Shown: piece after piece, positions 1 to 64,000 of the stretch
Layout of the letters: each line of letters opens with the position of its first letter
Numbering within the stretch: the first letter of the stretch is position 1
Assembly (NCBI GenBank): GCA_050262655.1
Contig: JBLNEM010000509.1
Location: 794 to 64,793, forward strand
Direction of reading: 5' to 3'
Source of the DNA: Mycobacterium leprae
GTDB lineage: Bacteria; Bacillota; Sulfobacillia; Symbiobacteriales; Symbiobacteriaceae
DNA length: 64,000 nucleotides
Translations under genes and position numbers: made by a program
The notes under the pieces: generated by a model
What the model was told of the DNA's origin: nothing
Databases searched by the model: none
What the model saw: the letters and a program-made list of their open reading frames with translations, nothing else

Positions 1-852
1 TTTGATGCCACCAACGTCATCACCAGTCCCGCCGTTACTTGCATCACCAACATCGGGCTGGACCACACCCAGTGGCTGGGGTCGACCCATGAGCAGATCG
101 CCTACGACAAGGCGGGGATCATCAAGCCCGGTGTCCCCTGTGTGACCGGCACGCAGCATCAGGGGGCGCTGGAAGTCATTCGCGAGATAGCCGTCGCGAA
201 TGACGCACCGCTCTTGGAGGTATCCGCCGCGGACTACCGCGTGATTGGGTTCGGTCCGGAGGGGCAGAGTGTGGAGCTTCTTGGCGCACGGGGCTGGTAT
301 TCCAACGTGCATTTGGCGCTGTTGGGGCGCCATCAGGCCAACAACGCCGCCGTTGCACTGCGGGTGCTGGAATTGGCTGGCCTGAATGAACAGGCCATAC
401 GGGACGGATTCCAACGGGTCATCTGGCCGGGGCGCTTCGAACTCATGCAACTGCCCGAGGGCCCCCTTGTGGTGATAGACGCCGCACATAATCCGGCCAA
501 ATGCGCAGCACTGACCGAAAGCGTCTCGGCATACTTCCCTGGGCGCCCGGTCAGCCTGGTGTTAGGCGTTTTGGCTGACAAGGAAGTCTCGGAGATGATC
601 AGGCCGCTGTTAGCCCTGGCCCAGGATGTCTGGGCAACCACCCCAGAGAGTCCGCGGCAGTTGCCCGCGGCCGGTCTGGCCGAGCTATGCCGTCAGGCTG
701 GGAAGCAGGTGGGGGTGCAACCTGAGATTGCGGCAGCGGTGGAGTCCGCGGTTTCTGCAACCCGGCCGGGCGGGGTCGTCCTGGTCACTGGCTCGTTCTA
801 CACGGTTGGTCCCGCACGGCGTTACCTCCGTGCGCGCACAAGGGGTGCATAA
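1..852 (+). CDS. folC: Folylpolyglutamate synthase / dihydrofolate synthase, C-terminal part (5' end lies outside the window)
   Basis: Frame 1 is open from nt 1. The translation FDATNVITSPAVTCITNIGLDHTQWLG...EQIAYDKAGIIKPGVP...VIDAAHNP...LVTGSFY matches Mur-ligase/FolC motifs. Its position upstream of maf-radC-mreBCD is as in Bacillus. Confidence 0.85.
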   Translation, partial: FDATNVITSPAVTCITNIGLDHTQWLGSTHEQIAYDKAGIIKPGVPCVTGTQHQGALEVIREIAVANDAPLLEVSAADYRVIGFGPEGQSVELLGARGWYSNVHLALLGRHQANNAAVALRVLELAGLNEQAIRDGFQRVIWPGRFELMQLPEGPLVVIDAAHNPAKCAALTESVSAYFPGRPVSLVLGVLADKEVSEMIRPLLALAQDVWATTPESPRQLPAAGLAELCRQAGKQVGVQPEIAAAVESAVSATRPGGVVLVTGSFYTVGPARRYLRARTRGA

Positions 853-984
853 GAGGGGTCCTGTCCGCATAGGGTTGGTTGGGAAATAGACCCGCCAGGA
901 CAAAGCCGTGTCTGCCCGGAACCATGGCCGGGCAACAGACGAGTCCCGCCGGCGGGGGAAACCACCCAAGCGGGAGGGTATCGT

Positions 985-1803
985 ATGCAACGGTTTGGCC
1001 GTTCGGCGCAACTGAAGAAGGATGGGTGGGGCGGCAGCTTTATCCTGGTCGCCATCCTCGTCCTGGCCGGTGCCTACTACATCGGCAACTGGTTCAGTGG
1101 GAACATCAACGGTAACAAGACAGCCAGCGATTCGCCCATTGGCATCGCTGACGGCGGCGCCGGGGGTAGCGCCGCGATGGCGGAACCCCATTCGTTCCAA
1201 CTTTATTTCGTACAAGCAGGCGCGTTCCGGTCCGAGTCCAGCGCCCGGAAATTGGCGAGCACGCTCACCGAACAGAACTACCCAGCGATGGTGACCGGCA
1301 AGGATCAGGCAGGCTATAACCACGTCTATGCTGGTGTCTACACCAGTGCGGAAACTGCCACCAACGTCCGGACGAAGCTTGTAGCTGACGGCCTGACCGA
1401 AGGGGCATTCACTTATACCGTGCCGGTCAACTTCACCGAGGAGACGGTGGCGGCAACCTCAGCAGCGAACAAGGGAGACGACTCCCGGAGCGCTCTGCAA
1501 GCCCTTAACCAGTACCTGTACGAGGGAGCGGTCTGGCTGGAAAGCAGAGCGACCAATGGCACGGCCACCCCCACCGAGATCACAACCTTGGGCCAGAAGC
1601 TAGGCGGGCTGGCCGCCAAGATGAGTGGATCGACCGACCAAAAGGCCAGTAAGCTAGCCAAGATGGTCGGCGATGCCAGCGTAAACGCCAAGGACATGGA
1701 GACTGCAGCCAGCGCCGGGCTAAGCGGGTCCGAATTCCAGAAGGCAACCAGCGGCTACCTGAGCCTCCTGAAAGCCTATCGGGATCTGCAGGCCGGCCAG
1801 TAA
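985..1803 (+). CDS. SPOR-domain membrane protein
   Basis: N-terminal TM helix (WGGSFILVAILVLAGAYYIG) followed by a SPOR-like repeat (FQLYFVQAGAFRSESSARKLASTLTEQNYPAMV...YNHVYAGVYTSAETATNVRTKL). Confidence 0.6.
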   Translation: MQRFGRSAQLKKDGWGGSFILVAILVLAGAYYIGNWFSGNINGNKTASDSPIGIADGGAGGSAAMAEPHSFQLYFVQAGAFRSESSARKLASTLTEQNYPAMVTGKDQAGYNHVYAGVYTSAETATNVRTKLVADGLTEGAFTYTVPVNFTEETVAATSAANKGDDSRSALQALNQYLYEGAVWLESRATNGTATPTEITTLGQKLGGLAAKMSGSTDQKASKLAKMVGDASVNAKDMETAASAGLSGSEFQKATSGYLSLLKAYRDLQAGQ

Positions 1804-1855
1804 GGAACCTGGAGCGGAGCCGTTTCATGGTGGCGGACTCCAGTCGGCAATGGGC

Positions 1856-1890
1856 AAAAAAGGCGTCCGATCACTGATCGGGCGCCTTTT
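1856..1890. terminator. Bidirectional intrinsic terminator between convergent genes
   Basis: An 11-bp stem GGCGTCCGATC/GATCGGGCGCC (one G-U pair) with a 3-nt loop, flanked by an A-run upstream and a T-run downstream. Confidence 0.6.
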
Positions 1891-1900
1891 CAGCACTAAC

Positions 1901-2359
1901 TCAGTCTTCATTTGGACCCAACTCACTACGCAGGAGGGCACAGCTTTGAGGGGAGACCCGGGTATTCTCTACCTGGGTAGCCCAGTGCTTCGCTCCCTCC
2001 GAGCCAAAACAAGCGACGAATTGGTTTGCTGTCCCTTCTGACTGGGAAAGGCCCAGACTGGCCATAAGCAGGTGGGCCGCTTCGTGGGCGGCCACCTTTC
2101 GCAGCTGCTCCTCGTTGTAATAGTGGTTCCACAGAACAATCACATACTGTTGTGCGGATGGCAGGATCACCGTGTTGCCGGCGGAGTTCCAGCGATCAAG
2201 GGCCACAATCTCATAGGGGGGTAGCTCAAAGCCTTTGGCTTCGATGCCGGCGATTTCGTCGTTGGCGACGCTGATGACACTTGTTTCTGCCCGGGCCAGA
2301 GGAACACATACCAGAAGGGTGGTCATCGCCACCAACACAAACCAGCGGTAACGGGACAT
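1901..2359 (-). CDS. Small secreted protein with an HExxH motif (putative Zn-metallopeptidase-like, function unknown)
   Basis: Signal peptide MSRYRWFVLVAMTTLLVCVPLARA, followed by an HEAAH motif (KVAAHEAAHLLM). Confidence 0.45.
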   Translation of the reverse strand: MSRYRWFVLVAMTTLLVCVPLARAETSVISVANDEIAGIEAKGFELPPYEIVALDRWNSAGNTVILPSAQQYVIVLWNHYYNEEQLRKVAAHEAAHLLMASLGLSQSEGTANQFVACFGSEGAKHWATQVENTRVSPQSCALLRSELGPNED

Positions 2360-2725
2360 CCTGTGAGCCCCCTTCGCAACAGGTGGCGGCCATCTTCATC
2401 CAATATCTACCAATTAGGACGAATTAGAGGGCTTTCTTGTTCGGCTGATTACCATTATTCGGCAAAATATGGGAGTAGAGACCTACGAACTGCGACTTCT
2501 GTCCAGGAGTCTGCAAGTCTTGAGTCACTCTCCGTGCAAACTAGAGGCGGGAGCAATACCAGCCAAGAAGGTTCCCTCGGATGGCATAGATTGCCAATTG
2601 CTGTGTTCTCTGTTATGCTGGATTCACTAGTGGATATCAAAGGATTTTAGCGCTCCAGCCCCGAAACCATCAGCATTCCATTGCCGTCATACCCTAGGGA
2701 TACGGCTGATTAGGAGGCTTCGTCT

Positions 2726-2965
2726 GTGAGTCGTGGCTGGCTCGCTTTTATGTGGGCGGTAATAGGTGCTGTAGTAGGGCAGCTTCTAGGCGTAGCACTA
2801 GCACACCAGGTACCATTGCTCAATCAGTCACTGCAACTCGGTTTTCCGCCTACCCCTCTAAACCTGAGTTTCATTGTTCTTACGCTGGGCCTTCAGCTAC
2901 GGCTATCCATTGCCGGCGCGGCTGGACTGGTGTTAGCCCTCTGGCTTGCATTGCGCAACGCCTGA
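2726..2965 (+). CDS. Small two-TM membrane protein, DUF4321-like
   Basis: A 79-aa hydrophobic protein directly upstream of maf, the usual position of DUF4321 genes in Firmicutes. Confidence 0.5.
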   Translation: MSRGWLAFMWAVIGAVVGQLLGVALAHQVPLLNQSLQLGFPPTPLNLSFIVLTLGLQLRLSIAGAAGLVLALWLALRNA

Positions 2966-2980
2966 ACTGGGAGTGAAGTC

Positions 2981-3550
2981 ATCCTGGACATCATCCTTGC
3001 ATCTGCCTCGCCCAGACGGCAGGAACTTTTACAGCAGCTAGGGATCGCCTTCCAGGTGGTTCCCAGCAACTTTGATGAAAGTGCCGCAAATCCGATGGCA
3101 CCCGGGGCTCTGGTCGAGCACCTCGCGTTGATGAAAGCGCGGGACGTGGCCAGGCAGTATCCTGGGGCGCTGGTGTTAGGAGCCGATACCATTGTGGTGG
3201 CAGAGGGAAAGGTATTGGGGAAGCCCAGGAACCGGGACCATGCCATTGCCATGTTGGAAGCCCTTGCTGATCGCACGCATGAGGTTATGACAGGCGTGGC
3301 CCTGCTGCACGCGGGCCAGGAGCTTGTATCCCACGAGGTCACGGCCGTACGCTTCGGTCCCATGACCGCAGCCCAGATCGAGCGGTACGTCGATTCCGGC
3401 GAACCGATGGACAAAGCTGGCGCCTACGCCATTCAAGGGCGGGCTGCCGGCGTGATTCAGGGGATTAACGGCGACTACTCGAACGTTGTCGGGCTTCCCA
3501 TCTACCGCACCGTGCAGATGCTTTCTCGCTTTGGCATTGAAGTTTTGTAG
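2981..3550 (+). CDS. maf: Maf-like nucleoside triphosphate pyrophosphatase (septum formation protein Maf); start codon is non-canonical or uncertain
   Basis: The conserved Maf N-terminus ILDIILASASPRRQELLQQLGIAFQVV is encoded at 2981-3055, upstream of the first ATG/GTG/TTG at 3056. A GGGAG Shine-Dalgarno sits at 2969-2973. The remainder (DTIVV...GKP...A...L.GR.H.V.TGVAL...GAYAIQG) is typical Maf. Confidence 0.85.
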   Translation: MLDIILASASPRRQELLQQLGIAFQVVPSNFDESAANPMAPGALVEHLALMKARDVARQYPGALVLGADTIVVAEGKVLGKPRNRDHAIAMLEALADRTHEVMTGVALLHAGQELVSHEVTAVRFGPMTAAQIERYVDSGEPMDKAGAYAIQGRAAGVIQGINGDYSNVVGLPIYRTVQMLSRFGIEVL

Positions 3551-3579
3551 GGAGGCCCTGAAGAAAGGGGCAAACCTGT

Positions 3580-4287
3580 ATGTCAGTGCCGATGAGAGCG
3601 ATTCCCCCGGATGAGCGCCCCCGGGAGCGGTTGGTCCGCCTCGGCGTGGAGCAGCTGTCCGATGCTGAGTTGTTGGCGGTCCTCATGGGAACCGGCATCA
3701 GGGGCGCTTCGGTCATGGACCTGGCGCAACGGTTGCTGGCTCACTGTGAAAAGCAGCAGCCAGGGTATGGTCTCCAGTACCTTCTGGAGTTACGTGGGGA
3801 AGAACTGAAGCGGGTCATCCCCGGCATTGGGCCAGTAAAGCTTGGACAAGTGCTGGCGGGTCTGCAATTGGGCCTGCGAGCAGGCCGCAAATCGCTTTTG
3901 CGCCATGAACTCAGCAATCCCCGTGCAGTGTATGACTACTTGGCGCCACAACTGACCCACGCATCGCAGGAACAGTTTATGGTAATCTTGTTAAACGCAA
4001 AGAATCGTGTGATTGACGTCGAAAAGATTTCCGTAGGAACTTTAACCGCCTCCTTGGTTCACCCGAGAGAGGTTTTCCGACCAGCAATTCGCCGCAGTGC
4101 TCACGCTGTCGTTTTGGCCCATAACCACCCCAGCGGTGATCCCACCCCGAGTCGTGAGGATCGTGCGTTGACGCAACGCTTGATTCGTGCCGGCAAGGAA
4201 CTGGGGATTGAGGTGCTCGATCACGTCGTGGTCGGGGACGGCAAGTACATCAGCTTTCGTGAGCGTGGGCTTGCGGATTGGTCTTAG
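3580..4287 (+). CDS. radC: RadC-family JAB/MPN domain protein
   Basis: HhH-like N-terminus (LSDAELLAVLMGTG) and the JAMM motif HNHPSGDPTPSREDRALTQRL. Confidence 0.9.
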   Translation: MSVPMRAIPPDERPRERLVRLGVEQLSDAELLAVLMGTGIRGASVMDLAQRLLAHCEKQQPGYGLQYLLELRGEELKRVIPGIGPVKLGQVLAGLQLGLRAGRKSLLRHELSNPRAVYDYLAPQLTHASQEQFMVILLNAKNRVIDVEKISVGTLTASLVHPREVFRPAIRRSAHAVVLAHNHPSGDPTPSREDRALTQRLIRAGKELGIEVLDHVVVGDGKYISFRERGLADWS

Positions 4288-4321
4288 AACTGTCGCTGCC
4301 TGAAGAAAGGGGAACTGCACC

Positions 4322-5335
4322 ATGTCATTCATGTTTGCGCGCGATATGGGGATCGACCTGGGAACGGCCAACACTCTGGTGTACGTGAAGGGCCGCGGCA
4401 TTGTTATTCAGGAGCCGTCCGTTGTGGCGGTCGACCGTGACAAGAAGGAACCGCTGGCCGTCGGGGTTGAGGCCAAGCAGATGCTGGGACGGACGCCTGG
4501 AAATATCATTGCGATTCGTCCGCTGAAAGACGGAGTCATTGCTGACTTCGACATCACGCAGACGATGCTCAAGTACTTCATCCAGAAGGCCTATCCTCGG
4601 CGCGCCCCCTTCCGGCCGCGCGTGGTCATCGGCATTCCTTCCGGCGTCACCGGCGTGGAACGGCGCGCTGTGCAGGATGCTGCCCAGCAGGCCGGAGCAC
4701 GTGAGGCGTTCACCATTGAGGAGCCGATGGCGGCTGCGATCGGCGCCGGGCTTCCTGTGGATGAGCCCACTGGCAGCATGGTGGTCGACATCGGCGGCGG
4801 TACCACGGAGGTCGCGATCATCTCGCTTGGCGGCCTGGTTACGGCGAAGTCGATTCGTGTGGCGGGCGACGAACTGGACGAAGCGATCGTGCAGTACGTG
4901 AAGCGCACTTACAATATGTTGATCGGTGAGCGCACCGGCGAAGAGGTCAAGATGGCCATTGGATCGGCCTATGCGGCGGGTCCAGAGGAGTCGATGGAGA
5001 TTCGTGGTCGCGATCTCGTAACCGGTCTGCCTAGGACGCTGCGGGTTACTTCAGAAGAGATCCGGAAGGCGATTCAGGAGCCTGTTCAGGCCATTCTTGA
5101 GGCCATCAAGGTGACCTTGGAGAACACGCCTCCCGAGTTGGCGGCGGACATCATGGACCGCGGCATTGTGATGACGGGCGGCGGGGCGCTCCTGAAGGGG
5201 TTGGATGTGCTTATTTCCAAGGAGACCGGCATGCCGGTTCATGTGGCGGATGAGCCGCTCCTTTGCGTAGTCAAGGGAACCGGTAAAACCCTGGACAACA
5301 TTGACATTCTGAGGCGGGTGGCGCGCCAGTCCTAG
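4322..5335 (+). CDS. mreB: Rod shape-determining actin homologue MreB
   Basis: [22 protein letters not shown]...[16 protein letters not shown]...[12 protein letters not shown]. Confidence 0.95.
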
Positions 5336-5358
5336 CACGCCGTCATTGCAGGGAAGGC

Positions 5359-6219
5359 GTGGTGCGATCACCGATGAGAAATAATAAGCAGTTACGGCGT
5401 CTCGGGGCGGCTCTTGTTGTCCTGGTGTTGATCTTCGGCTTTATGTCTGCCACGGCCCGGGACCGCTCAGAGGTGACCGTAGTAGAGAAGGCAATTTCCA
5501 CCCTTCTCTACCCACTTCAGGTGGCAACTGATTGGGTGGCCGAGCGCTTTCGGGGCGTAGGCCAGTCTGTGCAGGAGTTAACCCACCTGCGTGAGGAGAA
5601 CGCCCAGCTTCGCTCACAAGTGCAGCAAGCTTCGCAACTGGCGGCGCGCAATCAACTGCTGGAGCAGGAGAACCAAACACTGCGTAGCGAGCTACAGCTG
5701 AAGGCGGAATCCAAATACCCGCTGGTTGCGGCCACAGTCATTAGCCGTTCGCCCGACGCCTGGTACCGTACGGTCACTATCAACCGGGGCAGCCGGGAAG
5801 GCGTCAAGCCAAACATGGCGGTCGTCAACTGGCAGGGACTCGTTGGCAAGGTACTACAGACTACGCCGTTTACTTCCACTGTGCAGTTGGCGACTGACGC
5901 CGGTTTTGGCCAGACCGGTTTCGGTGTGGGGGCAAAGCTCCCCACTGGCGAGCTCGGCATCATCGAAACCGTACAGGGTGGCTATCTGCGCATGCACTTC
6001 TTCTCCAACTTCCCCTCGGTGCAACTGGGTCAGCCCATCTTTACCTCGGGGGCGGGGTTGCTCCCGGGGGATCTGCTGATTGGGTATGCCGAAAGCTTTA
6101 ACACTAGTGGCTCCTCCTTCGATAAATACGTGAACATCCGTCCGTCCGTCGACTTCCACAAGCTTGATGTGGTACAAGTGGTGCTCACCACCACAGACGG
6201 GGGGGCGAAAGGCCAGTGA
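5359..6219 (+). CDS. mreC: Rod shape-determining protein MreC
   Basis: N-terminal TM helix, a coiled-coil (LREENAQLRSQV...LLEQENQTLRSEL), then a beta-barrel domain. Gene order is mreB-mreC-mreD. Confidence 0.85.
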   Translation: MVRSPMRNNKQLRRLGAALVVLVLIFGFMSATARDRSEVTVVEKAISTLLYPLQVATDWVAERFRGVGQSVQELTHLREENAQLRSQVQQASQLAARNQLLEQENQTLRSELQLKAESKYPLVAATVISRSPDAWYRTVTINRGSREGVKPNMAVVNWQGLVGKVLQTTPFTSTVQLATDAGFGQTGFGVGAKLPTGELGIIETVQGGYLRMHFFSNFPSVQLGQPIFTSGAGLLPGDLLIGYAESFNTSGSSFDKYVNIRPSVDFHKLDVVQVVLTTTDGGAKGQ

Positions 6220-6734
6220 GATACTGGGTTTTAGCCGGTATGGTGGTCATCGCCTTCCTGCTTCAGTCAGTAGTGTCAGCTTACCTGGCGCTGTGGGGTG
6301 TTACTCCCGACTTCCTGCTTGTACTGACGGTGACTTACGGTCTGCTGTTTGGCTGGCGGGTAGGGCTTGGGGCGGGTGCTCTTGGTGGATTATTGACGGA
6401 CCTGACCTCTGGTCGGCTGATCGGTCTCCATGTTTTGGCATTATCCCTGGTCGGCCTGTTGGCCGGACTGGTGGAGGAGCGGGTGTTCAAGGATAATCGG
6501 TTACTCCCGCCGGTTGCCGGGTTCATAGGCGCCATCGTAGGCCAGACGGTCGTGCTCCTGTGCTTGGTCATGTTCGGTTGGCAGGTCCCCTTTGCCGGTA
6601 CATTCCGGTACTCCATTCTGCCGGCTGCCGTCTACGACATGTTCCTGGCCTCGCTGATCTATGGCAGAATATATAAGTACTATCTATACCTAAGACCAGA
6701 TCCCCGGGGTACCATTGTCATACGCAAACACTAA
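6216..6734 (+). CDS. mreD: Rod shape-determining protein MreD
   Basis: Polytopic 172-aa membrane protein. It has a 4-nt start/stop overlap with mreC. Confidence 0.8.
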   Translation: MRYWVLAGMVVIAFLLQSVVSAYLALWGVTPDFLLVLTVTYGLLFGWRVGLGAGALGGLLTDLTSGRLIGLHVLALSLVGLLAGLVEERVFKDNRLLPPVAGFIGAIVGQTVVLLCLVMFGWQVPFAGTFRYSILPAAVYDMFLASLIYGRIYKYYLYLRPDPRGTIVIRKH

Positions 6735-6737
6735 AGT

Positions 6738-6756
6738 GACGGGCCGTTGGCCCGTC
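6738..6756 (+). terminator. GC hairpin after mreD (weak U-tract)
   Basis: GACGGGCC-gtt-GGCCCGTC lies 4 nt after the mreD stop and is followed by cttgcttgtt. Confidence 0.4.
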
Positions 6757-7069
6757 CTTGCTTGTTCACTGGCGGTGTCCCCACTGCCAGGATCCACAGC
6801 AGATTGCCATTGCAATTTCCATTGGTGGCCTACCCGGAACCCCAAACCTTGGCATCATTTGTATACCCACCAACTATCCCAATGGGATGCAAGCCCTCTG
6901 ACAGAAGTGTCGCGGGGTTGGTAATGAGAGGAAGCACGAACGGGAGAACTGGTTTTCGGCGACATTTTTGTGTAAAACGAGCAGGAGTTACGCGGCTGTG
7001 GGAGAATTTAACTCAGAGGAGAACCATACCTCGGAGTAACCAATCTGGTTACAGGGTAGTGAGCAACCC

Positions 7070-7747
7070 ATGCGTCAAGACATTGTTATTCGTGGTACCA
7101 CCAAGTCTGGTCTGTCGATCGTATTGCCAGACGACATGGAATTGGATGCAGCCCTTGGACGCCTACAGGAAAAGCTGACGCAGGGTGGTCGGTTTTTTCA
7201 GGGAGCTGAGGTGACTGTCCTGGTGGGTCGTAGGAATCTGGCTGAGAAGGATCGGAAGGCCATCGGTCAAGTTCTACAGGAAGCACAAATGGTGCTTCGC
7301 CGTGTAGGCCCCGGTGGCGACCCAGTGGCGGAGGGGCAGGCGGTTGTCAGGGCACAGGACCCCGGTCATTCCAGTGGTGGGGCTGCTACTAGCCCACAAC
7401 CTGGAACGGGGAAAACCCTGGTGGTGAACCGTACGCTTCGTTCGGGACAACTAATTCGCCATGAGGGCGATGTTGTTGTGCTGGGCGATGTAAACCCCGG
7501 TGCCGAGATCGTTGCGAGTGGTAATATCGTAGTTATGGGCGCACTAAGGGGCGTTGCCCACGCCGGCTGTACAGGAAATGTGGAAGCCATCGTGGCGGCG
7601 GCCAAGCTGCGTCCCACCCAGTTACGTATAGCGCAGGTCATTGGGCGCTCGCCCGATGAACAGGAAGAGTTACAAGCCGTTCCTGAGGTTGCACGGGTAC
7701 GGGATGGGATCATTGTGGTGGAGACGCCGACGGAACCCAAACGGTAG
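7070..7747 (+). CDS. minC: Septum site-determining protein MinC
   Basis: The C-terminal beta-helix motif LRSGQLIRHEGDVVVLGDVNPGAEIVASGNIVVMGALRGVAHAG, positioned before minD. Confidence 0.85.
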   Translation: MRQDIVIRGTTKSGLSIVLPDDMELDAALGRLQEKLTQGGRFFQGAEVTVLVGRRNLAEKDRKAIGQVLQEAQMVLRRVGPGGDPVAEGQAVVRAQDPGHSSGGAATSPQPGTGKTLVVNRTLRSGQLIRHEGDVVVLGDVNPGAEIVASGNIVVMGALRGVAHAGCTGNVEAIVAAAKLRPTQLRIAQVIGRSPDEQEELQAVPEVARVRDGIIVVETPTEPKR

Positions 7748-7788
7748 GTATGGGCGCCTGAAGCGACGGGTGCGAAGGAGGAACGTGA

Positions 7789-8595
7789 ATGGGACAGATC
7801 ATCGTTGTTACCTCTGGGAAAGGCGGGGTCGGCAAGACTACGACCGTTGCTAACCTGGGCACCGCACTGGCCCAGTTGGGTAACAAGGTTGTCTTGTTGG
7901 ACGCAGACATTGGTCTGCGGAATTTGGACGTTGTCATGGGTCTGGAGAATCGCATCGTCTTTGACCTGGTTGATGTTATTGAAGGCCACGCCCGCCTGAA
8001 GCAGGCGTTGATCAAAGACAAGCGTATGGAATCGCTCTATCTGCTGGCCGCAGCACAGACTCGGGAGAAGAAAGACGTCACTCCGGCTCAGATGAAAGAG
8101 CTGACCGAGCAGCTCGCCCGAGAGTTTGACTTTGTGGTGCTGGACTGCCCGGCAGGCATTGAGGATGGCTTCAAGAATGCCATCGCCGGTGCGCAGAAGG
8201 CCATTATTGTCTGTAACCCAGAGGTTTCCTCTGTGCGGGATGCCGACCGGGTTATTGGTTTGTGGGACGCTCAGGCTGATGCCAAGAGTCCTGCCATGTT
8301 GATCGTCAACCGGGTCCGGCCGAAGATGGTGGCCCAGGGTGACATGCTCGAGATCGACGACATGCTGGAGATGTTGGCGGTGGATCTGCTCGGCATTGTG
8401 CCGGAAGATGAGCATATCATCGTCTCCACCAACCGGGGTGAACCGGCGGTCTATCACCGGGAGAGCCGTGCTGGTCAGGCATACCTGAACATTGCCCACC
8501 GACTCATGGGTGAGCAGGTGCCGCTGATGCAGTTGGAGTCTGAGGGCGGGTTCTGGGCGAGATTGAAGCGGATAGTCGGCCTCAGCAGGGGCTAG
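7789..8595 (+). CDS. minD: Septum site-determining ATPase MinD
   Basis: Deviant Walker A motif GKGGVGKTT, and a C-terminal amphipathic helix GFWARLKRIVG. Confidence 0.95.
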   Translation: MGQIIVVTSGKGGVGKTTTVANLGTALAQLGNKVVLLDADIGLRNLDVVMGLENRIVFDLVDVIEGHARLKQALIKDKRMESLYLLAAAQTREKKDVTPAQMKELTEQLAREFDFVVLDCPAGIEDGFKNAIAGAQKAIIVCNPEVSSVRDADRVIGLWDAQADAKSPAMLIVNRVRPKMVAQGDMLEIDDMLEMLAVDLLGIVPEDEHIIVSTNRGEPAVYHRESRAGQAYLNIAHRLMGEQVPLMQLESEGGFWARLKRIVGLSRG

Positions 8596-8610
8596 AAAGG
8601 GGGGCGTACC

Positions 8611-8886
8611 TTGCTGGACCTAATTGCCAAGGTATTCGGTCGCGAATCCTCAAGCGCAGATATTGCGAAGGAGCGGCTGCGGCTGGTTCTGGTGCACGAC
8701 CGGACCAACGTTTCGCCCCAATTTCTGGAGTCCCTGAAGGAAGAACTGATTGGCGTCATCTCTCGTTACATGGAGATTGACTCCGAACAGATCGAGGTGG
8801 CCTTGCAGAGCGCCGAGAATCAGGTCGCACTGGTAGCCAACATCCCCATTCGTCGGATGAAGAGGGCTGCAGTGGGCGGTCAGTAG
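8611..8886 (+). CDS. minE: Cell division topological specificity factor MinE
   Basis: A 91-aa protein with AKERLRLVLVHDR...SPQFLESLKEELIGVISRY; TTG start. Confidence 0.9.
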   Translation: MLDLIAKVFGRESSSADIAKERLRLVLVHDRTNVSPQFLESLKEELIGVISRYMEIDSEQIEVALQSAENQVALVANIPIRRMKRAAVGGQ

Positions 8887-8893
8887 TAAAGCA

Positions 8894-8927
8894 AAGAAAC
8901 CACCGGGTCACCGGTGGTTTCTTTTTT
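8894..8927 (+). terminator. Intrinsic terminator after minE
   Basis: AAAGAAACCACCGG-gtca-CCGGTGGTTTCTTT followed by a T-run. Confidence 0.75.
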
Positions 8928-9009
8928 GTTTACCCGGTATTTTCGGATGTCGTTTATAATAGTGGGGTGTGGGACAACAAGTGCGGCGGCGCGAAGAGGG
9001 GGTCGAACG

Positions 9010-10152
9010 ATGAACATCGACGTACGGTTACTGCGTTACCTTGACAAGCTGTTGGTGCTCGTCATATTGGCTCTGATCGCAGCGGGTGTTGTGGCGGTCT
9101 CCACCGCTGCTCTGGGGTACACCGGATCCGCCGCATTGGCCGATTCCTTTGTGAAGAAGCAGATCATCGCGGCGGTGATCGGTTTCGTTCTCCTGATCTT
9201 GATCCTGCTGTTCGACTATAGTGAGTTCGCTCATTTACATAAGGTGTTCTACGGCCTGAACATCCTGATGCTTGGAGCTGTCCTGGTAATGGGGAAGATC
9301 ACCAACGGCGCTCAGAGTTGGATCCCCCTGGGGCCTGTGCAGATTCAACCAAGTGAGTTTGGCAAGGTGCTGTTGATTCTCACCCTGGGCAACCAACTGA
9401 GCCGGATGGACAAACTGACAGGGATCAGGGATCTGATTGGACCGGCGCTGCACGTACTGCCACTCCTGGTACTGCTCGGGCTGCAGCCTGATGTCGGAAC
9501 AGCCCTGGTATTCGTGGTGATCACGGCGGCGATGGTCTACGTGGCCGGGTTCCCCGGCTGGAAGCTGGCCCTGATGGGTGGGTCGCCCATCGCTCTTGTG
9601 GCCGGGTGGTTCTACGCACACCTGAAGTGGAAGGTGAGCATGTGGCCTCTGGGGGACTGGCAGGTCAAGCGGCTCGAGGTATTCGTGGACCCCGCAAAGG
9701 ACCTCACCGGCGATGGGTGGCACGTGATGCAATCCAAAATCGCTATCGGTTCAGGGGGGCTGTGGGGACGCGGGCTGTATCATGGGACCCAAACCCAGCT
9801 CGGCTACCTGCCCGAGCAGCATACGGACTTTGTCTTCTCCGTCATCGGGGAAGAGATCGGTTTTCTGCGGGGTGGACTGCCGCTCTTGTTACTTTACCTG
9901 GTGTTGTTGTGGCGCATCATGGCGACGGCGGCCACCAGCAAGGACCGGTATGGCGCACTCATCGCCACCGGGGTGGCTGCCATGCTGGGATTTCATGTGC
10001 TGCAGAACATTGGCATGACCCTGGGGGTGATGCCGGTGACCGGTATTCCGCTGCCCTTCGTCTCTTATGGAGGCTCGGCGATGATGACCAATATCGTGGC
10101 GATCGGCCTGGTGCTGAACGTGGGCATGCGCCGGCAGACACTGATGTTCTGA
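9010..10152 (+). CDS. rodA: SEDS-family peptidoglycan glycosyltransferase RodA (FtsW/RodA/SpoVE family)
   Basis: Ten-TM protein with LGPVQIQPSEFGK, PDVGTALV, IGSGGLWGRG, EQHTDFVF and PLPFVSYGGSAM. I start it at the ATG at 9010 because the longer ORF (from 8914) runs through the minE terminator. Confidence 0.85.
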   Translation: MNIDVRLLRYLDKLLVLVILALIAAGVVAVSTAALGYTGSAALADSFVKKQIIAAVIGFVLLILILLFDYSEFAHLHKVFYGLNILMLGAVLVMGKITNGAQSWIPLGPVQIQPSEFGKVLLILTLGNQLSRMDKLTGIRDLIGPALHVLPLLVLLGLQPDVGTALVFVVITAAMVYVAGFPGWKLALMGGSPIALVAGWFYAHLKWKVSMWPLGDWQVKRLEVFVDPAKDLTGDGWHVMQSKIAIGSGGLWGRGLYHGTQTQLGYLPEQHTDFVFSVIGEEIGFLRGGLPLLLLYLVLLWRIMATAATSKDRYGALIATGVAAMLGFHVLQNIGMTLGVMPVTGIPLPFVSYGGSAMMTNIVAIGLVLNVGMRRQTLMF

Positions 10153-10205
10153 TTAGATTGCGCATGTGCTAAAATAGTCATCATCAATAGGGGAAGGGGT
10201 CGCCT

Positions 10206-10733
10206 ATGTTAAGTATGCAGGATGCCCGCGCATTGGCTCGGACTCAGGCGGAAGAGATTGAGCGCCGGTTCAGGGCCTCGGCTACCGTTGGCGACCAGTT
10301 TGCCGATCGGGTGGCGGCTACGGTAGGCTCGTGGCGGTTTATCGGCTACCAGAGTGCGCTTCTGGGTCTCTGGATTCTCTGGAACTCGCTGAAGGTCACT
10401 GCGCCTTTTCACTTTGATCCGCCGCCCTTTATTGGCATGAACCTGCTTTTATCCTTTCAGGCGGCGTACACCGCTCCCTTTATCATGATGTCGCAGAACC
10501 GTTCCGGGGCGAAGGACCGCGCCTATGCCGAAAGTGACTTCGAAACCAATGTTTCGGCGGCAGCCGAGATCGATGAGATGCATGAACATCTTGACGCCCT
10601 CGTGGAGACGGTACATTTGCGAACTGTAACCGTGGGGCACCTGGAACGCTTGCTAGAGCGGGTGGAGCAGTTGGAACAGCAGAACCACAAGCTGCTGGAG
10701 GCCGTCGAATCACTCCGACAGGAGCGGCAGTAG
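10206..10733 (+). CDS. DUF1003-like membrane protein
   Basis: FADRVAATVGSWRFIGYQS...FDPPPFIGMNLLLSFQAAYTAPFIMMSQNR, followed by a C-terminal coiled coil. Confidence 0.65.
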   Translation: MLSMQDARALARTQAEEIERRFRASATVGDQFADRVAATVGSWRFIGYQSALLGLWILWNSLKVTAPFHFDPPPFIGMNLLLSFQAAYTAPFIMMSQNRSGAKDRAYAESDFETNVSAAAEIDEMHEHLDALVETVHLRTVTVGHLERLLERVEQLEQQNHKLLEAVESLRQERQ

Positions 10734-10752
10734 GTCACTGGGTGGCATGAAA

Positions 10753-10789
10753 CAGGGGGTCTTCCGTTTGGCGGAAGACCCCCTGCTTT
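10753..10789. terminator. Bidirectional intrinsic terminator (DUF1003 gene / thiolase gene)
   Basis: CAGGGGGTCTTCCG-tttgg-CGGAAGACCCCCTG followed by cttt. Confidence 0.7.
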
Positions 10790-10802
10790 GTGTTGACCGA
10801 AC

Positions 10803-11981
10803 CTAACGTTCTACAATCACTGTAACGCCCATGCCGCCGCCCACGCAGAGGGTTGCGAGGCCCCGACGGGCATCCTGACGGGCCATCTCATAGAGCAGGC
10901 TGATCAATATACGGGCACCGCTGGCGCCAATCGGGTGACCAAGTGCAATCGCACCGCCGTTGACGTTTACTTTGGCCGGGTCCCAACCCAACTCCTTGGT
11001 CACGGCCAGGGATTGGGCCGCAAAAGCTTCGTTTGCTTCGATCAGGTCGATATCGCCCAACTTCAGGCCCGCCTTGGTTAGTGCCTTGTGGGTGGAGGCG
11101 ACAGGGCCAATACCCATGATCTCCGGCGCGACACCGGCCGAAGCCCAACTGACCAGACGGGCCAGGGGGGTGAGGCCAAGGCTCTTCGCCTTCTCGCTGG
11201 AGGTTATGACCAGCGCCGCAGCGCCATCGTTGATACCCGAGGCATTGCCGGCCGTTACGGTACCATCCTTCTTGAAGGCGGGCTTGAGCGCCGCCAGTTT
11301 CTCGACGGTTGTGTCGGCACGGGGGTGTTCATCGCGGGTGAAGAGGACGGGGTCCCCCTTCTTCTGCGGAATACCTACGGGGACGATCTCACGCTCAAAC
11401 CGGCCGTCTTCGATGGCAGCGCGAGCTTTGGCCTGGCTCTCAGCCGCAAAGGCATCCTGTTCGCTGCGGGAGATTCCGTACTGCTCGGCCACGTTCTCTG
11501 CCGTCAGGCCCATGTGGTAGTGGTTGATCGAGCAGGTCAGGCCGTCCAGGATCATGAGGTCTTGAACCTCGCCATGCCCCATGCGATACCCGGTGCGGGC
11601 TTTGGGCAGGGTGTAGGGGGCGTTGGACATGGATTCCATTCCCCCAGCCACTACCACATCTGCGTCGCCGGCAATGATCGTTTGCGCAGCCAACAGGACC
11701 GACTTGAGCCCGGAGCCGCAGATGTTGTTGACGGTGGTGGCTGGTGCGCTGTCGGGAATGCCGGCTTTCAACGCGGCCTGGCGGGCTGGGCCCATCCCCT
11801 GTCCGGCCTGCAACACGTTACCCAGATAAACCTCGTTGACCTGCTCGGGCTGCAGTCCAGCCCGCTCAAGTGCTGCCCGAATGGCGATTGCACCAAGCTC
11901 CCAGGCCTGAAAGGATGCCAGCGACCCGCCGAACCCGCCGATGGCCGTACGGGCACCTGATGCAATGACGATCTCCTTCAT
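10803..11981 (-). CDS. Acetyl-CoA C-acetyltransferase (thiolase II)
   Basis: [12 protein letters not shown] (active-site Cys), [31 protein letters not shown]. Confidence 0.9.
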
Positions 11982-11996
11982 ACCGGAAACCTCCTC

Positions 11997-12671
11997 TTAT
12001 GCGGTCATCTCGCGCAAATCCGGGGCAATGATCAAGCGGCCGGCCGTCGCTGTTCGCACCTCATCGACCGTGATGCCAGGGGCGATCTCTTTCATCAGGA
12101 AGCCTTCCGGCGTAATCTCGAAGTAGCCCATGTCGGTGACCACCACGTCTACTTCACCCTGAGCGGTCAGGGGCAGACGGCAGCGTTCCAGCAGTTTGGG
12201 GGAACCGTCCTTGGTCACGTGCTCGGTCGCCACAAAGACTCGCTTGGCGCCTACCAGCAGGTCCATCGCGCCCCCCATTCCGGGCAGTAGTTTCCCGGGA
12301 ATCATCCAGTTGGCAATGTTACCATACTGATCTACTTCCAGGGTGCCAAGAACCGTGGCGTCGACGTGGCCGCCGCGGATAATGCCGAACGATGTGCTGG
12401 AGTCAAAGAAGCAGCCACCAGGGACGATGGTGACCGGCTGTCCACCCGCGTTGACCAGGTCGTTGTCGGCCAGACCCGGGTCGGTGGGAGCCGGACCAAG
12501 ACCGATAAACCCGTTTTCCGATTGAAGCATGACCGAGACGCCTTCCGGCAGGTAATTAGCAACCATAGTGGGCATGCCGATGCCGAGATTGACCAGGTCA
12601 CCGTTGTGGAACTCGCGGGCTATCCGTTTCACAATGAGCATACGACGCTCTTTGGCATCCACCCGAAACAC
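11997..12671 (-). CDS. scoB: 3-oxoacid / acetate CoA-transferase subunit B
   Basis: MLQSENGFIGLGP (catalytic Glu motif), GGAMDL, and its position after subunit A. Confidence 0.9.
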   Translation of the reverse strand: MFRVDAKERRMLIVKRIAREFHNGDLVNLGIGMPTMVANYLPEGVSVMLQSENGFIGLGPAPTDPGLADNDLVNAGGQPVTIVPGGCFFDSSTSFGIIRGGHVDATVLGTLEVDQYGNIANWMIPGKLLPGMGGAMDLLVGAKRVFVATEHVTKDGSPKLLERCRLPLTAQGEVDVVVTDMGYFEITPEGFLMKEIAPGITVDEVRTATAGRLIIAPDLREMTA

Positions 12672-12674
12672 CCC

Positions 12675-13322
12675 CTAAACCTTCACAAGGTAGTCGACGA
12701 AGATGCCCGGTGTCATCACCATGTCGGGATCGATGGCGCCGATCTCTACCACTTCGTTGACTTGCGCGATGACGGTATCGGCAGCCGTGGCCATCAGCGG
12801 GTTGAAGTTACGGGTTGAACGCCGGTAGACCAGGTTCCCCATCGCATCCGCAGTATGGGCCCGCAGCAACGCAACGTCGGCCTTCAGGGGCCGCTCCAAC
12901 AGGTAGGTGTGGCCGTCCAACTCCATGGTTGGCTTTCCTTCGGCTACAATCGTGCCAACACCGGTGGGCGTAAGGAATCCACCCAAACCTGAACCGGCGC
13001 AACGAATGCGCTCGGCCAGCGTGCCCTGGGGGATCAGAACCACCTGCATCGCTCCGCTGTTCATGAGCTTACCGACCTCGGGGTTGAGGCCTACGTGCGA
13101 GGCGATTAACCGCTGGACCTGCCCCCGCACGATCAGCTTGCCGACCCCTTTATCCGGGAAGCCGCCGTCATTGCAGATAATGGTCAGGTCCTTGACTCCC
13201 CGCTCTACGAGCGCATCCATGAAGAGTTCGGGGGTACCCGTTGCCATGAAGCCTCCAACCATGATCGTCATTTCGTCATGGATCAGACTCATGGCATGCT
13301 CCAGGCTGGTTACCTTGCTCAT
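12675..13322 (-). CDS. scoA: 3-oxoacid / acetate CoA-transferase subunit A
   Basis: MTIMVGGFMATGTPE...ICNDGG...VLIPQGTLAERIR.AG.GLGGFLTPTGVGT. I start it at the ATG at 13322, which is preceded by AAAGGAGG; the longer ORF (to 13436) has no support. Confidence 0.9.
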   Translation of the reverse strand: MSKVTSLEHAMSLIHDEMTIMVGGFMATGTPELFMDALVERGVKDLTIICNDGGFPDKGVGKLIVRGQVQRLIASHVGLNPEVGKLMNSGAMQVVLIPQGTLAERIRCAGSGLGGFLTPTGVGTIVAEGKPTMELDGHTYLLERPLKADVALLRAHTADAMGNLVYRRSTRNFNPLMATAADTVIAQVNEVVEIGAIDPDMVMTPGIFVDYLVKV

Positions 13323-13361
13323 GCCGGATCCTCCTTTGCTTGGCCCTCTCCAGCGAGACTG

Positions 13362-13377
13362 AGCAAGGATTATGCCA
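13362..13377 (-). promoter_or_regulatory. Sigma-54 (-24/-12) promoter for the CoA-transferase/thiolase operon
   Basis: The minus strand reads TGGCATAATCCTTGCT. GG and GC have the exact spacing of the TGGCAC-N5-TTGCA consensus. It lies about 40 nt upstream of the scoA-like ATG and directly downstream of a sigma-54-dependent activator gene. Confidence 0.65.
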
Positions 13378-13401
13378 GCCAAGCGAGGATGTAGAACGCC
13401 T

Positions 13402-13434
13402 GCGCGGTGCGGGCTGGGTTGGCCCGCACCGCGC
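13402..13434. repeat. Perfect 13-bp inverted repeat (7-nt spacer) upstream of the sigma-54 promoter
   Basis: GCGCGGTGCGGGC-tgggttg-GCCCGCACCGCGC. A second palindrome, TGCACAGGTGTGCA, lies at 13442-13455. Confidence 0.6.
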
Positions 13435-13476
13435 AAAACGATGCACAGGTGTGCAGTTCACTTCGCACCCAAAGAA

Positions 13477-13638
13477 TCACGGCTTCTTGGGGGGGACGCT
13501 GCACATGCGATTTCGGCTGCCCCTCGAGGTCAAGGGTTGCTGTCGACTTTGGAACGCTTTTGGCGGGGCTACAGAGGGATGGATCATGGTGGGGACCGCC
13601 TTAGGCTTGTCACCAGAAGCCGAAGTCTTGTGGCTCAT
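13477..13638 (-). CDS. Possible 53-aa basic Pro/Ser-rich small protein (speculative)
   Basis: The ATG is preceded by AAGAGGAGGATGACC, a strong Shine-Dalgarno with 6-nt spacing. The product would be MSHKTSASGDKPKAVPTMIHPSVAPPKAFQSRQQPLTSRGSRNRMCSVPPKKP. I recognise no family. Confidence 0.2.
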   Translation of the reverse strand: MSHKTSASGDKPKAVPTMIHPSVAPPKAFQSRQQPLTSRGSRNRMCSVPPKKP

Positions 13639-13780
13639 GGTCATCCTCCTCTTACATGCTCTGAACCACGCTGTTCCAGGCCTTGGAGAGAAAGGATCTT
13701 CGGCGCATGCCAAAATCGTTATAGTATTAGTATAAATCAACGAGCAGCCGCCCGAAAGGGGCAGCCGCTCGCCTGCTTTA

Positions 13781-15127
13781 TTATTGTTCTGAACCCAGCG
13801 CATCGGTCACTAGTCCAAGGGCTTTGAGCTTCATCTGCAGCGCCCGGCGGCTAATGCCCAGCATACGTGCCGCTTGCGTTCGGTTTCCCTTACACTCTCG
13901 CAGTGCCAGTTGAATCTGTTCCTGTTCGTAGCCAGCCTTGAGGCGGTTGACGCTGGATTTCAGCGAGGCGCCGGGCTCTTCTCGGCTCCCGCTTGTAAGT
14001 TCGGGCAGTTGTTCCACCTCTACCAGGGGGCCGTCCCACAAGACGACTACCTGCTCTACCAGGTTGCGCAACTCCCGTACGTTCCCCGGCCAGCGATATG
14101 ATGCCAGGACGGCCATCGCCTGGGGAGAGAACCCTTGAAATGCCTTGTCGTGTTCTTCGGTGAAAGTACGCAGGAAGTGGTTGAGGAGCAGGGGAATGTC
14201 GCCCGTCCGTTCTCTTAAGGGCGGCAGCTTGATCGGGACCACGGCGAGGCGGAAATAGAGGTCCTCTCTGAACGCTCCGGTCTTCACCATCTCGCGCAGA
14301 TCCCGATGTGTTGAGGCCAGCACGCGTACATCTACCGGCATGGGGCGGACCGCACCCAGAGGCTCTACGCTGTTGGTTTCCAGTACGCGTAGCAGCTTGG
14401 CTTGGAGGGAAAGCGGCATATCGCCGATCTCATCGAGCAGCAAGGTGCCACCCCTGGCAAGTTCGAAACGGCCTGGTTTGCGGCTGCCGGCACCGGTGAA
14501 AGCGCCCTTCTCGTAGCCGAAGAGCTCGCTTTCCAGGAGATTTTCTGGCACCGCTGCACAGTTGAACGCCAGGAAGGGTCTGGCCGCGCGACCGCTATGG
14601 GCATGGATCGCCCGTGCCACCAGTTCTTTGCCGGTTCCCGTCTCGCCTAGTATCAAGGTGCAGGCATCAGTTCTGGCGATGCGCTCGATTTTGCGGTAGA
14701 CCTCCAGCATGACGGTGCTGTCGCCCAGCATGCCGGCCGGACGCGGGGGCAACGGGGGCGGGGCGACGGCAAGGACTCGCTCCATTACCGACCTGACCTG
14801 GCCCAGGTCAAAGGGTTTCATGACGTAATCGGCTGCGCCGGCCTTGATTGCTTCCACCGCTGTCTGAACCGTCGCATACGCCGTCATCATGATGACCGGG
14901 AGATGGGGGTACTGCTTCTTGATCTCCCGCAGGACAGTCAGGCCATCCATGCCCGGCATGACCAGATCCAACATGACCAGGTCAGCACCCTGGCTGGCCA
15001 GGATTTGGAGTGCGTCTGAGCCGCTGCGGGCGCCTGTTACGGAGAACTCAGTGCCGAAGCCCTGGGTAAACAGCCACGCCATGTTCGGTTCGTCGTCAAC
15101 CACTAACAGGTGGGGCATTCCTGTCAC
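13781..15127 (-). CDS. Sigma-54-dependent response regulator (NtrC/AtoC family: REC + AAA+ + Fis-type HTH)
   Basis: REC domain (LLVVDDEPNM...DLVMLDLVMPGMDG), AAA+ domain (GETGTGKE, GAFTGA, ESELFGYEKGAFTGA, RVLE) and a C-terminal HTH (NRTQAARMLGISRRAL). Confidence 0.9.
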   Translation of the reverse strand: MTGMPHLLVVDDEPNMAWLFTQGFGTEFSVTGARSGSDALQILASQGADLVMLDLVMPGMDGLTVLREIKKQYPHLPVIMMTAYATVQTAVEAIKAGAADYVMKPFDLGQVRSVMERVLAVAPPPLPPRPAGMLGDSTVMLEVYRKIERIARTDACTLILGETGTGKELVARAIHAHSGRAARPFLAFNCAAVPENLLESELFGYEKGAFTGAGSRKPGRFELARGGTLLLDEIGDMPLSLQAKLLRVLETNSVEPLGAVRPMPVDVRVLASTHRDLREMVKTGAFREDLYFRLAVVPIKLPPLRERTGDIPLLLNHFLRTFTEEHDKAFQGFSPQAMAVLASYRWPGNVRELRNLVEQVVVLWDGPLVEVEQLPELTSGSREEPGASLKSSVNRLKAGYEQEQIQLALRECKGNRTQAARMLGISRRALQMKLKALGLVTDALGSEQ

Positions 15128-16851
15128 TCCTCTGAAGGCACGGGCGAGCTTGAGGCAACCGGCAGCAGAACCGTGAAGCAGGCGCCCTTACCCTGCGCCG
15201 ACTCAACTTCTACGTAGCCGCGGTGTTCGTCCACGATGCGCTGGACCACGGGGAGACCCAACCCAGTTCCGCCCGGCTTCGAGCTATAGAAGACCTCCCA
15301 GATGTTCGGCAGGTGCTCTGGATCGATGCCTCCGCCCTGATCACTCACAACCACACGCACAAAACGGCTATTGGCGGGATGCTCTGTGCGGACTGCCAGC
15401 AGCCCACCGTCTGGCATGGCCTGAACGCCATTGATCATCAGGTTGAGCAATGCCTGTTGCAGATGCTCGGCATCGCCGTGCACCCGTAGCCGTCCGGGGT
15501 GCAGATCGAGCCCTATGTCGACTCCATTCTTCTGCGCGTAGCCGCGGATAAACTCCACGGCCAACAGGACCCGCTCATTCAGATCGACCAACGCCATCTG
15601 TGGCTCCGAATAGCGGGCAAAGCCCAGGAGCCCCTGAATGGTCCTGTTCACGCGCAACAGTTCCTGACCAGCGATGTGGGATAACGACACCAAAAACTCA
15701 TGGTCCGTCAGGCGCTGCGGGATCAATTGGACCGAACCTGCGACCACGGTCAGTGGGTTGCGGATCTCGTGGGCGATTGCCACGGCCAGTTCACCGGCCA
15801 AAGCCAGGCGTTCTGCCCGCTCGAAATACTGGTCTTGCCGGCGGATGCCCTCGGTCTCTTCGAAGAGGAAGAGGTAGTATGTAGGGGTTGATGAATGGTG
15901 GACCAGAGGGGCGACCAGGACCTCGACGTCCGTTGACCGGTTGGCGCACCGAAGCGTAAGCGGAACTCTTACTCGGAGCTGCAGATCGTGGGAAGGACGG
16001 AGCCGGTCAACCTGTACCGACTCGGCTCCGAGTTGGGTGAGCAGGTCGGTCCATTTCACTCCCACGACTCCCTGCTCGGGTAGACCGGTCAGTTGGGACA
16101 TCAACCCGCCCCACAGAACGACAGAACCCGTTTCGTCTACGAGCATGACACCGGCCTGGAGGTTGTCAAGAAACAGCCGGGTGTACCGCTCGACCTGCTC
16201 CAGTGAATGGGTCAGGGAGCGAACGCTATCCTCGGCCATAAGCCCGTTCCGGCAGGCCTCGTCCAGACGGGAACGGATCGCCGCAGCGGTCAGCGTGGAC
16301 TCACTGGCCAGAAAGGCCAGGCCAGATAACCCCAATACGGTATCGAACCCGGTGGATTGACAGTTTCGGCTGTTACCCGCCTGAAGCTGGCGATAAATCT
16401 CCTCCAGCGACTCATTGGCGAACGTGAAGCCAATCACGTCACCGTGGCGGACCAACGGATGCATACAGTTTAAGGCGTCACCCCGGACCATGGAACCCAC
16501 GGCGATTCGTTCAACCCGTTCCCGCATGGCGATGCGCCCCAGATGGTCGCCCGGGGGCGTCACCCCCACGAGATAGCCCAAGGTGTGGCTTGGGGCGTAG
16601 GCGACGATTTGGTCCAAAACGACATCGTAGTAGCCCACGCCGGCACCACCGAAGGCGCTGGACACCTGCTCCGCGACTGGGGTCAGTGCGCTGCACAACC
16701 CTTGCAAGCGGCCGGTGGCGCCCATTGGCAGCCACTGATCATAACCGTCACCCAGCATCTGGTCTAGCATCCGGGCCAGCCCCATCAGTTTGGCAGCCTT
16801 TTCATCTAGCAAAACCGATTCAGCCCGCTGTATAATCGCTGGGCGCCACAT
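15124..16851 (-). CDS. Cytoplasmic sensor histidine kinase (AtoS-like: N-terminal sensor + PAS + HisKA + HATPase_c)
   Basis: H-box AIAHEIRNPL, N-box LLNLMINGVQA, G-boxes DQGGGI and GGTGLGL. I see no obvious TM helix. It has a 4-nt overlap with the regulator gene. Confidence 0.85.
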   Translation of the reverse strand: MWRPAIIQRAESVLLDEKAAKLMGLARMLDQMLGDGYDQWLPMGATGRLQGLCSALTPVAEQVSSAFGGAGVGYYDVVLDQIVAYAPSHTLGYLVGVTPPGDHLGRIAMRERVERIAVGSMVRGDALNCMHPLVRHGDVIGFTFANESLEEIYRQLQAGNSRNCQSTGFDTVLGLSGLAFLASESTLTAAAIRSRLDEACRNGLMAEDSVRSLTHSLEQVERYTRLFLDNLQAGVMLVDETGSVVLWGGLMSQLTGLPEQGVVGVKWTDLLTQLGAESVQVDRLRPSHDLQLRVRVPLTLRCANRSTDVEVLVAPLVHHSSTPTYYLFLFEETEGIRRQDQYFERAERLALAGELAVAIAHEIRNPLTVVAGSVQLIPQRLTDHEFLVSLSHIAGQELLRVNRTIQGLLGFARYSEPQMALVDLNERVLLAVEFIRGYAQKNGVDIGLDLHPGRLRVHGDAEHLQQALLNLMINGVQAMPDGGLLAVRTEHPANSRFVRVVVSDQGGGIDPEHLPNIWEVFYSSKPGGTGLGLPVVQRIVDEHRGYVEVESAQGKGACFTVLLPVASSSPVPSEE

Positions 16852-17124
16852 GCTTGTCCACCTCCGACCTTACCTATAGCGTAGCAAAATGGGCAAAGAC
16901 CGTATAGTGTAAAGGATGCCGCTTCGCCACAATCCATGGCAGAAGTGAACGTTAAAACAGGTCATGTGCATTCCGTGTTGGGAAACCATTCGCCGATGAC
17001 GCTCATGTGTGACACTGCTTCCGTCGGCAGTTTGGGCGGCTATTCCCGCAAGGCGCGACGCGCCTCCTCCTCGCGGTACTGGCCAAATGGCCAGGGCAAA
17101 ATCAAGACCATGGGATAGGTAAAA

Positions 17125-17164
17125 CCCCGCCAGATGCATGGAGCATAAGGCGGGGATTTCTTTT
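17125..17164 (+). terminator. Hairpin plus T-tract inside the leader of the ABC transporter operon (possible attenuator)
   Basis: CCCCGCC-17 nt-GGCGGGG followed by atttctttt. No plus-strand gene lies upstream of it. Confidence 0.4.
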
Positions 17165-17256
17165 ACATTAAATAAACAACGCTGATGTGCAACCTAACCG
17201 GAGATAGGAAGCGGCTCGGCGGAGTTCACGAAAAGTTCACCTTAGGGGGCGCAGAT

Positions 17257-18933
17257 TTGAACAAGAAGTGGTATGGAGTTCTCGCTGGCACGCTGTCCCT
17301 TTCGCTGTTCCTCACCGCTTGCGGCGGCGCGAAGACCCCGAGCACTGCCCCGGCAGCACCGACCGCCGGTCAGCCTGTCGATGGCGGCACCTTGACCTGG
17401 GGTGATTTCTCGGACATCGTCACGGTTAACCCGATCTTCATCGACGATGTGGGCTCCCAGAATGTCGCGAACTTCCTCTTCGCTAGCCTGTACGACGTAG
17501 ACGCCAAGGGCAGCTTGGCGGCGGACGACTGGGCCCTGGCTGCGGAACTGCCGCAGATCAGCAACGGTGGCAAGACCTACACCATCAAGCTGAAGAGCAC
17601 CCCGAAGTGGAGCGATGGCCAGCCGGTCACCGCCGACGACCTGGTCTTCTCGCTGAACATGGCCCGTAACAAGGACACTGGTTCGACCATGGTGGCCAAC
17701 TACGACAAGGTGTCGGACGTTAAGAAGATTGACGACCACACCGTTCAGATCGACCTGAGCACGGTCTATGCGCCGTTCGCTTTGAACGCCCTGGGCATTC
17801 AGGTCATCCCGCAGCATGTGCTGAAGGATGTTGCTGCCAAGGATCTGCAGAAGAACGCGTTCGGTAAGGACCCGAAGGCCACTGTGACGGACGGCCCCTA
17901 CACCTGGAAGGAATGGGCCCAGAAGCAGTACCACACGCTGGCCCTGAACACCAGCTACTGGGGTCCGAAGCCGCACATTCAGACCGTCGTCTACAAGATC
18001 TACGCTGACCAGACCACTCTGGTTCAGGCTCTGATCAAGGGCGAGGTCGATATGGTCTCCACCATTCCGGTCGGTCTGCTCTCTGCGGTGCAGGGCAAGC
18101 AGGGCGTCAGCCTGAACGAACAGGCTGGTCCGACTTACGACTATATCGGTTACAACTTCAACGACGCCAACTTCCCCGACGGTGGCAGCCCCTTCAAGGG
18201 TGCAGCGACCCGTCAGGCTATCACTTACGCCATCAACCGTCAGGGCATTGTCGATTCCGTCCTGAAGGGCCATGGCAAGCTGCTGAACGGTCCGTTCCTG
18301 CCGGGTAGCTGGGCTGATGCCGGCACCGCTGCCAACGTGCCGTTTGACGCCGCCAAGGCGAAGGCTCTCCTGGCTCAGGACGGCTGGACTCCTGGTCCGG
18401 ACGGCATTCTGCAGAAGAATGGCCACAAGTTCTCCTTTGACCTTAATTTCAACTCTGGCAACGCTCGCCGTGAAGGCATCGCTGCCATCGTGCAGCAGAA
18501 CCTGAAGGACGTCGGCATTCAGGTCAACCTGAAACCCATGGACTTCTCCGCTCTGGTTGCCAACGTTGTGGACCCGGGCAAGTTCCAGGCCCTGCTGCTT
18601 GGGTGGCAGATGTCTATCGACCCCGACCAGGAGTCGATCTTCAGCTCCAAGTACTTCCCGCCCGCTGGTCAGAACTCCGGTTACTACAAGAACACCAAGG
18701 CTGACGATCTGTGGGTCCAGGGTTACTCCACCACGGATCAGGCTGCTCGGAAGGACATCTACGGCAAGATCGCTACCGAGTTCAACAACGATCCCCCCTA
18801 TGTCTTCCTCGATCAGCAGAACGTGATCGAAGCCACCAGCGCCCGTATCCACTGGTCTGATGCGGACAAGCCGGTTCTTAACATCCCTTATGGCTACGCT
18901 TTCCACATTCAGAACTGGTGGGTTACCAAGTAA
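17257..18933 (+). CDS. ABC transporter substrate-binding lipoprotein, family 5 (Opp/Dpp/Nik type)
   Basis: TTG start after AGGGGG. Lipobox LSLFLTAC|GG. The rest is a typical SBP_bac_5 body (WSDGQPVTADD, YNFN..., IDPDQES). Confidence 0.85.
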   Translation: MNKKWYGVLAGTLSLSLFLTACGGAKTPSTAPAAPTAGQPVDGGTLTWGDFSDIVTVNPIFIDDVGSQNVANFLFASLYDVDAKGSLAADDWALAAELPQISNGGKTYTIKLKSTPKWSDGQPVTADDLVFSLNMARNKDTGSTMVANYDKVSDVKKIDDHTVQIDLSTVYAPFALNALGIQVIPQHVLKDVAAKDLQKNAFGKDPKATVTDGPYTWKEWAQKQYHTLALNTSYWGPKPHIQTVVYKIYADQTTLVQALIKGEVDMVSTIPVGLLSAVQGKQGVSLNEQAGPTYDYIGYNFNDANFPDGGSPFKGAATRQAITYAINRQGIVDSVLKGHGKLLNGPFLPGSWADAGTAANVPFDAAKAKALLAQDGWTPGPDGILQKNGHKFSFDLNFNSGNARREGIAAIVQQNLKDVGIQVNLKPMDFSALVANVVDPGKFQALLLGWQMSIDPDQESIFSSKYFPPAGQNSGYYKNTKADDLWVQGYSTTDQAARKDIYGKIATEFNNDPPYVFLDQQNVIEATSARIHWSDADKPVLNIPYGYAFHIQNWWVTK

Positions 18934-19038
18934 TCAGCATTCAGTAGGTGCATTACGTGGGGAAGGGGCTCCGGCCCCTTCCCCGGTTCTCTTACATGGA
19001 CTGCTAAAAGAAAGGGGGCGGTTCGGCTGACAGAATAC

Positions 19039-19989
19039 TTGATTCGGCGTATCCTCCAGTCACTGTTAGTGCTATTCCTGGTCTCCATTTTGAGTTTCAG
19101 CCTCATTCACGCGGCGCCTGGTGGACCTCTGCAGATTTATTTGAAGCCTGGCCTTCCGCCGGATGTTGTGAAGGTCCAGATGCACAACATGGGCCTGGAC
19201 CAGCCGGTGTGGAAGCAGTACTTCCTGTGGCTGGGGCGCACCCTCCATGGCGATTTCGGCCAGTTGTTCAAGACCGGACAGCCGGTTAGTGAGCTTCTGT
19301 GGAGCCACCTGGAGAACACCGTTTTGCTTAGTGGTGTCTCCTGGCTGATTGCACTTTTGATTGCAATTCCGTGGGGCATTCACAACAGCACCAAGCAGTA
19401 CGGGCTATCTGACAATGTTTCTTCGGTAATCGGTTATGCTGGTTTTGCTCTGCCGGCTTTCTGGTTCGGCATCTTGCTCCAGGAAGCGCTGGCGATGAAG
19501 TTAAACCTGTTCCCGCTGTCGGACATGCATACATTCGGCCAGACCGACCTGCCTGACCTGATCTACCATATGGTCCTGCCGGTTATGACCCTGACCTTTA
19601 TTAACCTGGCGGGGTACCTGAAGTACGCTCGGTCCAGTATGTTGGAAGTGCTGGGACAGGATTACGTACGGACCGCCCGGGCCAAGGGTGTACCCGAGCG
19701 GACTGTCATTTTCCGGCACGCTTTGCGCAACGCCCTGATTCCGATCATCACGATTCTGGGTCTCGACCTGCCGATCCTGGTTGCCGGCGCAGCACTGACG
19801 GAAAGCGTCTTCAACTGGCCGGGAATGGGCCGTCTCTTCGTAGATATGGCGAATTCCCGGGAGTACTCGGCACTGATGGCCATTACCCTCATCACTACGG
19901 TGGTCGTGATTGTCGGCAACCTGTTGGCGGATATTCTGTACGCCCTGGTCGATCCCCGGGTGAAGCTTGGCGGAAAGGGGGCGGCATAG
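19039..19989 (+). CDS. ABC transporter permease (OppB/DppB type)
   Basis: MIRRILQSLLVLFLVSILSF N-terminus and the EAA loop YVRTARAKGVPERTVIFRHALRNALIP. Confidence 0.9.
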   Translation: MIRRILQSLLVLFLVSILSFSLIHAAPGGPLQIYLKPGLPPDVVKVQMHNMGLDQPVWKQYFLWLGRTLHGDFGQLFKTGQPVSELLWSHLENTVLLSGVSWLIALLIAIPWGIHNSTKQYGLSDNVSSVIGYAGFALPAFWFGILLQEALAMKLNLFPLSDMHTFGQTDLPDLIYHMVLPVMTLTFINLAGYLKYARSSMLEVLGQDYVRTARAKGVPERTVIFRHALRNALIPIITILGLDLPILVAGAALTESVFNWPGMGRLFVDMANSREYSALMAITLITTVVVIVGNLLADILYALVDPRVKLGGKGAA

Positions 19990-20924
19990 TGAGCGCTGAG
20001 CGGACTGCTCTTGCCTCGACCAAGCCCGAAAGCCTGTCGCGGGCCGCATGGAAGCGATTCCGCAGCAACAAGTTGGCCATGCTCGGTCTTGTAATCTTGG
20101 GCCTCTTCGTTCTGATCGCCATACTGGCCCCCTGGATTCGCCCGTTTGACCCAGCGGCGATCGATCTGATGCATGTCGACGCACCGCCTGGAGCTGGCCA
20201 CCTGTTGGGCACAGACCTGGTTGGCCGAGATGTGCTCAGCCGGCTGATGTATGGCAGCCGCATCTCGCTGCTGGTAGGCTTCTGCGTGGCGGCGGGTGCC
20301 GTGATTGTCGGCAGCATTGTAGGCTCCGTGGCCGGCTACTTCGGTGGCTGGGTTGACACCGTGCTCATGCGGTTCATCGACGTGATGCTGTCGTTCCCCT
20401 CCCTCTTCCTGAACATCCTGGTGCTGGCCATCTTCGGCGGGCATTTTGTCTACCTGATTCTGATCCTTGTGGCCACTAGCTGGATGGGTGTGGCCCGTCT
20501 GGTGCGGGGGCAGTTCCTTCAGTTGCGTGAGATGCAGTACGTAGAGGCTGCCCAGGCGATCGGTACGCCTAGCTGGGAGATCATGTTCAAGCACCTGCTG
20601 CGCAACGCAACGGCGCCGATTATTGTAACGGCAACCTTGCATGTGGGCGGCGCGATCCTGAGCGAATCGGCCCTTTCATTCCTGGGCTTGGGCGTTCAGC
20701 CGCCTCAGACCAGTTGGGGCCAGATGCTTTCCAACGCTCAGGAGTACATGCTGATCAATCCGATGTACGCCCTGTACCCGGGCCTCTGCATCTTCCTGAC
20801 TGTTCTGGCTGTCAACTTCATAGGTGATGGCCTTCGTGATGCACTGGATCCGCGGCAGAAAGCCCATATTCCGAAGGGGAGGATTGCAGAGTGGCGCGAC
20901 CGCTTCTTGAAGTCAAGAACCTAA
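19989..20924 (+). CDS. ABC transporter permease (OppC/DppC type)
   Basis: HLLGTDLVGRDVLSRLMYGSRISL and YVEAAQAIGTPSWEIMFKHLLRNA. Confidence 0.9.
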   Translation: MSAERTALASTKPESLSRAAWKRFRSNKLAMLGLVILGLFVLIAILAPWIRPFDPAAIDLMHVDAPPGAGHLLGTDLVGRDVLSRLMYGSRISLLVGFCVAAGAVIVGSIVGSVAGYFGGWVDTVLMRFIDVMLSFPSLFLNILVLAIFGGHFVYLILILVATSWMGVARLVRGQFLQLREMQYVEAAQAIGTPSWEIMFKHLLRNATAPIIVTATLHVGGAILSESALSFLGLGVQPPQTSWGQMLSNAQEYMLINPMYALYPGLCIFLTVLAVNFIGDGLRDALDPRQKAHIPKGRIAEWRDRFLKSRT

Positions 20925-21910
20925 CCACCGGTTTCGTGACGGAGAAGGGCCTCGTGGTCGTTGTTGACGACGTGTCGTTCAACATCGGCGAGGCTGAGAC
21001 GGTCTGCGTTGTCGGTGAGTCCGGCAGCGGCAAGAGCGTCACTTCCATGTCCATCATGCGGCTGGTCGATTATGACCGGGGCATGGTCCTGACCGGGCAG
21101 ATGCTGTTGAATGGTGAAGATCTGGCACAGAAGAGCCAGGACGAGATGCAGCAAATCCGCGGCAGCAACGTCGCAATGATCTTCCAGGAGCCCATGTCGG
21201 CCCTGAATCCGGTCTTCCCGGTGGGTCAGCAGATTGCCGAAGCGGTGATGCTGCATGAGAAGAAGACCAAGGAAGAAGCTTGGACGCGAGCGGTCGAGAT
21301 GCTGACCCTGGTCGGAATTCCTGAGCCCGAAGTGCGGGCGCGGCAGTTCCCGCATCAGTTCTCGGGCGGCATGCGTCAGCGGGCGATGATCGCAATCGCC
21401 CTGGCCTGCAATCCCAAGCTGCTAATCGCGGATGAACCGACCACCGCACTGGATGTGACCATCCAGGCCCAAATCTTGGACCTGTTGCGTGAGCTGAAGT
21501 CCAAGTTGAAGATGTCCATTCTGCTGATCACCCACGACATGGGCGTGGCGGCGGAGATGGCTGATCGGGTTGTCGTCATGTATGCCGGCAAGGTCGTGGA
21601 GGAGGGTACGGTCGAGCAGTTGTTTGACCAGCCCCACCACCCGTATACCGCCGGCCTGCTGGCCTCGATTCCTGGACTCGAGGGCGATCGCAGCGGCAAG
21701 TTGCACACGATTCCGGGCTCGATCCCGAACGTGGCCAACCTGCCCAAGGGTTGCCGGTTCAACCCGCGGTGCCCGTTTGCAACCGAAGAGTGCCGGACCG
21801 CTGAACCTCCGCTGCGTGAGGTAAATGGGCGGCTGGTTGCCTGCTACCACAGCGAGAAGCTGGTGGCGCAAGGCATGTCCAACGATGAGAGGAAGGTGAG
21901 CCAGTCTTGA
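20891..21910 (+). CDS. ABC transporter ATP-binding protein (OppD/DppD type)
   Basis: Walker A GESGSGKS, signature FSGGMRQR, Walker [13 protein letters not shown], and the C-terminal oligopeptide-type extension ([15 protein letters not shown]). Confidence 0.9.
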
Positions 21911-22899
21911 GTATTGCGACCGGCTCCCGGACTCCGCTCATCCAGGCCCAGGGAGTCAAGAAGTACTTCCCGATCAAGAAGGGCCTGCTGAGCAAGACCG
22001 TCGGCAACGTGCGCGCCGTGGACGACGTTTCCTTTGATATCTATCCGGGCGAGACCCTTGGTCTTGTGGGTGAGTCTGGTTGCGGCAAGTCGACGCTTGG
22101 TCGGGTCATTTTGCAGCTCCAGCAGGCAACCGCTGGCAAAGTGCTCTTTGAGGGCAAGGACCTCGTGTCGATGAGCAAGGGAGAGCTGCGGGACTACCGT
22201 CGGGAGATGCAGATCATCTTCCAGGACCCGTTCGGTTCGCTCAACCCTCGCTTCACTGTCAGTGAGATCATCGGCGAGCCGCTCCGGGTTCACGGGGTGG
22301 CCGACGCTGCTGGCCGTGAGGCCCGGGTTGCCGAATTGCTCCAGAAGGTCGGCCTCGACCCCTCCTGGATCAACCGTTACCCCCATGAATTTTCCGGTGG
22401 TCAGCGTCAGCGTATCGGCATCGCCCGGTCCATTTCGCTGAATCCGAAGTTCATCGTGGCCGACGAGGCCGTTTCCGCCCTGGACGTCTCGGTTCAGGCA
22501 CAGGTTGTGAACCTGCTGGAGGAATTGCAGGACCAGTTGGGCCTGACCTATCTCTTCATCGCTCATGGCCTGAATGTAGTGCGGCACATCTCGGACCGCA
22601 TTGGCGTGATGTACCTGGGCAAGTTGGTGGAAGTGGCAGAGACCGACGAGCTGTTTGCTCATGCGGCTCATCCGTACACTGCGGCGCTTCTGTCCGCCAT
22701 TCCGGTGCCGAACCCGCATCGCAAGCGGGAGCGGATCGTGTTGACGGGTGAAGTACCGTCTCCGGCTAATCCGCCTTCGGGATGCCGGTTCCACACCCGT
22801 TGCCCGCTGGCCCAGCCTCGCTGCCGGGAAGAGATTCCGGCACTGCGGGAGGTTGCGCCGGGCCATCTGGTGGCCTGCCATTTTCCGATCGGACAGTAA
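21907..22899 (+). CDS. ABC transporter ATP-binding protein (OppF/DppF type)
   Basis: [44 protein letters not shown]. Confidence 0.9.
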
Positions 22900-22912
22900 T
22901 GCCGATAGCAGT

Positions 22913-22948
22913 AACGCCCCACCCGGTCAGACCGGAGTGGGGCGTTTT
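22913..22948. terminator. Bidirectional intrinsic terminator (ABC operon / LuxR regulator)
   Basis: AACGCCCCAC...GTGGGGCGTT with the inner hairpin CCGGT/ACCGG, followed by a T-run. Confidence 0.7.
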
Positions 22949-22961
22949 ACATAGGCGATTG

Positions 22962-23606
22962 TCAAACCAGATGTCGTTGCACCGCGATGGCGGCAGCCTC
23001 AGCGCGGGTCCCTGCTCCCAGCTTGGAGAGGATCGAACTAATATGGAACTTCACAGTGGAGCGGCTGACGACAAGCCGTTCGGCGATCTCTGGGTTGGAC
23101 AGCCCTTCCACGACGAGGGCCAGAACCGCTCGCTCCCGCTTGGTCAGTTCGAATGTGTCGCTGCTGATCGGGTGGTTGACGGCCTCAATGAGTGCTTGTG
23201 TGGCCTCCGGCGCCAGTGTCGGCCGTCCTGCATGCGCCTCGCGGATGGCCTTGACCAGGTCGTTGGCCAAGGCGCTCTTCAGGAGGTACCCAATGGCGCC
23301 AGCCTGTAAGGCGGCCTGGACTCGCGCGTGTTCGGGCGCACTGGTGAAGGCCACAACCTGGGTTTGGGGGCAGCTGTCCCGAATCACGCGGGTCGCCGCC
23401 GCTCCGTCTACCTCCGGCATCATCATGTCCATGAGCACCACATCGGGCTTGAGCTTTTGCGCCTGACGAATTGCCTCGGCCCCGTCCGTCGCTTCGCCAA
23501 CGATCTCGATGATGTCTGCATATGCCTGCAGGAAGGCGGACAAACCACTGCGGACAACGGCGTGGTCATCAACGATCAGAACCCGGATCCGGTCCGGCCT
23601 GTTCAT
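22962..23606 (-). CDS. NarL/LuxR-family response regulator (orphan: no adjacent kinase)
   Basis: REC domain (IRVLIVDDHAVVR...DVVLMDMMMPEVDG) plus a LuxR HTH (LTKRERAVLALVVEGLSNPEIAERLVVSRSTVKFHISSILSKLG). The start is placed at the second ATG, which follows AGGAGAGAG. Confidence 0.85.
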   Translation of the reverse strand: MNRPDRIRVLIVDDHAVVRSGLSAFLQAYADIIEIVGEATDGAEAIRQAQKLKPDVVLMDMMMPEVDGAAATRVIRDSCPQTQVVAFTSAPEHARVQAALQAGAIGYLLKSALANDLVKAIREAHAGRPTLAPEATQALIEAVNHPISSDTFELTKRERAVLALVVEGLSNPEIAERLVVSRSTVKFHISSILSKLGAGTRAEAAAIAVQRHLV

Positions 23607-23783
23607 GCTCTCTCTCCTCATGTCGGGACGGTGGGCCAGTGAGCTTGCACTGCGTAGACTTCGTATCTCCGATCATACCCATGAGGCTCAGGGCTGTCGA
23701 GGTCTTGGGTAATTGTCTTAAATAGTTATATGAACAAAATAGCTGGTGCAGAGAGGTGATTCATAAGGGTGGAGCAGAGCGTC

Positions 23784-24218
23784 TCAAAGTTGTGGCCGAG
23801 CACTCTGGGGCAGGGGCTCTTCCTTGACACGGCAGAGTGTCTCCAGCAGGTGTACGTGGAGGGTAGTATAGGCTTGCTGGCGCTGATGAACGTAGATCCC
23901 CGCAACGAAGAGGAGGACACTGCCCCCCCAGAGGAGATACCATGCCCACGCTCTTACATGGTGAATGGCTGGCTGGAGCAATGGCGTGAAAACCAAGCCG
24001 ATGAGCGGGATGCCGGAAAGTGAGAAAGGAATCAGGCCCATACCGCTCTGTTCTTTCTTCGCCCAGGCCAGCAGCAGGCTGCGCTCCTCCGGGGTGATGC
24101 GGGCATAGTAGTCAGCGATCACCCGGACGTGATCCAGGTCCGCAATGCGGCCGTCCGGGGGGACTGGGAAGCGTTGACGCATTTTCAGGTAGAACCGGTG
24201 GACATCGCCCTGCAGCAT
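23784..24218 (-). CDS. Hypothetical membrane protein
   Basis: GGGAGGG Shine-Dalgarno 7 nt before the ATG, and two to three predicted TM helices. I recognise no family. Confidence 0.45.
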   Translation of the reverse strand: MLQGDVHRFYLKMRQRFPVPPDGRIADLDHVRVIADYYARITPEERSLLLAWAKKEQSGMGLIPFSLSGIPLIGLVFTPLLQPAIHHVRAWAWYLLWGGSVLLFVAGIYVHQRQQAYTTLHVHLLETLCRVKEEPLPQSARPQL

Positions 24219-24344
24219 GAGACCGCCCTCCCACGGTAGTATGTAGCGGATTTTGGACTTGCTGCCCCTGGCATTTTGTGGGCGTCCGGATGACAGGAAA
24301 GGGCACTCGCCCCTGGGGGAGAGTGCCCGGCTCGTTTACTGGTG

Positions 24345-26249
24345 TTATTCGGGAACTTCTTCGATCAGCGCTTCGTATTCGATGCCACCGATTGTGAGGC
24401 GGAGGACTCTAGCGGCCTTCTGGACCGGAGCGGAGTCGGGTTCTGAGAGTGCGGCCGCTGCAATGGGCGTCGTTCCAGTGGACTGGTTTGCTCCCGCTGT
24501 CTGGGCCATGCGCTCTTTGATCTGTCTGGCCAAATCCTGCTGGGCCTTATCCGATGGGCGATTGGTCTCGCGCTCGAGGTAGCGGCGAATTTGGGCCAAC
24601 CGCCGGCGCTCGGACCAGACGATCGAGGTGGCCTCTGCCAGGTCAATCTCCTGGAACCTGATGCGGTCTCCTGGCCGCAATTGAGCGGCCCTGGCCAAGT
24701 CCGAGTAGACCGCCACCGCAATTTGGGCGTAGCCGCCAGTGGTCTGACGGTTCCCCATGAGCAAGATGGGCTGTCCACTGGCCGGGACCTGTATGCTACC
24801 GGGCGCTACGGGTTCCGAGAGAATACCAGCGGGCGCTTGGAGCCTGGGGCCGTCCATTCGAAGCCCCTGACGGTCAGACTTGGCGCCAACCGCATACGTT
24901 GAGCCGAAGAAGGCTGCCTTTGCCTCCGGCGTGAAGGAGTCAGCCTGAGGCCCGCGCAGGACCCGGACGGTTAGCTCGCCCGGGAACGTGGGGATCGTAT
25001 CGGCCGGGAGCGAGCGACCAGCCAGATTGGCCGGCGGATGCAGGGGCAGGCCCACCGGCAGCCAGTCCCCTGTCTTCAGTGGCCGGCCCAGCGGGCCGAT
25101 CTTGCCAAAGAGATCCTCGGACAGACTGCCGAGGATCAGCGGCAGATCGAAGCCGCCAGCAACGCACAGATAGCTGCGGCAGCCAGTGGTGGCGGTGCCG
25201 GTACGCAACCGGTCGCCAGGTCCGGCCAACAGAGCGGTCCAGCCGGGAACGGGCTGCGGAGCAGAGCCGTCAGCCGGGATCAGCTCCGCGGGGAGCGGAG
25301 CACCAGTAAGGCAGAACGCAACGGGACCGGTAAACTCCATATCGGGGCCACTTATGGTCATATCCAGGGCACTGGTACGTGCTCGGATGACCAGTAGCCA
25401 GTTTCCCGCCATGAGGGACAGGTAGTCGGCGGCCCCGGCCACCGTCACGCCGCAGGACATGTGGCCCCTACGGCCCAGGTCCTGAATCGTGGTGAGCAGG
25501 CCCGGCTGGAGGACACGCAACCCGGTACGGCCTTCCTTCCATTCAGGCAGTGCCGGCGCTTTTCGGGGCTGCTCCTGCGCCTGGAATTGCTCGGGTGTAA
25601 TCGGCACGAAGCGGATGCTATCGCCGGGTTCTACCATGGCGGGAGCGGTGGCTTCAGGGTCAAATAGGTGGGCCGGCGTCCGGCCAATGAGTTGCCATCC
25701 GCCCGGCGAAGGTGCGGGATATACGCCTGTCTGGTTTCCGGCAATGCCAACGCTGCCGCCGGGCACAGAGACACGCGGATCTGCCAGTCGGGGTGTGGCG
25801 ATCGCCGGATCCAGTCCGCCGAGGTATGGAAAGCCGGGACTGAAGCCAAGACAATAGACCCGGTAGGTTGGGGCGGTATGCCGCTGAATCACTTCGGTCG
25901 CGCTCATATGAGCATGCTCCGCCACCGCAATCAGGTCGGGGCCCATTTCGCCACCATAGCAGACGGGGATTTCAACCGTTCTAGGTGGGACGGATTCTGT
26001 CGGCGCGAAAAGGCATTTGCGGACAATCTCCTGCAGTTGGTCGAGACGAATGCGCACCGGATCGTACTCAACGAGCAGGCAGTGGTACGAACTGGTGATC
26101 TCGATGATGGCCGGGTGGCGGTTTGCCCCGATGGCCCGGGCCAAATCCAGTACGGCTCTATTCACCGCCGGGTCAATTCCCTCACCCAGATAGATCATCA
26201 AGGCGCGATCGCCGCAGGGTACAAAGCGCAGTTGGTCGCTCAGCTTCAT
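24345..26249 (-). CDS. Fused 5-oxoprolinase subunits PxpB-PxpC (allophanate hydrolase subunit 1 + 2, KipI-KipA type) with an extra C-terminal tail of about 90 aa
   Basis: The N-terminal half is KipI/AHS1-like (FVPCGDRALMIYLGEGIDP...YRVYCLGFSPGFPYLGGLD...VGIAGNQTGVYP). The second half is KipA/AHS2-like (LRVLQPGLLTTIQDLGRRGH...GPQAD.F...GTPSGGYAQ-like TTGGYAQIAVV). The tail ends ...VLRLTIGGIEYEALIEEVPE. Confidence 0.8.
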   Translation of the reverse strand: MKLSDQLRFVPCGDRALMIYLGEGIDPAVNRAVLDLARAIGANRHPAIIEITSSYHCLLVEYDPVRIRLDQLQEIVRKCLFAPTESVPPRTVEIPVCYGGEMGPDLIAVAEHAHMSATEVIQRHTAPTYRVYCLGFSPGFPYLGGLDPAIATPRLADPRVSVPGGSVGIAGNQTGVYPAPSPGGWQLIGRTPAHLFDPEATAPAMVEPGDSIRFVPITPEQFQAQEQPRKAPALPEWKEGRTGLRVLQPGLLTTIQDLGRRGHMSCGVTVAGAADYLSLMAGNWLLVIRARTSALDMTISGPDMEFTGPVAFCLTGAPLPAELIPADGSAPQPVPGWTALLAGPGDRLRTGTATTGCRSYLCVAGGFDLPLILGSLSEDLFGKIGPLGRPLKTGDWLPVGLPLHPPANLAGRSLPADTIPTFPGELTVRVLRGPQADSFTPEAKAAFFGSTYAVGAKSDRQGLRMDGPRLQAPAGILSEPVAPGSIQVPASGQPILLMGNRQTTGGYAQIAVAVYSDLARAAQLRPGDRIRFQEIDLAEATSIVWSERRRLAQIRRYLERETNRPSDKAQQDLARQIKERMAQTAGANQSTGTTPIAAAALSEPDSAPVQKAARVLRLTIGGIEYEALIEEVPE

Positions 26250-26761
26250 CAGCCTCCGTTGTGCTGCCAATGCGAAGCTATCTTTTTGCTTCTTCTATTG
26301 TAACACGAGACTCCGCTGGATAGCGGCATTGATTTTAATAGCTGGTACTATATCCTGCTACAAAAACAGCTGGGCCATCCGGTCGCTGTCTCAGCTCGGG
26401 GTGGCCCAGCTAATTTCCTTTGTCCAACCAGACCTTGGGCAAACAAAAATGATGATAAGTCAGATTTCTGAGGATGCTGAACCACTCATAACAGACGACT
26501 GAATTTGCGAAGCGTAGTTATCATCTTGTTAGGCATTTGGTGTCATTCGGTGTTAGTTCGACCGTTTCTGTGTCTCTGGTAACCAGCCGAATCCCTTACA
26601 GGGGAGCGGCTCCTTTCCGGATACCACTACGGGGTACCCCATCATTACAGTCTGTCCGTGATGCCAGGCGTAGCATTGGCGAGTAAATCAAAGAAAACGA
26701 CGGGAAAATGCCTGTTTCCGCCTCAGTTGCACAACCGTGTGTGGTTGGTTCCTTAGAAACC

Positions 26762-26804
26762 TGAGAGTAATATGTGTGTAACATGAGAGTAAGATGAGAG
26801 TAAG
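26762..26804 (+). repeat. Three phased direct repeats TGAGAGTAA (ATGAGAGTAAG x2 in tandem plus one copy 22 bp upstream)
   Basis: Copies lie at 26762-26770, 26784-26792 and 26795-26803. The offsets of 22 and 11 bp put all three on the same helical face. They are about 185-225 bp upstream of the cytochrome operon start codon. Confidence 0.7.
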
Positions 26805-26914
26805 GTACATAAGGTTAGGACCTAAACGACTCCAACTTACCATTATGCATCAGATTCTTGACCCGGCAGCACAATTCGCGCCGCGGGGCGCAGGGACGAC
26901 GAAGCAAGACGGTT

Positions 26915-26930
26915 TGTGAGATTGCTCACA
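26915..26930. promoter_or_regulatory. Perfect CRP/FNR-family palindrome TGTGA-N6-TCACA
   Basis: TGTGAGATTGCTCACA is centred about 64 bp upstream of the ATG at 26987. It is the only such box I found in the window. Confidence 0.6.
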
Positions 26931-26986
26931 TAAGCGGCGTCAATCCATTACCCAATAGCAGCCTTAAGGTGGAGGAGGGCACCGGA

Positions 26987-27727
26987 ATGAACCTGAAACG
27001 ACCCGCCCGTAGAAGCTTAACGGCACTCCTCGGCGGGATCCTCCTGGTAGTGGTCGGGCTGGCGGTTAACGCACAGACGGCTGCAGCGGAGACAATTGAC
27101 AAGCAACTGGCGAACCCGTCCGATCCGGACGGGAATGCGGCGTGTCTGGCGTGTCACAGCCAGGCGCAGGAGATGGTCCGGGACGGCAATCACATATCGG
27201 TGCAGGTCGATCCGAACACTTACAACAACTCGGTACATGGCATCATCTCTTGTGTTCGATGCCATGCCGAGGTGGGCGAGGATCACGCCAAGAACCCCGC
27301 CAAACCTCTGAATCTGCCCACCGGACGAGACCTCAGGGTTCTCAAGTCTGAGGGGTGCATCAAGTGCCATGGGGGCAAGTACCCAGAAAGCTACAATCTC
27401 AGTTTCCATGGCGTCGCCGTCAGCAGCGGCGATAACCGTGCCGCTACTTGCGTGGACTGCCATGGCGTACACAACATTCTACCGTCACGCAACCCGGCGT
27501 CGCAGGTAGCGTCGGCCAATCTGGCGCAAACGTGCGGCACGACTGGGTGCCACCAGAATGTGCCGGCCAACTTTGCGAACGGCACGGAGCATTTTGTGGC
27601 GGCCAAACCTGAGGCCGGCGGCCTCAATATCATCTACAAGTTGTTTATGGGGCTGATCTGCTTCGACGCCATGAAGGATGGGCCGATTGTTATGTTCGAC
27701 CTGCTCAGGCGTCTGCGTCGGCACTAG
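26987..27727 (+). CDS. Exported pentahaem c-type cytochrome (cytochrome c3-like)
   Basis: The ATG at 26987 follows AAGGTGGAGGAGG. Signal/anchor MNLKRPARRSLTALLGGILLVVVGLAVNAQTAAA. Haem motifs are CLACH, CVRCH, CIKCH, CVDCH plus the CX4CH motif CGTTGCH. It ends in a hydrophobic/amphipathic C-terminus. Confidence 0.85.
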   Translation: MNLKRPARRSLTALLGGILLVVVGLAVNAQTAAAETIDKQLANPSDPDGNAACLACHSQAQEMVRDGNHISVQVDPNTYNNSVHGIISCVRCHAEVGEDHAKNPAKPLNLPTGRDLRVLKSEGCIKCHGGKYPESYNLSFHGVAVSSGDNRAATCVDCHGVHNILPSRNPASQVASANLAQTCGTTGCHQNVPANFANGTEHFVAAKPEAGGLNIIYKLFMGLICFDAMKDGPIVMFDLLRRLRRH

Positions 27728-27740
27728 GGGGTGTAGTGAA

Positions 27741-28580
27741 GTGAGTAATAACAAAGCGGTTTATTACCAGCGATGGAATCTGCAGCACCGCCTGCAGCAT
27801 ATCTCCCTGGTGATTTCGATGATCGGGCTGCTCTGGACTGGCATGGCAATGAAGTTCTATACCGAAGCCTGGGCTAAAGGGACCTTCCGGATCTTCACGG
27901 GCTTCCATGGCACACTGATTGTGCACAAGATTTCGGCCGCCCTGCTAATCCTGGTCTCTGTCTGGCATCTGTCTTACCTGCTCACCTACCTGGCCAAACA
28001 CGGCGTGAAGGAGGCAGGGCCCAGGAGTTGGGCTATGCTCCCGGGTTTGAAGGACTTCATTGACGCCAAGGACCATGCGTTATACCTGCTCAAGCTCTCG
28101 GACAAGCCGCCGCAATATGACCGCTACAGCTACCTTGAGAAGTTCGAATACCTGTCGATTTTCTGGGGCATGGCGGCGATGGGGCTCTCCGGTGCTGCAT
28201 TGTGGTTCCCCGAGGTGGCAGCCCAGTGGATTCCCCGCTCCTGGCTGGATGGGCTAAGGCTCATTCACACCAACGAGGCGCTGGTCGCCTTGATCGCTCT
28301 CGCCTATGGCCATCTGTTTACGGCTCACTTCAACCCAATCTTCTTCCCACAGAACTCCATGTATTTGACTGGCAAGATCTCGCTGGAACACATGCTGGAG
28401 GAGCATCCCGCTGAATATGCACGCCTGGCAAGCAAGGGCGACCTGCCCGCTATGGCCGGCAGCAGTCACGAGCATGGACTGACGGGCTGGCGGTGGGGGC
28501 TGGGTGCCGTTGAGCTGATCATCTACTCGGCAGTGTTCTACTACCTGTTGTACACGTTCATTCCGAAACTACTGGCATAA
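27741..28580 (+). CDS. Membrane di-haem cytochrome b (FdnI/HydC, Ni_hydr_CYTB-like)
   Basis: The GTG at 27741 follows AGGGGGTG. The sequence YQRWNLQHRLQHISLVISMIGLLWTGMAM leads four to five TM helices with conserved His residues (HKISAALL, SVWHLSY, LIHTNEA). Confidence 0.8.
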   Translation: MSNNKAVYYQRWNLQHRLQHISLVISMIGLLWTGMAMKFYTEAWAKGTFRIFTGFHGTLIVHKISAALLILVSVWHLSYLLTYLAKHGVKEAGPRSWAMLPGLKDFIDAKDHALYLLKLSDKPPQYDRYSYLEKFEYLSIFWGMAAMGLSGAALWFPEVAAQWIPRSWLDGLRLIHTNEALVALIALAYGHLFTAHFNPIFFPQNSMYLTGKISLEHMLEEHPAEYARLASKGDLPAMAGSSHEHGLTGWRWGLGAVELIIYSAVFYYLLYTFIPKLLA

Positions 28581-28593
28581 GGGGGGAGGCTCC

Positions 28594-30456
28594 TTGAAGC
28601 GCAAGATTAACTGGGCAATTCCGGGCCTCCTGGGCATCGTGCTGTTTATCGCCGCCATGGTGTTCATGCAGCGAGGCGCTACTGCTCTGACCAACCCGAC
28701 GGCCGCCGCATCGGAGTGTGCGGCATGCCACAACATGGAGCAGCAGGTATCCTCCTGGGAGCATTCGGCTCACAAGGATGCTGCTTGCACCACTTGTCAT
28801 ACTGACCCCGGCGTAAAGGGCTGGTTGGAGGTTAAGCTGGGCGAGCGCCAGATGAAGGCAGCCCTGGATAAGGGCTCTGCCGAGGGGCAAGTCACAGCCA
28901 TCACCAAGGAAGTGCCCAACGAACGCTGCATCTCCTGCCACGCCAAGCAGATGCCTTGGGTCATGCAGGACTTACAGCCGCCCAAACTTGATGGCAATGG
29001 CGAGCCCGTCCGGGTGGCCAACTCAGCGTTGGAGTTCCTGCCTGGCATTGCCGGACACGATGTACACCTGACCGCAGAGCAGCCGCTGAAGTGCGTGGAT
29101 TGCCACTTCGATGCTACCCATGGTCCGGCTGACAAGGCGCAGCAGGTGGCCGATATGCACCAGGCCTGCCTGGACTGCCACGCCAAGGAGAAAGTGGCGC
29201 TAACGGTCAAGAATACGGTTTCGTGCTCTGCCTGCCATAACGACTTGGCGAAGGTAGCCCCGGATGATCATAAGAACAATGCCTTCCGGGAGAGCCACGG
29301 CAAGATTGCTGCGACCCAGCCGGAGACCTGCCAGAACTGCCATCTCAACCCCGGCCTTGGGGCCAAGGCAGCAGACAGTGGCACCACAGTTCATCCGGTC
29401 GTTCAAACAACCGTCTCCGGAGCAGCGGAAAGCCAGGTTCAGTTCAATGTTCAGTTCCCGCCTGGAACGCTTAACGTGCCGCCGGACATGACGGACGCAT
29501 GTGCTTCGTGCCACGGCACGACCATGCCGCACCCGAAGGACTGGCTGAAGGACCACGCGACGGGTTATCAGGAGAAACCGGAGATGTGTGCCTCCTGCCA
29601 CGGCACCACAACCCAGGGCTTCGATATGAAGGTGACGGGCAACCCCCGCACCCTCTCCACCACCGATCCTACCTGTACGAGCTGTCATGCGCAACCGATG
29701 CCTCACCCGGCCGATTGGCTGACGGGTGGACACCAGAACGCGGCTACGGCTGCACCGCAGACTTGTGACCAGTGCCACTCGGCCAAGAACCCGGCTCATC
29801 CGAATGCCGATTATGCATCGCCGCAATACTGCCTGAACTGCCACCTGGGCAAGTACAGTCATCCGCTGAACTGGCTCGACCAGCACCGGTTCTCGCTGCA
29901 GTCCTATGGCGGTGACCAGACGAAGGCCGGCTGCACGCAGTGTCACACGGCGACCACCAACAGTTGCACGTCCTGCCATACCAACGGTGTCGGCAACCAG
30001 CAGCAGTGGCATCCCAGCGACTTCGTCGCCACCCACAAGGATCAACTGGCTTCGTACGGGGACAACCCAACGGCAGCCGGCTGCACCAGTTGCCACACGG
30101 TGACCGGCAGTGGGTTCAACAGCTGCGTCACTTGCCACACCAACGGGATTGAAAGCAAAGAATGGCATCCGGCGGAGTTCATCGCCACGCACAAGGACCA
30201 GTTGGCAGCCGTGAATGATGACCCGCAGGCTGCTGGCTGCACCAAGTGCCACACGACCAGCAACACGGCCAAGACCAGCTTCAACAGCTGCACGGCCTGC
30301 CACACCGATGGTCTGAATGTGGCCACGCAGTGGCATCCGGATAATTGGTGGATCGCTCACGCCTACCAGGTGAACGATAGCAACAAGGCCAGCTGCTACT
30401 CCTGCCACGACTACGTCCAGCCTGCCTGCACGAAGTGCCATGTTAACAAGCCGTAG
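28594..30456 (+). CDS. Membrane-anchored 20-haem c-type cytochrome with a NapC/NirT/NrfH-like N-terminal module
   Basis: One N-terminal TM helix. The first motif, CAACHNM, is the CxxCHxM hallmark of the NrfH/NapC family. I counted 20 CxxCH motifs in 620 aa. Confidence 0.9.
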   Translation: MKRKINWAIPGLLGIVLFIAAMVFMQRGATALTNPTAAASECAACHNMEQQVSSWEHSAHKDAACTTCHTDPGVKGWLEVKLGERQMKAALDKGSAEGQVTAITKEVPNERCISCHAKQMPWVMQDLQPPKLDGNGEPVRVANSALEFLPGIAGHDVHLTAEQPLKCVDCHFDATHGPADKAQQVADMHQACLDCHAKEKVALTVKNTVSCSACHNDLAKVAPDDHKNNAFRESHGKIAATQPETCQNCHLNPGLGAKAADSGTTVHPVVQTTVSGAAESQVQFNVQFPPGTLNVPPDMTDACASCHGTTMPHPKDWLKDHATGYQEKPEMCASCHGTTTQGFDMKVTGNPRTLSTTDPTCTSCHAQPMPHPADWLTGGHQNAATAAPQTCDQCHSAKNPAHPNADYASPQYCLNCHLGKYSHPLNWLDQHRFSLQSYGGDQTKAGCTQCHTATTNSCTSCHTNGVGNQQQWHPSDFVATHKDQLASYGDNPTAAGCTSCHTVTGSGFNSCVTCHTNGIESKEWHPAEFIATHKDQLAAVNDDPQAAGCTKCHTTSNTAKTSFNSCTACHTDGLNVATQWHPDNWWIAHAYQVNDSNKASCYSCHDYVQPACTKCHVNKP

Positions 30457-30483
30457 GGCTTGATAGCACTCCAGCGGAAAAGC

Positions 30484-30513
30484 AAACCCCCGGGTGAATT
30501 CACCCGGGGGTTT
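30484..30513. terminator. Bidirectional intrinsic terminator (cytochrome operon / lgt)
   Basis: Perfect palindrome AAACCCCCGGGTGAATTCACCCGGGGGTTT. Confidence 0.8.
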
Positions 30514-30520
30514 CGTTCTC

Positions 30521-31312
30521 TCAGACCGTCTTCGAACGGTTACGCATCTGGAAGAACAGAAGGAGGCCAACACCTACAATAATCTGCAGCAGGGCCATTC
30601 CCTGCGCCACGCGGATGCCGAAGAAGAAGGAGCTATCCTCCCGGATCGACTCAATGGCAAACCGCCCGATGTTGTAGAGGATAAGATACAGGCTGAAGAC
30701 CGTACCGGCGACAGGCTTCTTTCGCTGCACCAGATACAGGGCAACGAAGCAGAGCAGGTTCCAAAGGCTCTCATAGAGGAAAGTGGGATGCATGACCGTG
30801 CCCTCAATCGTCATGCCCTCACGCAGCCAGGCTGGCATGTGGCTAATCAGCCAGGCTGGAGCAGGACCGCCATAGGCCTCCTGATTGAAGAAGTTACCCC
30901 AGCGCCCAACCGCCTGAGCCAGAACCAGTCCCGGCCCGATCATGTCCGCCCATAGCCAGAAGGATTGTCGCTTTCGCCAGACGTAGATGCCGCCGCAGAG
31001 CAAGGCGCCAAGCACGCCGCCGTGGATGGCCAACCCACCATGCCAGATGGCCAAAATCTCCCCGGGGTGTTCCCGGTAATAGGGCCAACTCAGGATGAAC
31101 ACTTCATACAAGCGGGCGCCCAATATGCCAGCCGGCACGATAATCATGGCCAGGTCCGGGACGAAATCAGGATCAAGCCCCCGACGCTCCGCTGCTTTCA
31201 TGGTCAGCCAGATCGCAGCCAGAATGCCGGTTACGAAGATGAGACCATACCAGCGCACGCTGATCGGGCCCAGGTGAAGTGCTACAGGATCAATAAATGC
31301 GGCCGTCAGCAT
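30521..31312 (-). CDS. lgt: Prolipoprotein diacylglyceryl transferase
   Basis: ISVRWYGLIF, HGGLAIHGG, GRWGNFFNQEAYG, HPTFLYESLWN. Confidence 0.95.
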   Translation of the reverse strand: MLTAAFIDPVALHLGPISVRWYGLIFVTGILAAIWLTMKAAERRGLDPDFVPDLAMIIVPAGILGARLYEVFILSWPYYREHPGEILAIWHGGLAIHGGVLGALLCGGIYVWRKRQSFWLWADMIGPGLVLAQAVGRWGNFFNQEAYGGPAPAWLISHMPAWLREGMTIEGTVMHPTFLYESLWNLLCFVALYLVQRKKPVAGTVFSLYLILYNIGRFAIESIREDSSFFFGIRVAQGMALLQIIVGVGLLLFFQMRNRSKTV

Positions 31313-31406
31313 GAGATGCCTCCCTCGGAAAACATTTCTAGGCGCTTCCTTATTATCGCAGGTTCAAAGCAATAGGGAAAGGCGTAATGGAAGCCACTCA
31401 AAAAGA

Positions 31407-31442
31407 ACACCGGAAGAAGGCGACTAGCCTATCTTCCGGTGT
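31407..31442. terminator. Hairpin terminator downstream of the ArsR-family gene
   Basis: ACACCGGAAGA-13 nt-TCTTCCGGTGT, with A/T runs on both sides. Confidence 0.6.
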
Positions 31443-31458
31443 TTTTGGGTTGTCTGCC

Positions 31459-31800
31459 TTACTGGCCGCCTTGCGCCGCTACCTGATCCAGGAGCACTGA
31501 CTGGCGGGAAAGCTGCTCCGTGAGCACTTGCCGGACCGCATTGCAGACTGCCATAATGTGCTCCGAGGAAACATGGTAGTACATGTTGAGGCCTTCCTTG
31601 CGCGATTCGACGAGTCCATGCTGCTTCATTAGGGAAAGATGTTGAGAGAGATTTGGCATGGTGACATCGACAGCCCTGGCTAGTTCGCCGGCGGTCAACT
31701 CCATGTCCTTGAGGGTATAGAGAATCTCCAACCGTTTGGGGCTAGCCAAGACCTGACAAAGACGGGCCTGCAGTTCGAATACCCGCTTGTCCTGTTCCAC
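31459..31800 (-). CDS. ArsR/SmtB-family metalloregulatory transcriptional repressor
   Basis: LASPKRLEILYTLKDMELTAGELARAVDVTMPNLSQHLSLMKQHGLVESRKEG.NMYY. Confidence 0.85.
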   Translation of the reverse strand: MEQDKRVFELQARLCQVLASPKRLEILYTLKDMELTAGELARAVDVTMPNLSQHLSLMKQHGLVESRKEGLNMYYHVSSEHIMAVCNAVRQVLTEQLSRQSVLLDQVAAQGGQ

Positions 31801-32006
31801 CCCACAGCACCTCCCTACAACTGAAACCTCTAATATAGAAATTATTTACCTTCCTTTAGGTTTTGTCAACGATTTAGGGGCTGTATTGAATAAATCTTTG
31901 TCGGATTTTCACATGGCTTCGTACGCAAGGGAAAGCACTATAGTATACTGATACGTTCTAATCCTGTCTACGTTATTCTGATGAAATGCTGATTGCAGTT
32001 TACCGA

Positions 32007-32034
32007 TTGACAACGACCGGTGGAGAGATACAAT
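32007..32034 (+). promoter_or_regulatory. SigA-type promoter upstream of pdhA
   Basis: TTGACA-16 nt-TACAAT, about 105 nt upstream of the pdhA start. Confidence 0.55.
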
Positions 32035-32144
32035 ATATGTAGTACGAAAGTACCATAACTACTGGCACAAAGGCCTAGACCTGAGATAAAGCACTAGACC
32101 TTCCTGGACCGCCGGGTCACATTTCTTGGAGGAGGTTTAACTCT

Positions 32145-33257
32145 GTGGAGTTGACAAACGCAACCAAGATCGATACTGAAAAGCTGTTTGAGGTCAGGCG
32201 AGTTTTGAATCCGGACGGGACACTGGTTGGGCCGGAGCCCGATTTCACTCCCGAGCAACTGAAAGACGTTTATCGACTGATGGTTTTCCTACGGACATTC
32301 GACCAGCGTTGCTTGAACCTGCAGCGGCAGGGGCGCATGGGCACGTTTGCCCCATATAGCGGGCAGGAGGCCTGCCAGGTTGGCTCCACCTATCTGCTGC
32401 AGAAGGGCAAGGACTGGATCTTCCCGACCTACCGTGACCATGGCGCCATGCAGGTGATGGGTGTGCCGGCCGTAAACATCCTCCGATACTCCATGGGCGA
32501 CGAGCGGGGGAACCATGCGCCGGAGGGCGTGAATGCCTTCCCGATCTCCATTCCCATCGCCACTCAGCTGGTTCATGCAGTGGGTGTGGCTTGGGGTGCC
32601 AAGATTAAGGGTGAGGATGTCGTCACGGTAGGATACGCCGGCGACGGCGGCACTTCCCCGGGTGACTTCCATGAAGCGCTGAACTTTGCCGCGGTGTTTA
32701 ATACGGCCTCGATCATCTTCATTCAGAACAACGGCTACGCAATCTCGACGCCGAATACCAGGCAGTTCAAGACCCACGGTATTGCTCAGCGGGCCCTTGG
32801 CTACGACATTCCGGGCGTGCGGGTCGATGGTCAGGACATCCTGGCGGTCCTCTCCGTGATGAAGGAAGCCATCGATCGGGCACGCAGCGGCGGCGGACCC
32901 ACCCTGGTAGAGGCACTCACGTTCCGTTACGGGCCGCACACGACGTCCGATGATCCGAAGCGGTATCGGACCCAGGAGGAACTGGAGGAGTGGCAGGCCA
33001 GGGACCCGATCGAACGGCTGCGCAAGTATCTGGTCGCCAAGGGCCAGTGGACCGATGCCGAGGACGAGACACTGTGGAACTGGGCCAAAGATCAGGTAGC
33101 AGCCGCTGTTACCGAGGCCGAGGCCACGCCGAAGCCCAGCATTGACGAGCTGTTCGACTTCCTGTATGAGAAGCCCACTCCTGAGCTGGAGCGGCAGAAG
33201 GAGTACCTGAAGGCGTACCTGAGCAAGCAGGGCGGGGAGGCTAAGGCACATGGCTAA
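32145..33257 (+). CDS. pdhA: Pyruvate dehydrogenase E1 component, alpha subunit
   Basis: FDQRCLNLQRQGRMGTFAPYSGQEACQVGS, and the ThDP motif GDGGTSPGDFHEALNFA...IFIQNNGYAIS. Confidence 0.85.
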   Translation: MELTNATKIDTEKLFEVRRVLNPDGTLVGPEPDFTPEQLKDVYRLMVFLRTFDQRCLNLQRQGRMGTFAPYSGQEACQVGSTYLLQKGKDWIFPTYRDHGAMQVMGVPAVNILRYSMGDERGNHAPEGVNAFPISIPIATQLVHAVGVAWGAKIKGEDVVTVGYAGDGGTSPGDFHEALNFAAVFNTASIIFIQNNGYAISTPNTRQFKTHGIAQRALGYDIPGVRVDGQDILAVLSVMKEAIDRARSGGGPTLVEALTFRYGPHTTSDDPKRYRTQEELEEWQARDPIERLRKYLVAKGQWTDAEDETLWNWAKDQVAAAVTEAEATPKPSIDELFDFLYEKPTPELERQKEYLKAYLSKQGGEAKAHG

Positions 33258-34230
33258 GATGACGTTGATCGCTGCCATCAACAATGCGCTGAAGGTGGCA
33301 ATGCAAAAGGACCCCAACGTGGTTGTGATCGGTGAAGATGTCGGCATCAACGGCGGTGTCTTCCGCGCAACCGACGGCTTGATCAAGGAGTTCGGCGGTG
33401 AACGGGTGATTGACTCGCCGCTGGCGGAGTCTGGGTTTATCGGCGCCGCTATGGGCATGGCGATTTACGGGCTGCGGCCGGTGGCCGAAGTTCAGTTCGA
33501 CGGCTTTCTGGCACCCGCCCATGAGCATCTGGTGAACCACATTGCGCGCATCCGGCACCGCAGCCGGGGGCGCTGGCACGTGCCCATGGTCATTCGCATT
33601 CCGTCCTTCGGCGGCATCAAGGCTTTGGAGCATCACTCGGAGTCCATTGAGGGTTGGTACCTGAACAACCCGGGGCTCAAGATTGTTGTGCCCTCCAACC
33701 CATACGACGCCAAGGGCCTGCTGCTAGCGGCGATTGAAGACAATGATCCAGTGCTCTTCATGGAGCCGAAGCGTCTCTACCGCGCCTTCCGGGCGGAAGT
33801 GCCAGAGGAGTACTACACGGTTCCCATCGGTAAGGCCGCCATCGCTCGGGAAGGCTCTGACATGACCATTCTCACCTATGGCCCCCACGTGCACACCGCC
33901 CTGGAGGCAGCAGAGAAGGCCTATGCTGATCACGGCTGGCAGACGGAAGTGGTTGACCTGCGCAGCCTGAACCCGCTCGATCTCGACACGATCCTGGCTT
34001 CGGTCAAGAAGACTCGCCGGGTAGTGGTCCTGAACGAGGCCCCGCGTACGAATGCCTTCACCAGTGAGCTGATCGCGCTGATCAACGACCACGCCCTGGA
34101 GTACCTGGAGGCGCCGGTTGCTCGGGTTACCGGCTTTGACGTGCCCATGCCCTACCTGTTGACCGAGGATCTTTATATCCCGGACGCAGGGCGCGTCCTG
34201 GACGCCATGGTGGGCGTAAAGAGCTACTAG
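33250..34230 (+). CDS. pdhB: Pyruvate dehydrogenase E1 component, beta subunit
   Basis: MTLIAAINNALKVAM..DPNVVVIGEDVG..GGVFRAT.GL...FG..RVIDSPLAESG. Confidence 0.9.
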   Translation: MAKMTLIAAINNALKVAMQKDPNVVVIGEDVGINGGVFRATDGLIKEFGGERVIDSPLAESGFIGAAMGMAIYGLRPVAEVQFDGFLAPAHEHLVNHIARIRHRSRGRWHVPMVIRIPSFGGIKALEHHSESIEGWYLNNPGLKIVVPSNPYDAKGLLLAAIEDNDPVLFMEPKRLYRAFRAEVPEEYYTVPIGKAAIAREGSDMTILTYGPHVHTALEAAEKAYADHGWQTEVVDLRSLNPLDLDTILASVKKTRRVVVLNEAPRTNAFTSELIALINDHALEYLEAPVARVTGFDVPMPYLLTEDLYIPDAGRVLDAMVGVKSY

Positions 34231-34247
34231 CTGGGAGGAGGACCCCG

Positions 34248-35609
34248 ATGGCTATCGAGTTCAAACTGCCGGACGTCGGCGAAGGCCTGCATGAAGCGGA
34301 ACTATTGCAGTGGTTGGTCAAGGAAGGCGACTATGTACGCGAGGACCAGCCGATTATGGAGGTTCAGACCGACAAGGCAGCAGTGGAAATCACCTCTCCG
34401 GTTAACTCAAAGATTGCCAAGCTGATCGGCAAGGTGGGCGAGATTCTGCATGTCGGCAGTGTGGTTGTCGTATTTGGTGAAGGCGATGCCGCCGGCACCG
34501 CCGGCACCGTTCCCACGGCCCATGAAGCGGCGGCAGCAGTAGCCGCTGCGGCACCGGCCGGCGCCGCACCGCAGGCGACGGCCGATCTGGCGCCTGCATC
34601 TGCTGCAGTGGCGACTGCCGTTGCCGCTCCGCCTGCACCGGCAGTCACAGCCGTGGCAGCGGGCGGTCGAGCCCTGGCTGCCCCGGCCACTCGCAAGCTG
34701 GCCCGTGAGATGGGGCTGGACATCAACACAGTTCCCGGCAGCGGCCCAGCCGGTCGGGTTACCCCCGACGACTTGAGGCACTTTACTCCGGGCGCTGCAC
34801 AGGCTCAGGCACCGGCTCCATCCGTAGCTGCAACCGCACCGGCACCGGCAATTGCAGCGGCTGCTCCGGCGCCCGCTCCGACCGCAGTGGCACCTGCTGC
34901 ACCAGGTCTGGAGGAGCGGATTCCGCTGAAGGGCATTCGCAAGGTGATCGCCGAGCGCATGGTAGCCTCCAAGCACACGGCGCCGCACGTCACAGTGGTA
35001 GACGAAGTGGACATGACCGAGTTGATTGCGTTCAGGGCCACAGCCAAGGAGATGGCGGCCAAGAAGGGCATCAAGCTGAGCTTCCTGCCGTTTATCTTCA
35101 AGGCCCTCACCACTGCCCTGAAGGAATTCCCCTATGTGAACGCCCGGATCGATGACGAACGCCAGGAGATCGTCCTGCGCAAGGAGTACCACATGGGCAT
35201 GGCCCTGGACACGGAGGCCGGTCTGCTGGTTCCCGTGATTCGGGACGTCGACAAGAAGTCGGTCTTTGCGATCGCCAAGGAGATGCAGGACCTGATCGAG
35301 CGCGGTCGGTCCGGGAAGCTTTCGCCGGACGAACTGCGTGGCAGCACCTTTACGGTCTCGAACCAGGGATCCATCGGTGGCCTGTTCTTCACGCCGGTGA
35401 TTAACCACCCGGAAGTGGCGATCCTGGGCGTCGGTCAGACGCAGGAGCGTGCCGTGGTTCGGAACGGCGAGGTTGTCGTGCGGCAGATGTGCTACCTGGC
35501 GCTCTCGTTCGACCACCGGCTGATTGACGGTGGCATGGGCACTCGTTTCCTCAGCCGGGTTGTCGAGCTGCTGAGCAATCCGACCCAGTTGATGATGGAG
35601 GCGATGTAA
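34248..35609 (+). CDS. pdhC: Dihydrolipoamide acetyltransferase, E2 component
   Basis: Lipoyl domain (EVQTDKAAVEITSP), Ala/Pro-rich linkers, the subunit-binding domain ATRKLAREMGLDI, and the catalytic motif SFDHRLIDG. Confidence 0.9.
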   Translation: MAIEFKLPDVGEGLHEAELLQWLVKEGDYVREDQPIMEVQTDKAAVEITSPVNSKIAKLIGKVGEILHVGSVVVVFGEGDAAGTAGTVPTAHEAAAAVAAAAPAGAAPQATADLAPASAAVATAVAAPPAPAVTAVAAGGRALAAPATRKLAREMGLDINTVPGSGPAGRVTPDDLRHFTPGAAQAQAPAPSVAATAPAPAIAAAAPAPAPTAVAPAAPGLEERIPLKGIRKVIAERMVASKHTAPHVTVVDEVDMTELIAFRATAKEMAAKKGIKLSFLPFIFKALTTALKEFPYVNARIDDERQEIVLRKEYHMGMALDTEAGLLVPVIRDVDKKSVFAIAKEMQDLIERGRSGKLSPDELRGSTFTVSNQGSIGGLFFTPVINHPEVAILGVGQTQERAVVRNGEVVVRQMCYLALSFDHRLIDGGMGTRFLSRVVELLSNPTQLMMEAM

Positions 35610-35611
35610 CC

Positions 35612-37030
35612 ATGGTCATGGGATCGATCAAGATCGGCACCGACGTGTTGGTCATTGGCGCCGGTCCTGGCGGCTATGTGGCTGCCCAGCGGGCGGCCCA
35701 GTTGGGCAAAGACGTGGTTCTGGTGGAAAGCCGTGAACTGGGCGGCACCTGCCTGAACATCGGCTGCATCCCCTCCAAAGCGTTGATCTCCGTGGGCGAT
35801 TTGATCACCAAGGTAAAGCATGCGGAGGAACGTGGTATCAAGGCGGGGGAGATTCAGCTCGACTTTGCCAAGACGCAGGAGTGGAAGAACGAGAAGGTCA
35901 TCAAGAAGTTGACCGGCGGCGTAGCCACTTTGATGAAGGCGGCCCAGGTCGAGGTTGTGCGGGGCAAGGCCAAGTTCCTGGATGCCCACACCGCAGAGAT
36001 CGAAATCAATGAAGGCGGCAACGCCGTTTACACCTTCAAGAACTGCATCATCGCCTCCGGTTCGGTATCGGTGAACCCTTCCTTCTTCCCGCTTGACGGC
36101 AAGGATGTGGTCGACAGCGAGGGCGCCCTTGGTTTCACCGAGGTGCCCAAGAACATGCTGGTGGTCGGTGGCGGCTATATTGGCGTGGAACTGGGCATTG
36201 CATACGCCAAGCTGGGCAGCAATGTCACCATTGTGGAAGCCACCGAGCAACTGCTGCCGGGGACCGATCCGGACCTGATCAGCGTGCTGATGCGGAAGCT
36301 GAAGAAGCTGAACATCAACGTGATGTTGAAGGCGAAGGCCTCGGGTGGACTGAATGCCGGCAAGGTTCGGGTTGAGGACGCTGAGGGTAAGGCGCAGGAG
36401 ATTCCGGCCGATAAGGTTCTGGTCTCAGTCGGCCGCCGGCCTTACACCGAAGGACTTCACCTGGATCACATCGGGCTGGAGACGGACGCCAAGGGCTTTA
36501 TCCCGGTCGATAACCAGATGCGGACCAAGGTGCCCCACATCTTCGCCATTGGCGATGTGTGCAGCCCGATCATGTTGGCGCATAAGGCCAGCAGTCAAGG
36601 GCGAGTGGCCGCAGAGGCCATTGCTGGGCTTCCCAGTTATGCCGACTGGCAAACGGTCCCGGCCGTGGTCTTCACGGATCCGGAGATCGCCTATGTGGGC
36701 CTCACCGAGAAGCAGGCCAAGGAGCAGGGGTACGACGTAGCCGTCAGCAAATACATGTTTGCGGCGGTTGGTCGGGCCCTAACCATGGCGGAGCCGGACG
36801 GTGTGGTCAAGCTGGTGGCGGATAAGAAGAGCGGCATACTGCTGGGCGCCCAGATGGCCGGGCCCGAGGTGTCGGAGTTAATTGGTGAGATGACCCTGGC
36901 CATCGAGAGGGGGGCGTTGGTGGAAGACGTTTCCCTGACGCCGCATTATCACCCGACTCTGTCCGAGGGCATCCTGGAAGCGGCCCACGCTTTGGTTTCC
37001 AACATTGAAAAGGCCGGTAAGGCCCACTAG
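35612..37030 (+). CDS. lpd: Dihydrolipoyl dehydrogenase, E3 component
   Basis: GAGPGGYVAA, the redox disulfide GGTCLNIGCIPSK, and HPTLSE. Confidence 0.95.
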   Translation: MVMGSIKIGTDVLVIGAGPGGYVAAQRAAQLGKDVVLVESRELGGTCLNIGCIPSKALISVGDLITKVKHAEERGIKAGEIQLDFAKTQEWKNEKVIKKLTGGVATLMKAAQVEVVRGKAKFLDAHTAEIEINEGGNAVYTFKNCIIASGSVSVNPSFFPLDGKDVVDSEGALGFTEVPKNMLVVGGGYIGVELGIAYAKLGSNVTIVEATEQLLPGTDPDLISVLMRKLKKLNINVMLKAKASGGLNAGKVRVEDAEGKAQEIPADKVLVSVGRRPYTEGLHLDHIGLETDAKGFIPVDNQMRTKVPHIFAIGDVCSPIMLAHKASSQGRVAAEAIAGLPSYADWQTVPAVVFTDPEIAYVGLTEKQAKEQGYDVAVSKYMFAAVGRALTMAEPDGVVKLVADKKSGILLGAQMAGPEVSELIGEMTLAIERGALVEDVSLTPHYHPTLSEGILEAAHALVSNIEKAGKAH

Positions 37031-37042
37031 AAACCAAAAGAC

Positions 37043-37076
37043 AAGAACGCCCCCGCATGTGTGCGGGGGCGTTCTT
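37043..37076. terminator. Bidirectional intrinsic terminator (pdh operon / ImmA-like gene)
   Basis: AAGAACGCCCCCGCA-tgtg-TGCGGGGGCGTTCTT. Confidence 0.8.
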
Positions 37077-37632
37077 ATCGGCGTGCGAGCCTCAGGCCCT
37101 CCAAACGGATCTCCATGGCCTGTGGCGAGACATTGAAGTGTTTCACCAATGCGGATACCTTTCCGCCGGTTACCCGATGCATGGCACGTACCGCTGGTTC
37201 GGGCATGAGCAGTGCACCGGCAAAGAGGTTTGCCTCCCACTCTTGTTGGGTGTGAAGCTTGCGCTCGTCTGGTACGACCGCTGTGCCGCGGATTTCCATG
37301 TCACCGGTGGTACAGACAAAAAGCGTGCTGGAGTTGGCGGACTGTCGGCAATGGAGCACGTAGTGGCCGATCTCGTGGGCAATGGAGAATCGCTGCCGAT
37401 GATCGTGGTGGTTCGACTCGACCGCGATCAAGTGCGACGAAGCGTCGAGAAAACCCGCGTAGGAACGTTCGCCAATCTGCAGGTCTGCCACACGTTGGAC
37501 CCCTAGACCGAACAGCAGGCCAGCCACCAACTCAACGTCGATGCGGTAATGGTCCCAGGGCTCGCCCAGAGCGGTTACCTCTTCACAGGCTACCAGGAGT
37601 ACCCGCTCGGCCTCTTGTTCGGCAGGCCTCAA
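37075..37632 (-). CDS. ImmA/IrrE-family (M78) zinc metalloprotease
   Basis: FSIAHEIGHYVLH (HExxH) and EWEANLFAGALLMPEPAV. Confidence 0.8.
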   Translation of the reverse strand: MRPAEQEAERVLLVACEEVTALGEPWDHYRIDVELVAGLLFGLGVQRVADLQIGERSYAGFLDASSHLIAVESNHHDHRQRFSIAHEIGHYVLHCRQSANSSTLFVCTTGDMEIRGTAVVPDERKLHTQQEWEANLFAGALLMPEPAVRAMHRVTGGKVSALVKHFNVSPQAMEIRLEGLRLARR

Positions 37633-38240
37633 TCTGGATCACACCTTCTCGGGTTGTCCGGTGGTTTGCGACTAGCGGAACGGACCTTCTCCAGGAGAGC
37701 CTGACGTTCGGCCTCCGTGCTGGTCTCCTTGTCGCGGGTAAAGACCATGCCGGATTGCATACTGTTGAGCGCATTCAGCGAGAGAAGCCGGCGGACCTCT
37801 TTCAGCAGGGCGCTGAAGGGGGCCGAAACCTTGGCTGCCAACTGCCGGACAGCAGCATTATCCGACAGGGTTTCAGTTGGAGTCCCGGCACGGGACAACT
37901 GTTCCAGGCTGTCGACCGGCAGACCCGAGCGGCGGGCCTGCTCCTCGATGGAGAGGCCGGACACGACTCGGTCCTGTGTGAACAGGTCGCCAATGGTTGC
38001 GGCAGAGGTTGCAGAACGGGGTACCAACTCCGCATGCAGCTTCAGCGCAAAGGTGTGGCTTGCGAATTCCGCCTGGCGCCACCGTTTCTCGTTATCGAGT
38101 TCCAGAATGACCGGAATCAGCTCTTCCAGTTCGGCGGTGTACTCGGGGTAAGTGGCGAGCACTGTGGCAACGCCCTGCTGATCGGACCGTTCAAGGCACG
38201 CCTGCAATTCTGCAACCACGGATTCGATAGGCCTGGTCAT
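37629..38240 (-). CDS. Soluble XRE-type HTH protein (ImmR-like / possible anti-sigma factor)
   Basis: Central HTH IGDLFTQDRVVSGLSIEEQARRSGLPVDSLEQLSRAG and no TM segment. It has 4-nt overlaps with both neighbouring genes. Confidence 0.6.
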   Translation of the reverse strand: MTRPIESVVAELQACLERSDQQGVATVLATYPEYTAELEELIPVILELDNEKRWRQAEFASHTFALKLHAELVPRSATSAATIGDLFTQDRVVSGLSIEEQARRSGLPVDSLEQLSRAGTPTETLSDNAAVRQLAAKVSAPFSALLKEVRRLLSLNALNSMQSGMVFTRDKETSTEAERQALLEKVRSASRKPPDNPRRCDPD

Positions 38241-38878
38241 GCTTCGCTACCCCCTCCGCCAAAGCGCAGAGCCAGAAGCTGGCGCTTCAATTCTTTTAGG
38301 CCCCGATAGTAATAATTTTCCACGCGTTTCTCCACGTTGCCGTCGTCTGCAACCAGCCCTTCTGCCAGGAGCAGGTTGGCTGTCTCCCGGTTTGAACGTC
38401 CCTCGAACTGGCGAGCCTGAATGACGATTCGGTAATGATCGGGGATCTGTTCCAGTGCAAGGTGCAGCAACTGCTCTTCTTCCGTTCGGATGGTTTCAGC
38501 CAGGGGGTCCATGGTGTGACCGACCTGCCGTTCGAGCAGGGAGCTGCTGTCCGGGTCGCTGGCGGCAACCGGGGCGTCAAGGGTGGCGTCTTCTTTGCTG
38601 CGGCCCTTTTTCCGTAGTTCGTCGATCAGGCGACGACGGAGCAGGGTCCAGAACAGAGCGGAGAACTGCTGTGCGGGTTCACGCTGTAGGGCGGTGACCA
38701 CTGCGAGCCACAAGTTCTGCATGATGTCCTGGGCGAGAAACGGGTCGCTAACTTGGCCGCGCAAATAGCGCATGCCCTTTCCGTGGTACCGGTCAACCAG
38801 TTCCGCCCATGCGGCATCTTCCCCCTGCAGGGCGGCTTGCAACAAGGCGTCATCGGTCCAGGAGGCGAACTGCCCCAA
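38237..38878 (-). CDS. Sigma-70 family (ECF-like, regions 2 and 4) RNA polymerase sigma factor
   Basis: Region 2: ELVDRYHGKGMRYLRGQVSDPFLAQDIMQNLWLAV. Region 4: IPDHYRIVIQARQFEGRSNRETANLL...YYYRGLKELKRQL. TTG start 9 nt after AGGAGG. Confidence 0.8.
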   Translation of the reverse strand: MGQFASWTDDALLQAALQGEDAAWAELVDRYHGKGMRYLRGQVSDPFLAQDIMQNLWLAVVTALQREPAQQFSALFWTLLRRRLIDELRKKGRSKEDATLDAPVAASDPDSSSLLERQVGHTMDPLAETIRTEEEQLLHLALEQIPDHYRIVIQARQFEGRSNRETANLLLAEGLVADDGNVEKRVENYYYRGLKELKRQLLALRFGGGGSEA

Positions 38879-38926
38879 ACGAGTCGACCTCCTAACTCTC
38901 TAAGTCGATGGTGAAAGGAAAAGTCC

Positions 38927-39412
38927 TCACCAACCGGCTTTATCGGTGCCCGGCAGCGCGTATGCCCGCCAGATAGCATGAAGCAAGTCGTCGCGGGAGA
39001 CGATGCCGACCAGCACGCCGCCCTCCGACACCACGGGCACACGTTTAATCCGGTAGTCTACCATGAGTCCGGCCACATCTACCACGTCATCATCTAGGTG
39101 GCACGTAATCACGTTTTTCGTACATATGCTCATGACAGGTTCGTCCAGCATCCGCTGAAACCGTTCCCGTACGCCGTCTTCTTCATCCTGGATCACCACG
39201 GCGAAGGTCAGGAAATCGATGGCCCGCGGATGGTGTCTGCGGCCTCGACGGAGCAGGTCTGCGTAGGTGATGATCCCTACCACCTGATTCGTGTCATCAA
39301 CCACCGGAAGGCCGTCAATCCTGTGATCCATCATGACGCGCAATGCATCGGCCACCTTGGTTTCAGGCCGGACCCGTACTACTCCGGAGTTCATGACGCT
39401 TTGAATATCCAT
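38927..39412 (-). CDS. CBS-pair domain protein
   Basis: Two CBS motifs (VADALRVMMDHRIDGLPVVDD..QVVGIITYADLL and VVDVAGLMVDYRIKRVPVVSEGGVLVGIVSRDDLL). Confidence 0.8.
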   Translation of the reverse strand: MDIQSVMNSGVVRVRPETKVADALRVMMDHRIDGLPVVDDTNQVVGIITYADLLRRGRRHHPRAIDFLTFAVVIQDEEDGVRERFQRMLDEPVMSICTKNVITCHLDDDVVDVAGLMVDYRIKRVPVVSEGGVLVGIVSRDDLLHAIWRAYALPGTDKAGW

Positions 39413-39564
39413 GAGCTCGCCTCCCGTCAGAGGAGTTGAGCGATATTTCTTCGTCCCACCCTTAACATCCTGTCAAGCACTTTCACTACTTTGGTTTTGC
39501 GCCTTCTACACAATTCTCGTATACTCAGGGGTGAAGCCTGTTGCAGGGATACGGGGGGAGAGCC

Positions 39565-40254
39565 ATGGCACCACGCATATTGGTGGTGGACGACGATCCA
39601 AAGATTACTTCCTTCTTGCGGCGCGGGTTGGCTCTTGAGGGGTATGAGGTCACCGTCTCCAACCACAGCGCCGAGGCGCTGCGCATGGTGGCCGAAGAAG
39701 TTCCCGACATGATTATCCTGGACATCATGATGCCAGGGGTTGACGGGCTGGAGGCATGTCGGCGGATTCGGGCTGCCGGCGAAGCAGTGCCCATTCTGAT
39801 GTTGACCGCCCGCGACACGGTGGCAGACCGGGTAAAGGGGCTGGATTGCGGTTCCGATGATTACCTGGTGAAGCCTTTTGCGCTGGAGGAACTGCTGGCA
39901 CGGGTGCGTGCCCTGTTGCGGCGCAGCAAGACGGGCCGCGAGGAGGAGTCCCGGCCTGGGCTGCTTTCCTACGCCAACCTTGAGTTGGACACGGCCAGTC
40001 GTGAAGCAAGGCGAGGACACCGCGTGATTGACCTGACCGCCAAGGAATACGAGTTGCTTGTCCTATTCATGAGCCGCCCGCGGCAGGTACTCACGCGGGA
40101 TACCTTGATGGAACAGGTATGGGGCTACGACTATACCGGCGAGAGCAATGTGCTGGAGGTTTACGTCGGTTATCTTCGTCAGAAGCTCGAGGCGGCTGGC
40201 GAAGCACGCTTGATCCAGACTGTCCGAGGTGTTGGCTACGTATTGAAGGAGTGA
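39565..40254 (+). CDS. OmpR/PhoB-family response regulator (CssR-like)
   Basis: [11 protein letters not shown]...[15 protein letters not shown]...LMLTARD, plus a winged helix ([34 protein letters not shown]). Confidence 0.9.
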
Positions 40255-40260
40255 GCACCT

Positions 40261-41610
40261 TTGTCAATCAGGCTGCGGCTCACTTTGCTCTATTCCGGGC
40301 TGATGATGGTCGGCCTGGTACTATTCAGCATCCTTCTGTCCGGCGTACTGCGGCTCACCTTCATTCAAGCGATGGACAAGAACCTGGAGGATACAGCCAC
40401 CACGACTCTGGAGTATTTTAACTCCTACGGGCGACTCCCACCGTCGCAGCAAGCCGTGGGTTCGAAATACATTCAAGTGCGTACCGACGACACGGTTTGG
40501 GCCAGTCAAGAGATGACCGGCCAATTTCCCATACAACCGGCTGCCCGACAGGGCCAGAAGACATGGTCCACCGAAGTGGACCAGAACGGCATGACGTACC
40601 GCCTGTATACCATGCCAGTCGGTGAGGGGAATAAGCGCTTCTACGTGCAGGTTGCATCCTCTCTCGAGAACCTGGACGATGCATCCCAGGAGTTGCGCAT
40701 GCCGCTGACCCTGGGCACCATCCTGTTCCTGGGTCTGGCGGCGTTAGGCACCTGGTGGGTGGCTCGCCGGGCCATTGAGCCGGTGGAAAGCGTGGTGAGG
40801 GCTGCTGAGGCGATTGGCGGCTCCCAGGACCTGAGTCTGCGGGTGCCGTACCAGGGGCCGGATGACGAGGTGGGGCGTCTGGTGAAGACGTTCAACGCGA
40901 TGTTGGACCAGTTGCAAGGCATGTACCAGCGCATGGCCACGGCGATTGACGCACAGCAGCGATTCGTTGCCGATGCTTCGCACGAACTGCGTACGCCGCT
41001 GACGATTATCCGGGGGAACATTGATTACTTACAGCGCGCCAAGACGTTGGATGCCGAGGCATTGGCGGATATGGAATCCGAGGCCGCGCGCATGACCCGT
41101 CTTGTCGAGGAACTGCTGACGGTGGCCCGGGCTGATGCCGGGCAGTCAATCGATCTGGAGCCGCTCATCCTCGGGCCGTTAGTTGCTGAGGTCTGTCGGA
41201 AGGCCCAGGCCTTACCCCATGAAGCCGACTTCCAACCGGACCCTCCGGAAGCTCTGGATGCGATTGAAGTGCTGGGACACAAAGAGTGGCTGACACGGAC
41301 ATTGCTGATTCTGGTGGAGAATGCGTTCAAATACACGCCTTCAGGCGTTGTGACGGTCCGCACGGTACGTCAGGCAGACGAGGTAGTTATCCAGGTTCAG
41401 GACACCGGCATCGGCATCGCCCGTGAGGATGTGCCCTACATTTTTGAACGCTTCTATCGGGCCGATCGGGCCCGGAGTCGAGGCGGGGTAGGCCTGGGCC
41501 TGGCGATTGCCCAGTGGGCGGCGGGCATGCACGGCGGGCGCATCACGGTAGAGAGTGAACTGGGGCAGGGCAGTACCTTCAGCCTTTGGTTACCGCTGTT
41601 CCATGAATGA
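40261..41610 (+). CDS. Sensor histidine kinase (two TM helices, HAMP, HisKA, HATPase_c; CssS-like)
   Basis: H-box [37 protein letters not shown]. Confidence 0.9.
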
Positions 41611-41731
41611 GCTTGGCCTCTTCGTCCAAAATTCTTCGTCCGGTTTTGAAACATGTTCAGGCTAGATTCAGCGGGAACTTGCATGATAGACGGTGTCAGG
41701 ACGGGAGCAATCATGAAAGGAGTGGACTGTT

Positions 41732-43114
41732 ATGCAGGATGAAAAGGACCTATGGAACCCTGAGGGCGAGCATAACGAGCCCTCCGCCGACAATGAAAAC
41801 CGGCCGGAGACTGTTAACGCTACGCCACAAGAGACTGAGGAGCAGAGCCATATTGAACAGGACCCAGTGATGGAGTTGCCGGAGATTCCTGTCGTAGAGC
41901 CCGTCAGCGAAGCACCACTGGTTTTTCCGGCCGAACAGCCAAAGCGGAAGGCGGGCGCAGGTTGGAAGGTGTTCGCTGCCGCAGTTGCTCTGGTAGCGAT
42001 CGGCGCCGGCGTTGGCAGTGCCACGACCTGGGCTTTGGCTCGCAACCTACAGGCTAATTCGGTGCCCATCGGCTACAAAGTGAGCACCTCCACCAGCGCC
42101 ACTCCTGTGGCTAACACGCCTATTGCACAGGGGAACGTGATTCCGGACATCTACCGGAAGGTCTCTCCCTCCGTGGTCTGGATCAAGGTAGCCATTCAGA
42201 AGGGTTGGCAGCGCGGCCAGGCCTCTGGCTCTGGTTTCGTGGTCGATCCCAGCGGCTACATTCTCACCAATAATCATGTCATCGATGGCGGCACGAACAT
42301 CACGGTCCAGTTTGTGGACGGGACCGTTCTGCCGGCCAAGGTAGTGGGCACAGATAAGTACAAGGATCTGGCCGTCATTAAGGTAGACCCGGGCAACCGG
42401 CAGCTGATTGCTGCTACCCTGGGCGATTCGTCCAAGGTGCAGGTTGGCGAACTGGCCGTTGCGATCGGTAGTCCGTTTGATCAGGAGTTCACCGTTACGG
42501 CCGGCATCGTTTCCGGTGTCAACCGGGATCTGGAGGAGGATAACAACCCCTTCACCATTCCCGGCGGCATTCAGACCGACGCCGCCATTAACCCCGGCAA
42601 CTCCGGTGGTCCGCTGCTGAACGGGAACGGTGAGGTCATCGGCATCAACACCCTGATTGAGACCGGCAACTCTGGTGCCAGTGGCAATATCGGTATCGGC
42701 TTTGCCGTGCCGATTAATGCCGCCAAGGAGATCCTGCCCACACTGATGCAGGGAAAGGCTGTCAGCTACCCGGCACTCGGCATCGGGCTGGCGGATATGG
42801 CTGACGTCGATTGGGCCAACGCTCCTTCCATCAAGGAGGGCGCTGTTGTAGCCAAGGTATACACGGGATCTGGTGCGGCAGCAGCCGGTCTGCAGGATCC
42901 GGTCGTAACCCGCTCAGGCGTGGTGAGTTCCGCGGACGTGATCGTGTCGATCGACGGCAAGGCCATCAAGAATGGCCAGGATGTCATCAGCTATATCCAG
43001 GGCAAGAAGGTTGGCGACACCGTGACCTTGACTGTGGTCCGCGGGAAGGACCGGTTGACCATTCCGGTCAAGCTGGGTGATCGCTCCGCCCTCAATACTG
43101 ACAGCAACAACTAA
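41732..43114 (+). CDS. htrA: HtrA/DegP-family serine protease with a PDZ domain
   Basis: TM anchor, catalytic motifs TNNHV and DLAVIKV, GNSGGPLLN, and a C-terminal PDZ domain. Confidence 0.9.
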   Translation: MQDEKDLWNPEGEHNEPSADNENRPETVNATPQETEEQSHIEQDPVMELPEIPVVEPVSEAPLVFPAEQPKRKAGAGWKVFAAAVALVAIGAGVGSATTWALARNLQANSVPIGYKVSTSTSATPVANTPIAQGNVIPDIYRKVSPSVVWIKVAIQKGWQRGQASGSGFVVDPSGYILTNNHVIDGGTNITVQFVDGTVLPAKVVGTDKYKDLAVIKVDPGNRQLIAATLGDSSKVQVGELAVAIGSPFDQEFTVTAGIVSGVNRDLEEDNNPFTIPGGIQTDAAINPGNSGGPLLNGNGEVIGINTLIETGNSGASGNIGIGFAVPINAAKEILPTLMQGKAVSYPALGIGLADMADVDWANAPSIKEGAVVAKVYTGSGAAAAGLQDPVVTRSGVVSSADVIVSIDGKAIKNGQDVISYIQGKKVGDTVTLTVVRGKDRLTIPVKLGDRSALNTDSNN

Positions 43115-43138
43115 AGGAAGCGCAGGGGTTAGCCCAGG

Positions 43139-43174
43139 GAGCAGCCGGCATTACAAGCCGGCTGCTCTTTTGAT
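43139..43174 (+). terminator. Intrinsic terminator after htrA
   Basis: GAGCAGCCGGC-attacaa-GCCGGCTGCTC followed by ttttgattt. Confidence 0.8.
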
Positions 43175-43223
43175 TTGGTAAGACAGGATGCGGTCATACT
43201 AAACGGCATGAGGAGGGAGTCAT

Positions 43224-43451
43224 ATGACCGAGAACAACGACCGAAAAGTTGCCAGGACTACGCCGGAGTCTCATCTTGCCAATGCAGCGCACGCTGCTCA
43301 GAGCCAGAACACAAATCCGAACATGGGTCAGCAGCCGTCTACGATCGGAGAGATGTACCTGGACCACGGCACACCGTCGCTTGTAGCACAAGACAATCCC
43401 GACGACTCACAGCTTGGGGCCAGTGATAACAAGACGCAAAAGAAAGCATGA
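43224..43451 (+). CDS. Small, highly hydrophilic protein (75 aa), function unknown
   Basis: GAGGAGGGAG Shine-Dalgarno 5 nt before the ATG. Composition is rich in Q, N, S, T and D. Confidence 0.5.
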   Translation: MTENNDRKVARTTPESHLANAAHAAQSQNTNPNMGQQPSTIGEMYLDHGTPSLVAQDNPDDSQLGASDNKTQKKA

Positions 43452-43548
43452 TCCGCTGTTAATCAGCCCGTCGGTTCTGCTAAACTGGAGTCAGGCAGCG
43501 CGAACTTACGGGCTTATTCTCCTTGTGAGACGAAGGGGTGTGGCGTAG

Positions 43549-43992
43549 ATGTCTCGCCTCCACGCCAGCATCTGGATTGCCTGTACGCCCGAAGAGGTAT
43601 TTGGGGTTCTGGAAGAGCCCAACAGACGGCTCTTTCCGCCCCATGGACCTCACGTGTTCCGGCTGAGTCCGTCATGTGGCATTGGCACCAGGTATCGGCT
43701 TGAGTTCAGGCGTATGGGGCTTAGCTTGCATGTCGACTGCTCGGTGACTGAATATGTCCCCGGCTGTCGACTGGCATTCAAGAGCGCCGCAGGCTGGACG
43801 ATGAATTCAGTCGCCAGCCTCAAACCGGAAGCCGGGGGGACCCGCCTTGACCTTCAGGCGACTTACACACTGCCACCGGTCCTGCGCTGGCTGGTGCCAG
43901 GGGGCCTCATCCGACTGAGCGTCTGGCAGACCCTGTGCCGGGCGAAGTTAGTGAGTGAAGAGGCGCGGCCTTTGCGCGTCATCTCAACCTGA
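43549..43992 (+). CDS. SRPBCC (START/polyketide-cyclase-like) family protein
   Basis: About 147 aa, opening with the typical pattern LHASIWIACTPEEVFGVLEEP. Confidence 0.5.
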   Translation: MSRLHASIWIACTPEEVFGVLEEPNRRLFPPHGPHVFRLSPSCGIGTRYRLEFRRMGLSLHVDCSVTEYVPGCRLAFKSAAGWTMNSVASLKPEAGGTRLDLQATYTLPPVLRWLVPGGLIRLSVWQTLCRAKLVSEEARPLRVIST

Positions 43993-44016
43993 GGCGGACC
44001 CGCACACAAGGGCGGT

Positions 44017-45108
44017 ATGGCGAGGGGGGGACCTGGGTTGGTGCGCATACGACTGGCCAGTTTGCTGCTCGGCTTATTGCTGATCACCACTACCGGTTGT
44101 GCCGACCCGTTGCCCCCTGTACCGCCCTCGCCACAACCCGCACCATCGCCGACTCCCCGGCCCTCCGACCGCGAAGCGCTCGCTTTTGTTGAGGCGTTTA
44201 TGCAGGCCCGGATGGCCGGTGCCACGTCTGCGGTCCAAGCCATGCTTGACCGTTCTTTGGCCGGGAGGGCCGGTACTTTCGCACTCAAGAGCGGTGAACG
44301 TATCACCGCATACTTGGTGGAAGCGCTGCCGAATGATAACGAGGCATTCTTCCGTTACCAGATCCGCGTCGCGGTCAGCATTGATGCTTCCCGCAGCCGG
44401 GTTGCCACCGAGCGGCTGACCGTGGCCTGGCGAGGGGGCTTCAAGGCAGCCGATTGGGTTGACGTGCCAACGCAGATGCTGACACTCAGTGAGGGCAAAG
44501 ATCGCAAGCTTTATTTGTACCGGGGGCAGGACCTCGCAGAGGTAGCGGATCGGGACGTCTTGCCCAAAGCATACCGCCCCTTTGGCGCGGGGGCCGGCAT
44601 CGCGTTCGCTACGGGCCGCGAGGGGTGGCTGGTGGCAGCTCCTTCTCTGACCGGCAGTCATGTGCTTTGGGTCACCAGGGGTAACCACCCGCTACTTGGG
44701 TTTAGTCAGGTCAATTGGGGTGGGGCGCCCATTCAGGCGTCACTGGACCTGCTCTTCGAGGGCGGAGCAACCGAAGCGGCGTGGGCCCCGGGTACTGCCC
44801 AGCACGTCGCTGTGGCCGTGGCCGTTCCCTCCGGTAGCACGCTGCTCTACATTTGGGACGTCACGACGAAGACCCGATTTGGGCCAGATTTAACCAAAGA
44901 ACTTGGGCCCGACGTGACGGTCAAGGGCATACGCTGGCCATGCGCCGTCCGAAAGATCGTGGCATTCGACATCCTTCAGGGCGGCCGGCAGAGTGGTCCC
45001 TGGCTATACGATTTGGAACAAGGCCTGGAGCAGAAGCGTTTGGTCGGACCACAGGGAAGCGACCTTTCGGCCATATGTGCGCAGTCTGTTGTACCGGCTC
45101 AGCCGTGA
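44017..45108 (+). CDS. Hypothetical lipoprotein
   Basis: Lipobox LLITTTGC followed by a Pro-rich linker. I recognise no family. Confidence 0.55.
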   Translation: MARGGPGLVRIRLASLLLGLLLITTTGCADPLPPVPPSPQPAPSPTPRPSDREALAFVEAFMQARMAGATSAVQAMLDRSLAGRAGTFALKSGERITAYLVEALPNDNEAFFRYQIRVAVSIDASRSRVATERLTVAWRGGFKAADWVDVPTQMLTLSEGKDRKLYLYRGQDLAEVADRDVLPKAYRPFGAGAGIAFATGREGWLVAAPSLTGSHVLWVTRGNHPLLGFSQVNWGGAPIQASLDLLFEGGATEAAWAPGTAQHVAVAVAVPSGSTLLYIWDVTTKTRFGPDLTKELGPDVTVKGIRWPCAVRKIVAFDILQGGRQSGPWLYDLEQGLEQKRLVGPQGSDLSAICAQSVVPAQP

Positions 45109-45239
45109 CCAGATCCACCGCCTTCCCGACAGCGGAAGGCGGGTTCTTATACGCGGCAGGATTTGGCGCTGGTCAGGCGAAGCCATTCTGACCGGCTATT
45201 TGGGGCCCAAGATTGCCCGACAGAACAGGGAGAGAAGCA

Positions 45240-46187
45240 ATGGTTGCAGACCGCATTTTGACGGTGGCGCTGAACGCAGCAGTGGATGTTTCATATATCG
45301 TGGATGGCTTTGGTGTCGACAAGATTAACATCGCCCGTGCTACGACGAAAAACGCCGGCGGAAAGGCCAATAATGTGGCCAGGGTGCTGGCTTCGCTCGG
45401 GCAGCCGGTTATTGCTACTGGCCTTGCCTGCGGGTCGGCCGGACAGTTCATTGCGGAGGACCTGCGGATTCGCTCCGTCGAGCCCCAGTTCGTGGCAGCC
45501 CCTGGCGAGAGTCGAACCTGCATGGCGATTGTGGACCCGATGGGCCACACCTTGACCGAACTTCGCGAGAAAGGGCCTACCTTGACCGCAGCGGACGCCG
45601 ATCGTTTTCTGGAAAAGTTCACGGGGTTATTATGGCGGGCCAAGCTTGTGGTGATGTCTGGCTCCCTGCCACCGGGGATTCCTGCGGACTTCTACGGTAA
45701 GCTTATCCATGCAGCCTACCGCCAAACGCAAGTGCGGACGATCCTCGATGCAAGCGGGCGCTCTTTGGCTGAGGCTCTGGCCATGCATCCCTATCTGGTT
45801 AAGCCAAACCGTGATGAGCTTGAGGAATGGGCTGGTCGGCCGCTGCCGGATGAGGGAGCCTTGCTATCAGCAGCACAAGACCTGATCAAAGCCGGTCCGC
45901 TGACCGTTGCCGTTTCGCTCGGACCGGAGGGACTGCTGATGGTATCGCCGGAGGGCGCCTGGCGGGCAGTTCCACCGCGTATCACCCCGGTGAATACGGT
46001 AGGATCCGGCGATTCGCTGGTGGCAGGCTTTGCCGCCGGTCTGGTACAGGGATTATCAGCAGAAGAGATTTTGCGGCTGGCGGTTGCCTGCGGGACGGCC
46101 AACGCCTTGACCAGCGAAGTGGCAGTCGTGGATCCGGCAGATCTGGAGCGGATTCGCCCACAGGTACGAGTTGAACGTGTTGGTTGA
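45240..46187 (+). CDS. PfkB-family hexose-phosphate kinase (1-phosphofructokinase / tagatose-6-P kinase type)
   Basis: ILTVALNAAVDVSY...GGKANNVARVL...VVMSGSLPPG...KPNRDELE...NTVGSGDSLVAGF. Confidence 0.8.
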   Translation: MVADRILTVALNAAVDVSYIVDGFGVDKINIARATTKNAGGKANNVARVLASLGQPVIATGLACGSAGQFIAEDLRIRSVEPQFVAAPGESRTCMAIVDPMGHTLTELREKGPTLTAADADRFLEKFTGLLWRAKLVVMSGSLPPGIPADFYGKLIHAAYRQTQVRTILDASGRSLAEALAMHPYLVKPNRDELEEWAGRPLPDEGALLSAAQDLIKAGPLTVAVSLGPEGLLMVSPEGAWRAVPPRITPVNTVGSGDSLVAGFAAGLVQGLSAEEILRLAVACGTANALTSEVAVVDPADLERIRPQVRVERVG

Positions 46188-46192
46188 TGGCG

Positions 46193-46223
46193 GAGCCTGC
46201 CCTGAAGGGTGGGCTCTTTTTTC
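46193..46223 (+). terminator. Intrinsic terminator after the PfkB-family gene
   Basis: AGCCTGCCC-tgaa-GGGTGGGCT (two G-U pairs) followed by cttttttcttt. Confidence 0.55.
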
Positions 46224-46307
46224 TTTGCCGGCGCTGCATCACGTTCTGTCAACGGCGCAGACTATATTCTGTCCCGACGAAACAAACGACGGTAGAGGTG
46301 AAGCAGG

Positions 46308-46559
46308 TTGTCAAAGCGCGTTGCCGTCGAAGCCGGGCTCGACACATACAAGGAAGCGCTCCAGAATGCCGGATTTGAGATCGCAGAATTGAGACAGGGC
46401 TCCATGCCGGAAGTAGACGCCGCAGTGATCAGCGGCATGAGTCGGAACCTGATGGGGATTTGCGACACCGATGGAAACAAGTTCCCCGTCATCGAAGCGA
46501 CGGGCCGTTCAGCGCAGGAAGTGATTCAGCAGATTCGTGACCGCCTGGCCCACGAATAG
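46308..46559 (+). CDS. YkuS / UPF0180 family protein
   Basis: An 83-aa protein with KRVAVEAGLDTYKEALQNAGFEIAEL...VDAAVISGMSRNLMGI. Confidence 0.75.
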   Translation: MSKRVAVEAGLDTYKEALQNAGFEIAELRQGSMPEVDAAVISGMSRNLMGICDTDGNKFPVIEATGRSAQEVIQQIRDRLAHE

Positions 46560-46585
46560 GTACCCATACCTGGAGGTGGCCGCGG

Positions 46586-46882
46586 ATGGCGCTTCTGGAG
46601 GTCAGTGTGGTTCCGGTAGGAACAGAGAATCCCAGTATCTCCAGTTTCGTCGCCCAGTCGCTCCGAGAGGTGAAGCGGAACGGGATCAAGTTCCATGTGA
46701 CACCGACGGCCACGGTCATGGAGGGAGACCTGCCTGCGCTGATGCACGTTGCACAGCAGATGCATGAGGCGGCCCTTCGGGCCGGGTCCCAGCGGGTGAT
46801 CACAAACATCAGCATTGATGAGCGGCGGGACAAGGACCTCAACATGGAGGATACCGTGAACGCCGTGACCGCCGAACTGTAA
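46586..46882 (+). CDS. MTH1187/YkoF-family (UPF0045) thiamine-binding protein
   Basis: ALLEVSVVPVGTENPSISSFVAQSLREVKRNGIKFHVTPTATVMEGDL..LM.V...H.A....G..RV.T.I.IDERRDK. Confidence 0.85.
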   Translation: MALLEVSVVPVGTENPSISSFVAQSLREVKRNGIKFHVTPTATVMEGDLPALMHVAQQMHEAALRAGSQRVITNISIDERRDKDLNMEDTVNAVTAEL

Positions 46883-46887
46883 CCATA

Positions 46888-46917
46888 GCAAGGGCGCCCC
46901 GAGCGGGGCGCCCTTGC
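46888..46917. terminator. Bidirectional intrinsic terminator
   Basis: GCAAGGGCGCCCC-gagc-GGGGCGCCCTTGC, perfect 13-bp arms. Confidence 0.75.
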
Positions 46918-46930
46918 CTGTTCGGCTCGC

Positions 46931-47113
46931 TTAACGCTGCTGGCCTGCCAGGGTCTGCTCGGCCAAACTGATGGCTAGCTTGACCATGTTCCCCGTCTCC
47001 TTCGAGGTGAGCAGGCCATAGTCTCCGGGGGTTGCACGATCGCCGGCTCCTTGCGCTTGAGCCAGCCTTATCTTGGTCGCGTCCGAAAGCAGCGATCGAT
47101 TGTTCTTTGCCAT
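46931..47113 (-). CDS. Alpha/beta-type small acid-soluble spore protein
   Basis: A 60-aa protein with NNRSLLSDATKIRLAQAQGAG...GLLTSKETGNMVKLAISLAEQTLAG. Confidence 0.85.
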   Translation of the reverse strand: MAKNNRSLLSDATKIRLAQAQGAGDRATPGDYGLLTSKETGNMVKLAISLAEQTLAGQQR

Positions 47114-47172
47114 GGATGTCCCTCCTGAGGGAGACAGCTGGTCACGGCCCCGGGCTTAAGACTCGGCGCCTG

Positions 47173-47415
47173 TCAGGCGTTCGTACGGTTGATGCGGTCG
47201 ATGCCGGGCTTTGGCCCCTGCTGCTTCGGGACAAAGGTTTCGCAGAGGGTCTGGTTCGAGTTCTGCGCTTCGCCGCCGATAGAGCCGATCTCCATGCGGG
47301 TATTCTGCATGTTAGCGGCGTTGTTCTTGACCATGATCTTGCTGGCTTCGCAGTGGTTCCCGGTACCGTAGTAGAAACAACTGTTGACCGTGCAGTAGAT
47401 CTCCTGATTGGGCAT
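47173..47415 (-). CDS. DUF1540-domain protein (spore-former specific)
   Basis: Two CxVxxC...C motifs (YCTVNSCFYYGTGNHCEASKIMV, plus a C-terminal Cys). AGGAGG lies upstream. Confidence 0.7.
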   Translation of the reverse strand: MPNQEIYCTVNSCFYYGTGNHCEASKIMVKNNAANMQNTRMEIGSIGGEAQNSNQTLCETFVPKQQGPKPGIDRINRTNA

Positions 47416-47686
47416 CTGACATGTCACCTCCTGCGCTTAGTGTCGGCGCCTCTGTACTTGTTCATGCCGTTGTCGGGCACTTGAACGAAACCGGTGGAAA
47501 CGCTAGAGGCGCAGTGGTTCCACAGCTTGTTCCGGAGGCATCTTAAGAAGCAAAATCTTCGCGGTTGGCCTTGAAGTGAGGGCGCTAATCCGCTATGCTA
47601 ACATAGGTTACTTAAACGGGACGGCTTTCGGAAGCTCCGCAAAGCTCTTGAGTCTTTGCTAACTACAGCAGTAAGTTATTGGTCTA

Positions 47687-47715
47687 TTGACTTGGGTAAC
47701 AGCATGCTTTACAAT
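47687..47715 (+). promoter_or_regulatory. SigA-type promoter for speH
   Basis: TTGACT-17 nt-TACAAT, leaving a 5' leader of about 200 nt before the GTG at 47920. Confidence 0.6.
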
Positions 47716-47919
47716 CCGTTCTATTGCGAGCCAACTTTTCCGGTTGCCTATATCACGGAGGTAGAGACGGCTCAACACCAGTCCCAAAAACAGGAACCTA
47801 GTACGCCTTAAAGGGTTGGGGCCCATTCGATGAGAGTGCCCGACTTTTCCCCCGTTGGCGTGGCGATGGTCCCGTCTAGCTTGAGAGGGCTAGAATTCTG
47901 AACCAAGGGGGAGATATCT

Positions 47920-48315
47920 GTGGCATACTCTACGTATGGTCGCCACGTCACCATGGATCTGCGGGAAGTAAGTTTCGAGCACCTCAACAATGTTGACTTG
48001 CTCAGAGATGCTATGGTTGAAGCCGCTAATCGTTGTGGCGCGACTATTGTTGGTGAAAACTTCGTCAAGTTCCACCCCCAGGGTGTTACTGGGGTTCTGG
48101 TCCTCTCCGAGTCTCACCTCTCAATCCACACCTATCCAGAGGAAGGCTTTGCGGCGATCGACTGCTACACGTGTGGCACGACGGTTGATCCGGAGGTCGC
48201 TTGCGACTACCTGAAGACAGTCTTGGGTGGACGGGTGGCCGGTTACCGGGCGTTGCAGCGTGGAGCGGGTCCCATTGAGGATTTGCCGAAGCTGCGGCTG
48301 GCTGCAGCCAACTGA
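47920..48315 (+). CDS. speH: S-adenosylmethionine decarboxylase proenzyme (class 1, SpeH/SpeD)
   Basis: GRHVTMDL...PQGVTGVLVLSESHLSIHTYPEEGFAAIDCYTCG, including the self-processing ES|H site. Confidence 0.95.
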   Translation: MAYSTYGRHVTMDLREVSFEHLNNVDLLRDAMVEAANRCGATIVGENFVKFHPQGVTGVLVLSESHLSIHTYPEEGFAAIDCYTCGTTVDPEVACDYLKTVLGGRVAGYRALQRGAGPIEDLPKLRLAAAN

Positions 48316-48330
48316 TTCAAAGAAAAGCGT

Positions 48331-48362
48331 AACGGAGCTTCCGATAGGGAGCTCCGTTTTTT
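48331..48362 (+). terminator. Intrinsic terminator after speH
   Basis: AACGGAGCTTCC-gata-GGGAGCTCCGTT followed by ttttt. Confidence 0.8.
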
Positions 48363-48485
48363 GTGTGTGCGGATATGGCAATTGTTGGCAGGAACATGGT
48401 CGCTGACGTAGAATACATACATATGCTGGTAGCTGTTACAGTTTTATCCCGGTCTCCGTAGCTGGAAGATAAGGGGGCACGTCCG

Positions 48486-50297
48486 GTGAAGGGGAACAAG
48501 TGGTGGAACGTGGACCTTTTCAGCAAAAGGGCGCTGCAGGCTCGAATTATACTGACTCTGGTACTCGTAGTGCTGGCGGCCCTCTATGGCGTTGCTTTAA
48601 CGGGCCGTCCCTCCAGCTTATGGGCAGCACAGGGTGTAGGGCTCAGCATCGTATTGTTGGCCGGTATCCTGACCGGGTGGTGGGGGCGGAGTCTACTAGG
48701 GCTCGTGCGCTACGGCGAGGGGAAGGAAGCCGCCGCCCACGAAGAAAGAAGCCGCATCTTGGAGCAGAAGAACCGCCAACTGCAGACCACGCTGCAGGCG
48801 TTTAAGGCGATCTCCTCGGCGTTGGACCTGAAGGAGGTAGGGGCCCTGGCGGTTGAACAGGTGATTAACTATACGCCGTTCAAGAAAGCATCTTTGATTC
48901 TGGGCCCGGATGAGCGAGGCGAATTTCAGGTTGCCGGGTCACGCGGGTTGTCGCCGGAGTACCTGCATCAGTTTTTGGGGGCCCTGAAGGGGCCGGGAAA
49001 GGCCTCATCCCCAATCGAGTGGTGTCAACTGACGCGCCAACCCGTTGTGGTGGACAATGTGGCCCGGGACTTCCGGACAGCGGGGCTCAGTGATCTGTAT
49101 ACCAAAGCTAACCTGGAAGGGCTTATCACCGTTCCCCTGGTTGTACAGGATCAGTTCCGTGGCGCCCTCACGGTATACACGGAACAGGGAACGCACTTGA
49201 CTACGGCCGAGATTTCAATGGTATCGGCACTGGCTAGCCAGTCAGCAGTTGCGCTTGAAAACGCACGACAGTATACACTCACCGTACAGAACCGAGAGCG
49301 CATGGACATGGCTTTGCAGTGTTTGCAGGGGGTTGCTTCGGCACTTACGCGTATGCGGGTGGGTGTTTCGCCCTTACTGCACTTGGTTGCGCAGGCGGCT
49401 GCCAACCTTTTTGCCCCGGCACGCATTCGGCTGACGGTCTCCAAGGCAACGCGTTATCCCGCTATGGTGGTGACGGAAGCCGTAAACATGTGCGAGCAGG
49501 ACGAGGGGACGCTTTCGTTCTCGCTCCCTATTCTGCTGGACGGCGAGTCCTATGGTCGGCTGGACCTGGTGCTGCCTGGCGCTGGCCGCAACCTTGAAGC
49601 CGGGGAGGTGCAGATCCTTCAGGCATTCGCCTATTTAACCGCTTCCGCTCTGGGGAATGCGGCGTTGGTTTCGGAGATGCGTCAGGCGGTAGAGGCGGTC
49701 GAGAAGTCGTACATAGGAACGCTGGAAGCACTCAGCAAGGCACTGGAAATTCGTGATCACGAAACCGTTGGCCATAGCAGGCGGGTGGTGCAGTATACCC
49801 TGGCCCTCGCTCAGCGATTGCGGGTGCCTGAAGGTGAGTTAATCCCCATCATGCGGGGGGCCCTTCTGCACGACGTGGGCAAAATCGGCATACCGGACGC
49901 CATTCTTCGCAAACCGGCCCCGCTGACCGAAGCGGAATGGGCCATCATGAAGGAGCATCCTCGGATCGGTTATGAGATGCTGCGACAGATCGATTTCCTC
50001 ACCCTGGCAGCCCCGATCATCCTGCATCACCATGAACGGTTTGACGGTAGGGGCTACCCCGGGGGACTGGCGGGCGATGACATCCCGCTGGGGGCCCGGA
50101 TCTTTGCGGTGGCCGACACGTATGACGCGATCACTTCCGACCGTCCCTATCGCAAGGGGCGCTCCCACGAACACGCGGTCAGCGAGGTGGTAGCCGCCCG
50201 CGGATCCCAGTTCGACCCTCAAGTGGTGGAGGCGTTCATGTCACTGCCTGATGAGGAACTGAGTCGGATTCGTAGTGGCGACGGCTCCACCGGTTAG
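48486..50297 (+). CDS. Membrane-anchored GAF-GAF-HD-GYP protein (putative c-di-GMP phosphodiesterase)
   Basis: Two N-terminal TM helices and two GAF-like regions. HD-GYP domain: HSRRV...LLHDVGKIGIPD...HHERFDGRGYPGGL...ADTYDAITSDRPYR. Confidence 0.85.
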   Translation: MKGNKWWNVDLFSKRALQARIILTLVLVVLAALYGVALTGRPSSLWAAQGVGLSIVLLAGILTGWWGRSLLGLVRYGEGKEAAAHEERSRILEQKNRQLQTTLQAFKAISSALDLKEVGALAVEQVINYTPFKKASLILGPDERGEFQVAGSRGLSPEYLHQFLGALKGPGKASSPIEWCQLTRQPVVVDNVARDFRTAGLSDLYTKANLEGLITVPLVVQDQFRGALTVYTEQGTHLTTAEISMVSALASQSAVALENARQYTLTVQNRERMDMALQCLQGVASALTRMRVGVSPLLHLVAQAAANLFAPARIRLTVSKATRYPAMVVTEAVNMCEQDEGTLSFSLPILLDGESYGRLDLVLPGAGRNLEAGEVQILQAFAYLTASALGNAALVSEMRQAVEAVEKSYIGTLEALSKALEIRDHETVGHSRRVVQYTLALAQRLRVPEGELIPIMRGALLHDVGKIGIPDAILRKPAPLTEAEWAIMKEHPRIGYEMLRQIDFLTLAAPIILHHHERFDGRGYPGGLAGDDIPLGARIFAVADTYDAITSDRPYRKGRSHEHAVSEVVAARGSQFDPQVVEAFMSLPDEELSRIRSGDGSTG

Positions 50298-50369
50298 GGG
50301 GTCAGTATACCGAAAGGAGTTGTCATAACCGCTGGGCACGTCCATAGACATGGCCTTGGAGGGATGGCC

Positions 50370-51278
50370 ATGTCTGGGCAGTGGTGGCAAGAGACAGATC
50401 CCGGGGAAGCCGATCGGCTTGGCCTCGCGTCAGAGGCGGCTGAGCGGCTCCCTTTGGTTTATGATCCCGACAGCCAGCCGGAGGCGGCAAGGTTCCTGGC
50501 TGATGACGGAGGCATTGCAACGGGGAGCCCAACCGGAGTGAGAGATCCTGGCGGACTTACCTGGGCGCGCTTTCGGGAGAGCCGGGTCTACATTCAGATT
50601 CTCCTGGCCGTGGGGCTGGTGACGGTGGCCGGCTTAGCGGCACGCTTGCCTTTAGCCCCGGCCGCGAAGGTGCGGCAGGCGCTCTCCTGGACGGTTAGCT
50701 ACGATTACGACCTGCGGGCGCACGCAACCAACACTGCTGCATGGGCCCGAGAACGGGGCGGGTGGCTACCTGCCGCGACGGGGCTCTGGTCGACCGAGAT
50801 CGGTCGCGTGCAGGCTTGGGCGGCTCGCTTATCACCGAAAGCCTCCGATACCGATACACCCACCGCAAGCGGCACACTGGCGATGCCGGTGTCCGGTGGT
50901 GTACTCTATGGCTTCGGTTGGCTGCCGCCCGCCGTGAGCCGGGAGGTTCATTATGGCCTTGATCTGGCGGCACGCCAGGGTACTGCGGTGGTGGCCATGG
51001 CCGATGGCAACGTGCTGCGAACAACTACGGACCCAGTGCTAGGCACACTGGTCGAGGTGGATCACGGGCGCCTCGTAGCCCTATATGCGCAGCTTGAACG
51101 TGTCTCGGTTCGCCAGGGCATGCAGGTCAAGCGAGGGCAGCAACTGGCGGTGGTCGGGCAGCCGTCAGGGGCCGAACGAGGGCGTGACTCCCACCTTCAT
51201 CTAGAGGTGCGCCCGGCTGGGGGCAAGGCACAGGTCGATCCGGCCCCCTATCTGGGACTGGGGGGGAGCAAGCCCTGA
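50370..51278 (+). CDS. Single-pass M23/LytM-domain protein at the SpoIVFA position
   Basis: Cytoplasmic N-terminus, one TM helix (IQILLAVGLVTVAGLAA), and a C-terminal M23 domain with HYGLD and HLHLE. It lies directly upstream of the SpoIVFB-like gene. GGAGGG lies 6 nt before the ATG at 50370. Confidence 0.7.
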   Translation: MSGQWWQETDPGEADRLGLASEAAERLPLVYDPDSQPEAARFLADDGGIATGSPTGVRDPGGLTWARFRESRVYIQILLAVGLVTVAGLAARLPLAPAAKVRQALSWTVSYDYDLRAHATNTAAWARERGGWLPAATGLWSTEIGRVQAWAARLSPKASDTDTPTASGTLAMPVSGGVLYGFGWLPPAVSREVHYGLDLAARQGTAVVAMADGNVLRTTTDPVLGTLVEVDHGRLVALYAQLERVSVRQGMQVKRGQQLAVVGQPSGAERGRDSHLHLEVRPAGGKAQVDPAPYLGLGGSKP

Positions 51279-52153
51279 AGCTGGGCACGATCGCCGGCAT
51301 GCGCATCGGCGTCGACTGGCTTTTTGTCGTTCTCCTGTTGGCGGCGGCCGTTTCCGGGTACTATCTGGAAGCCCTTGTACTGCTTGGGTCGCTCACAGCC
51401 CACGAACTCGCTCACTTGACAGTGGCGTGGGTCCTGGGCGTGGAGGTGGAGCAACTGCTGCTGACTCCATTCGGTGGAATGGCCCGAATGGATTCGACGC
51501 TGGAAACCGACCCACAGACCGAGACCTCCGTGGCGTTGGCCGGGCCATTTCAATCATTCTTCCTGGCTGGCCTTACGCTGTTTCTAGCCGGCCATCAACT
51601 GTGGGATCAGCACCTGGTCAAGTTTTGCTTTGACATAAACAGTTCGCTGGCGTTTTTCAACCTGATTCCGGCGCTGCCGCTGGACGGCGGTCGGGCCATG
51701 CGAGGGTTGTTGGCTCAGCGCTGGGGCTACCGGCGGGTGACAACCTGGATGACGTGGATCGGGCGGTACGCGGGCATCTTCATGGCGGCTACTGCCCTGA
51801 CTGTGCTGGTCAGGGGGGGCCGGGTCTATGCCACACCGCTGGTTGGGGGGTTCTTTCTGAGCCTGTATGCCGGCCGGGAGGGGGAGGCAGCACTGTACCG
51901 GTCATACCGCCAGTTCCTGCACAAGCGGGAGCGCATGGCCGAGCGGAGGGTTCTGGCGGCCCGTCAGTTGGTAGCAGTAACGGGCACACACCTGGGGGAG
52001 TTAATGCAGCACCTGGGAGACCGCGGATACCACCTTGTCCTGGTCGTGGATGAGGCGATGCGGCCTTTGGGCACCCTGCATGAGGCTGAGTTGATGGATG
52101 CTTTTGCCGAGTTTGGTCCGGAGGCTACGGTGGATGAGATTCTAGACCGCTAG
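51275..52153 (+). CDS. spoIVFB: M50B site-2 metalloprotease with a C-terminal CBS domain (SpoIVFB-like); probable CTG start
   Basis: HELAHL, NLIPALPLDGGR, CBS tail. The first canonical start is the ATG at 51299, but the conserved N-terminus LKLGTIAGMRIGV and a GGGGGGAG Shine-Dalgarno (6-nt spacing) point to the CTG at 51275. Confidence 0.8.
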   Translation: MKLGTIAGMRIGVDWLFVVLLLAAAVSGYYLEALVLLGSLTAHELAHLTVAWVLGVEVEQLLLTPFGGMARMDSTLETDPQTETSVALAGPFQSFFLAGLTLFLAGHQLWDQHLVKFCFDINSSLAFFNLIPALPLDGGRAMRGLLAQRWGYRRVTTWMTWIGRYAGIFMAATALTVLVRGGRVYATPLVGGFFLSLYAGREGEAALYRSYRQFLHKRERMAERRVLAARQLVAVTGTHLGELMQHLGDRGYHLVLVVDEAMRPLGTLHEAELMDAFAEFGPEATVDEILDR

Positions 52154-52229
52154 CCTCATGCCCGGCAGGAGTCAGGAGACCAACGCCGAACAGCCAAGGG
52201 TAAGTTGCCTATAAAGGGGTCGCATCTGG

Positions 52230-54089
52230 TTGAGCAGTCTCGCAGAGCGGATTGAAGCACTATTACCGCGGGTGTCCAAGCCAGCCCGCTACGCCGGTGG
52301 CGAGTATAACGCCGTGGTCAAGCCGCACGACACGGTTGACCTGAAGGTAGCATGGACCTTTCCCGATGCCTATGAAGTAGGGATGTCGCACCTGGGTTCC
52401 CTGATCATGTATCAGCAAATCAACAAACGGGCGGATTCGCTGTGTGAGCGGTGCTATGCTCCCTGGCCGGACATGGAAGAGGGCATGCGGGCAGAATCGA
52501 TCCCGTTATTCACGCTTGAGAGTTGGACACCGGTCAACCAGTTCGACATCGTCGCATTCCCTCTACTCTATGAGCTGACCTATACCAACATCTTCACATG
52601 CCTTGATCTGGCTGGAATCCCGTTGCGCAGTGTAGACCGCACCGCAGCGGACCCACTGGTCATCGCCGGGGGTCCGTGTGCGTACAACAGTGAGCCGCTG
52701 GCGCCGTTCCTGGACGTAGCGGTGCTCGGTGACGGCGAGCAGGTCATTCATGAAATCCTGGACACGGTGAAGGCCTGGAAGGCAGAAGGAAAGCGGAACC
52801 GGTCCGATCTGCTGCTCCGGCTGGCACAGATCACCGGCTGTTACGTGCCATCCCTCTACACGGTTGACTACCAACCGGATGGCCGGATTGGGGCGTATCG
52901 GCCCATCGCACCCGGGGTGCCGGCTACGGTGGAGCGAGCCATTGTGGCCGACTTGGACGAGGTCGACTTCCCCACAGCGCCCATCGTGCCAAACCTGGAA
53001 GTCGTCTTCGATCGGGCACAGATGGAGGTCTTTCGCGGCTGCTCCCGGGGCTGCCGCTTCTGTCACGCCGGCATGGTCAACCGTCCGGTACGGGAACGAT
53101 CGGCGGCCAACGTGCTGGCGCTAGCGCACGATCTGGTGCGGAACACCGGCCACAACGACCTCTCGCTTGTCTCCCTTTCGACAGCAGACTACACCAACAT
53201 CACTGGAACCGTAACCGCTCTGTCGCAAGGGCTGCAGTGTGACGGCGTAAACGTGACGCTGCCGTCGACCCGCGTTGACGCTTTTTCGGTAGCGCTGGCT
53301 GACTCCATTCAAAAGGTGCACCGCGGCAGTGTGACGCTGGCGCCCGAAGGGGGCTCCGCGCGCATTCGGCGCGTCATTAACAAGACCGTGTCCGATCAGG
53401 ACATTCGAGCCGCCTTCCGTACGGCGTTTGAGGCCGGATACCGGGCGATCAAGCTCTATTTCATTCTGGGGCTGCCCACGGAGCAGGACGAGGACCTGGC
53501 GGCGATTGTCGAGAAGGCAAAATGGGCCTTGCAGATTGCCGATGAGGTGCTGCCACCCCAGGAGGCTCGGCGAGTGCGCGTCACTATTAGCGTTTCGGTC
53601 TTTGTGCCGAAAGCCCACACGCCATTTCAGTTCGAGCCGCAGGTGCGGCCGGAAGAAGCGGTGCGGCGCCAGCAATACATCAAACGCTGCCTTAGGGACC
53701 GCCGCATCGAGTATAAGTACCATCCTTCGGACGGCGCTGCGATCGAGGCGTTGTTGAGTCTGGGGGACAGGCGAGTGGCCGAAACGCTCTTGCGGGTTTG
53801 GCAGATGGGAGCGCGGTTTGATGGCTGGACGGATCAGTACGACCATCAGCGGTGGCTTCGGGCCTGTGCGGAAACCGGTGTGGACGTGGACTTCTATGTG
53901 TACCGGCGGAAGGGGTATGGCGAGGTGTTCGCCTGGGATCACCTGAGCACCGGCGTCACCAAGGAATGGCTGGTAGATGACCACTTGCGTGCCATGGCCG
54001 AAGAGGAGATTACCGATTGCCGGTGGGAGACCTGTGACCTCTGCGGGGTCTGCCTGCAGAGAGACGTCTCGCCATTACTGAAGGGATGA
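52230..54089 (+). CDS. B12-binding-domain radical SAM protein (TIGR03960-like)
   Basis: Cys triad CSRGCRFCHAG, about 620 aa, and the characteristic position upstream of the DUF2344/TIGR03936 gene. Confidence 0.8.
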   Translation: MSSLAERIEALLPRVSKPARYAGGEYNAVVKPHDTVDLKVAWTFPDAYEVGMSHLGSLIMYQQINKRADSLCERCYAPWPDMEEGMRAESIPLFTLESWTPVNQFDIVAFPLLYELTYTNIFTCLDLAGIPLRSVDRTAADPLVIAGGPCAYNSEPLAPFLDVAVLGDGEQVIHEILDTVKAWKAEGKRNRSDLLLRLAQITGCYVPSLYTVDYQPDGRIGAYRPIAPGVPATVERAIVADLDEVDFPTAPIVPNLEVVFDRAQMEVFRGCSRGCRFCHAGMVNRPVRERSAANVLALAHDLVRNTGHNDLSLVSLSTADYTNITGTVTALSQGLQCDGVNVTLPSTRVDAFSVALADSIQKVHRGSVTLAPEGGSARIRRVINKTVSDQDIRAAFRTAFEAGYRAIKLYFILGLPTEQDEDLAAIVEKAKWALQIADEVLPPQEARRVRVTISVSVFVPKAHTPFQFEPQVRPEEAVRRQQYIKRCLRDRRIEYKYHPSDGAAIEALLSLGDRRVAETLLRVWQMGARFDGWTDQYDHQRWLRACAETGVDVDFYVYRRKGYGEVFAWDHLSTGVTKEWLVDDHLRAMAEEEITDCRWETCDLCGVCLQRDVSPLLKG

Positions 54090-54096
54090 ACCTGAC

Positions 54097-54813
54097 TTGA
54101 AACTGAGGATGAAACTGGCCAAACAGGAGAAGGCACGCTTCTTCTCCCACCTGGACATGGGCAGGGCCCTGGAGCGTTCCCTTCGGCGAGCAGCCATCCC
54201 TGTGGCCCTTTCGCAGGGGTTCAGCCCCCATCCGCTAATCAGCTTTGTGGGTGCGCTGCCCACAGGGACCAGCAGTGAAGGGGAGTTCGTGGATATCGAG
54301 TTGGCGGAAGAGATGGACTCGGACGAATTCGTTCGTCGGGTGAACGCACATACGCCGCCTGGCCTGGCGGTCCGTGAGGTGCGCCCGGCGCCGGAAGGCG
54401 GCCGGTCGGTGTGGAGCATGATCAACATGGCCGAGTACCGGCTGACCCTTGTGGTACAGCCGGAGACAGCCGGTCTGTTTGGCGAGGCGGTCGCCAGTTT
54501 CCTGGGGCGGATAGAGGTGGCGGTGACCAAAGAGGGCAAACGGGGGCCGAACCTCGTGAATATCCGCCCGCAGGTTCACGCACTCTGGCTTGAGGGCGCC
54601 GGACCAAACGCGACCGGCGACGAGACACTGGTGCAACTGCGGGTGGTCATGGAGTTCGGGCCGGAAGGCAACCTGAAGCCCGATGACTTCCTGAAAGGCT
54701 TTCAAAGCGTGGCGGTGGAGACAGAGCAGGCCAGGCTGGCGCTGGCTCATCGAATTGCCATTTACCGCCTGAACCTGGAGACCGGGATGCTGGAAGAGCC
54801 CTGGAGCTTCTGA
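54097..54813 (+). CDS. Radical-SAM-associated protein (DUF2344 / TIGR03936-like)
   Basis: KLRMKLAKQEKARFFSHLDMGRALERSLRRAAIPVALSQGFSPHP. Confidence 0.75.
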   Translation: MKLRMKLAKQEKARFFSHLDMGRALERSLRRAAIPVALSQGFSPHPLISFVGALPTGTSSEGEFVDIELAEEMDSDEFVRRVNAHTPPGLAVREVRPAPEGGRSVWSMINMAEYRLTLVVQPETAGLFGEAVASFLGRIEVAVTKEGKRGPNLVNIRPQVHALWLEGAGPNATGDETLVQLRVVMEFGPEGNLKPDDFLKGFQSVAVETEQARLALAHRIAIYRLNLETGMLEEPWSF

Positions 54814-54821
54814 TCAAGAGC

Positions 54822-54862
54822 AACCCCCACCAACCTGCGGTTGCAGGCTGGTGGGGGTTTTG
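54822..54862. terminator. Bidirectional intrinsic terminator
   Basis: AACCCCCACCAACCTGC-ggtt-GCAGGCTGGTGGGGGTT followed by tt; one mismatch in the arms. Confidence 0.7.
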
Positions 54863-54866
54863 GCTG

Positions 54867-56057
54867 TCACAGGCGCATGGCTTGACGTGGGTGCACGGAT
54901 AGGTTGATGGCATGGCCTTCCAGGAGCGCGGCTGCCAGGAGTTCAGGGCCGCCGAAAGGCCACAGGGCTTCAGCGGGTAGGGACAACTGCACCGGGGACA
55001 GGAGACGGACCGGGGACTGCGTGCTAACCAACAGTCCGGCCTTCTCCAGCCGACGGTGCATTTCTGACCAAACAGGAAGACGAACGCCGTCCAATTCCAG
55101 GCGGTTGCGGGCCAGCTCGTAATGCAAGACCCGGTGATGGTCGGCGGTCCACTGTAGGGCTCTGGCGATCAGCGCACCTTCCCGGTTGAGCAGAGCTGGT
55201 TCCAAGATTGCTGGACCGTCGAGGAGTTTCGGCGATCGAGACAAGGCTTCCAGCACTTCCGCCGGCTCGGCCTCTAGCAGCACCCGGGTCCATGTCGCAA
55301 ACCACGGCGGAATTGGCGTCTGGTTGGCAAATAGCTCAACCTGCCGGCTGCTCCAGGTGCGGCGTGCCGATGGTTGCGCTGCCACAAACCGCCCCAGCCA
55401 TTCGCTGTAGGCTGGCTTGAGGGCAGACAGAGGGCCATCCAGCAGAGGGAAGAGCCGGTACCATTCCCGACGACCGCGCAGGTACAGCAGGGAGAGCGAG
55501 ACTTGTCGGGCCAGGAGATAACGATAGCGGGCAGATTGAGGATCTGGTGATCCGGCCGGTTCCGGCAACGGGTCCGGGATGTCAGGGTCGCTTGGGTAGA
55601 GCGGCTGGGCCGCATCGTGCAGGGCGGCTGTCTGCCGCCCGCGATCGGTGGGCTCAACAAAGGGTCCGACGGCAACGAGGAGCCCCAAATCCTCCAGGTA
55701 AGAGAGGTAGGGGCGGAGCAACACCTCCGGCCAGTTCAGGCTCGCGGGTGAAACAAGCCTTTCGCTCCGCTGCACAACCGCCTGCAGGAGCCGTCGCAGT
55801 GAGGTTGGCAGCGGCAAGGGTGACCGGAGCAGCCTTTCGGCGGCGGCCCTTCTGGCTTCGTTCATCACCAGGGCCGCTGGCCCCTCAGGTACGGAGGGGA
55901 GGTCATATGCCCTCCCCGCGTCGGTCAACGCACCTTGCGGGGTGACCAGGCCCAGACCGATGGCCAATTCCCGCTCGGGGCCCTGCTCTGCCGCACCACC
56001 ACGGGCAATCCGGTCGATGACCGGGTTAATCTCCCGAAGGGAGCCGGGCAGGTTCAC
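54867..56057 (-). CDS. Hypothetical 396-aa Leu/Arg/Pro-rich protein, no recognisable domain
   Basis: Long ORF beginning 4 nt after the stop of the upstream P-loop gene, so apparently in the same operon. It has no TM helix or signal peptide. Confidence 0.5.
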   Translation of the reverse strand: MNLPGSLREINPVIDRIARGGAAEQGPERELAIGLGLVTPQGALTDAGRAYDLPSVPEGPAALVMNEARRAAAERLLRSPLPLPTSLRRLLQAVVQRSERLVSPASLNWPEVLLRPYLSYLEDLGLLVAVGPFVEPTDRGRQTAALHDAAQPLYPSDPDIPDPLPEPAGSPDPQSARYRYLLARQVSLSLLYLRGRREWYRLFPLLDGPLSALKPAYSEWLGRFVAAQPSARRTWSSRQVELFANQTPIPPWFATWTRVLLEAEPAEVLEALSRSPKLLDGPAILEPALLNREGALIARALQWTADHHRVLHYELARNRLELDGVRLPVWSEMHRRLEKAGLLVSTQSPVRLLSPVQLSLPAEALWPFGGPELLAAALLEGHAINLSVHPRQAMRL

Positions 56058-56061
56058 GGCA

Positions 56062-57387
56062 TTACTTGAGCCGGCTGCGGATGATCTGCTCTAGGGTGGG
56101 ATCACCAATCTCCTGCAGCTCGTAGGACACCCGCAGAATCGGCTTATTCGGATGAATCACCCGGGTGATGTCGATCGGGGTAGCGGAAATCACCAGATCG
56201 CAGTCGCAGGCATTGATGGTTGCTTCCAGGTCACGCATCTGCTTGTCGCCATAGCCCATGGCGGGCAGCAGGACGCCAATGCCGGGATACTTACGATAGG
56301 TGGCGGCGATGGAGTCAACGGCATAAGGCCGGGGATCGACCAGTTCGGCAGCGCCAAACTTGCGGGCGGCAATGATGCCGGCGCCGTATTTCATCTCGCC
56401 GTGAGTGAGGGTGGGCCCGTCTTCGACGACCAGGACACGGCGGCCGCGAATCTGGCTGCCGTTCTCGACGAAGATCGGTGAAGCGGCGTCTACAACGATC
56501 GCCTTCGGGTTCACGGCGGCGATCGACTCCCGTACCTTGGCGATGCCCTCCGGCGAAGCCGTTTCGATCTTGTTGATCACGACGACGTCGGCCAGGCGCA
56601 TGTTGGTCTCGCCGGGGTGGTAGGTAAGCTCGTGGCCAGGGCGATGCGGGTCAGCGACGGTGATGTACAGGTCGGCGGCGTAGAAGCTGAAATCGTTGTT
56701 GCCGCCATCCCAGATGATGACATCGGCTTCCTTCTCGGCTTCCCGCAGGATAGCGCCATAGTCCACACCGGCGTAAATGACGGCGCCCAGATCGATATGT
56801 GGTTCGTACTCTTCCCGTTCCTCGATGGTGCAATGATGCTTGTCGAGATCGGCGTATGTAGCGAAGCGCTGCACGGCTTGAACAGCCAGGTCACCGTAGG
56901 GCATGGGGTGCCGAATGGAGACGACCCGCTTGCCCATGTTCCGCAGGGCCTTGACCACCTGACGGGAGGTCTGGCTCTTGCCGGAGCCCGTGCGAACAGC
57001 GCAGATGGCAATGACCGGTTTACTGGACTTGATCTGGGTCTGGCGGTAGCCGAGCAGGTGGAAGCTGGCGCCTGCGGCAATGGCAGCGGAAGCGCGATGC
57101 ATGACATATTCGTGGGGGACATCCGAGTAAGCGAAATCCACCTGATCTACACGGAGGTCACGAATCAGGTCGCTCATCTGGGCTTCGTCGTAAATGGGAA
57201 TGCCATTCGGATAGAGGCGCCCGGCCAATACGGCGGGGTACTTGCGACCAGCAATATCGGGGATTTGGGTTGCGGTGAAACCGACCACTTCATAGGCTTC
57301 GTTGTCACGGTAGAAGGTATTGAAGTTATGGAAGTCACGGCCGGCGGCGCCCAGAATCAGAACGCGAGTCCTGGACATATGATCCAC
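56062..57387 (-). CDS. Cyclic 2,3-diphosphoglycerate synthetase-like P-loop protein (COG2403-type 'predicted GTPase')
   Basis: RVLILGAAGRDFHNFN..., Walker A AVRTGSGKSQTS, and WDGGNND. Overall length of about 440 aa fits this family. Confidence 0.6.
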   Translation of the reverse strand: MDHMSRTRVLILGAAGRDFHNFNTFYRDNEAYEVVGFTATQIPDIAGRKYPAVLAGRLYPNGIPIYDEAQMSDLIRDLRVDQVDFAYSDVPHEYVMHRASAAIAAGASFHLLGYRQTQIKSSKPVIAICAVRTGSGKSQTSRQVVKALRNMGKRVVSIRHPMPYGDLAVQAVQRFATYADLDKHHCTIEEREEYEPHIDLGAVIYAGVDYGAILREAEKEADVIIWDGGNNDFSFYAADLYITVADPHRPGHELTYHPGETNMRLADVVVINKIETASPEGIAKVRESIAAVNPKAIVVDAASPIFVENGSQIRGRRVLVVEDGPTLTHGEMKYGAGIIAARKFGAAELVDPRPYAVDSIAATYRKYPGIGVLLPAMGYGDKQMRDLEATINACDCDLVISATPIDITRVIHPNKPILRVSYELQEIGDPTLEQIIRSRLK

Positions 57388-57402
57388 TCCTTTATCGATT
57401 GG

Positions 57403-58320
57403 TTAGCCCATTACGAGCGCCATAACGGCCTTCTGCAGGTGCAGCCGGTTCTCGGCTTCATCCCAGACCACGCTGTTCGGGCCGTCAATCACCTCATCGG
57501 TTACCTCTTCGCCGCGGTGGGCGGGCAGGCAGTGCAGGAACAGTGCGTCCCCCTTGGCGAGAGACATCAGATCACGGTTAACCTGGTAGGAGCGCATGGC
57601 CGCAGCCTTTTCCGCAGCTTGAGCCTCCTGGCCCATGCTGGCCCATACGTCGGTGTAGACCACATCGGCCCCTTCGATGGCCGTGCGGGGATCGCCCACA
57701 ACGATCTTGGCGTTGGTGCGGGCCACAACTACCGGATCAGGTTCGTAGCCAGCCGGGCAGCCGATCACGACTTCCATCCCGAACTTGGCGCCGGCTTCCA
57801 TGAGCGAATGGGCCACGTTGTTGCCGTCGCCCAGGAAGGTCATCTTCAGGCCCTCCAGGTGATGCTTCTTCTCCCGAATCGTCATCAGATCGCCCATTGC
57901 CTGGCACGGATGCTGCCAGTCGGTCAGTCCGTTGATAACGGGAATGGAGGCATACTCGGCCAGATCGGTCACGTCTTTATGGGCAAAGGTCCGAATCATG
58001 ATGCCGTCCAGGTAGCGGGAGAAGACGCGGGCGGTGTCGGCGATCGTCTCGCCCCGCCGGAGCTGAAGATCGTTGGCACTCAGGAAAAGCCCCGTTCCGC
58101 CCAACTGATAGATGCCCACTTCGAACGAGAGGCGGGTCCGGGTAGAGCTCTTGGTGAAGATCATGCCGAGGGTCTTGCCCTTGAGCGGCTGGTCCACGAG
58201 GCCGGTCTTCATGCGGAGCTTCATCATGTCGGCTGTATCCAGCAGTTGCGTCAGCTCTTCCGAAGTCCAGTCATGGATCGTGATGAAATCGCGGCCTTTC
58301 AGACTGACGGACATGGTCAC
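57403..58320 (-). CDS. argF: Ornithine carbamoyltransferase
   Basis: STRTR, HPCQ, DVWASMG, HCLPAHRGEE. Confidence 0.9.
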   Translation of the reverse strand: MTMSVSLKGRDFITIHDWTSEELTQLLDTADMMKLRMKTGLVDQPLKGKTLGMIFTKSSTRTRLSFEVGIYQLGGTGLFLSANDLQLRRGETIADTARVFSRYLDGIMIRTFAHKDVTDLAEYASIPVINGLTDWQHPCQAMGDLMTIREKKHHLEGLKMTFLGDGNNVAHSLMEAGAKFGMEVVIGCPAGYEPDPVVVARTNAKIVVGDPRTAIEGADVVYTDVWASMGQEAQAAEKAAAMRSYQVNRDLMSLAKGDALFLHCLPAHRGEEVTDEVIDGPNSVVWDEAENRLHLQKAVMALVMG

Positions 58321-58367
58321 AAACCTCCTCTATGTGTTCGGTTAACAGTAGGGGGCAGGTCTGCCGT

Positions 58368-59345
58368 TTACGGGACGATACGGGTTCCGGCGTCGCCGGC
58401 GATGGCTGCGGTAGCCTGGTTCAGAGCGGCGATGACCCCTACATGACCGGTGGACTCCACGAAGCGGAGCACGGCTTCGACTTTCGGACCCATGGAACCG
58501 GCTTTGAAGTGGCCCGCTTTCTGATGACTCCTCATGGTGGCCACGTCCACCTTGTCGAGGAGCAACTGGTCGGGCTGCTTATAGCGGAGTGCTACCTTGG
58601 GAACGTCGGTGAGGATGCAGAAGATGTCTGCCCCCACATCAACCGCCAACCGTTCGCCCGCCAGGTCCTTGTCGATGACGGCCTCGCACCCGTGTAGCTG
58701 GTCGTCCGCGCGATAGACCGGTACGCCACCGCCGCCGGAGCAGATGACCACTGCGCCCGCCTGAATCAGATTGAGGATGGACTCCTTCTCCCAGATCGCT
58801 TTGGGGTCGGGCGAAGGGACCACCCGGCGCCAGCCGCGGCTCGCATCCTCCTTCATCTGCCATCCCCGCTCTTCGGCCAGGCGCTGTGCCCGAGCGGGGG
58901 TGTAGAACGGGCCTACCGGCTTCGTTGGGTTCTGGAAGGCCGGGTCGGTGCGATCGACCAACACCTGCGTCACAACGGTAACCACGGGCAAATTCCTACC
59001 CCGAGCCCGAAGCAGATTGCCAAGCTCATTCTGAATCCAGTAGCCCAACAACCCCTGGCTCATGGCGCCACAGACATCCATGGGCATGGGCGGAACGACC
59101 CCGGAGGCTTCCTCCTGCTGAATCAGCAGGTTGCCAACCTGCGGACCGTTGCCGTGCGTAATGACGACCCGGTGCCCGGCGCAAATGAGCTCTACAATTT
59201 GGAGACAGGTCTCATGAATGTTTGCTGCCTGTTCTGCTGCAGTGCCTGCTTGCCCCGGCTGCAGGATGGCGTTTCCGCCCAGTGCGATTACGATTGTAGC
59301 CGTTGAAGCTCCCCTCCCCTGCGGTATTCCACTACAAATATACAT
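58368..59345 (-). CDS. arcC: Carbamate kinase (start codon uncertain)
   Basis: IVIALGGNAIL, ITHGNGPQVG, VVICSGGGGVPV, AVIDKDLAGE. The ORF is open to 59414; the ATG at 59345 gives a near-typical length. Confidence 0.85.
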   Translation of the reverse strand: MYICSGIPQGRGASTATIVIALGGNAILQPGQAGTAAEQAANIHETCLQIVELICAGHRVVITHGNGPQVGNLLIQQEEASGVVPPMPMDVCGAMSQGLLGYWIQNELGNLLRARGRNLPVVTVVTQVLVDRTDPAFQNPTKPVGPFYTPARAQRLAEERGWQMKEDASRGWRRVVPSPDPKAIWEKESILNLIQAGAVVICSGGGGVPVYRADDQLHGCEAVIDKDLAGERLAVDVGADIFCILTDVPKVALRYKQPDQLLLDKVDVATMRSHQKAGHFKAGSMGPKVEAVLRFVESTGHVGVIAALNQATAAIAGDAGTRIVP

Positions 59346-59608
59346 TCCTGCATAACGAGAAAGCACCCTTTCGCATTTTGCGCCATCTGTTTGAAGATTA
59401 ATGACTACGACCACGTGGCAAAATATAGCCAGTTGAGTCTACATTTCGATATTGCTGCCCCACTGTGCGAGGGCTGAGCGGCAGGAAGTTCGCCGGTGGG
59501 AGCAGAATCCAGTGCTAGTTGGCATACTAAGGGTGTAGGCGTATGGGCCATGACCCACCGCCTGCACTCGCCATCTGAACCAACCCCAAAAGAGATGGGG
59601 GCATTGTT

Positions 59609-61309
59609 GTGACCAAAGAGATTCTCGTGACGGTGGATTTGGATGAGACCCGTGCGGCCGTGCTGGAGGACGACGAACTCGTCGAGATTTTCATAGAGCG
59701 GCCGGTGCATCAGCGGGTGGTAGGCAACATCTACAAAGGCAAGGTAGAGAACGTTCTGCCGGGTATGCAGGCCGCCTTTGTGGACATTGGCCTGGAACGC
59801 AATTCGTTTCTGTATGTGGATGACGCACTACCGGGTAAGGCAGAAGTGGAAGGGGAGACCGTGGGCGCCACCACGCGCACCCTCACGATAAAAGAGCTGG
59901 TCCGGCCGGGTCAGGAGATCATTGTCCAGGTAGCGAAGGAACCTATCGGTACGAAAGGGGCTCGTGTAACCCGTCACATCACGCTGCCGGGGCGGTTCCT
60001 CGTCCTGATGCCGCATGTGGACTACATTGGCGTTTCGCGTCGCATTTCGGACGAACGGGAGCGCGAGCGGCTCAAGCAGATGGCAGCCCGGGTGAAGCCC
60101 GAAGGCGCCGGACTCATCGTTCGGACCGTGGCCGAGGGCGCCCAGGAGGAAGACCTGGCGAAGGATGCCGTCTTCCTGCAGCGGCTCTGGGACCGCATCT
60201 CCAGCCGGTCCACCGCGGCGCCTGCTCCTTCGCTGCTTCACCACGATCTGGGGCTGGTGCAGCGGGTGGTGCGGGACTGGTTTGACGATACCGTAGATCA
60301 GTTCACCATCGACAACAAGGAAGAGTACCAGCGGGCTCTCGAGGTGCTGGATCTGCATGCGCCGCACCTGAAAGACCGGTTGAAGCTCTATAGCCGCACC
60401 GATCAGTCCCTGTTCGACTTCCACAGCATTGAGATGGAGATCGACAAGGCCCTGAAGAAGCGGGTATGGCTCAAGAGCGGCGGCTATATCGTCATCGACC
60501 AGACTGAGGCCCTGACAGCGATCGACGTGAACACCGGTAAGTTTGTGGGGACCACGAACCTGGCCGATACGGTATTCAAGACGAACCTGGAAGCAGCCAA
60601 GGAGATCGCCCGGCAGCTAAGGCTGCGGGATATTGGCGGCATCATCATCATCGACTTCATCGATATGGAGATCCTTGAGCATCGGCAGAAAGTGATCAAG
60701 ACCCTGGAAGACGAGCTAAAGCGGGATCGGACCCGGGCCAATGTGCTGGGCCTTACCCAACTCGGGCTCGTGGAGATGACCCGCAAGAAGTCACGCCAGA
60801 ACCTCGACGAAGCGATGATGCGTTCCTGCCCATACTGCGACGGGCGTGGCAAGGTCCTGTCGGAGGAGACAATGGCCCGGCGCGTGCGGGCCGAAATCCG
60901 GCGAATCCTGAAGCAGAGTTCCAGCGAAGCGCTGTTAATGGAGGTCCATCCTTCTGTGGCGGCCCTGCTAATCGGCACGGGTGGCGCCAACCTGCGGGAA
61001 CTGGAGGCGGAACTGGGCAAGACCATCTACATCCGGGGCAACAACGAAGTACACCTGGAGCAGATGAACCTGCGCGTTCTGGGCACTCGGGAAGAGGTAG
61101 AGGAACGCGCCCTGCCGGTTCGGCCTGGCCAGGTCGTGGACGTAAAGATCGACGAGGCCCATGTGACCAATACGGTCGATGGCATTGCCCGGTTGGATGG
61201 CTATGTCATCGATGTGGAGGGCGCCGGGGATCTGACCGGCAAGCAGATCAAGGTGGAGATCACCAAGGCCTACCGGACTTACGCCAAAGCCCGCATGATT
61301 CAGGGGTAA
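59609..61309 (+). CDS. rng: Rne/Rng-family ribonuclease (RNase G/E-like)
   Basis: S1 domain (GNIYKGKVENVLPGMQAAFVDIG), the DNase-I-like core (TAIDVNTGKF...IIIIDFIDM), and the Zn-link CPYCDGRG. Confidence 0.9.
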   Translation: MTKEILVTVDLDETRAAVLEDDELVEIFIERPVHQRVVGNIYKGKVENVLPGMQAAFVDIGLERNSFLYVDDALPGKAEVEGETVGATTRTLTIKELVRPGQEIIVQVAKEPIGTKGARVTRHITLPGRFLVLMPHVDYIGVSRRISDERERERLKQMAARVKPEGAGLIVRTVAEGAQEEDLAKDAVFLQRLWDRISSRSTAAPAPSLLHHDLGLVQRVVRDWFDDTVDQFTIDNKEEYQRALEVLDLHAPHLKDRLKLYSRTDQSLFDFHSIEMEIDKALKKRVWLKSGGYIVIDQTEALTAIDVNTGKFVGTTNLADTVFKTNLEAAKEIARQLRLRDIGGIIIIDFIDMEILEHRQKVIKTLEDELKRDRTRANVLGLTQLGLVEMTRKKSRQNLDEAMMRSCPYCDGRGKVLSEETMARRVRAEIRRILKQSSSEALLMEVHPSVAALLIGTGGANLRELEAELGKTIYIRGNNEVHLEQMNLRVLGTREEVEERALPVRPGQVVDVKIDEAHVTNTVDGIARLDGYVIDVEGAGDLTGKQIKVEITKAYRTYAKARMIQG

Positions 61310-61314
61310 GCACA

Positions 61315-61345
61315 GAGGGACGTTCCCAAAGTGGGAACGTCCCTG
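61315..61345 (+). terminator. Hairpin after rng (weak U-tract)
   Basis: AGGGACGTTCCCA-aag-TGGGAACGTCCCT. Confidence 0.5.
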
Positions 61346-61391
61346 TCGGTTCGCAGGCTGTGATTCGCGCGGCTGTAGCGGTTCATAAGAA

Positions 61392-61421
61392 TTGACAGTC
61401 GAAGTTTGGTCGTGGTAAACT
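61392..61421 (+). promoter_or_regulatory. SigA-type promoter for the rplU operon
   Basis: TTGACA-18 nt-TAAACT, with a TG two nucleotides upstream of the -10 element. Confidence 0.5.
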
Positions 61422-61427
61422 AACTTG

Positions 61428-61546
61428 TCGCCTGCGCGCGTCTATGTACACATGGACAAGAGCGGGGTGGCAACCGCTCGGAGACAGGTTCCTCAAACGC
61501 ATCTGCGTACCTGGACTGGCGAGTATACATCTCGGAGGTGTCCCTC
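61428..61546 (+). promoter_or_regulatory. 5' leader of rplU (position of the Firmicute L21 leader)
   Basis: About 115 nt of GC-rich untranslated leader between the promoter and the rplU TTG. The structure was not verified. Confidence 0.35.
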
Positions 61547-61861
61547 TTGACTTACGCAATTGTTGAGACCGGTGGTAAGCAGTATCGGGTGCAGGCCGGC
61601 GAGACGATCCGGTTCGAGAAGCTTGCAGGCAATGACGGTGACAAGGTTGTGCTGGACAAGGTTCTGCTCGTCAGCAAGGACGGCAGCCTGACTGTCGGCG
61701 CTCCTTTCGTGGCCGGCGCCAAGGTTACCGGCACCGTGAAGGCCCAGGGCAAGGCCCCGAAGATCATCGTCTTCAAGTACCACAACAAGGTCAACTACCG
61801 CCGTAAGACTGGCCATCGTCAGCCGTTCACGGCCGTTACCATCGACAGCATCGAGGCGTAA
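61547..61861 (+). CDS. rplU: 50S ribosomal protein L21
   Basis: [14 protein letters not shown]...KVIVFKY..K.NYRRK.GHRQ. TTG start 6 nt after GGAGGTG. Confidence 0.95.
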
Positions 61862-61866
61862 GAGCT

Positions 61867-62196
61867 GTGATCAAGGTCCAGGTGCGGCGGAATCCTGACG
61901 GCGTCATCGCCGGACTTCAGGTAACCGGACATGCCGGGTTTGCCGACCCGGGTCAGGATATCGTTTGTGCCGGTGTTTCTTCCCTGGTTGTGACCGCCCT
62001 GATCGGGCTGAAACAGGTGGCGAAACATCCGCATGAAGGGTCAGCGACCATGGGGCGGATGTACTGCAAACTCCAGCCCGGTGGCAGCCCGGAGACCGCT
62101 GCCAAGGCCCAGGTCATCCTTGAGACAACGCTTTTAGGGCTTCAGGATATTGCCAAAGATTACCCCCAATTTATCCGTGTAACAGAAGGAGGCTGA
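61867..62196 (+). CDS. prp: Ribosomal-processing cysteine protease Prp (YsxB family)
   Basis: [21 protein letters not shown], sandwiched between rplU and rpmA. Confidence 0.9.
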
Positions 62197-62201
62197 AAGC
62201 T

Positions 62202-62471
62202 GTGTTTCTGCAGCTTTTCGCGCATAAGAAGGGCGTCGGCTCGTCCAAGAACGGCCGCGACTCCAATCCGCAGTACCTTGGTGTGAAGCGTTATGACGGT
62301 CAGGTTGTCACTGCTGGCTCCATCATCGTTCGGCAGCGTGGCACCAAGTTCCATCCCGGCGCCAACGTGGGTATCGGCAAGGACGACACCCTGTTCGCCA
62401 CGGTGGACGGCACCGTGAAGTTCGGCCGCAAGGGCGCCGACAAGAAGTTTGTCAGCATTCTGCCCGCCTAG
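62202..62471 (+). CDS. rpmA: 50S ribosomal protein L27 with an N-terminal propeptide
   Basis: MFLQLF|[52 protein letters not shown]. Confidence 0.95.
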
Positions 62472-62484
62472 GGCAACCCATCGG

Positions 62485-62514
62485 CCCCAGCACCGAACGG
62501 TGCTGGGGCTTTTT
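62485..62514 (+). terminator. Intrinsic terminator after rpmA
   Basis: CCCCAGCACC-gaac-GGTGCTGGGG followed by cttttt. Confidence 0.8.
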
Positions 62515-62531
62515 CCTGGGGAGGCTAAGGG

Positions 62532-62939
62532 ATGGAAACGGACGCGTTGGCCATACTTCGCCGGCAGCGGCATAGCTTTCTGAACCACTTGCAGGTTATC
62601 TCCGGATGGCTGCAATTGGCCAAGCCAGAGCGGGCAAGCGAGTACGTGGCACGGGTGGCTGCCCGGATGGAGTCGGATGGGCAGGCAATCCGGAGTCTCA
62701 CGCCCGATCTGGGGTTAGTGGCCCTCGAACTGTCGCTGGAGGCCGAAGCGCTGGGTGTGGAGGTCGAGTGGCGGATCAGCAAGCCGCTCCCTGACCTGTC
62801 TCCCGCATGCTTCAAAGCAGAGGTCGGCAGGGCCCTGGAAAACGTCGGACGGATGGGAGACGGCGACCGGCTGTTGGTGGTCTCCCTGGGGTCGGATGGG
62901 TTGACGGCACATAGCCCTGCACAGCGGGGCGAACGATAG
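62532..62939 (+). CDS. Spo0B-like phosphotransferase (SpoOB-type alpha-helical domain), short form
   Basis: [20 protein letters not shown] resembles the phospho-His helix of Spo0B-type proteins. It occupies the spo0B position between rpmA and obg. Confidence 0.55.
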
Positions 62940-62967
62940 TCCCAAGAAAGGTCCGGGATGTGATTCC

Positions 62968-64000
62968 ATGTTTGTTGATGTGGCCCGCATATATGTCAAG
63001 GGTGGCGACGGCGGACGAGGCTCCAATTCGGTTCGTCGTGAGAAGTATGTGCCTCAGGGTGGCCCCTACGGTGGCGATGGGGGTTCCGGCGGTAGTGTGA
63101 TTTTCGAAGTGAGCACAGGGTTGAATACCCTGCTGGATTTCAAGTACAAGAAACACTTCAAGGCCGACCGGGGTGAGATCGGTGGCACCAAGGCGATGCA
63201 CGGTGCAAACGGTACCGATCTGGTCGTCAAAGTTCCGCCTGGCACCGTAGTGAAGACCGACGAAGGGGAAGTCCTGTTTGACCTGACAGAGCCAGGTCAA
63301 CGGGCCGTTGTCGCGCATGGCGGCCGCGGTGGCCGCGGCAACATGCGCTTCGCCACGCCCACCAACAAGTGCCCGACCTTCTATGAGAAGGGAGAGCCGG
63401 GCGAAGAACGCTGGCTCCAGCTCGAAATGAAAGTGATGGCCGATGCCGGGCTGGTCGGCTTCCCGAACGCGGGCAAATCCACCTTCCTCTCCCGGGTCAG
63501 TGCGGCCCAGCCGAAGGTAGCCAACTACCCCTTCACCACGCTCAACCCCATACTGGGTGTGGTAGCCGTGGGTGATGGGCGCTCGTTTGTACTGGCAGAT
63601 ATTCCGGGGCTAATCGAGGGCGCACACCAGGGCGTGGGACTCGGTCATGAGTTCCTCCGGCATGTGGAGCGCACCAAGGCGCTGATCCATGTGCTGGACG
63701 GGGCCGGAACCGAAGGGCGGGACCCGCTGGAAGACTTCCGAATCATCCAGAACGAACTGGCACAGTTCAACCCCGACCTGGTGAAGCGACCGACGCTGGT
63801 GGCGTTCAACAAAATGGATGTCACAGAAGCGCTGGACAACCTGCCCCGCGTCAAGGCCGAATTGGAGGCGCAGGGGTTCAAGGTCTTCCCCATCTCCGGC
63901 GTCACCGGGGAGGGTATGAAGCCCCTCCTGCAGGCTGTGGCTGATGCCATTGCCAGCTACGTTCCGCCCGAAGAGCCGGCTCCCCCTGCTGAGAAGGTCT
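62968..64000 (+). CDS. obg: GTPase Obg/CgtA (3' end lies outside the window)
   Basis: [46 protein letters not shown]..., G1 [10 protein letters not shown]3 [11 protein letters not shown]4 NKMD. Confidence 0.95.

What the first reader, a model, noticed from the sequence alone, without database searches (positions are those of the whole stretch)
26987..30456. Compact multihaem cytochrome c / cytochrome b module with a 20-haem NrfH-fused cytochrome and no adjacent catalytic reductase, in a spore-forming monoderm
Counted directly from the translations:
- Gene 1 (26987-27727) is an exported cytochrome with 4 CxxCH motifs plus one cytochrome-c3-type CX4CH (CGTTGCH).
- Gene 2 (27741-28580) is a 4-5 TM, His-rich FdnI/HydC-type cytochrome b.
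- Gene 3 (28594-30456) has one N-terminal TM helix and opens with CAACHNM, the CxxCHxM signature of NapC/NirT/NrfH quinol dehydrogenases. It carries 20 CxxCH motifs in 620 aa, roughly one haem per 31 residues, which is a wire-like density.

The genes are 13 nt apart. They share one long control region and end at a perfect bidirectional terminator.

The cluster therefore holds two different quinol-interacting modules side by side: cytochrome b plus a c-type partner, and an NrfH-like module. There is no NrfA, molybdoenzyme, Fe-S subunit or other terminal reductase next to them.

By analogy only, Geobacter CbcL combines a c-type domain with a HydC-type b domain, and ImcH is a NapC/NirT-family protein. 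Both feed extracellular electron transfer.

In a monoderm cell the 20-haem protein would project from the membrane into the wall zone. That makes this a candidate uncharacterised respiratory or extracellular electron conduit.
Basis: partly seen in the sequence, partly recalled or inferred. Interest (0 to 1): 0.85.

Follow-up and report, generated by a model that had tools for sequence, protein, structure and literature searches.

The report
Quinol-to-wall multihaem cytochrome operon
This three-gene operon of a Symbiobacterium-like bacterium most likely takes electrons from membrane quinol and passes them outward along a 20-haem protein, a new variant of the electron-export chains known from Gram-positive metal reducers; here the usual end-enzyme gene is missing from the locus.

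Summary
There are three tightly packed genes:
- g1, a pentahaem cytochrome c (4 CxxCH plus CGTTGCH).
- g2, a cytochrome b with the FdnI fold.
- g3, a single-helix-anchored cytochrome with 20 CxxCH motifs that opens with CxxCHxM.

The operon ends at a perfect 30-nt palindrome.

The triad is a conserved, syntenic operon of Symbiobacteriaceae-type Bacillota, including the cultured Caldinitratiruptor microaerophilus. In 9 of 11 distinct loci it sits beside one or two genes for a nonahaem cytochrome. That protein is homologous to OcwA (PDB 6I5B, E 1e-53), the characterised cell-surface terminal reductase of Thermincola. So "no adjacent reductase" describes this genome (and one other locus), not the system.

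g3 is a distant homologue of NrfH and of the Thermincola decahaems ImdcA and PdcA. It is lengthened by dihaem repeats; family members carry 14 to 24 haems, always an even number. g1 plus g2 have the same build as Geobacter CbcBA.

Two conserved upstream elements, one of them TGTGA-N6-TCACA, point to regulated expression.

Verdict: an uncharacterised new variant of the Gram-positive multihaem electron-export pathway. The acceptor, the direction of flow and the function without OcwA remain inferred. Interest is moderate, about 0.55.

The parts
26744..26773 (+). Conserved upstream block GTTGGTTCCTTAGAAACCTGAGAGTAATAT. It is promoter-like (TTGGTT, 17 nt, TAATAT) and contains the near-palindrome GGTTYC-N3-GAAACC.
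   Evidence: An alignment of 330 nt upstream of g1 from 11 loci shows about 30 nt almost invariant in 10 of them, the exception being Caldinitratiruptor. The consensus promoter scanner did not call it, because the -35 matches only 3 of 6.
26762..26803 (+). Three exact copies of TGAGAGTAA (26762, 26784, 26795). The first belongs to the conserved block.
   Evidence: These are the only exact copies in the 64 kb window. A second, weaker copy is also present in relatives.
26915..26930 (+). Palindrome TGTGAG-ATTG-CTCACA (TGTGA-N6-TCACA), 57-72 nt upstream of the g1 start. It is a candidate operator of the Rex or CRP/FNR type.
   Evidence: It is conserved as TTGTGAA-N4-TTCAC(A) in most of the aligned upstream regions. 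The assignment to a regulator family rests on consensus sequences recalled from memory and was not tested.
26987..27727 (+). g1: exported pentahaem cytochrome c with a signal peptide, 4 CxxCH plus CX4CH, and a very conserved C-terminal hydrophobic segment, KxFMxLIxFDxxKDGPIVMFELLRRL.
   Evidence: All five haem motifs and the C-terminal segment are invariant in 10 orthologues. Similarity to NrfB and c3/c7 families is weak.
27741..28580 (+). g2: FdnI-type dihaem cytochrome b with 5 transmembrane helices.
   Evidence: PF01292 at 50.4 bits. Invariant H20, H62, H176, H191 and H196 across 14 and 42 homologues. AlphaFold2 pLDDT 85, pTM 0.75. Foldseek finds a unique significant hit to 1KQF_C.
28594..30456 (+). 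g3: membrane-anchored 20-haem cytochrome c. It has an NrfH/ImdcA-like N-terminal module (about aa 1-250), a low-complexity linker (about aa 255-300), and C-terminal dihaem repeats (about aa 430-620).
30484..30513 (.). Perfect 30-nt palindromic hairpin between the convergent g3 and lgt. It resembles a bidirectional terminator.

Best explanation
The three genes encode one membrane-bound module that exports electrons.

- g2 is a dihaem cytochrome b with the FdnI fold. g1 is a pentahaem cytochrome c held at the membrane by its conserved C-terminal helix. Together they form a bc-type menaquinol:cytochrome c oxidoreductase built like Geobacter CbcBA.
- g3 is anchored by one N-terminal helix and starts with an NrfH/ImdcA-type module (CxxCHxM at haem 1). 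This gives a second contact with the quinol pool or with g1.
- g3 then continues as a chain of bis-His haems. A flexible linker and dihaem repeats lengthen it so that it projects from the membrane into the wall zone.
- In most relatives the chain delivers electrons to OcwA-like nonahaem cytochromes encoded next door. These are homologues of the Thermincola cell-surface terminal reductase, and some carry S-layer-homology domains.
- In this genome that gene is not in the locus. The acceptor protein is therefore either encoded elsewhere or g3 itself does the job.
- Expression is probably controlled through two conserved upstream operator-like palindromes.

Shown here: gene anatomy, haem-motif and His conservation, the FdnI fold of g2, homology of g3 to NrfH, ImdcA and PdcA, and conserved synteny with OcwA homologues.

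Inferred: quinol oxidation, outward direction of flow, physical association of the three proteins, wall-spanning geometry, and the nature of the final acceptor.
For: - **Anatomy.**
- **g2.** Pfam PF01292 is above cutoff. Five His are invariant across Bacillota, Armatimonadota, Actinomycetes and Planctomycetia copies. FdnI is the only significant structural match.
- **g1.** It has a signal peptide, five invariant haem sites and an invariant C-terminal hydrophobic segment. CbcA is likewise a multihaem c with a C-terminal anchor, encoded just upstream of the dihaem CbcB (bioRxiv 10.1101/2021.04.15.440034).
- **g3 N-terminus.** NCBIfam NrfH gives E 3.6e-13 over aa 13-120. The family profile matches NrfH 2J7A_C at E 3.9e-11. 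The top three Foldseek hits are NrfH, though not significant.
- **g3 and Thermincola.** BLASTP to ImdcA gives E 1e-14 over g3 15-420, and to PdcA E 2e-15.
- **g3 haem ligands.** There are 22 non-motif His for 20 haems.
- **Conservation.** The triad is syntenic between pxpBC and lgt-arsR-PDH in MAGs and in Caldinitratiruptor.
- **Neighbouring reductase.** OcwA-like genes are adjacent in 9 of 11 loci, with E 1.4e-53 to 6I5B. 6I5B is OcwA, a characterised cell-surface reductase (PMC6703420).
- **Surface anchoring.** Symbiobacteriia have OcwA-like variants carrying SLH domains.
- **Wider distribution.** Analogous triads of a 7-haem c, a cytochrome b and an NNT-type multihaem protein occur in other phyla.
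- **Regulation.** Upstream elements are conserved.
Against: - No OcwA-like gene or remnant exists anywhere in the 64 kb window, so the proposed end of the chain is missing here.
- Curated thresholds for NrfH (49.7 against 134.2 bits) and for Cytochrom_NNT (21.1 against 24.1 bits) are not reached.
- The AlphaFold2 model of g3 is poor (pLDDT 61, pTM 0.28). A continuous haem chain and an extended shape are therefore not demonstrated.
- OcwA also reduces nitrite and hydroxylamine, and PGAP names the neighbours 'nitrite reductase c552'. A soluble acceptor is therefore not excluded.
- There are no expression data, no cytochrome c maturation genes in the window, and no report of metal or electrode respiration in this clade.
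Confidence: 0.6

Rival explanations
1. The module supplies electrons for a soluble-substrate respiratory or detoxifying reductase. Here g3 (NrfH-like) and g1 (NrfB-like) feed an NrfA-superfamily enzyme, the OcwA-like nonahaem protein, which reduces nitrite, hydroxylamine or sulfur oxyanions in the wall or periplasm-like space. It would not serve extracellular solids.
For: - The OcwA-like neighbours hit Pfam Cytochrom_C552 (25-37 bits against a cutoff of 24.1), and PGAP names them nitrite reductase c552.
- OcwA itself turns over nitrite and hydroxylamine (PMC6703420).
- g1 and g3 have their best curated hits to NrfB and NrfH.
- Caldinitratiruptor has a sulfite-oxidase-type Mo enzyme plus a cupredoxin directly upstream. 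L043 has a DMSO-reductase-family enzyme next to lgt.
- OcwA/OmhA relatives are discussed as related to octahaem sulfite and tetrathionate reductases (PMC10376724).
Against: - OcwA's nitrite turnover is very slow, with kcat about 1 per minute.
- The neighbours have 9 CxxCH and no CxxCK active-site motif.
- A wire of 14 to 24 haems is unnecessary to reach a soluble enzyme docked at the membrane; NrfH does this with 4 haems.
- Some family members carry S-layer-homology domains, which indicates surface display.
- The window has no such enzyme at all.
Confidence: 0.2
2. The same hardware runs inward. Electrons are taken up from extracellular donors such as Fe(II), reduced humics, a cathode or a partner cell. 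They pass through g3 and g1 into the FdnI-type cytochrome b, which reduces menaquinone at the cytoplasmic side as in formate dehydrogenase-N.
For: - g2's only structural relative, FdnI, works in the quinone-reducing direction (direction from established knowledge of Fdn-N, Jormakka 2002).
- Related Gram-positive OmhA/OcwA-type and quinol-oxidase-type cytochromes are expressed during Fe(II) oxidation in Dethiobacter (PMC10376724).
- Caldinitratiruptor is a microaerophile and nitrate reducer, which could use such electrons (title of PMC9933637).
Against: - Nothing in the sequence fixes the direction of flow.
- The characterised homologues (OcwA, ImdcA, PdcA, CbcBA) are all described in the outward direction.
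Confidence: 0.1
3. In this particular genome the triad is an orphan left behind after loss of the OcwA-like gene. It is no longer functional, or is on its way to decay.
For: - The flanking OcwA-like genes seen in 9 of 11 loci are absent, with only 65 nt between g3 and lgt.
- The window's g3 is at most 55% identical to any known homologue.
Against: - All three ORFs are intact.
- All 25 haem motifs, the invariant His residues, the ribosome-binding sites, both conserved upstream elements and the terminator hairpin are retained.
- No pseudogene remnant exists.
- An independent lineage, L042, has the same OcwA-less arrangement. This argues for a viable configuration.
Confidence: 0.07

Closest known systems
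Thermincola extracellular electron transfer chain ImdcA - PdcA - CwcA - OcwA (T. potens / T. ferriacetica)
   Same: - g3 aligns with ImdcA (E 1e-14) and PdcA (E 2e-15), with the first four haem motifs in register.
- The neighbouring gene in relatives is a clear OcwA homologue (E 1.4e-53 to 6I5B).
- Both systems occur in spore-forming Gram-positive Bacillota.
   Different: - g3 has 20 haems in one membrane-anchored chain, instead of separate 10-, 10- and 6-haem proteins.
- An FdnI-type cytochrome b plus a pentahaem c are co-transcribed. The Thermincola papers read here do not describe such a pair as part of the proposed chain.
- ImdcA has CxxCHxxM, not CxxCHxM.
- In this window OcwA is absent.
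Geobacter sulfurreducens CbcBA (and, more loosely, CbcL and ImcH)
   Same: - The build matches g1 plus g2: a multihaem c with a C-terminal membrane anchor, encoded immediately upstream of a separate dihaem b-type quinone oxidoreductase.
- ImcH is NapC/NirT-like, as is the N-terminus of g3.
   Different: - CbcA has 7 haems and g1 has 5. The more distant triads found here do have 7.
- No sigma-54 promoter is present upstream.
- Sequence homology to GSU0593/0594 could not be tested.
- In Geobacter the b-type and NapC-type oxidoreductases are separate, differently regulated loci. Here both types share one operon.
NrfH / NapC / NirT / CymA tetrahaem quinol dehydrogenases
   Same: - There is a single N-terminal helix, and the first four CxxCH fall within about 170 residues.
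- CxxCHxM at haem 1 is invariant.
- The profile-to-sequence match to D. vulgaris NrfH gives E 3.9e-11.
   Different: - Sixteen further haems are fused to it.
- Curated model thresholds are not reached.
- No NrfA partner is present.
- The acidic residue that aligns with NrfH Asp89 is not conserved.
E. coli formate dehydrogenase-N gamma subunit FdnI (PDB 1KQF chain C)
   Same: - The fold is the same four-helix dihaem cytochrome b fold (TM 0.63/0.79).
- The pattern of conserved His is one in TM1, one in TM2 and two or three in TM4.
- The partner subunit has a C-terminal helix. This is FdnH in Fdn-N (from knowledge) and g1 here.
   Different: - The partner is a multihaem cytochrome c, not an Fe-S/molybdopterin dehydrogenase.
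- There is an extra fifth helix.
- The PGAP name 'formate dehydrogenase subunit gamma' is therefore misleading.
Carboxydothermus ferrireducens 20-haem 'putative Q-oxidase' (Ga0395992_02_135863_137242) next to the secreted octahaem SmhA
   Same: - It is a 20-haem cytochrome with a NapC/NrfH-type membrane-anchor domain.
- It has been proposed to oxidise quinol for Gram-positive extracellular electron transfer.
- It is adjacent to a secreted multihaem cytochrome and is related to TherJR_1117/ImdcA (PMC7829351).
   Different: - It is 459 aa against 620 aa here.
- The paper reports no co-encoded cytochrome b or pentahaem pair.
- Homology to g3 could not be tested directly, and no Carboxydothermus hit appeared.

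Membership tests
NapC/NirT/NrfH quinol dehydrogenases (g3 N-terminus) | Single N-terminal transmembrane helix followed by a tetrahaem c domain | tested here: met
   Hydrophobic helix at aa 7-25. CxxCH at 42, 65, 112 and 167.
NapC/NirT/NrfH quinol dehydrogenases (g3 N-terminus) | CxxCHxM at the first haem (NrfH-type Met ligation) | tested here: met
   C42, C45, H46 and M48 are invariant in 40 aligned homologues. They align with the CHIM of D. vulgaris NrfH.
NapC/NirT/NrfH quinol dehydrogenases (g3 N-terminus) | Score above the curated family thresholds (Pfam PF03264; NCBIfam TIGR03153) | tested here: not met
   PF03264 scores 21.1 bits against 24.1. TIGR03153 scores 49.7 against 134.2. Homology is nonetheless supported by the family profile against 2J7A_C, E 3.9e-11.
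NapC/NirT/NrfH quinol dehydrogenases (g3 N-terminus) | Fold similarity to NrfH | tested here: inconclusive
   The top three Foldseek hits are NrfH chains (TM to target 0.51), but E is 2.4-4.6 and the model is poor at pLDDT 61.
NapC/NirT/NrfH quinol dehydrogenases (g3 N-terminus) | Menaquinol dehydrogenase activity; cognate reductase partner (NrfA, NapAB and the like) | not testable with these tools
   No NrfA or Nap gene is in the window. Activity needs biochemistry.
FdnI/HydC-type dihaem cytochrome b (g2) | Pfam PF01292 above the gathering threshold | tested here: met
   50.4 bits against 30.1.
FdnI/HydC-type dihaem cytochrome b (g2) | Four-helix bundle fold of FdnI | tested here: met
   AlphaFold2 pLDDT 85. 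Foldseek to 1KQF_C gives E 3.1e-5, probability 1.00, TM 0.63/0.79. It is the only hit below E 1e-3.
FdnI/HydC-type dihaem cytochrome b (g2) | Four conserved His able to ligate two b haems | tested here: met
   H20, H62, H176, H191 and H196 are invariant in 42 homologues.
FdnI/HydC-type dihaem cytochrome b (g2) | Partner is a formate dehydrogenase or [NiFe] hydrogenase | tested here: not met
   The flanking genes are multihaem cytochromes c in all loci. The formate dehydrogenase gamma equivalog TIGR01583 scores 24.8 against 115.85 bits.
CbcBA-type bc quinone oxidoreductase (g1 + g2) | Multihaem c with a C-terminal membrane anchor, encoded next to a separate dihaem b | tested here: met
   g1 has a conserved C-terminal hydrophobic segment. 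g2 is as described above.
CbcBA-type bc quinone oxidoreductase (g1 + g2) | Sequence homology to GSU0594/GSU0593; seven haems; sigma-54-dependent promoter | tested here: not met
   g1 has 5 haems, not 7. No TGGCAC-N5-TTGC match with up to 2 mismatches lies in 26271-26986. Homology itself was not tested, because no Geobacter sequences were available.
Thermincola ImdcA/PdcA decahaem family (g3) | Detectable sequence homology over the haem domain | tested here: met
   BLASTP gives E 1e-14 (g3 15-420 against ImdcA 21-344) and E 2e-15 against PdcA. The Thermincola sequences came from the PMC7911101 supplement and are OCR text with a few gaps.
Thermincola ImdcA/PdcA decahaem family (g3) | Ten haems, about 350 aa | tested here: not met
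   g3 has 20 haems in 620 aa.
OcwA-type nonahaem terminal reductase | An OcwA homologue encoded in the locus | tested here: not met
   tblastn of three OcwA-like proteins against the whole window gives only cross-hits to g1 and g3 haem motifs. The gene is present in 9 of 11 related loci.

The most novel reading that the evidence does not exclude
The triad is a self-sufficient conduit. Three claims follow.

- In genomes without an OcwA gene (this window, L042), the membrane-anchored g3 is itself the wall-spanning wire and the terminal reductase.
- Its reach is tuned in evolution by adding or removing dihaem repeat units, which gives 14 to 24 haems.
- The two different quinol sites in one operon are functionally coupled. 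One is NrfH-type at the outer face. The other is FdnI-type with a cytoplasmic-side site. They would work either as a Q-loop that sets how much energy is conserved per electron, or as a built-in switch between high- and low-potential acceptors. Geobacter achieves such switching with three separate loci.
Probability: 0.15. Interest if true: 0.85.

Novelty: new variant of a known kind. Interest (0 to 1): 0.55.

Why it matters
How respiratory electrons cross the wall of Gram-positive bacteria is known from only two thermophile models, Thermincola and Carboxydothermus, and mostly by inference.

This operon offers a simpler layout that can be dissected genetically:
- a bc-type quinol module;
- one anchored cytochrome of 14 to 24 haems;
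- an OcwA-type end enzyme, which is usually but not always present.

It occurs in a different, little-studied clade, Symbiobacteriaceae, where the papers searched here describe no multihaem respiration. That clade has cultured members: Caldinitratiruptor microaerophilus carries the triad and Symbiobacterium terraclitae carries an OcwA homologue.

The operon also shows that PGAP names such as 'formate dehydrogenase gamma', 'nitrite reductase c552' and 'hypothetical' hide a coherent electron-export system.

If the two quinol modules prove to be coupled, the operon would bear on how cells match energy conservation to acceptor potential.

Tried and rejected
- **OcwA remnant in the window.** I looked for a remnant or second copy of the OcwA-like gene anywhere in the window by tblastn and found none.
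- **OcwA elsewhere in the source MAG.** I tried to learn whether the source MAG (g3 = MGE5676107.1, locus tag ACM3XM_19890) encodes OcwA elsewhere. I searched the OcwA-like profile and then read cluster members for accession neighbours. This was a dead end, because most NCBI hits carry no accession or locus tag.
- **Structure of g3.** AlphaFold2 with 40 homologues gave pLDDT 61 and pTM 0.28, too poor to judge a haem chain. The Foldseek hits to NrfH are only suggestive.
- **Direct PDB sequence searches.** g3 and g2 alone found nothing useful. The g1 hits to designed repeat proteins are artefacts of its C-terminal segment.
- **Geobacter CbcB among g2 homologues.** The top 120 hits are unnamed metagenome proteins, so the question stays open.
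- **Rfam on the locus.** Only sub-threshold chance hits appeared (SNORD109A, His leader), and I rejected them.
- **Sigma-54 promoter, by analogy with cbcBA.** There is no match in the control region.
- **Literature.** Searches for Symbiobacteriaceae or Symbiobacterium together with multihaem cytochromes returned nothing.
- **Maturation and sporulation genes.** No cytochrome c maturation genes were found in the window. The only sporulation marker is a spoIVFA/FB-like peptidase pair.

Full report
**1.
  - g1 (26987-27727, 246 aa) has four CxxCH plus CGTTGCH.
  - g2 (27741-28580, 279 aa, GTG start) has no cysteine and 14 histidines.
  - g3 (28594-30456, 620 aa, TTG start) has exactly 20 CxxCH. 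All 40 cysteines lie inside motifs, there are 22 additional histidines, and the first motif is CAACHNM.
- Both intergenic gaps are 13 nt, each with a G-rich ribosome-binding site.
- Only these two c-type ORFs in the whole 64 kb carry more than one CxxCH.
- The operon is bounded upstream by a 716-nt non-coding region.
- Downstream, a perfect 30-nt palindrome (30484-30513) sits between the convergent g3 and lgt. It folds far better than shuffles (-36.2 kcal/mol, z -4.2). Its T-tract is too short for the consensus scanner.
- The flanks are a pxpB-pxpC fusion, lgt, an ArsR-family regulator and a 2-oxoacid dehydrogenase operon. No reductase gene lies next to the cluster.

**2. What the three proteins are.**
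- g2 passes the Pfam threshold for PF01292.
  - With 42 homologues it gives a confident AlphaFold2 model (pLDDT 85, pTM 0.75).
  - The only significant PDB match of that model is FdnI, the dihaem cytochrome b of E. coli formate dehydrogenase-N (1KQF_C, E 3e-5, TM 0.63/0.79).
  - Five histidines are invariant across homologues from four phyla.
  - The model has a fifth, C-terminal helix that FdnI lacks.
- g1 has a signal peptide and five haem sites that are invariant in ten orthologues.
  - It also has a strikingly conserved C-terminal hydrophobic segment.
  - A multihaem c with a C-terminal anchor, encoded just before a separate dihaem b, is the described build of Geobacter CbcBA.
- g3 has one N-terminal helix.
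  - Its N-terminal third is NrfH-like. NCBIfam NrfH gives E 3.6e-13 but scores below the equivalog cutoff. The family profile matches D. vulgaris NrfH at E 3.9e-11 with CxxCHxM in register. C42, C45, H46 and M48 are invariant in 40 homologues.
  - I took the Thermincola ferriacetica ImdcA and PdcA sequences from a paper's supplement. g3 aligns with both, at E 1e-14 and 2e-15, over its first 370-420 residues.
  - After a variable low-complexity linker (about aa 255-300) come repeated dihaem units of roughly 50 residues.
  - Across the family the haem count is 14, 16, 18, 20, 22 or 24. Apart from one full-length 19-motif member (P0004) and a 13-motif fragment, it is always even. This fits gain and loss of dihaem units.
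  - The AlphaFold2 model of g3 itself is poor (pLDDT 61), so the wire geometry is inferred, not shown.

**3. Related loci change the picture.**
- g3 has about 38 close homologues. Almost all come from Symbiobacteriaceae or 'Bacillota' MAGs, plus the cultured Caldinitratiruptor microaerophilus.
- An exhaustive phmmer scan of 1.84 billion representatives finds only 19 clusters at E of 1e-30 or better. The family is small.
- In every locus with enough sequence the g1-g2-g3 order is kept. It usually lies in the same place, between pxpBC and lgt-arsR-PDH.
- In 9 of 11 distinct loci, one or two genes for a cytochrome of about 495-530 aa with nine CxxCH lie directly downstream of g3 and/or about 450 nt upstream of g1.
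  - One locus (L043) has triad, nonahaem gene, triad in tandem.
  - That protein matches PDB 6I5B at E 1.4e-53 over its whole length.
  - 6I5B is OcwA, the nonahaem cell-surface terminal reductase of Thermincola potens. OcwA reduces iron oxides and shuttles and, slowly, nitrite and hydroxylamine (PMC6703420).
  - Several Symbiobacteriia homologues carry an S-layer-homology domain.
- The window has no such gene and no remnant of one. One other lineage (L042) shows the same OcwA-less arrangement.
- Looser triads (a 7-haem c, then a cytochrome b, then an NNT-type multihaem protein) recur in Armatimonadota, Actinomycetes and Planctomycetia MAGs.

**4. Control region.**
- I aligned 330 nt upstream of g1 from eleven loci. 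Two conserved elements appear in all loci except Caldinitratiruptor.
- The first is a block of about 30 nt (window 26744-26773).
  - It has a promoter-like TTGGTT-17-TAATAT.
  - It also holds the near-palindrome GGTTYC-N3-GAAACC.
- The second is the palindrome TGTGAG-ATTG-CTCACA (26915-26930), 57-72 nt before the start codon.
  - It matches the TGTGA-N6-TCACA consensus of Rex and CRP/FNR-type operators.
  - That consensus is recalled from my own knowledge, and no binding was tested.
- In the window the TGAGAGTAA core of the first block occurs three times.
- There is no sigma-54-type promoter, unlike cbcBA.

**5. Most likely mechanism (confidence about 0.6).**
- g2 plus g1 form a CbcBA-like bc-type menaquinol:cytochrome c oxidoreductase.
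- g3 is an ImdcA/NrfH-type anchored cytochrome. Its extended haem chain carries electrons away from the membrane through the wall zone.
- In most relatives OcwA-like proteins take the electrons at the end of the chain.
- Shown: anatomy, conservation, the fold of g2, the homologies, and synteny.
- Inferred: quinol oxidation, direction, complex formation, geometry, and acceptor.
- Rivals:
  - a supply line for an NrfA-superfamily enzyme acting on soluble nitrogen or sulfur oxyanions (0.2);
  - inward electron uptake with FdnI-like quinone reduction (0.1);
  - an orphan remnant in this genome (0.07). Intact motifs, intact regulatory elements and the independent L042 case argue against this.

**6. 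Comparison with what is known, and novelty.**
- The parts belong to known kinds: NrfH/NapC-type, FdnI-type, ImdcA/PdcA-type and OcwA-type.
- A 20-haem putative quinol oxidase has already been proposed in Carboxydothermus ferrireducens (PMC7829351).
- New here is the fixed combination of four things in one operon:
  - a CbcBA-like pair;
  - an NrfH/ImdcA-like cytochrome lengthened by dihaem repeats;
  - usual linkage to OcwA homologues;
  - occurrence in a clade for which the searched literature reports no multihaem respiration.
- I rate it a new variant of a known kind, with interest about 0.55.
- The most novel reading not excluded has probability about 0.15. In it, g3 alone is wire and terminal reductase where OcwA is absent, and the two quinol sites are functionally coupled.

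**7. Limits.**
- I could not determine whether the source MAG has OcwA-like or cytochrome c maturation genes elsewhere.
- I could not determine whether the cell is strictly monoderm.
- I could not determine whether the operon is expressed.

Noticed in passing
window 26744-26773 and 26915-26930; the same elements upstream of g1 in L004, L006, L007, L009, L010, L011, L042, L043: Two non-coding elements are conserved across genera whose proteins are only 50-65% identical. One is a 30-nt promoter-like block containing GGTTYC-N3-GAAACC. The other is a TGTGA-N6-TCACA palindrome of the Rex or CRP/FNR operator type. Both are absent upstream of the Caldinitratiruptor copy.
   Followed up: partly
g3 family proteins P0001-P0038; window 29884-30453 for the repeats: Haem counts in the g3 family are 14, 16, 18, 20, 22 or 24, and almost always even. 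The exceptions are one 19-motif member (P0004) and a fragment. The count varies through insertion or loss of dihaem units of about 50 residues (GCTxCH...NSCTxCHTxG...WHP...H). More distant NapC-fused relatives reach 25-32 haems.
   Followed up: partly
L043:1045-9683 and 10828-14632: This locus has a tandem duplication of the whole triad with one OcwA-like gene between the copies. After lgt comes a DMSO-reductase-family molybdoenzyme with Fe-S and DmsC-type subunits.
   Followed up: no
L003:4363-8015 (Caldinitratiruptor microaerophilus AP025628): A sulfite-oxidase-type molybdoenzyme (Oxidored_molyb + Mo-co_dimer) and a cupredoxin lie directly upstream of the triad. A CitA/DcuS-like sensor kinase and a response regulator precede them. 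This may point to a different donor or acceptor in that species.
   Followed up: no
L004:14490-16043 and L013:9866-11416: The same Symbiobacteriaceae MAG has additional 18-haem paralogues that pass the NapC/NirT Pfam threshold (PF03264, 51.9 bits). One lies just beyond lgt. This indicates a multigene family of anchored long cytochromes.
   Followed up: no
P0132, P0141, P0142, P0144: These are OcwA-like proteins of 645 aa in Symbiobacteriia with an S-layer-homology domain (PF00395). This parallels the surface cytochrome OmhA of Carboxydothermus.
   Followed up: no
window 28594-30456 and 27741-28580 (database records P0001, P0214): The source collection labels the MAG's proteins '[Mycobacterium leprae]', which is clearly wrong for this 60% GC Symbiobacteriaceae-like contig. 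PGAP names g2 'formate dehydrogenase subunit gamma' and g3 'hypothetical protein'.
   Followed up: no
window 13363-13377 (-), 13781-16851 (-): A sigma-54 activator and a PAS histidine kinase lie next to a near-consensus -24/-12 element (TGGCATAATCCTTGC). The element sits near the 5' end of the CoA-transferase ORF (12675-13436, minus strand) of the CoA-transferase/thiolase operon. This is unrelated to the cytochrome operon.
   Followed up: no
window 50364-52153: An M23 peptidase followed by an M50 peptidase resembles spoIVFA/spoIVFB. This is the only sporulation-type marker I found in the window. mreBC, minCD and rodA lie at 4322-10152.
   Followed up: no
window 24345-26270 (-): This is a single 641-aa ORF that fuses the 5-oxoprolinase subunits PxpB and PxpC. 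The fusion is conserved at the same position in relatives (59-64% identity).
   Followed up: no

Follow-up and report, generated by a model that had tools for sequence, protein, structure and literature searches.

M78 metalloproteases and XRE-fold proteins are encoded side by side in ImmR/ImmA (ICEBs1 and phage phi105), DdrO/IrrE(PprI) (Deinococcus) and CapH/CapP (CBASS and other defence operons). In these systems, as in the locus described here, the gene of a protease with an HExxH...E site directly follows that of a protein in which an XRE fold, here a predicted one, is joined to two C-terminal helices. CapP cuts CapH at F82|R83 but does not cut its R83A mutant, and IrrE cleaves the C-terminal dimerisation domain of DdrO (PMC12828697). 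A sigma gene beside an XRE/M78 pair has some precedent, given that 24 CBASS loci, among them one of Bradyrhizobium sp. WSM1417 (IMG 2507506251), carry capH and capP plus a sigma-70-family gene that was left unexplained (Lau et al. 2022). Another candidate for a related system, CapK/CapS, was rejected as an unrelated GHKL/STAS system.

The described modes of control of ECF sigma factors are membrane or soluble anti-sigma factors, RIP, partner switching, Ser/Thr phosphorylation, terminal extensions and two-component control. An M78 (ImmA/IrrE-type) route is absent from the modes given in two reviews (PMC8103513, PMC7826278) and in the ECF classification, and a literature search revealed no paper tying ECF sigma factors to ImmA, M78 or COG2856. 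Two ECF groups, ECF130 and ECF201, have been described as HTH-associated. The Ser/Thr-kinase-linked ECFs (ECF43, ECF59-62, ECF217 and others; EcfP/PknT, EcfK/PknS) resemble our locus in that sigma lies in or near a TIGR02984-like clade and the downstream gene begins with the same N-terminal helical module. In such systems sigma is activated when the protein that carries the module phosphorylates it (PMC8103513, PMC13147305). The ~81 N-terminal residues of PknS are predicted to form 3-4 helices on a flexible linker and were given no assigned function (2026 PknS structure paper).

The locus lies in a window of 64,000 nucleotides, the whole stretch of DNA that was analysed. Three minus-strand genes encode a sigma factor, a middle protein (hereafter the partner) and an M78 protease, and overlap by 4 nt at both junctions (38237-38240 and 37629-37632). 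The initial annotation had drawn these genes and overlaps, and all of its coordinates were correct. The features of the locus, all on the minus strand, are the following:

39446..39471, minus strand, promoter-like motif AGGAT-N15-AAGAAA, 34 nt upstream of the CBS start codon
38927..39412, minus strand, CBS-pair protein gene, 161 aa (Pfam CBS 9.1e-32, two repeats)
38879..38926, minus strand, remnant of the family leader (GTGAGGA...CGAC...TAGGAGGTC) and sigma ribosome-binding site, from the upstream-region alignment
38237..38878, minus strand, ECF-type sigma-70 family factor, 213 aa, related to the TIGR02984 clade
37629..38240, minus strand, partner (middle) protein, 203 aa, with an ATG start in an ATGA overlap with the sigma stop
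37075..37632, minus strand, ImmA-like M78 zinc metalloprotease (Peptidase_M78), 185 aa, with a TTG start within a TTGA overlap
37363..37377, minus strand, HEIGH active-site motif of the protease, from sequence and alignment
37040..37079, minus strand, intrinsic terminator closing the operon, with an 18-bp stem, 11 G-C pairs and a T-run (terminator scan)

The terminator scan detected no minus-strand terminator between the CBS gene and the protease gene. The ATGA overlap of sigma and partner was present in every core locus of the family and in the loci L032, L034 and L036, while the partner-protease junction spanned -4 to +2 nt elsewhere, apart from L032, where a 35-nt overlap was called. The TTG start of the protease agrees with the family alignment. 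The triad very probably constitutes a functional unit, which we call the cassette. Its layout is that of ECF sigma/anti-sigma pairs, in which a soluble, translationally coupled regulator lies downstream of the sigma gene in a probably autoregulated operon; the partner gene differs in this respect from ImmR, DdrO and CapH, since it overlaps an upstream sigma gene.

Sigma, partner and M78 protease were found together in 7 of the 9 core Bacillota family contexts and also in three distant relatives (L032, L033 and L034) at unrelated genomic sites. Two of these three have a clear sigma factor, and the upstream protein of L034 is marginally sigma-like (hhalign probability 3.6%, E 0.012). Sigma and a partner with intact VFTRD, with no adjacent protease, are encoded in two genomes (L001/L002 and L007); the complete genome GCA_054391835.1 is among those without the adjacent protease. 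The locus is chromosomal and syntenic in many genomes, where it lies between the PDH operon and RR/HK/HtrA genes, and its context is of a housekeeping type apart from that of L034. No phage, ICE or integrase genes were detected within +/-15 kb of the triad, as had been claimed from the sequence at the outset, and searches among phages and plasmids returned no relative of the partner. The cassette context is therefore unlike the ICE, phage or defence-operon settings of ImmR/ImmA, DdrO/IrrE and CapH/CapP, L034 again excepted. Overall, comparison of sequences indicates that the cassette is conserved in several bacterial lineages, and the expectation that the triad should recur as a unit was borne out both within the core family and among divergent relatives.

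The sigma factor matched TIGR02937 (ECF) at 9e-16 with 57.9 bits, exceeding the cut-off of 42.9, and Pfam Sigma70_r2 at 2.4e-8 with 34.1 bits (GA 24), scores that uphold its first description as ECF-like. A ~9-aa insertion within the sigma-4.2 HTH turn brought the r4_2 match (2.3e-5, 24.4 bits) slightly under the GA of 25.7, and the 213 residues gave no match to r3 or r1 domains. The match to TIGR02984 (2e-13) ran end to end, as did those of the kinase-linked sigmas. The start codon is a TTG located 8 nt after AGGAGG, and this TTG is invariant across 9 loci. With sigma-2 and sigma-4 domains and a co-encoded downstream regulator, the protein is assigned by its sequence to the ECF (group 4) sigma-70 family. 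One feature sets the cassette apart from the kinase-linked ECFs: at the 'DAED' position of sigma-2.2 the window sigma carries LAQD and cassette sigmas carry LAQD or LAED, whereas the kinase-linked sigmas carry mostly a phosphorylatable D-P-S-D.

The partner can be divided into segments that differ in their relatives:

38025..38240, minus strand, partner residues 1-72, putative sigma-coupling module of three helices (H5-17, H21-30 and H32-72)
37821..37997, minus strand, partner residues 82-140, XRE/cI-like five-helix HTH fold (PDB profile and Foldseek matches)
37632..37820, minus strand, partner residues 141-203, two C-terminal helices with a low-confidence loop between them (AlphaFold model)
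37731..37745, minus strand, V-F-T-R-D motif, residues 166-170, candidate M78 cleavage site (alignments)

A profile search of 1.84 billion representative proteins revealed that the first ~60 residues of the partner are homologous to the N-terminal extension of Hanks Ser/Thr kinases, the kinase identity of the matches being assigned by Pfam scan. Module-bearing Hanks kinases occur in Planctomycetota and other phyla. Kinase-type loci were taken from a genome scan with a narrower alignment (2 loci) and from a metagenome scan (18 more), and in 20/20 of them, as well as in L036, an ECF sigma frame (HMM E 3e-13 to 8e-5) was located 0-170 nt upstream of the module gene or overlapped it. A protein homologue search with the N-terminal profile returned largely contig-end fragments. 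Because an ECF sigma gene precedes the module in all 21 of these loci, the module has the appearance of a portable element for coupling to sigma, and on these grounds of homology and gene order it probably contacts sigma. A specific link of the middle protein to sigma factors is thus upheld, in that its module otherwise heads kinases encoded after an ECF sigma gene. Note that contact need not mean inhibition, given that module-bearing kinases activate their sigma factors. The cassette itself differs from the kinase-linked systems in having no kinase domain, an XRE-like body and an M78 protease taking its place.

The model of the N-terminal module had a pLDDT of 91.5, and a fold search with the module alone returned best E-values of 4.8 in the PDB and 1.9 in the viral structure library (BFVD). 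An anti-sigma or ImmR-like domain had been suggested as something to seek in the partner, and the outcome was divided. No anti-sigma domain was matched in Pfam, NCBIfam or PDB sequences and no Cys/His motif of the HxxxCxxC zinc type is visible in the sequence, but weak XRE/cI matches were obtained in the PDB. The partner is consequently unlike the anti-sigma factors of ECF systems (ASD classes I-III, ZAS), as it has no ASD signature or ZAS motif and fold searches gave no match to solved ASDs. The idea that the module is a divergent zinc-less anti-sigma domain is unsupported, because the PDB and BFVD fold searches gave no better match than these.

As a whole the partner had no matches in Pfam, NCBIfam, PADLOC or PHROGs, and no HTH model of Pfam or NCBIfam was matched even at E<=1. 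The central XRE-type HTH of the initial annotation is thus undetectable by these models, but PDB profiles and fold comparison point to it. Of the six matches in the PDB profile search, five were to proteins of the XRE/cI type and covered residues ~78-147 of the partner (E 0.17-1.8), and the Foldseek top-50 consisted mostly of XRE domains (probability <=0.97, E>=0.14, TM-score normalised to target length ~0.5), with SinR, C.BclI, ClgR, DdrO, ImmR and CapH among the matches. The Foldseek E-values remain at or above 0.14 because the partner model, which has a pLDDT of 85 in full, is multi-domain. Furthermore, the distant relatives P0044 and P0048 match HTH_31 below its GA. This weak but convergent evidence suggests that the partner centre adopts an XRE/cI HTH fold.

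An acidic composition characterises the HTH-like domain (median pI of 5.1 across the family), and its recognition-position helix, with a net charge of about -1, is devoid of the usual basic or polar residues. This composition favours protein binding rather than operator binding. Both the acidity of the domain and its failure to be recognised by Pfam HTH models distinguish the partner from ImmR, DdrO and CapH, as does its extra ~70-aa N-terminal module, common to ECF-linked kinases. The partner was described as soluble and without a TM segment, in agreement with a highest Kyte-Doolittle value (19-residue window) of 0.78, the maximum across the family being <=1.19. In alignments that include the distant relatives, the sole invariant residue of the C-terminal region is Arg169, located in VF(T/A)R(D/E) within a flexible loop. 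A conserved Arg in the C-terminal region of the substrate-like protein is shared with ImmR/ImmA, DdrO/IrrE and CapH/CapP, and by analogy we infer that Arg169 of the VFTRD loop is a candidate M78 cut site.

The protease matched PF06114 Peptidase_M78 (2.1e-19, 70 bits; GA 22). Its zinc site (HEIGH...EANLF) is complete, with H86, E87, H90 and E133 invariant in 10/10 sequences, and this intact HExxH…E site and the family match leave its original placement in the M78 ImmA/IrrE family standing. Matches were also recorded to phage metalloprotease families. The best defence-library match was PADLOC CapP (5.3e-22), covering core positions 51-150 of 242 only. No GAF/ssDNA-binding or other recognisable sensor domain was found in the 185 residues, which comprise the core only; the protease is therefore ImmA-like, small and single-domain, and unlike IrrE and CapP it has no HTH-linker and no GAF/ssDNA-sensing domains. 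By analogy with the described pairs, we consider it rather likely that the protease cleaves the partner.

The promoter-like motif has the family consensus AGGAY-N15-AAGAAW. It occurs once per core-family locus, 70-95 nt upstream of sigma, and its match here is the only one in the 64-kb window, where 0.09 were expected. The family leader contains invariant blocks, including CCCC...GCGAC...GGGG, and the CCCC/GGGG element is missing from the window leader. A search of the conserved leader for RNA structure gave only a short CCCC/GGGG hairpin, with essentially nil covariation. The CBS-pair gene is an insertion into the leader of the cassette in this genome, and it does lie 48 nt upstream of sigma, as first reported. 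Its suggested membership in the operon holds for this genome, where it is the first operon gene, between the promoter-like motif and sigma, but it is not a conserved member. An orthologue that is 65% identical lies outside the operon in L005, and the gene is missing from all loci other than the window and L005. The possibility that CBS serves as a conserved nucleotide sensor of the cassette was rejected as a family feature, the gene being confined to the operon of this genome.

We tentatively propose, at a confidence slightly below even, that the locus is best explained as a three-component cytoplasmic switch that governs an ECF-type sigma factor. The operon is transcribed from the AGGAY-N15-AAGAAW promoter-like element and stops at the strong terminator, and its overlapping genes cause sigma and the 203-aa partner to be made together. 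The partner would be a chimera, with a three-helix N-terminal module that probably contacts sigma and a remainder resembling the body of ImmR, DdrO or CapH, composed of an XRE-fold domain and two C-terminal helices. The ImmA-like M78 protease encoded alongside would act on this body and most likely cut it ahead of the invariant Arg169 of the VFTRD loop, both by analogy with CapH F82|R83. In the resting state the partner would keep sigma inactive in an anti-sigma-like manner; some cytoplasmic signal would then activate the protease, the partner would be cut and destabilised, and the freed sigma would drive its own regulon and probably its own promoter too. Inhibition by the partner and its relief through cleavage form the more tentative part of this proposal, held at somewhat less than even confidence. 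The release protease would be of the M78 family, in contrast with ECF/anti-sigma pairs that use site-1/site-2 RIP, Clp or partner switching. A sigma/anti-sigma-like module released by an ImmA-type protease was the central claim of the initial annotation and is partly supported; conservation of the triad and the link to sigma speak for it, but neither sequence nor fold revealed a known anti-sigma domain. Counted against the release model were the two genomes without an adjacent protease, the missing sensor domain and the kinase analogues that activate.

Every characterised XRE/M78 pair operates by derepression. In a scheme of the CapH/CapP or ImmR/ImmA type, the partner would bind DNA and repress the operon at its promoter or leader, with sigma as the induced cargo; a stress signal would lead the protease to cut this repressor, and the module would be an accessory, serving for example oligomerisation or a non-inhibitory sigma contact. 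The XRE-like fold of the partner centre is consistent with such a scheme, the invariant leader blocks CCCC...GCGAC...GGGG could be its operator, and the genes of partner and protease follow the order immR-immA. The 24 capH+capP loci with a sigma-70-family factor would be in line with it too (Lau et al. 2022). We nevertheless consider derepression unlikely, given the acidic HTH-like domain with its charge of about -1 in the recognition-position helix, the failure of the partner to match any Pfam HTH model and a window leader without the conserved CCCC/GGGG element. It also leaves unexplained a module that is otherwise found only beside ECF sigma genes.

The activating role of the kinase-linked module-bearing protein (PMC8103513, PMC13147305) suggests that the partner could be a positive adaptor or co-activator that recruits or stabilises sigma, much as the kinase module docks an activating kinase, with the protease ending or tuning the response, and the two genomes that keep sigma and partner without the protease would fit this arrangement. 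However, no known XRE/M78 pair operates so, and the tight translational coupling of sigma with a downstream partner is typical of sigma/anti-sigma pairs (PMC8103513); we consider a co-activator quite improbable. A last possibility is that the pair merely adjoins a sigma gene and is either the decaying immunity module of a mobile element or a COG2856 module of the toxin-antitoxin type, since prophages, ICEs and predicted toxin-antitoxin systems often contain XRE/M78 pairs and the protease matches phage metalloprotease families. The syntenic chromosomal site, the recurrence of the triad in divergent lineages, the invariant catalytic residues, a partner with no phage, plasmid, PHROG or PADLOC match and +/-15 kb free of integrase and phage genes largely refute this origin, to which we assign a minimal probability; the locus does not appear to be the remnant that the initial annotation had raised as an objection to its own reading.

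Returning to the three-component switch, control of sigma by the proteolytic action of an ImmA-type protease would be a route not yet described for the ECF class. The cassette would join the sequestration of sigma by anti-sigma factors with the cleavage of XRE repressors by M78 proteases. The broader view, which we hold as a possibility on the doubtful side, is that a portable ECF-sigma-binding module is carried either on a Hanks kinase or on an ImmR-like substrate and that the triad represents a sixth, fully cytoplasmic mode of ECF control, in which ImmA-type proteolysis would release sigma from a non-ASD anti-sigma factor. The cassette, whose three soluble proteins measure ~200 aa each, is small and therefore directly amenable to two-hybrid, cleavage and reporter assays. 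If the proposal is true, it would say what the helical extension at the N-terminus of ECF-coupled Hanks kinases does, a point left unexplained in the 2026 PknS paper, and would provide a testable explanation for the sigma genes that accompany capH and capP in the 24 CBASS loci.

The sigma factor, its 203-aa partner and the M78 (ImmA-like) protease are encoded by overlapping minus-strand genes, and the initial annotation had placed the three ORFs exactly.

Features of the cassette and its upstream region in the window
38878..38237, minus strand, sigma gene, 213 aa; TTG start, 8 nt past AGGAGG
38240..37629, minus strand, partner (middle protein) gene, 203 aa; ATG start
37632..37075, minus strand, protease gene, 185 aa; TTG start within GATTGAGG
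39471..39446, minus strand, promoter-like motif, 34 nt before the start codon of CBS

The sigma start (TTGGGG) is invariant in the 9 loci compared, the sigma/partner junction is an ATGA overlap (GCATGACC), and the protease start agrees with the first position of the family alignment. A terminator scan revealed one strong intrinsic terminator (18-bp stem) past the protease stop codon and no minus-strand terminator between the protease and the CBS-pair gene, which ends 48 nt upstream of sigma, as had been noted. Genes within 15 kb on either side are housekeeping or metabolic (PDH E1/E2/E3 operon, OmpR-type response regulator, histidine kinase, HtrA, Lgt, multihaem cytochromes, carboxyltransferase, PfkB, GAF-HD protein and M23 peptidase). 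The 603-aa GAF-HD (HD_5) protein at 48486-50297, ~10 kb from the cassette, is a possible cyclic-nucleotide phosphodiesterase, and at 26858-30456 multihaem c-type cytochromes, one of them MtrC/MtrF-like (620 aa), cluster with a cytochrome b561-like protein, which is suggestive of electron transfer in the host organism, either extracellular or respiratory. The NCBI entry identical to the partner (P0001, 37629-38240) reads 'MAG: hypothetical protein ACM3XM_19930 [Mycobacterium leprae]'; this taxon label appears wrong, since every relative traces to a Bacillota MAG and the genes of the window look Bacillota-like.

The family defined by the partner is small: 5.8 billion proteins searched through a word index yielded 33 clusters, and 1.84 billion representatives searched exhaustively by profile only ~10 at E<1e-10. 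Sigma and partner genes overlap by 4 nt in 9/9 core-family contexts, and most core loci lie where the window locus does on the chromosome, flanked by the PDH operon and RR/HK/HtrA; the upstream neighbours of L011 differ from those of other core loci. In seven of the nine contexts the M78 gene follows the partner directly, with a junction of -4 to +2 nt. It is cleanly absent after the partner in L001/L002 (a complete 4.3-Mb genome) and L007, absences that are secondary losses because the L007 partner is 82% identical to that of a protease-bearing genome. Three far more divergent partners (22-31% identity) are located on contigs L032, L033 and L034. The overlapping ECF sigma, partner and M78 genes of L032 adjoin Fpg and phosphorylase; in L033 the sigma is ECF-like (275 aa; full-length TIGR02937 match, 3.4e-10) and accompanies a partner and an M78 protein with an extra HTH; and L034 encodes a 232-aa, marginally sigma-like protein (E ~0.01, three methods), then the partner with a 4-nt overlap, and then (L034:1856-6206) a 614-aa fusion of M78 with Metallophos (SbcD/Mre11-type) and an SbcC-like ATPase. 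DUF4258 and Multi_ubiq genes lie near, and the L034 fusion and neighbours hint at a connection with DNA damage or with defence. Recurrence of the cassette in unrelated neighbourhoods marks it as a functional unit, and the triad seen in the window is conserved as such in the seven core contexts, in L032 and L033 and, with the marginally sigma-like protein, in L034.

A family of 110-129-aa proteins is encoded on the same strand after the sigma-partner(-protease) genes in 8/8 other core loci. It has no Pfam match, tblastn found no copy in the window, and it may be a fourth cassette member or a regulon target.

Genes of the 110-129-aa family, same strand as the cassette
L001:6719-7108
L003:7341-7721
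L005:7252-7641
L007:6654-7001
L008:7308-7652
L009:7300-7632
L010:7292-7651
L011:7228-7581

Both flanking proteins are what they had been taken to be. The sigma factor is of ECF type (Sigma70_r2 2.4e-8; TIGR02937 9e-16, over its cut-off), and its r4_2 match (2.3e-5) falls slightly below the Pfam cut-off because the turn of the sigma-4.2 HTH is lengthened by an insertion of ~9 aa (LAEGLVADDGNVEKR; 38324-38368, residues ~171-185), a family feature kept even in the distant L032 sigma. The protease matches Peptidase_M78 at 2.1e-19 with an intact HEIGH...EANLF site, and none of its catalytic residues (H86, E87, H90, E133) varies among the ten aligned sequences.

The partner had been described as lacking a TM segment and carrying a central XRE-type HTH. 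The former holds (19-residue hydropathy maximum 0.78; family maximum 1.19). The latter escapes sequence profiles, with zero matches in Pfam, NCBIfam, PADLOC and PHROGs, but weaker, convergent evidence points to an XRE-like fold: five of six matches in a PDB profile search are XRE/cI proteins (E 0.17-1.8, residues ~78-147), and Foldseek matches to the AlphaFold model (pLDDT 85) are nearly all XRE domains (probability up to 0.97), including SinR, C.BclI, ClgR, 434 Cro, DdrO, ImmR and CapH. Alignment and model together divide the partner into three parts: residues 1-72 form three helices (5-17, 21-30 and a long 32-72); the XRE-like domain (~82-140) lies past a variable Ala/Pro linker; and the C-terminus comprises helices 142-162 and 176-190, separated by a low-confidence loop that bears V-F-T-R-D. 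Residues P32, G84, G106, T120 and R169 are invariant, distant relatives included. The cut that CapP makes in CapH is F82|R83, within helix 1 of the C-terminal dimerisation domain, and replacing R83 by Ala (R83A) abolishes it; the region of DdrO that IrrE cleaves is its C-terminal dimerisation domain (PMC12828697). By analogy with these cuts, Arg169 makes a good P1' candidate.

Profile positions ~4-57 of the partner also match, in the exhaustive search, N-terminal extensions of Hanks Ser/Thr kinases; in P0057, P0068 and P0073, for example, Pkinase starts ~20 residues further on. The motif LDVxAFxxAHPEHAxELRELLPxLL is common to both. The linkage of this module to ECF sigma genes is exclusive. 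We sampled 20 kinase-type loci, 2 genomic (one a Planctomycetota MAG) and 18 metagenomic, and in all 20 an ECF-sigma-like frame, detected by an HMM of window-family sigma factors (E 3e-13 to 8e-5), either overlaps the module ORF or stops 0-170 nt before it. The upstream sigma of a 21st module locus, L036, overlaps by 4 nt; here (L036:3546-4739) gene calling splits sigma, module and kinase into three short ORFs (152, 90 and 149 aa), probably because frameshifts in the assembly broke up an ordinary sigma-kinase pair. TIGR02984 is the best match of the two genome-derived kinase-linked sigmas (7e-49 and 6e-35) and covers the window sigma, too, over its whole length (2e-13). Kinase-linked sigmas (L012-L031) mostly carry D-P-S-D or S-A-S-D at the canonical ECF DAED position, a phosphorylatable Ser of the kind described for ECF59-type sigma factors, whereas the window family carries LAQD or LAED. 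Kinase-linked groups (ECF43, 59-62, 217, 267 and 283) are typically without an anti-sigma factor (PMC7826278), the sigma being activated through phosphorylation by the kinase at the DAED-replacing position (PMC8103513). The N-terminal residues 1-81 of PknS, predicted as 3-4 helices with a flexible linker, are invisible in the crystal and have no assigned function (PMC13147305). We read the module as a sigma-coupling device, joined in the window family to an ImmR-like protease substrate in place of a kinase. Modelled alone (pLDDT 91.5), it has no meaningful structural neighbour (best E 4.8 in PDB, 1.9 in a viral library) and so cannot be recognised as belonging to any known anti-sigma domain class.

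Upstream of sigma, the other core loci share the block GACAGGACTC-N13-AAGAAT ... GTGAGGAG ... CCCC-GCGAC-GGGG ... AGGAGGTC-N8-TTG. The promoter-like motif AGGAY-N15-AAGAAW occurs once per locus, 70-95 nt upstream of sigma, and once in the 64-kb window (0.09 expected). Between it and the ribosome-binding site lie invariant leader blocks, GTGAGGAG and CCCC...GCGAC...GGGGTAGGC (L001-L011, ~100 nt upstream of sigma), with a short predicted hairpin and almost no covariation. The CCCC/GGGG element is absent from the window leader (38879-38926), and the 48-nt CBS-sigma gap holds the remnants GTGAGGA, CGAC and TAGGAGGTC. These remnants, and the promoter-like motif located upstream of the CBS gene, indicate that this gene sits inside the ancestral leader in the window genome, where the operon is CBS-sigma-partner-protease. 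The suggestion that CBS belongs to the operon is thus correct for this genome and fails for the module: the L005 orthologue (65% identity) lies upstream of sigma with an opposite-strand acetyltransferase in between, and the remaining core loci lack it, marking CBS as a lineage-specific addition.

A tentative model, in which sigma is held inactive by the partner and freed through M78 proteolysis, is best supported, at somewhat under an even chance. Its main rival, itself rather unlikely, follows CapH/ImmR logic, with the partner an operator-bound repressor and sigma simply carried along as induced cargo. Every XRE/M78 pair characterised speaks for this rival, but it leaves the sigma-linked N-terminal module unexplained and conflicts with an HTH-like domain that is acidic across the family (median pI 5.1); with a recognition-position helix, LPVDSLEQLSRA, of net charge about -1, classical operator binding appears doubtful. 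That the partner is a positive adaptor of sigma is improbable, though two facts speak for it: the kinase analogy involves activators, and two genomes lack the protease. A mobile-element or toxin-antitoxin remnant is essentially excluded: a mobile origin is refuted by recurrence in unrelated contexts, invariant catalytic residues and the absence of partner relatives from 50,697 phage and 72,556 plasmid records.

According to the sequestration model, the partner would bind the sigma factor through its N-terminal module and inhibit it. A cytoplasmic signal would switch on the ImmA-like protease, which would cut the C-terminal region of the partner, probably before Arg169; the damaged partner would then free sigma or undergo degradation, and free sigma would transcribe its regulon and probably act on its own promoter too.

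Each part (ECF sigma factor, M78 protease, XRE-like substrate) is familiar, and bare co-occurrence is not unprecedented, since Lau et al. 2022 recorded, without comment, a sigma-70-family gene at 24 capH+capP loci. M78 proteolysis is not among the ECF regulation modes in the ECF classification or reviews (PMC7826278, PMC8103513), and our literature search found no paper tying it to ECF sigma regulation. Operon structure, cassette conservation, domain composition, the intact active site and the exclusive tie between module and ECF sigma genes are shown, and as genomics the finding is well supported; the mechanism, with sigma binding and inhibition, partner cleavage and its site, and autoregulation, is a proposal. 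What is new is that a module known elsewhere only from ECF-coupled kinases is joined to a substrate-like protein, that this protein is translationally coupled to sigma, and that the cassette is a conserved unit in a housekeeping context.
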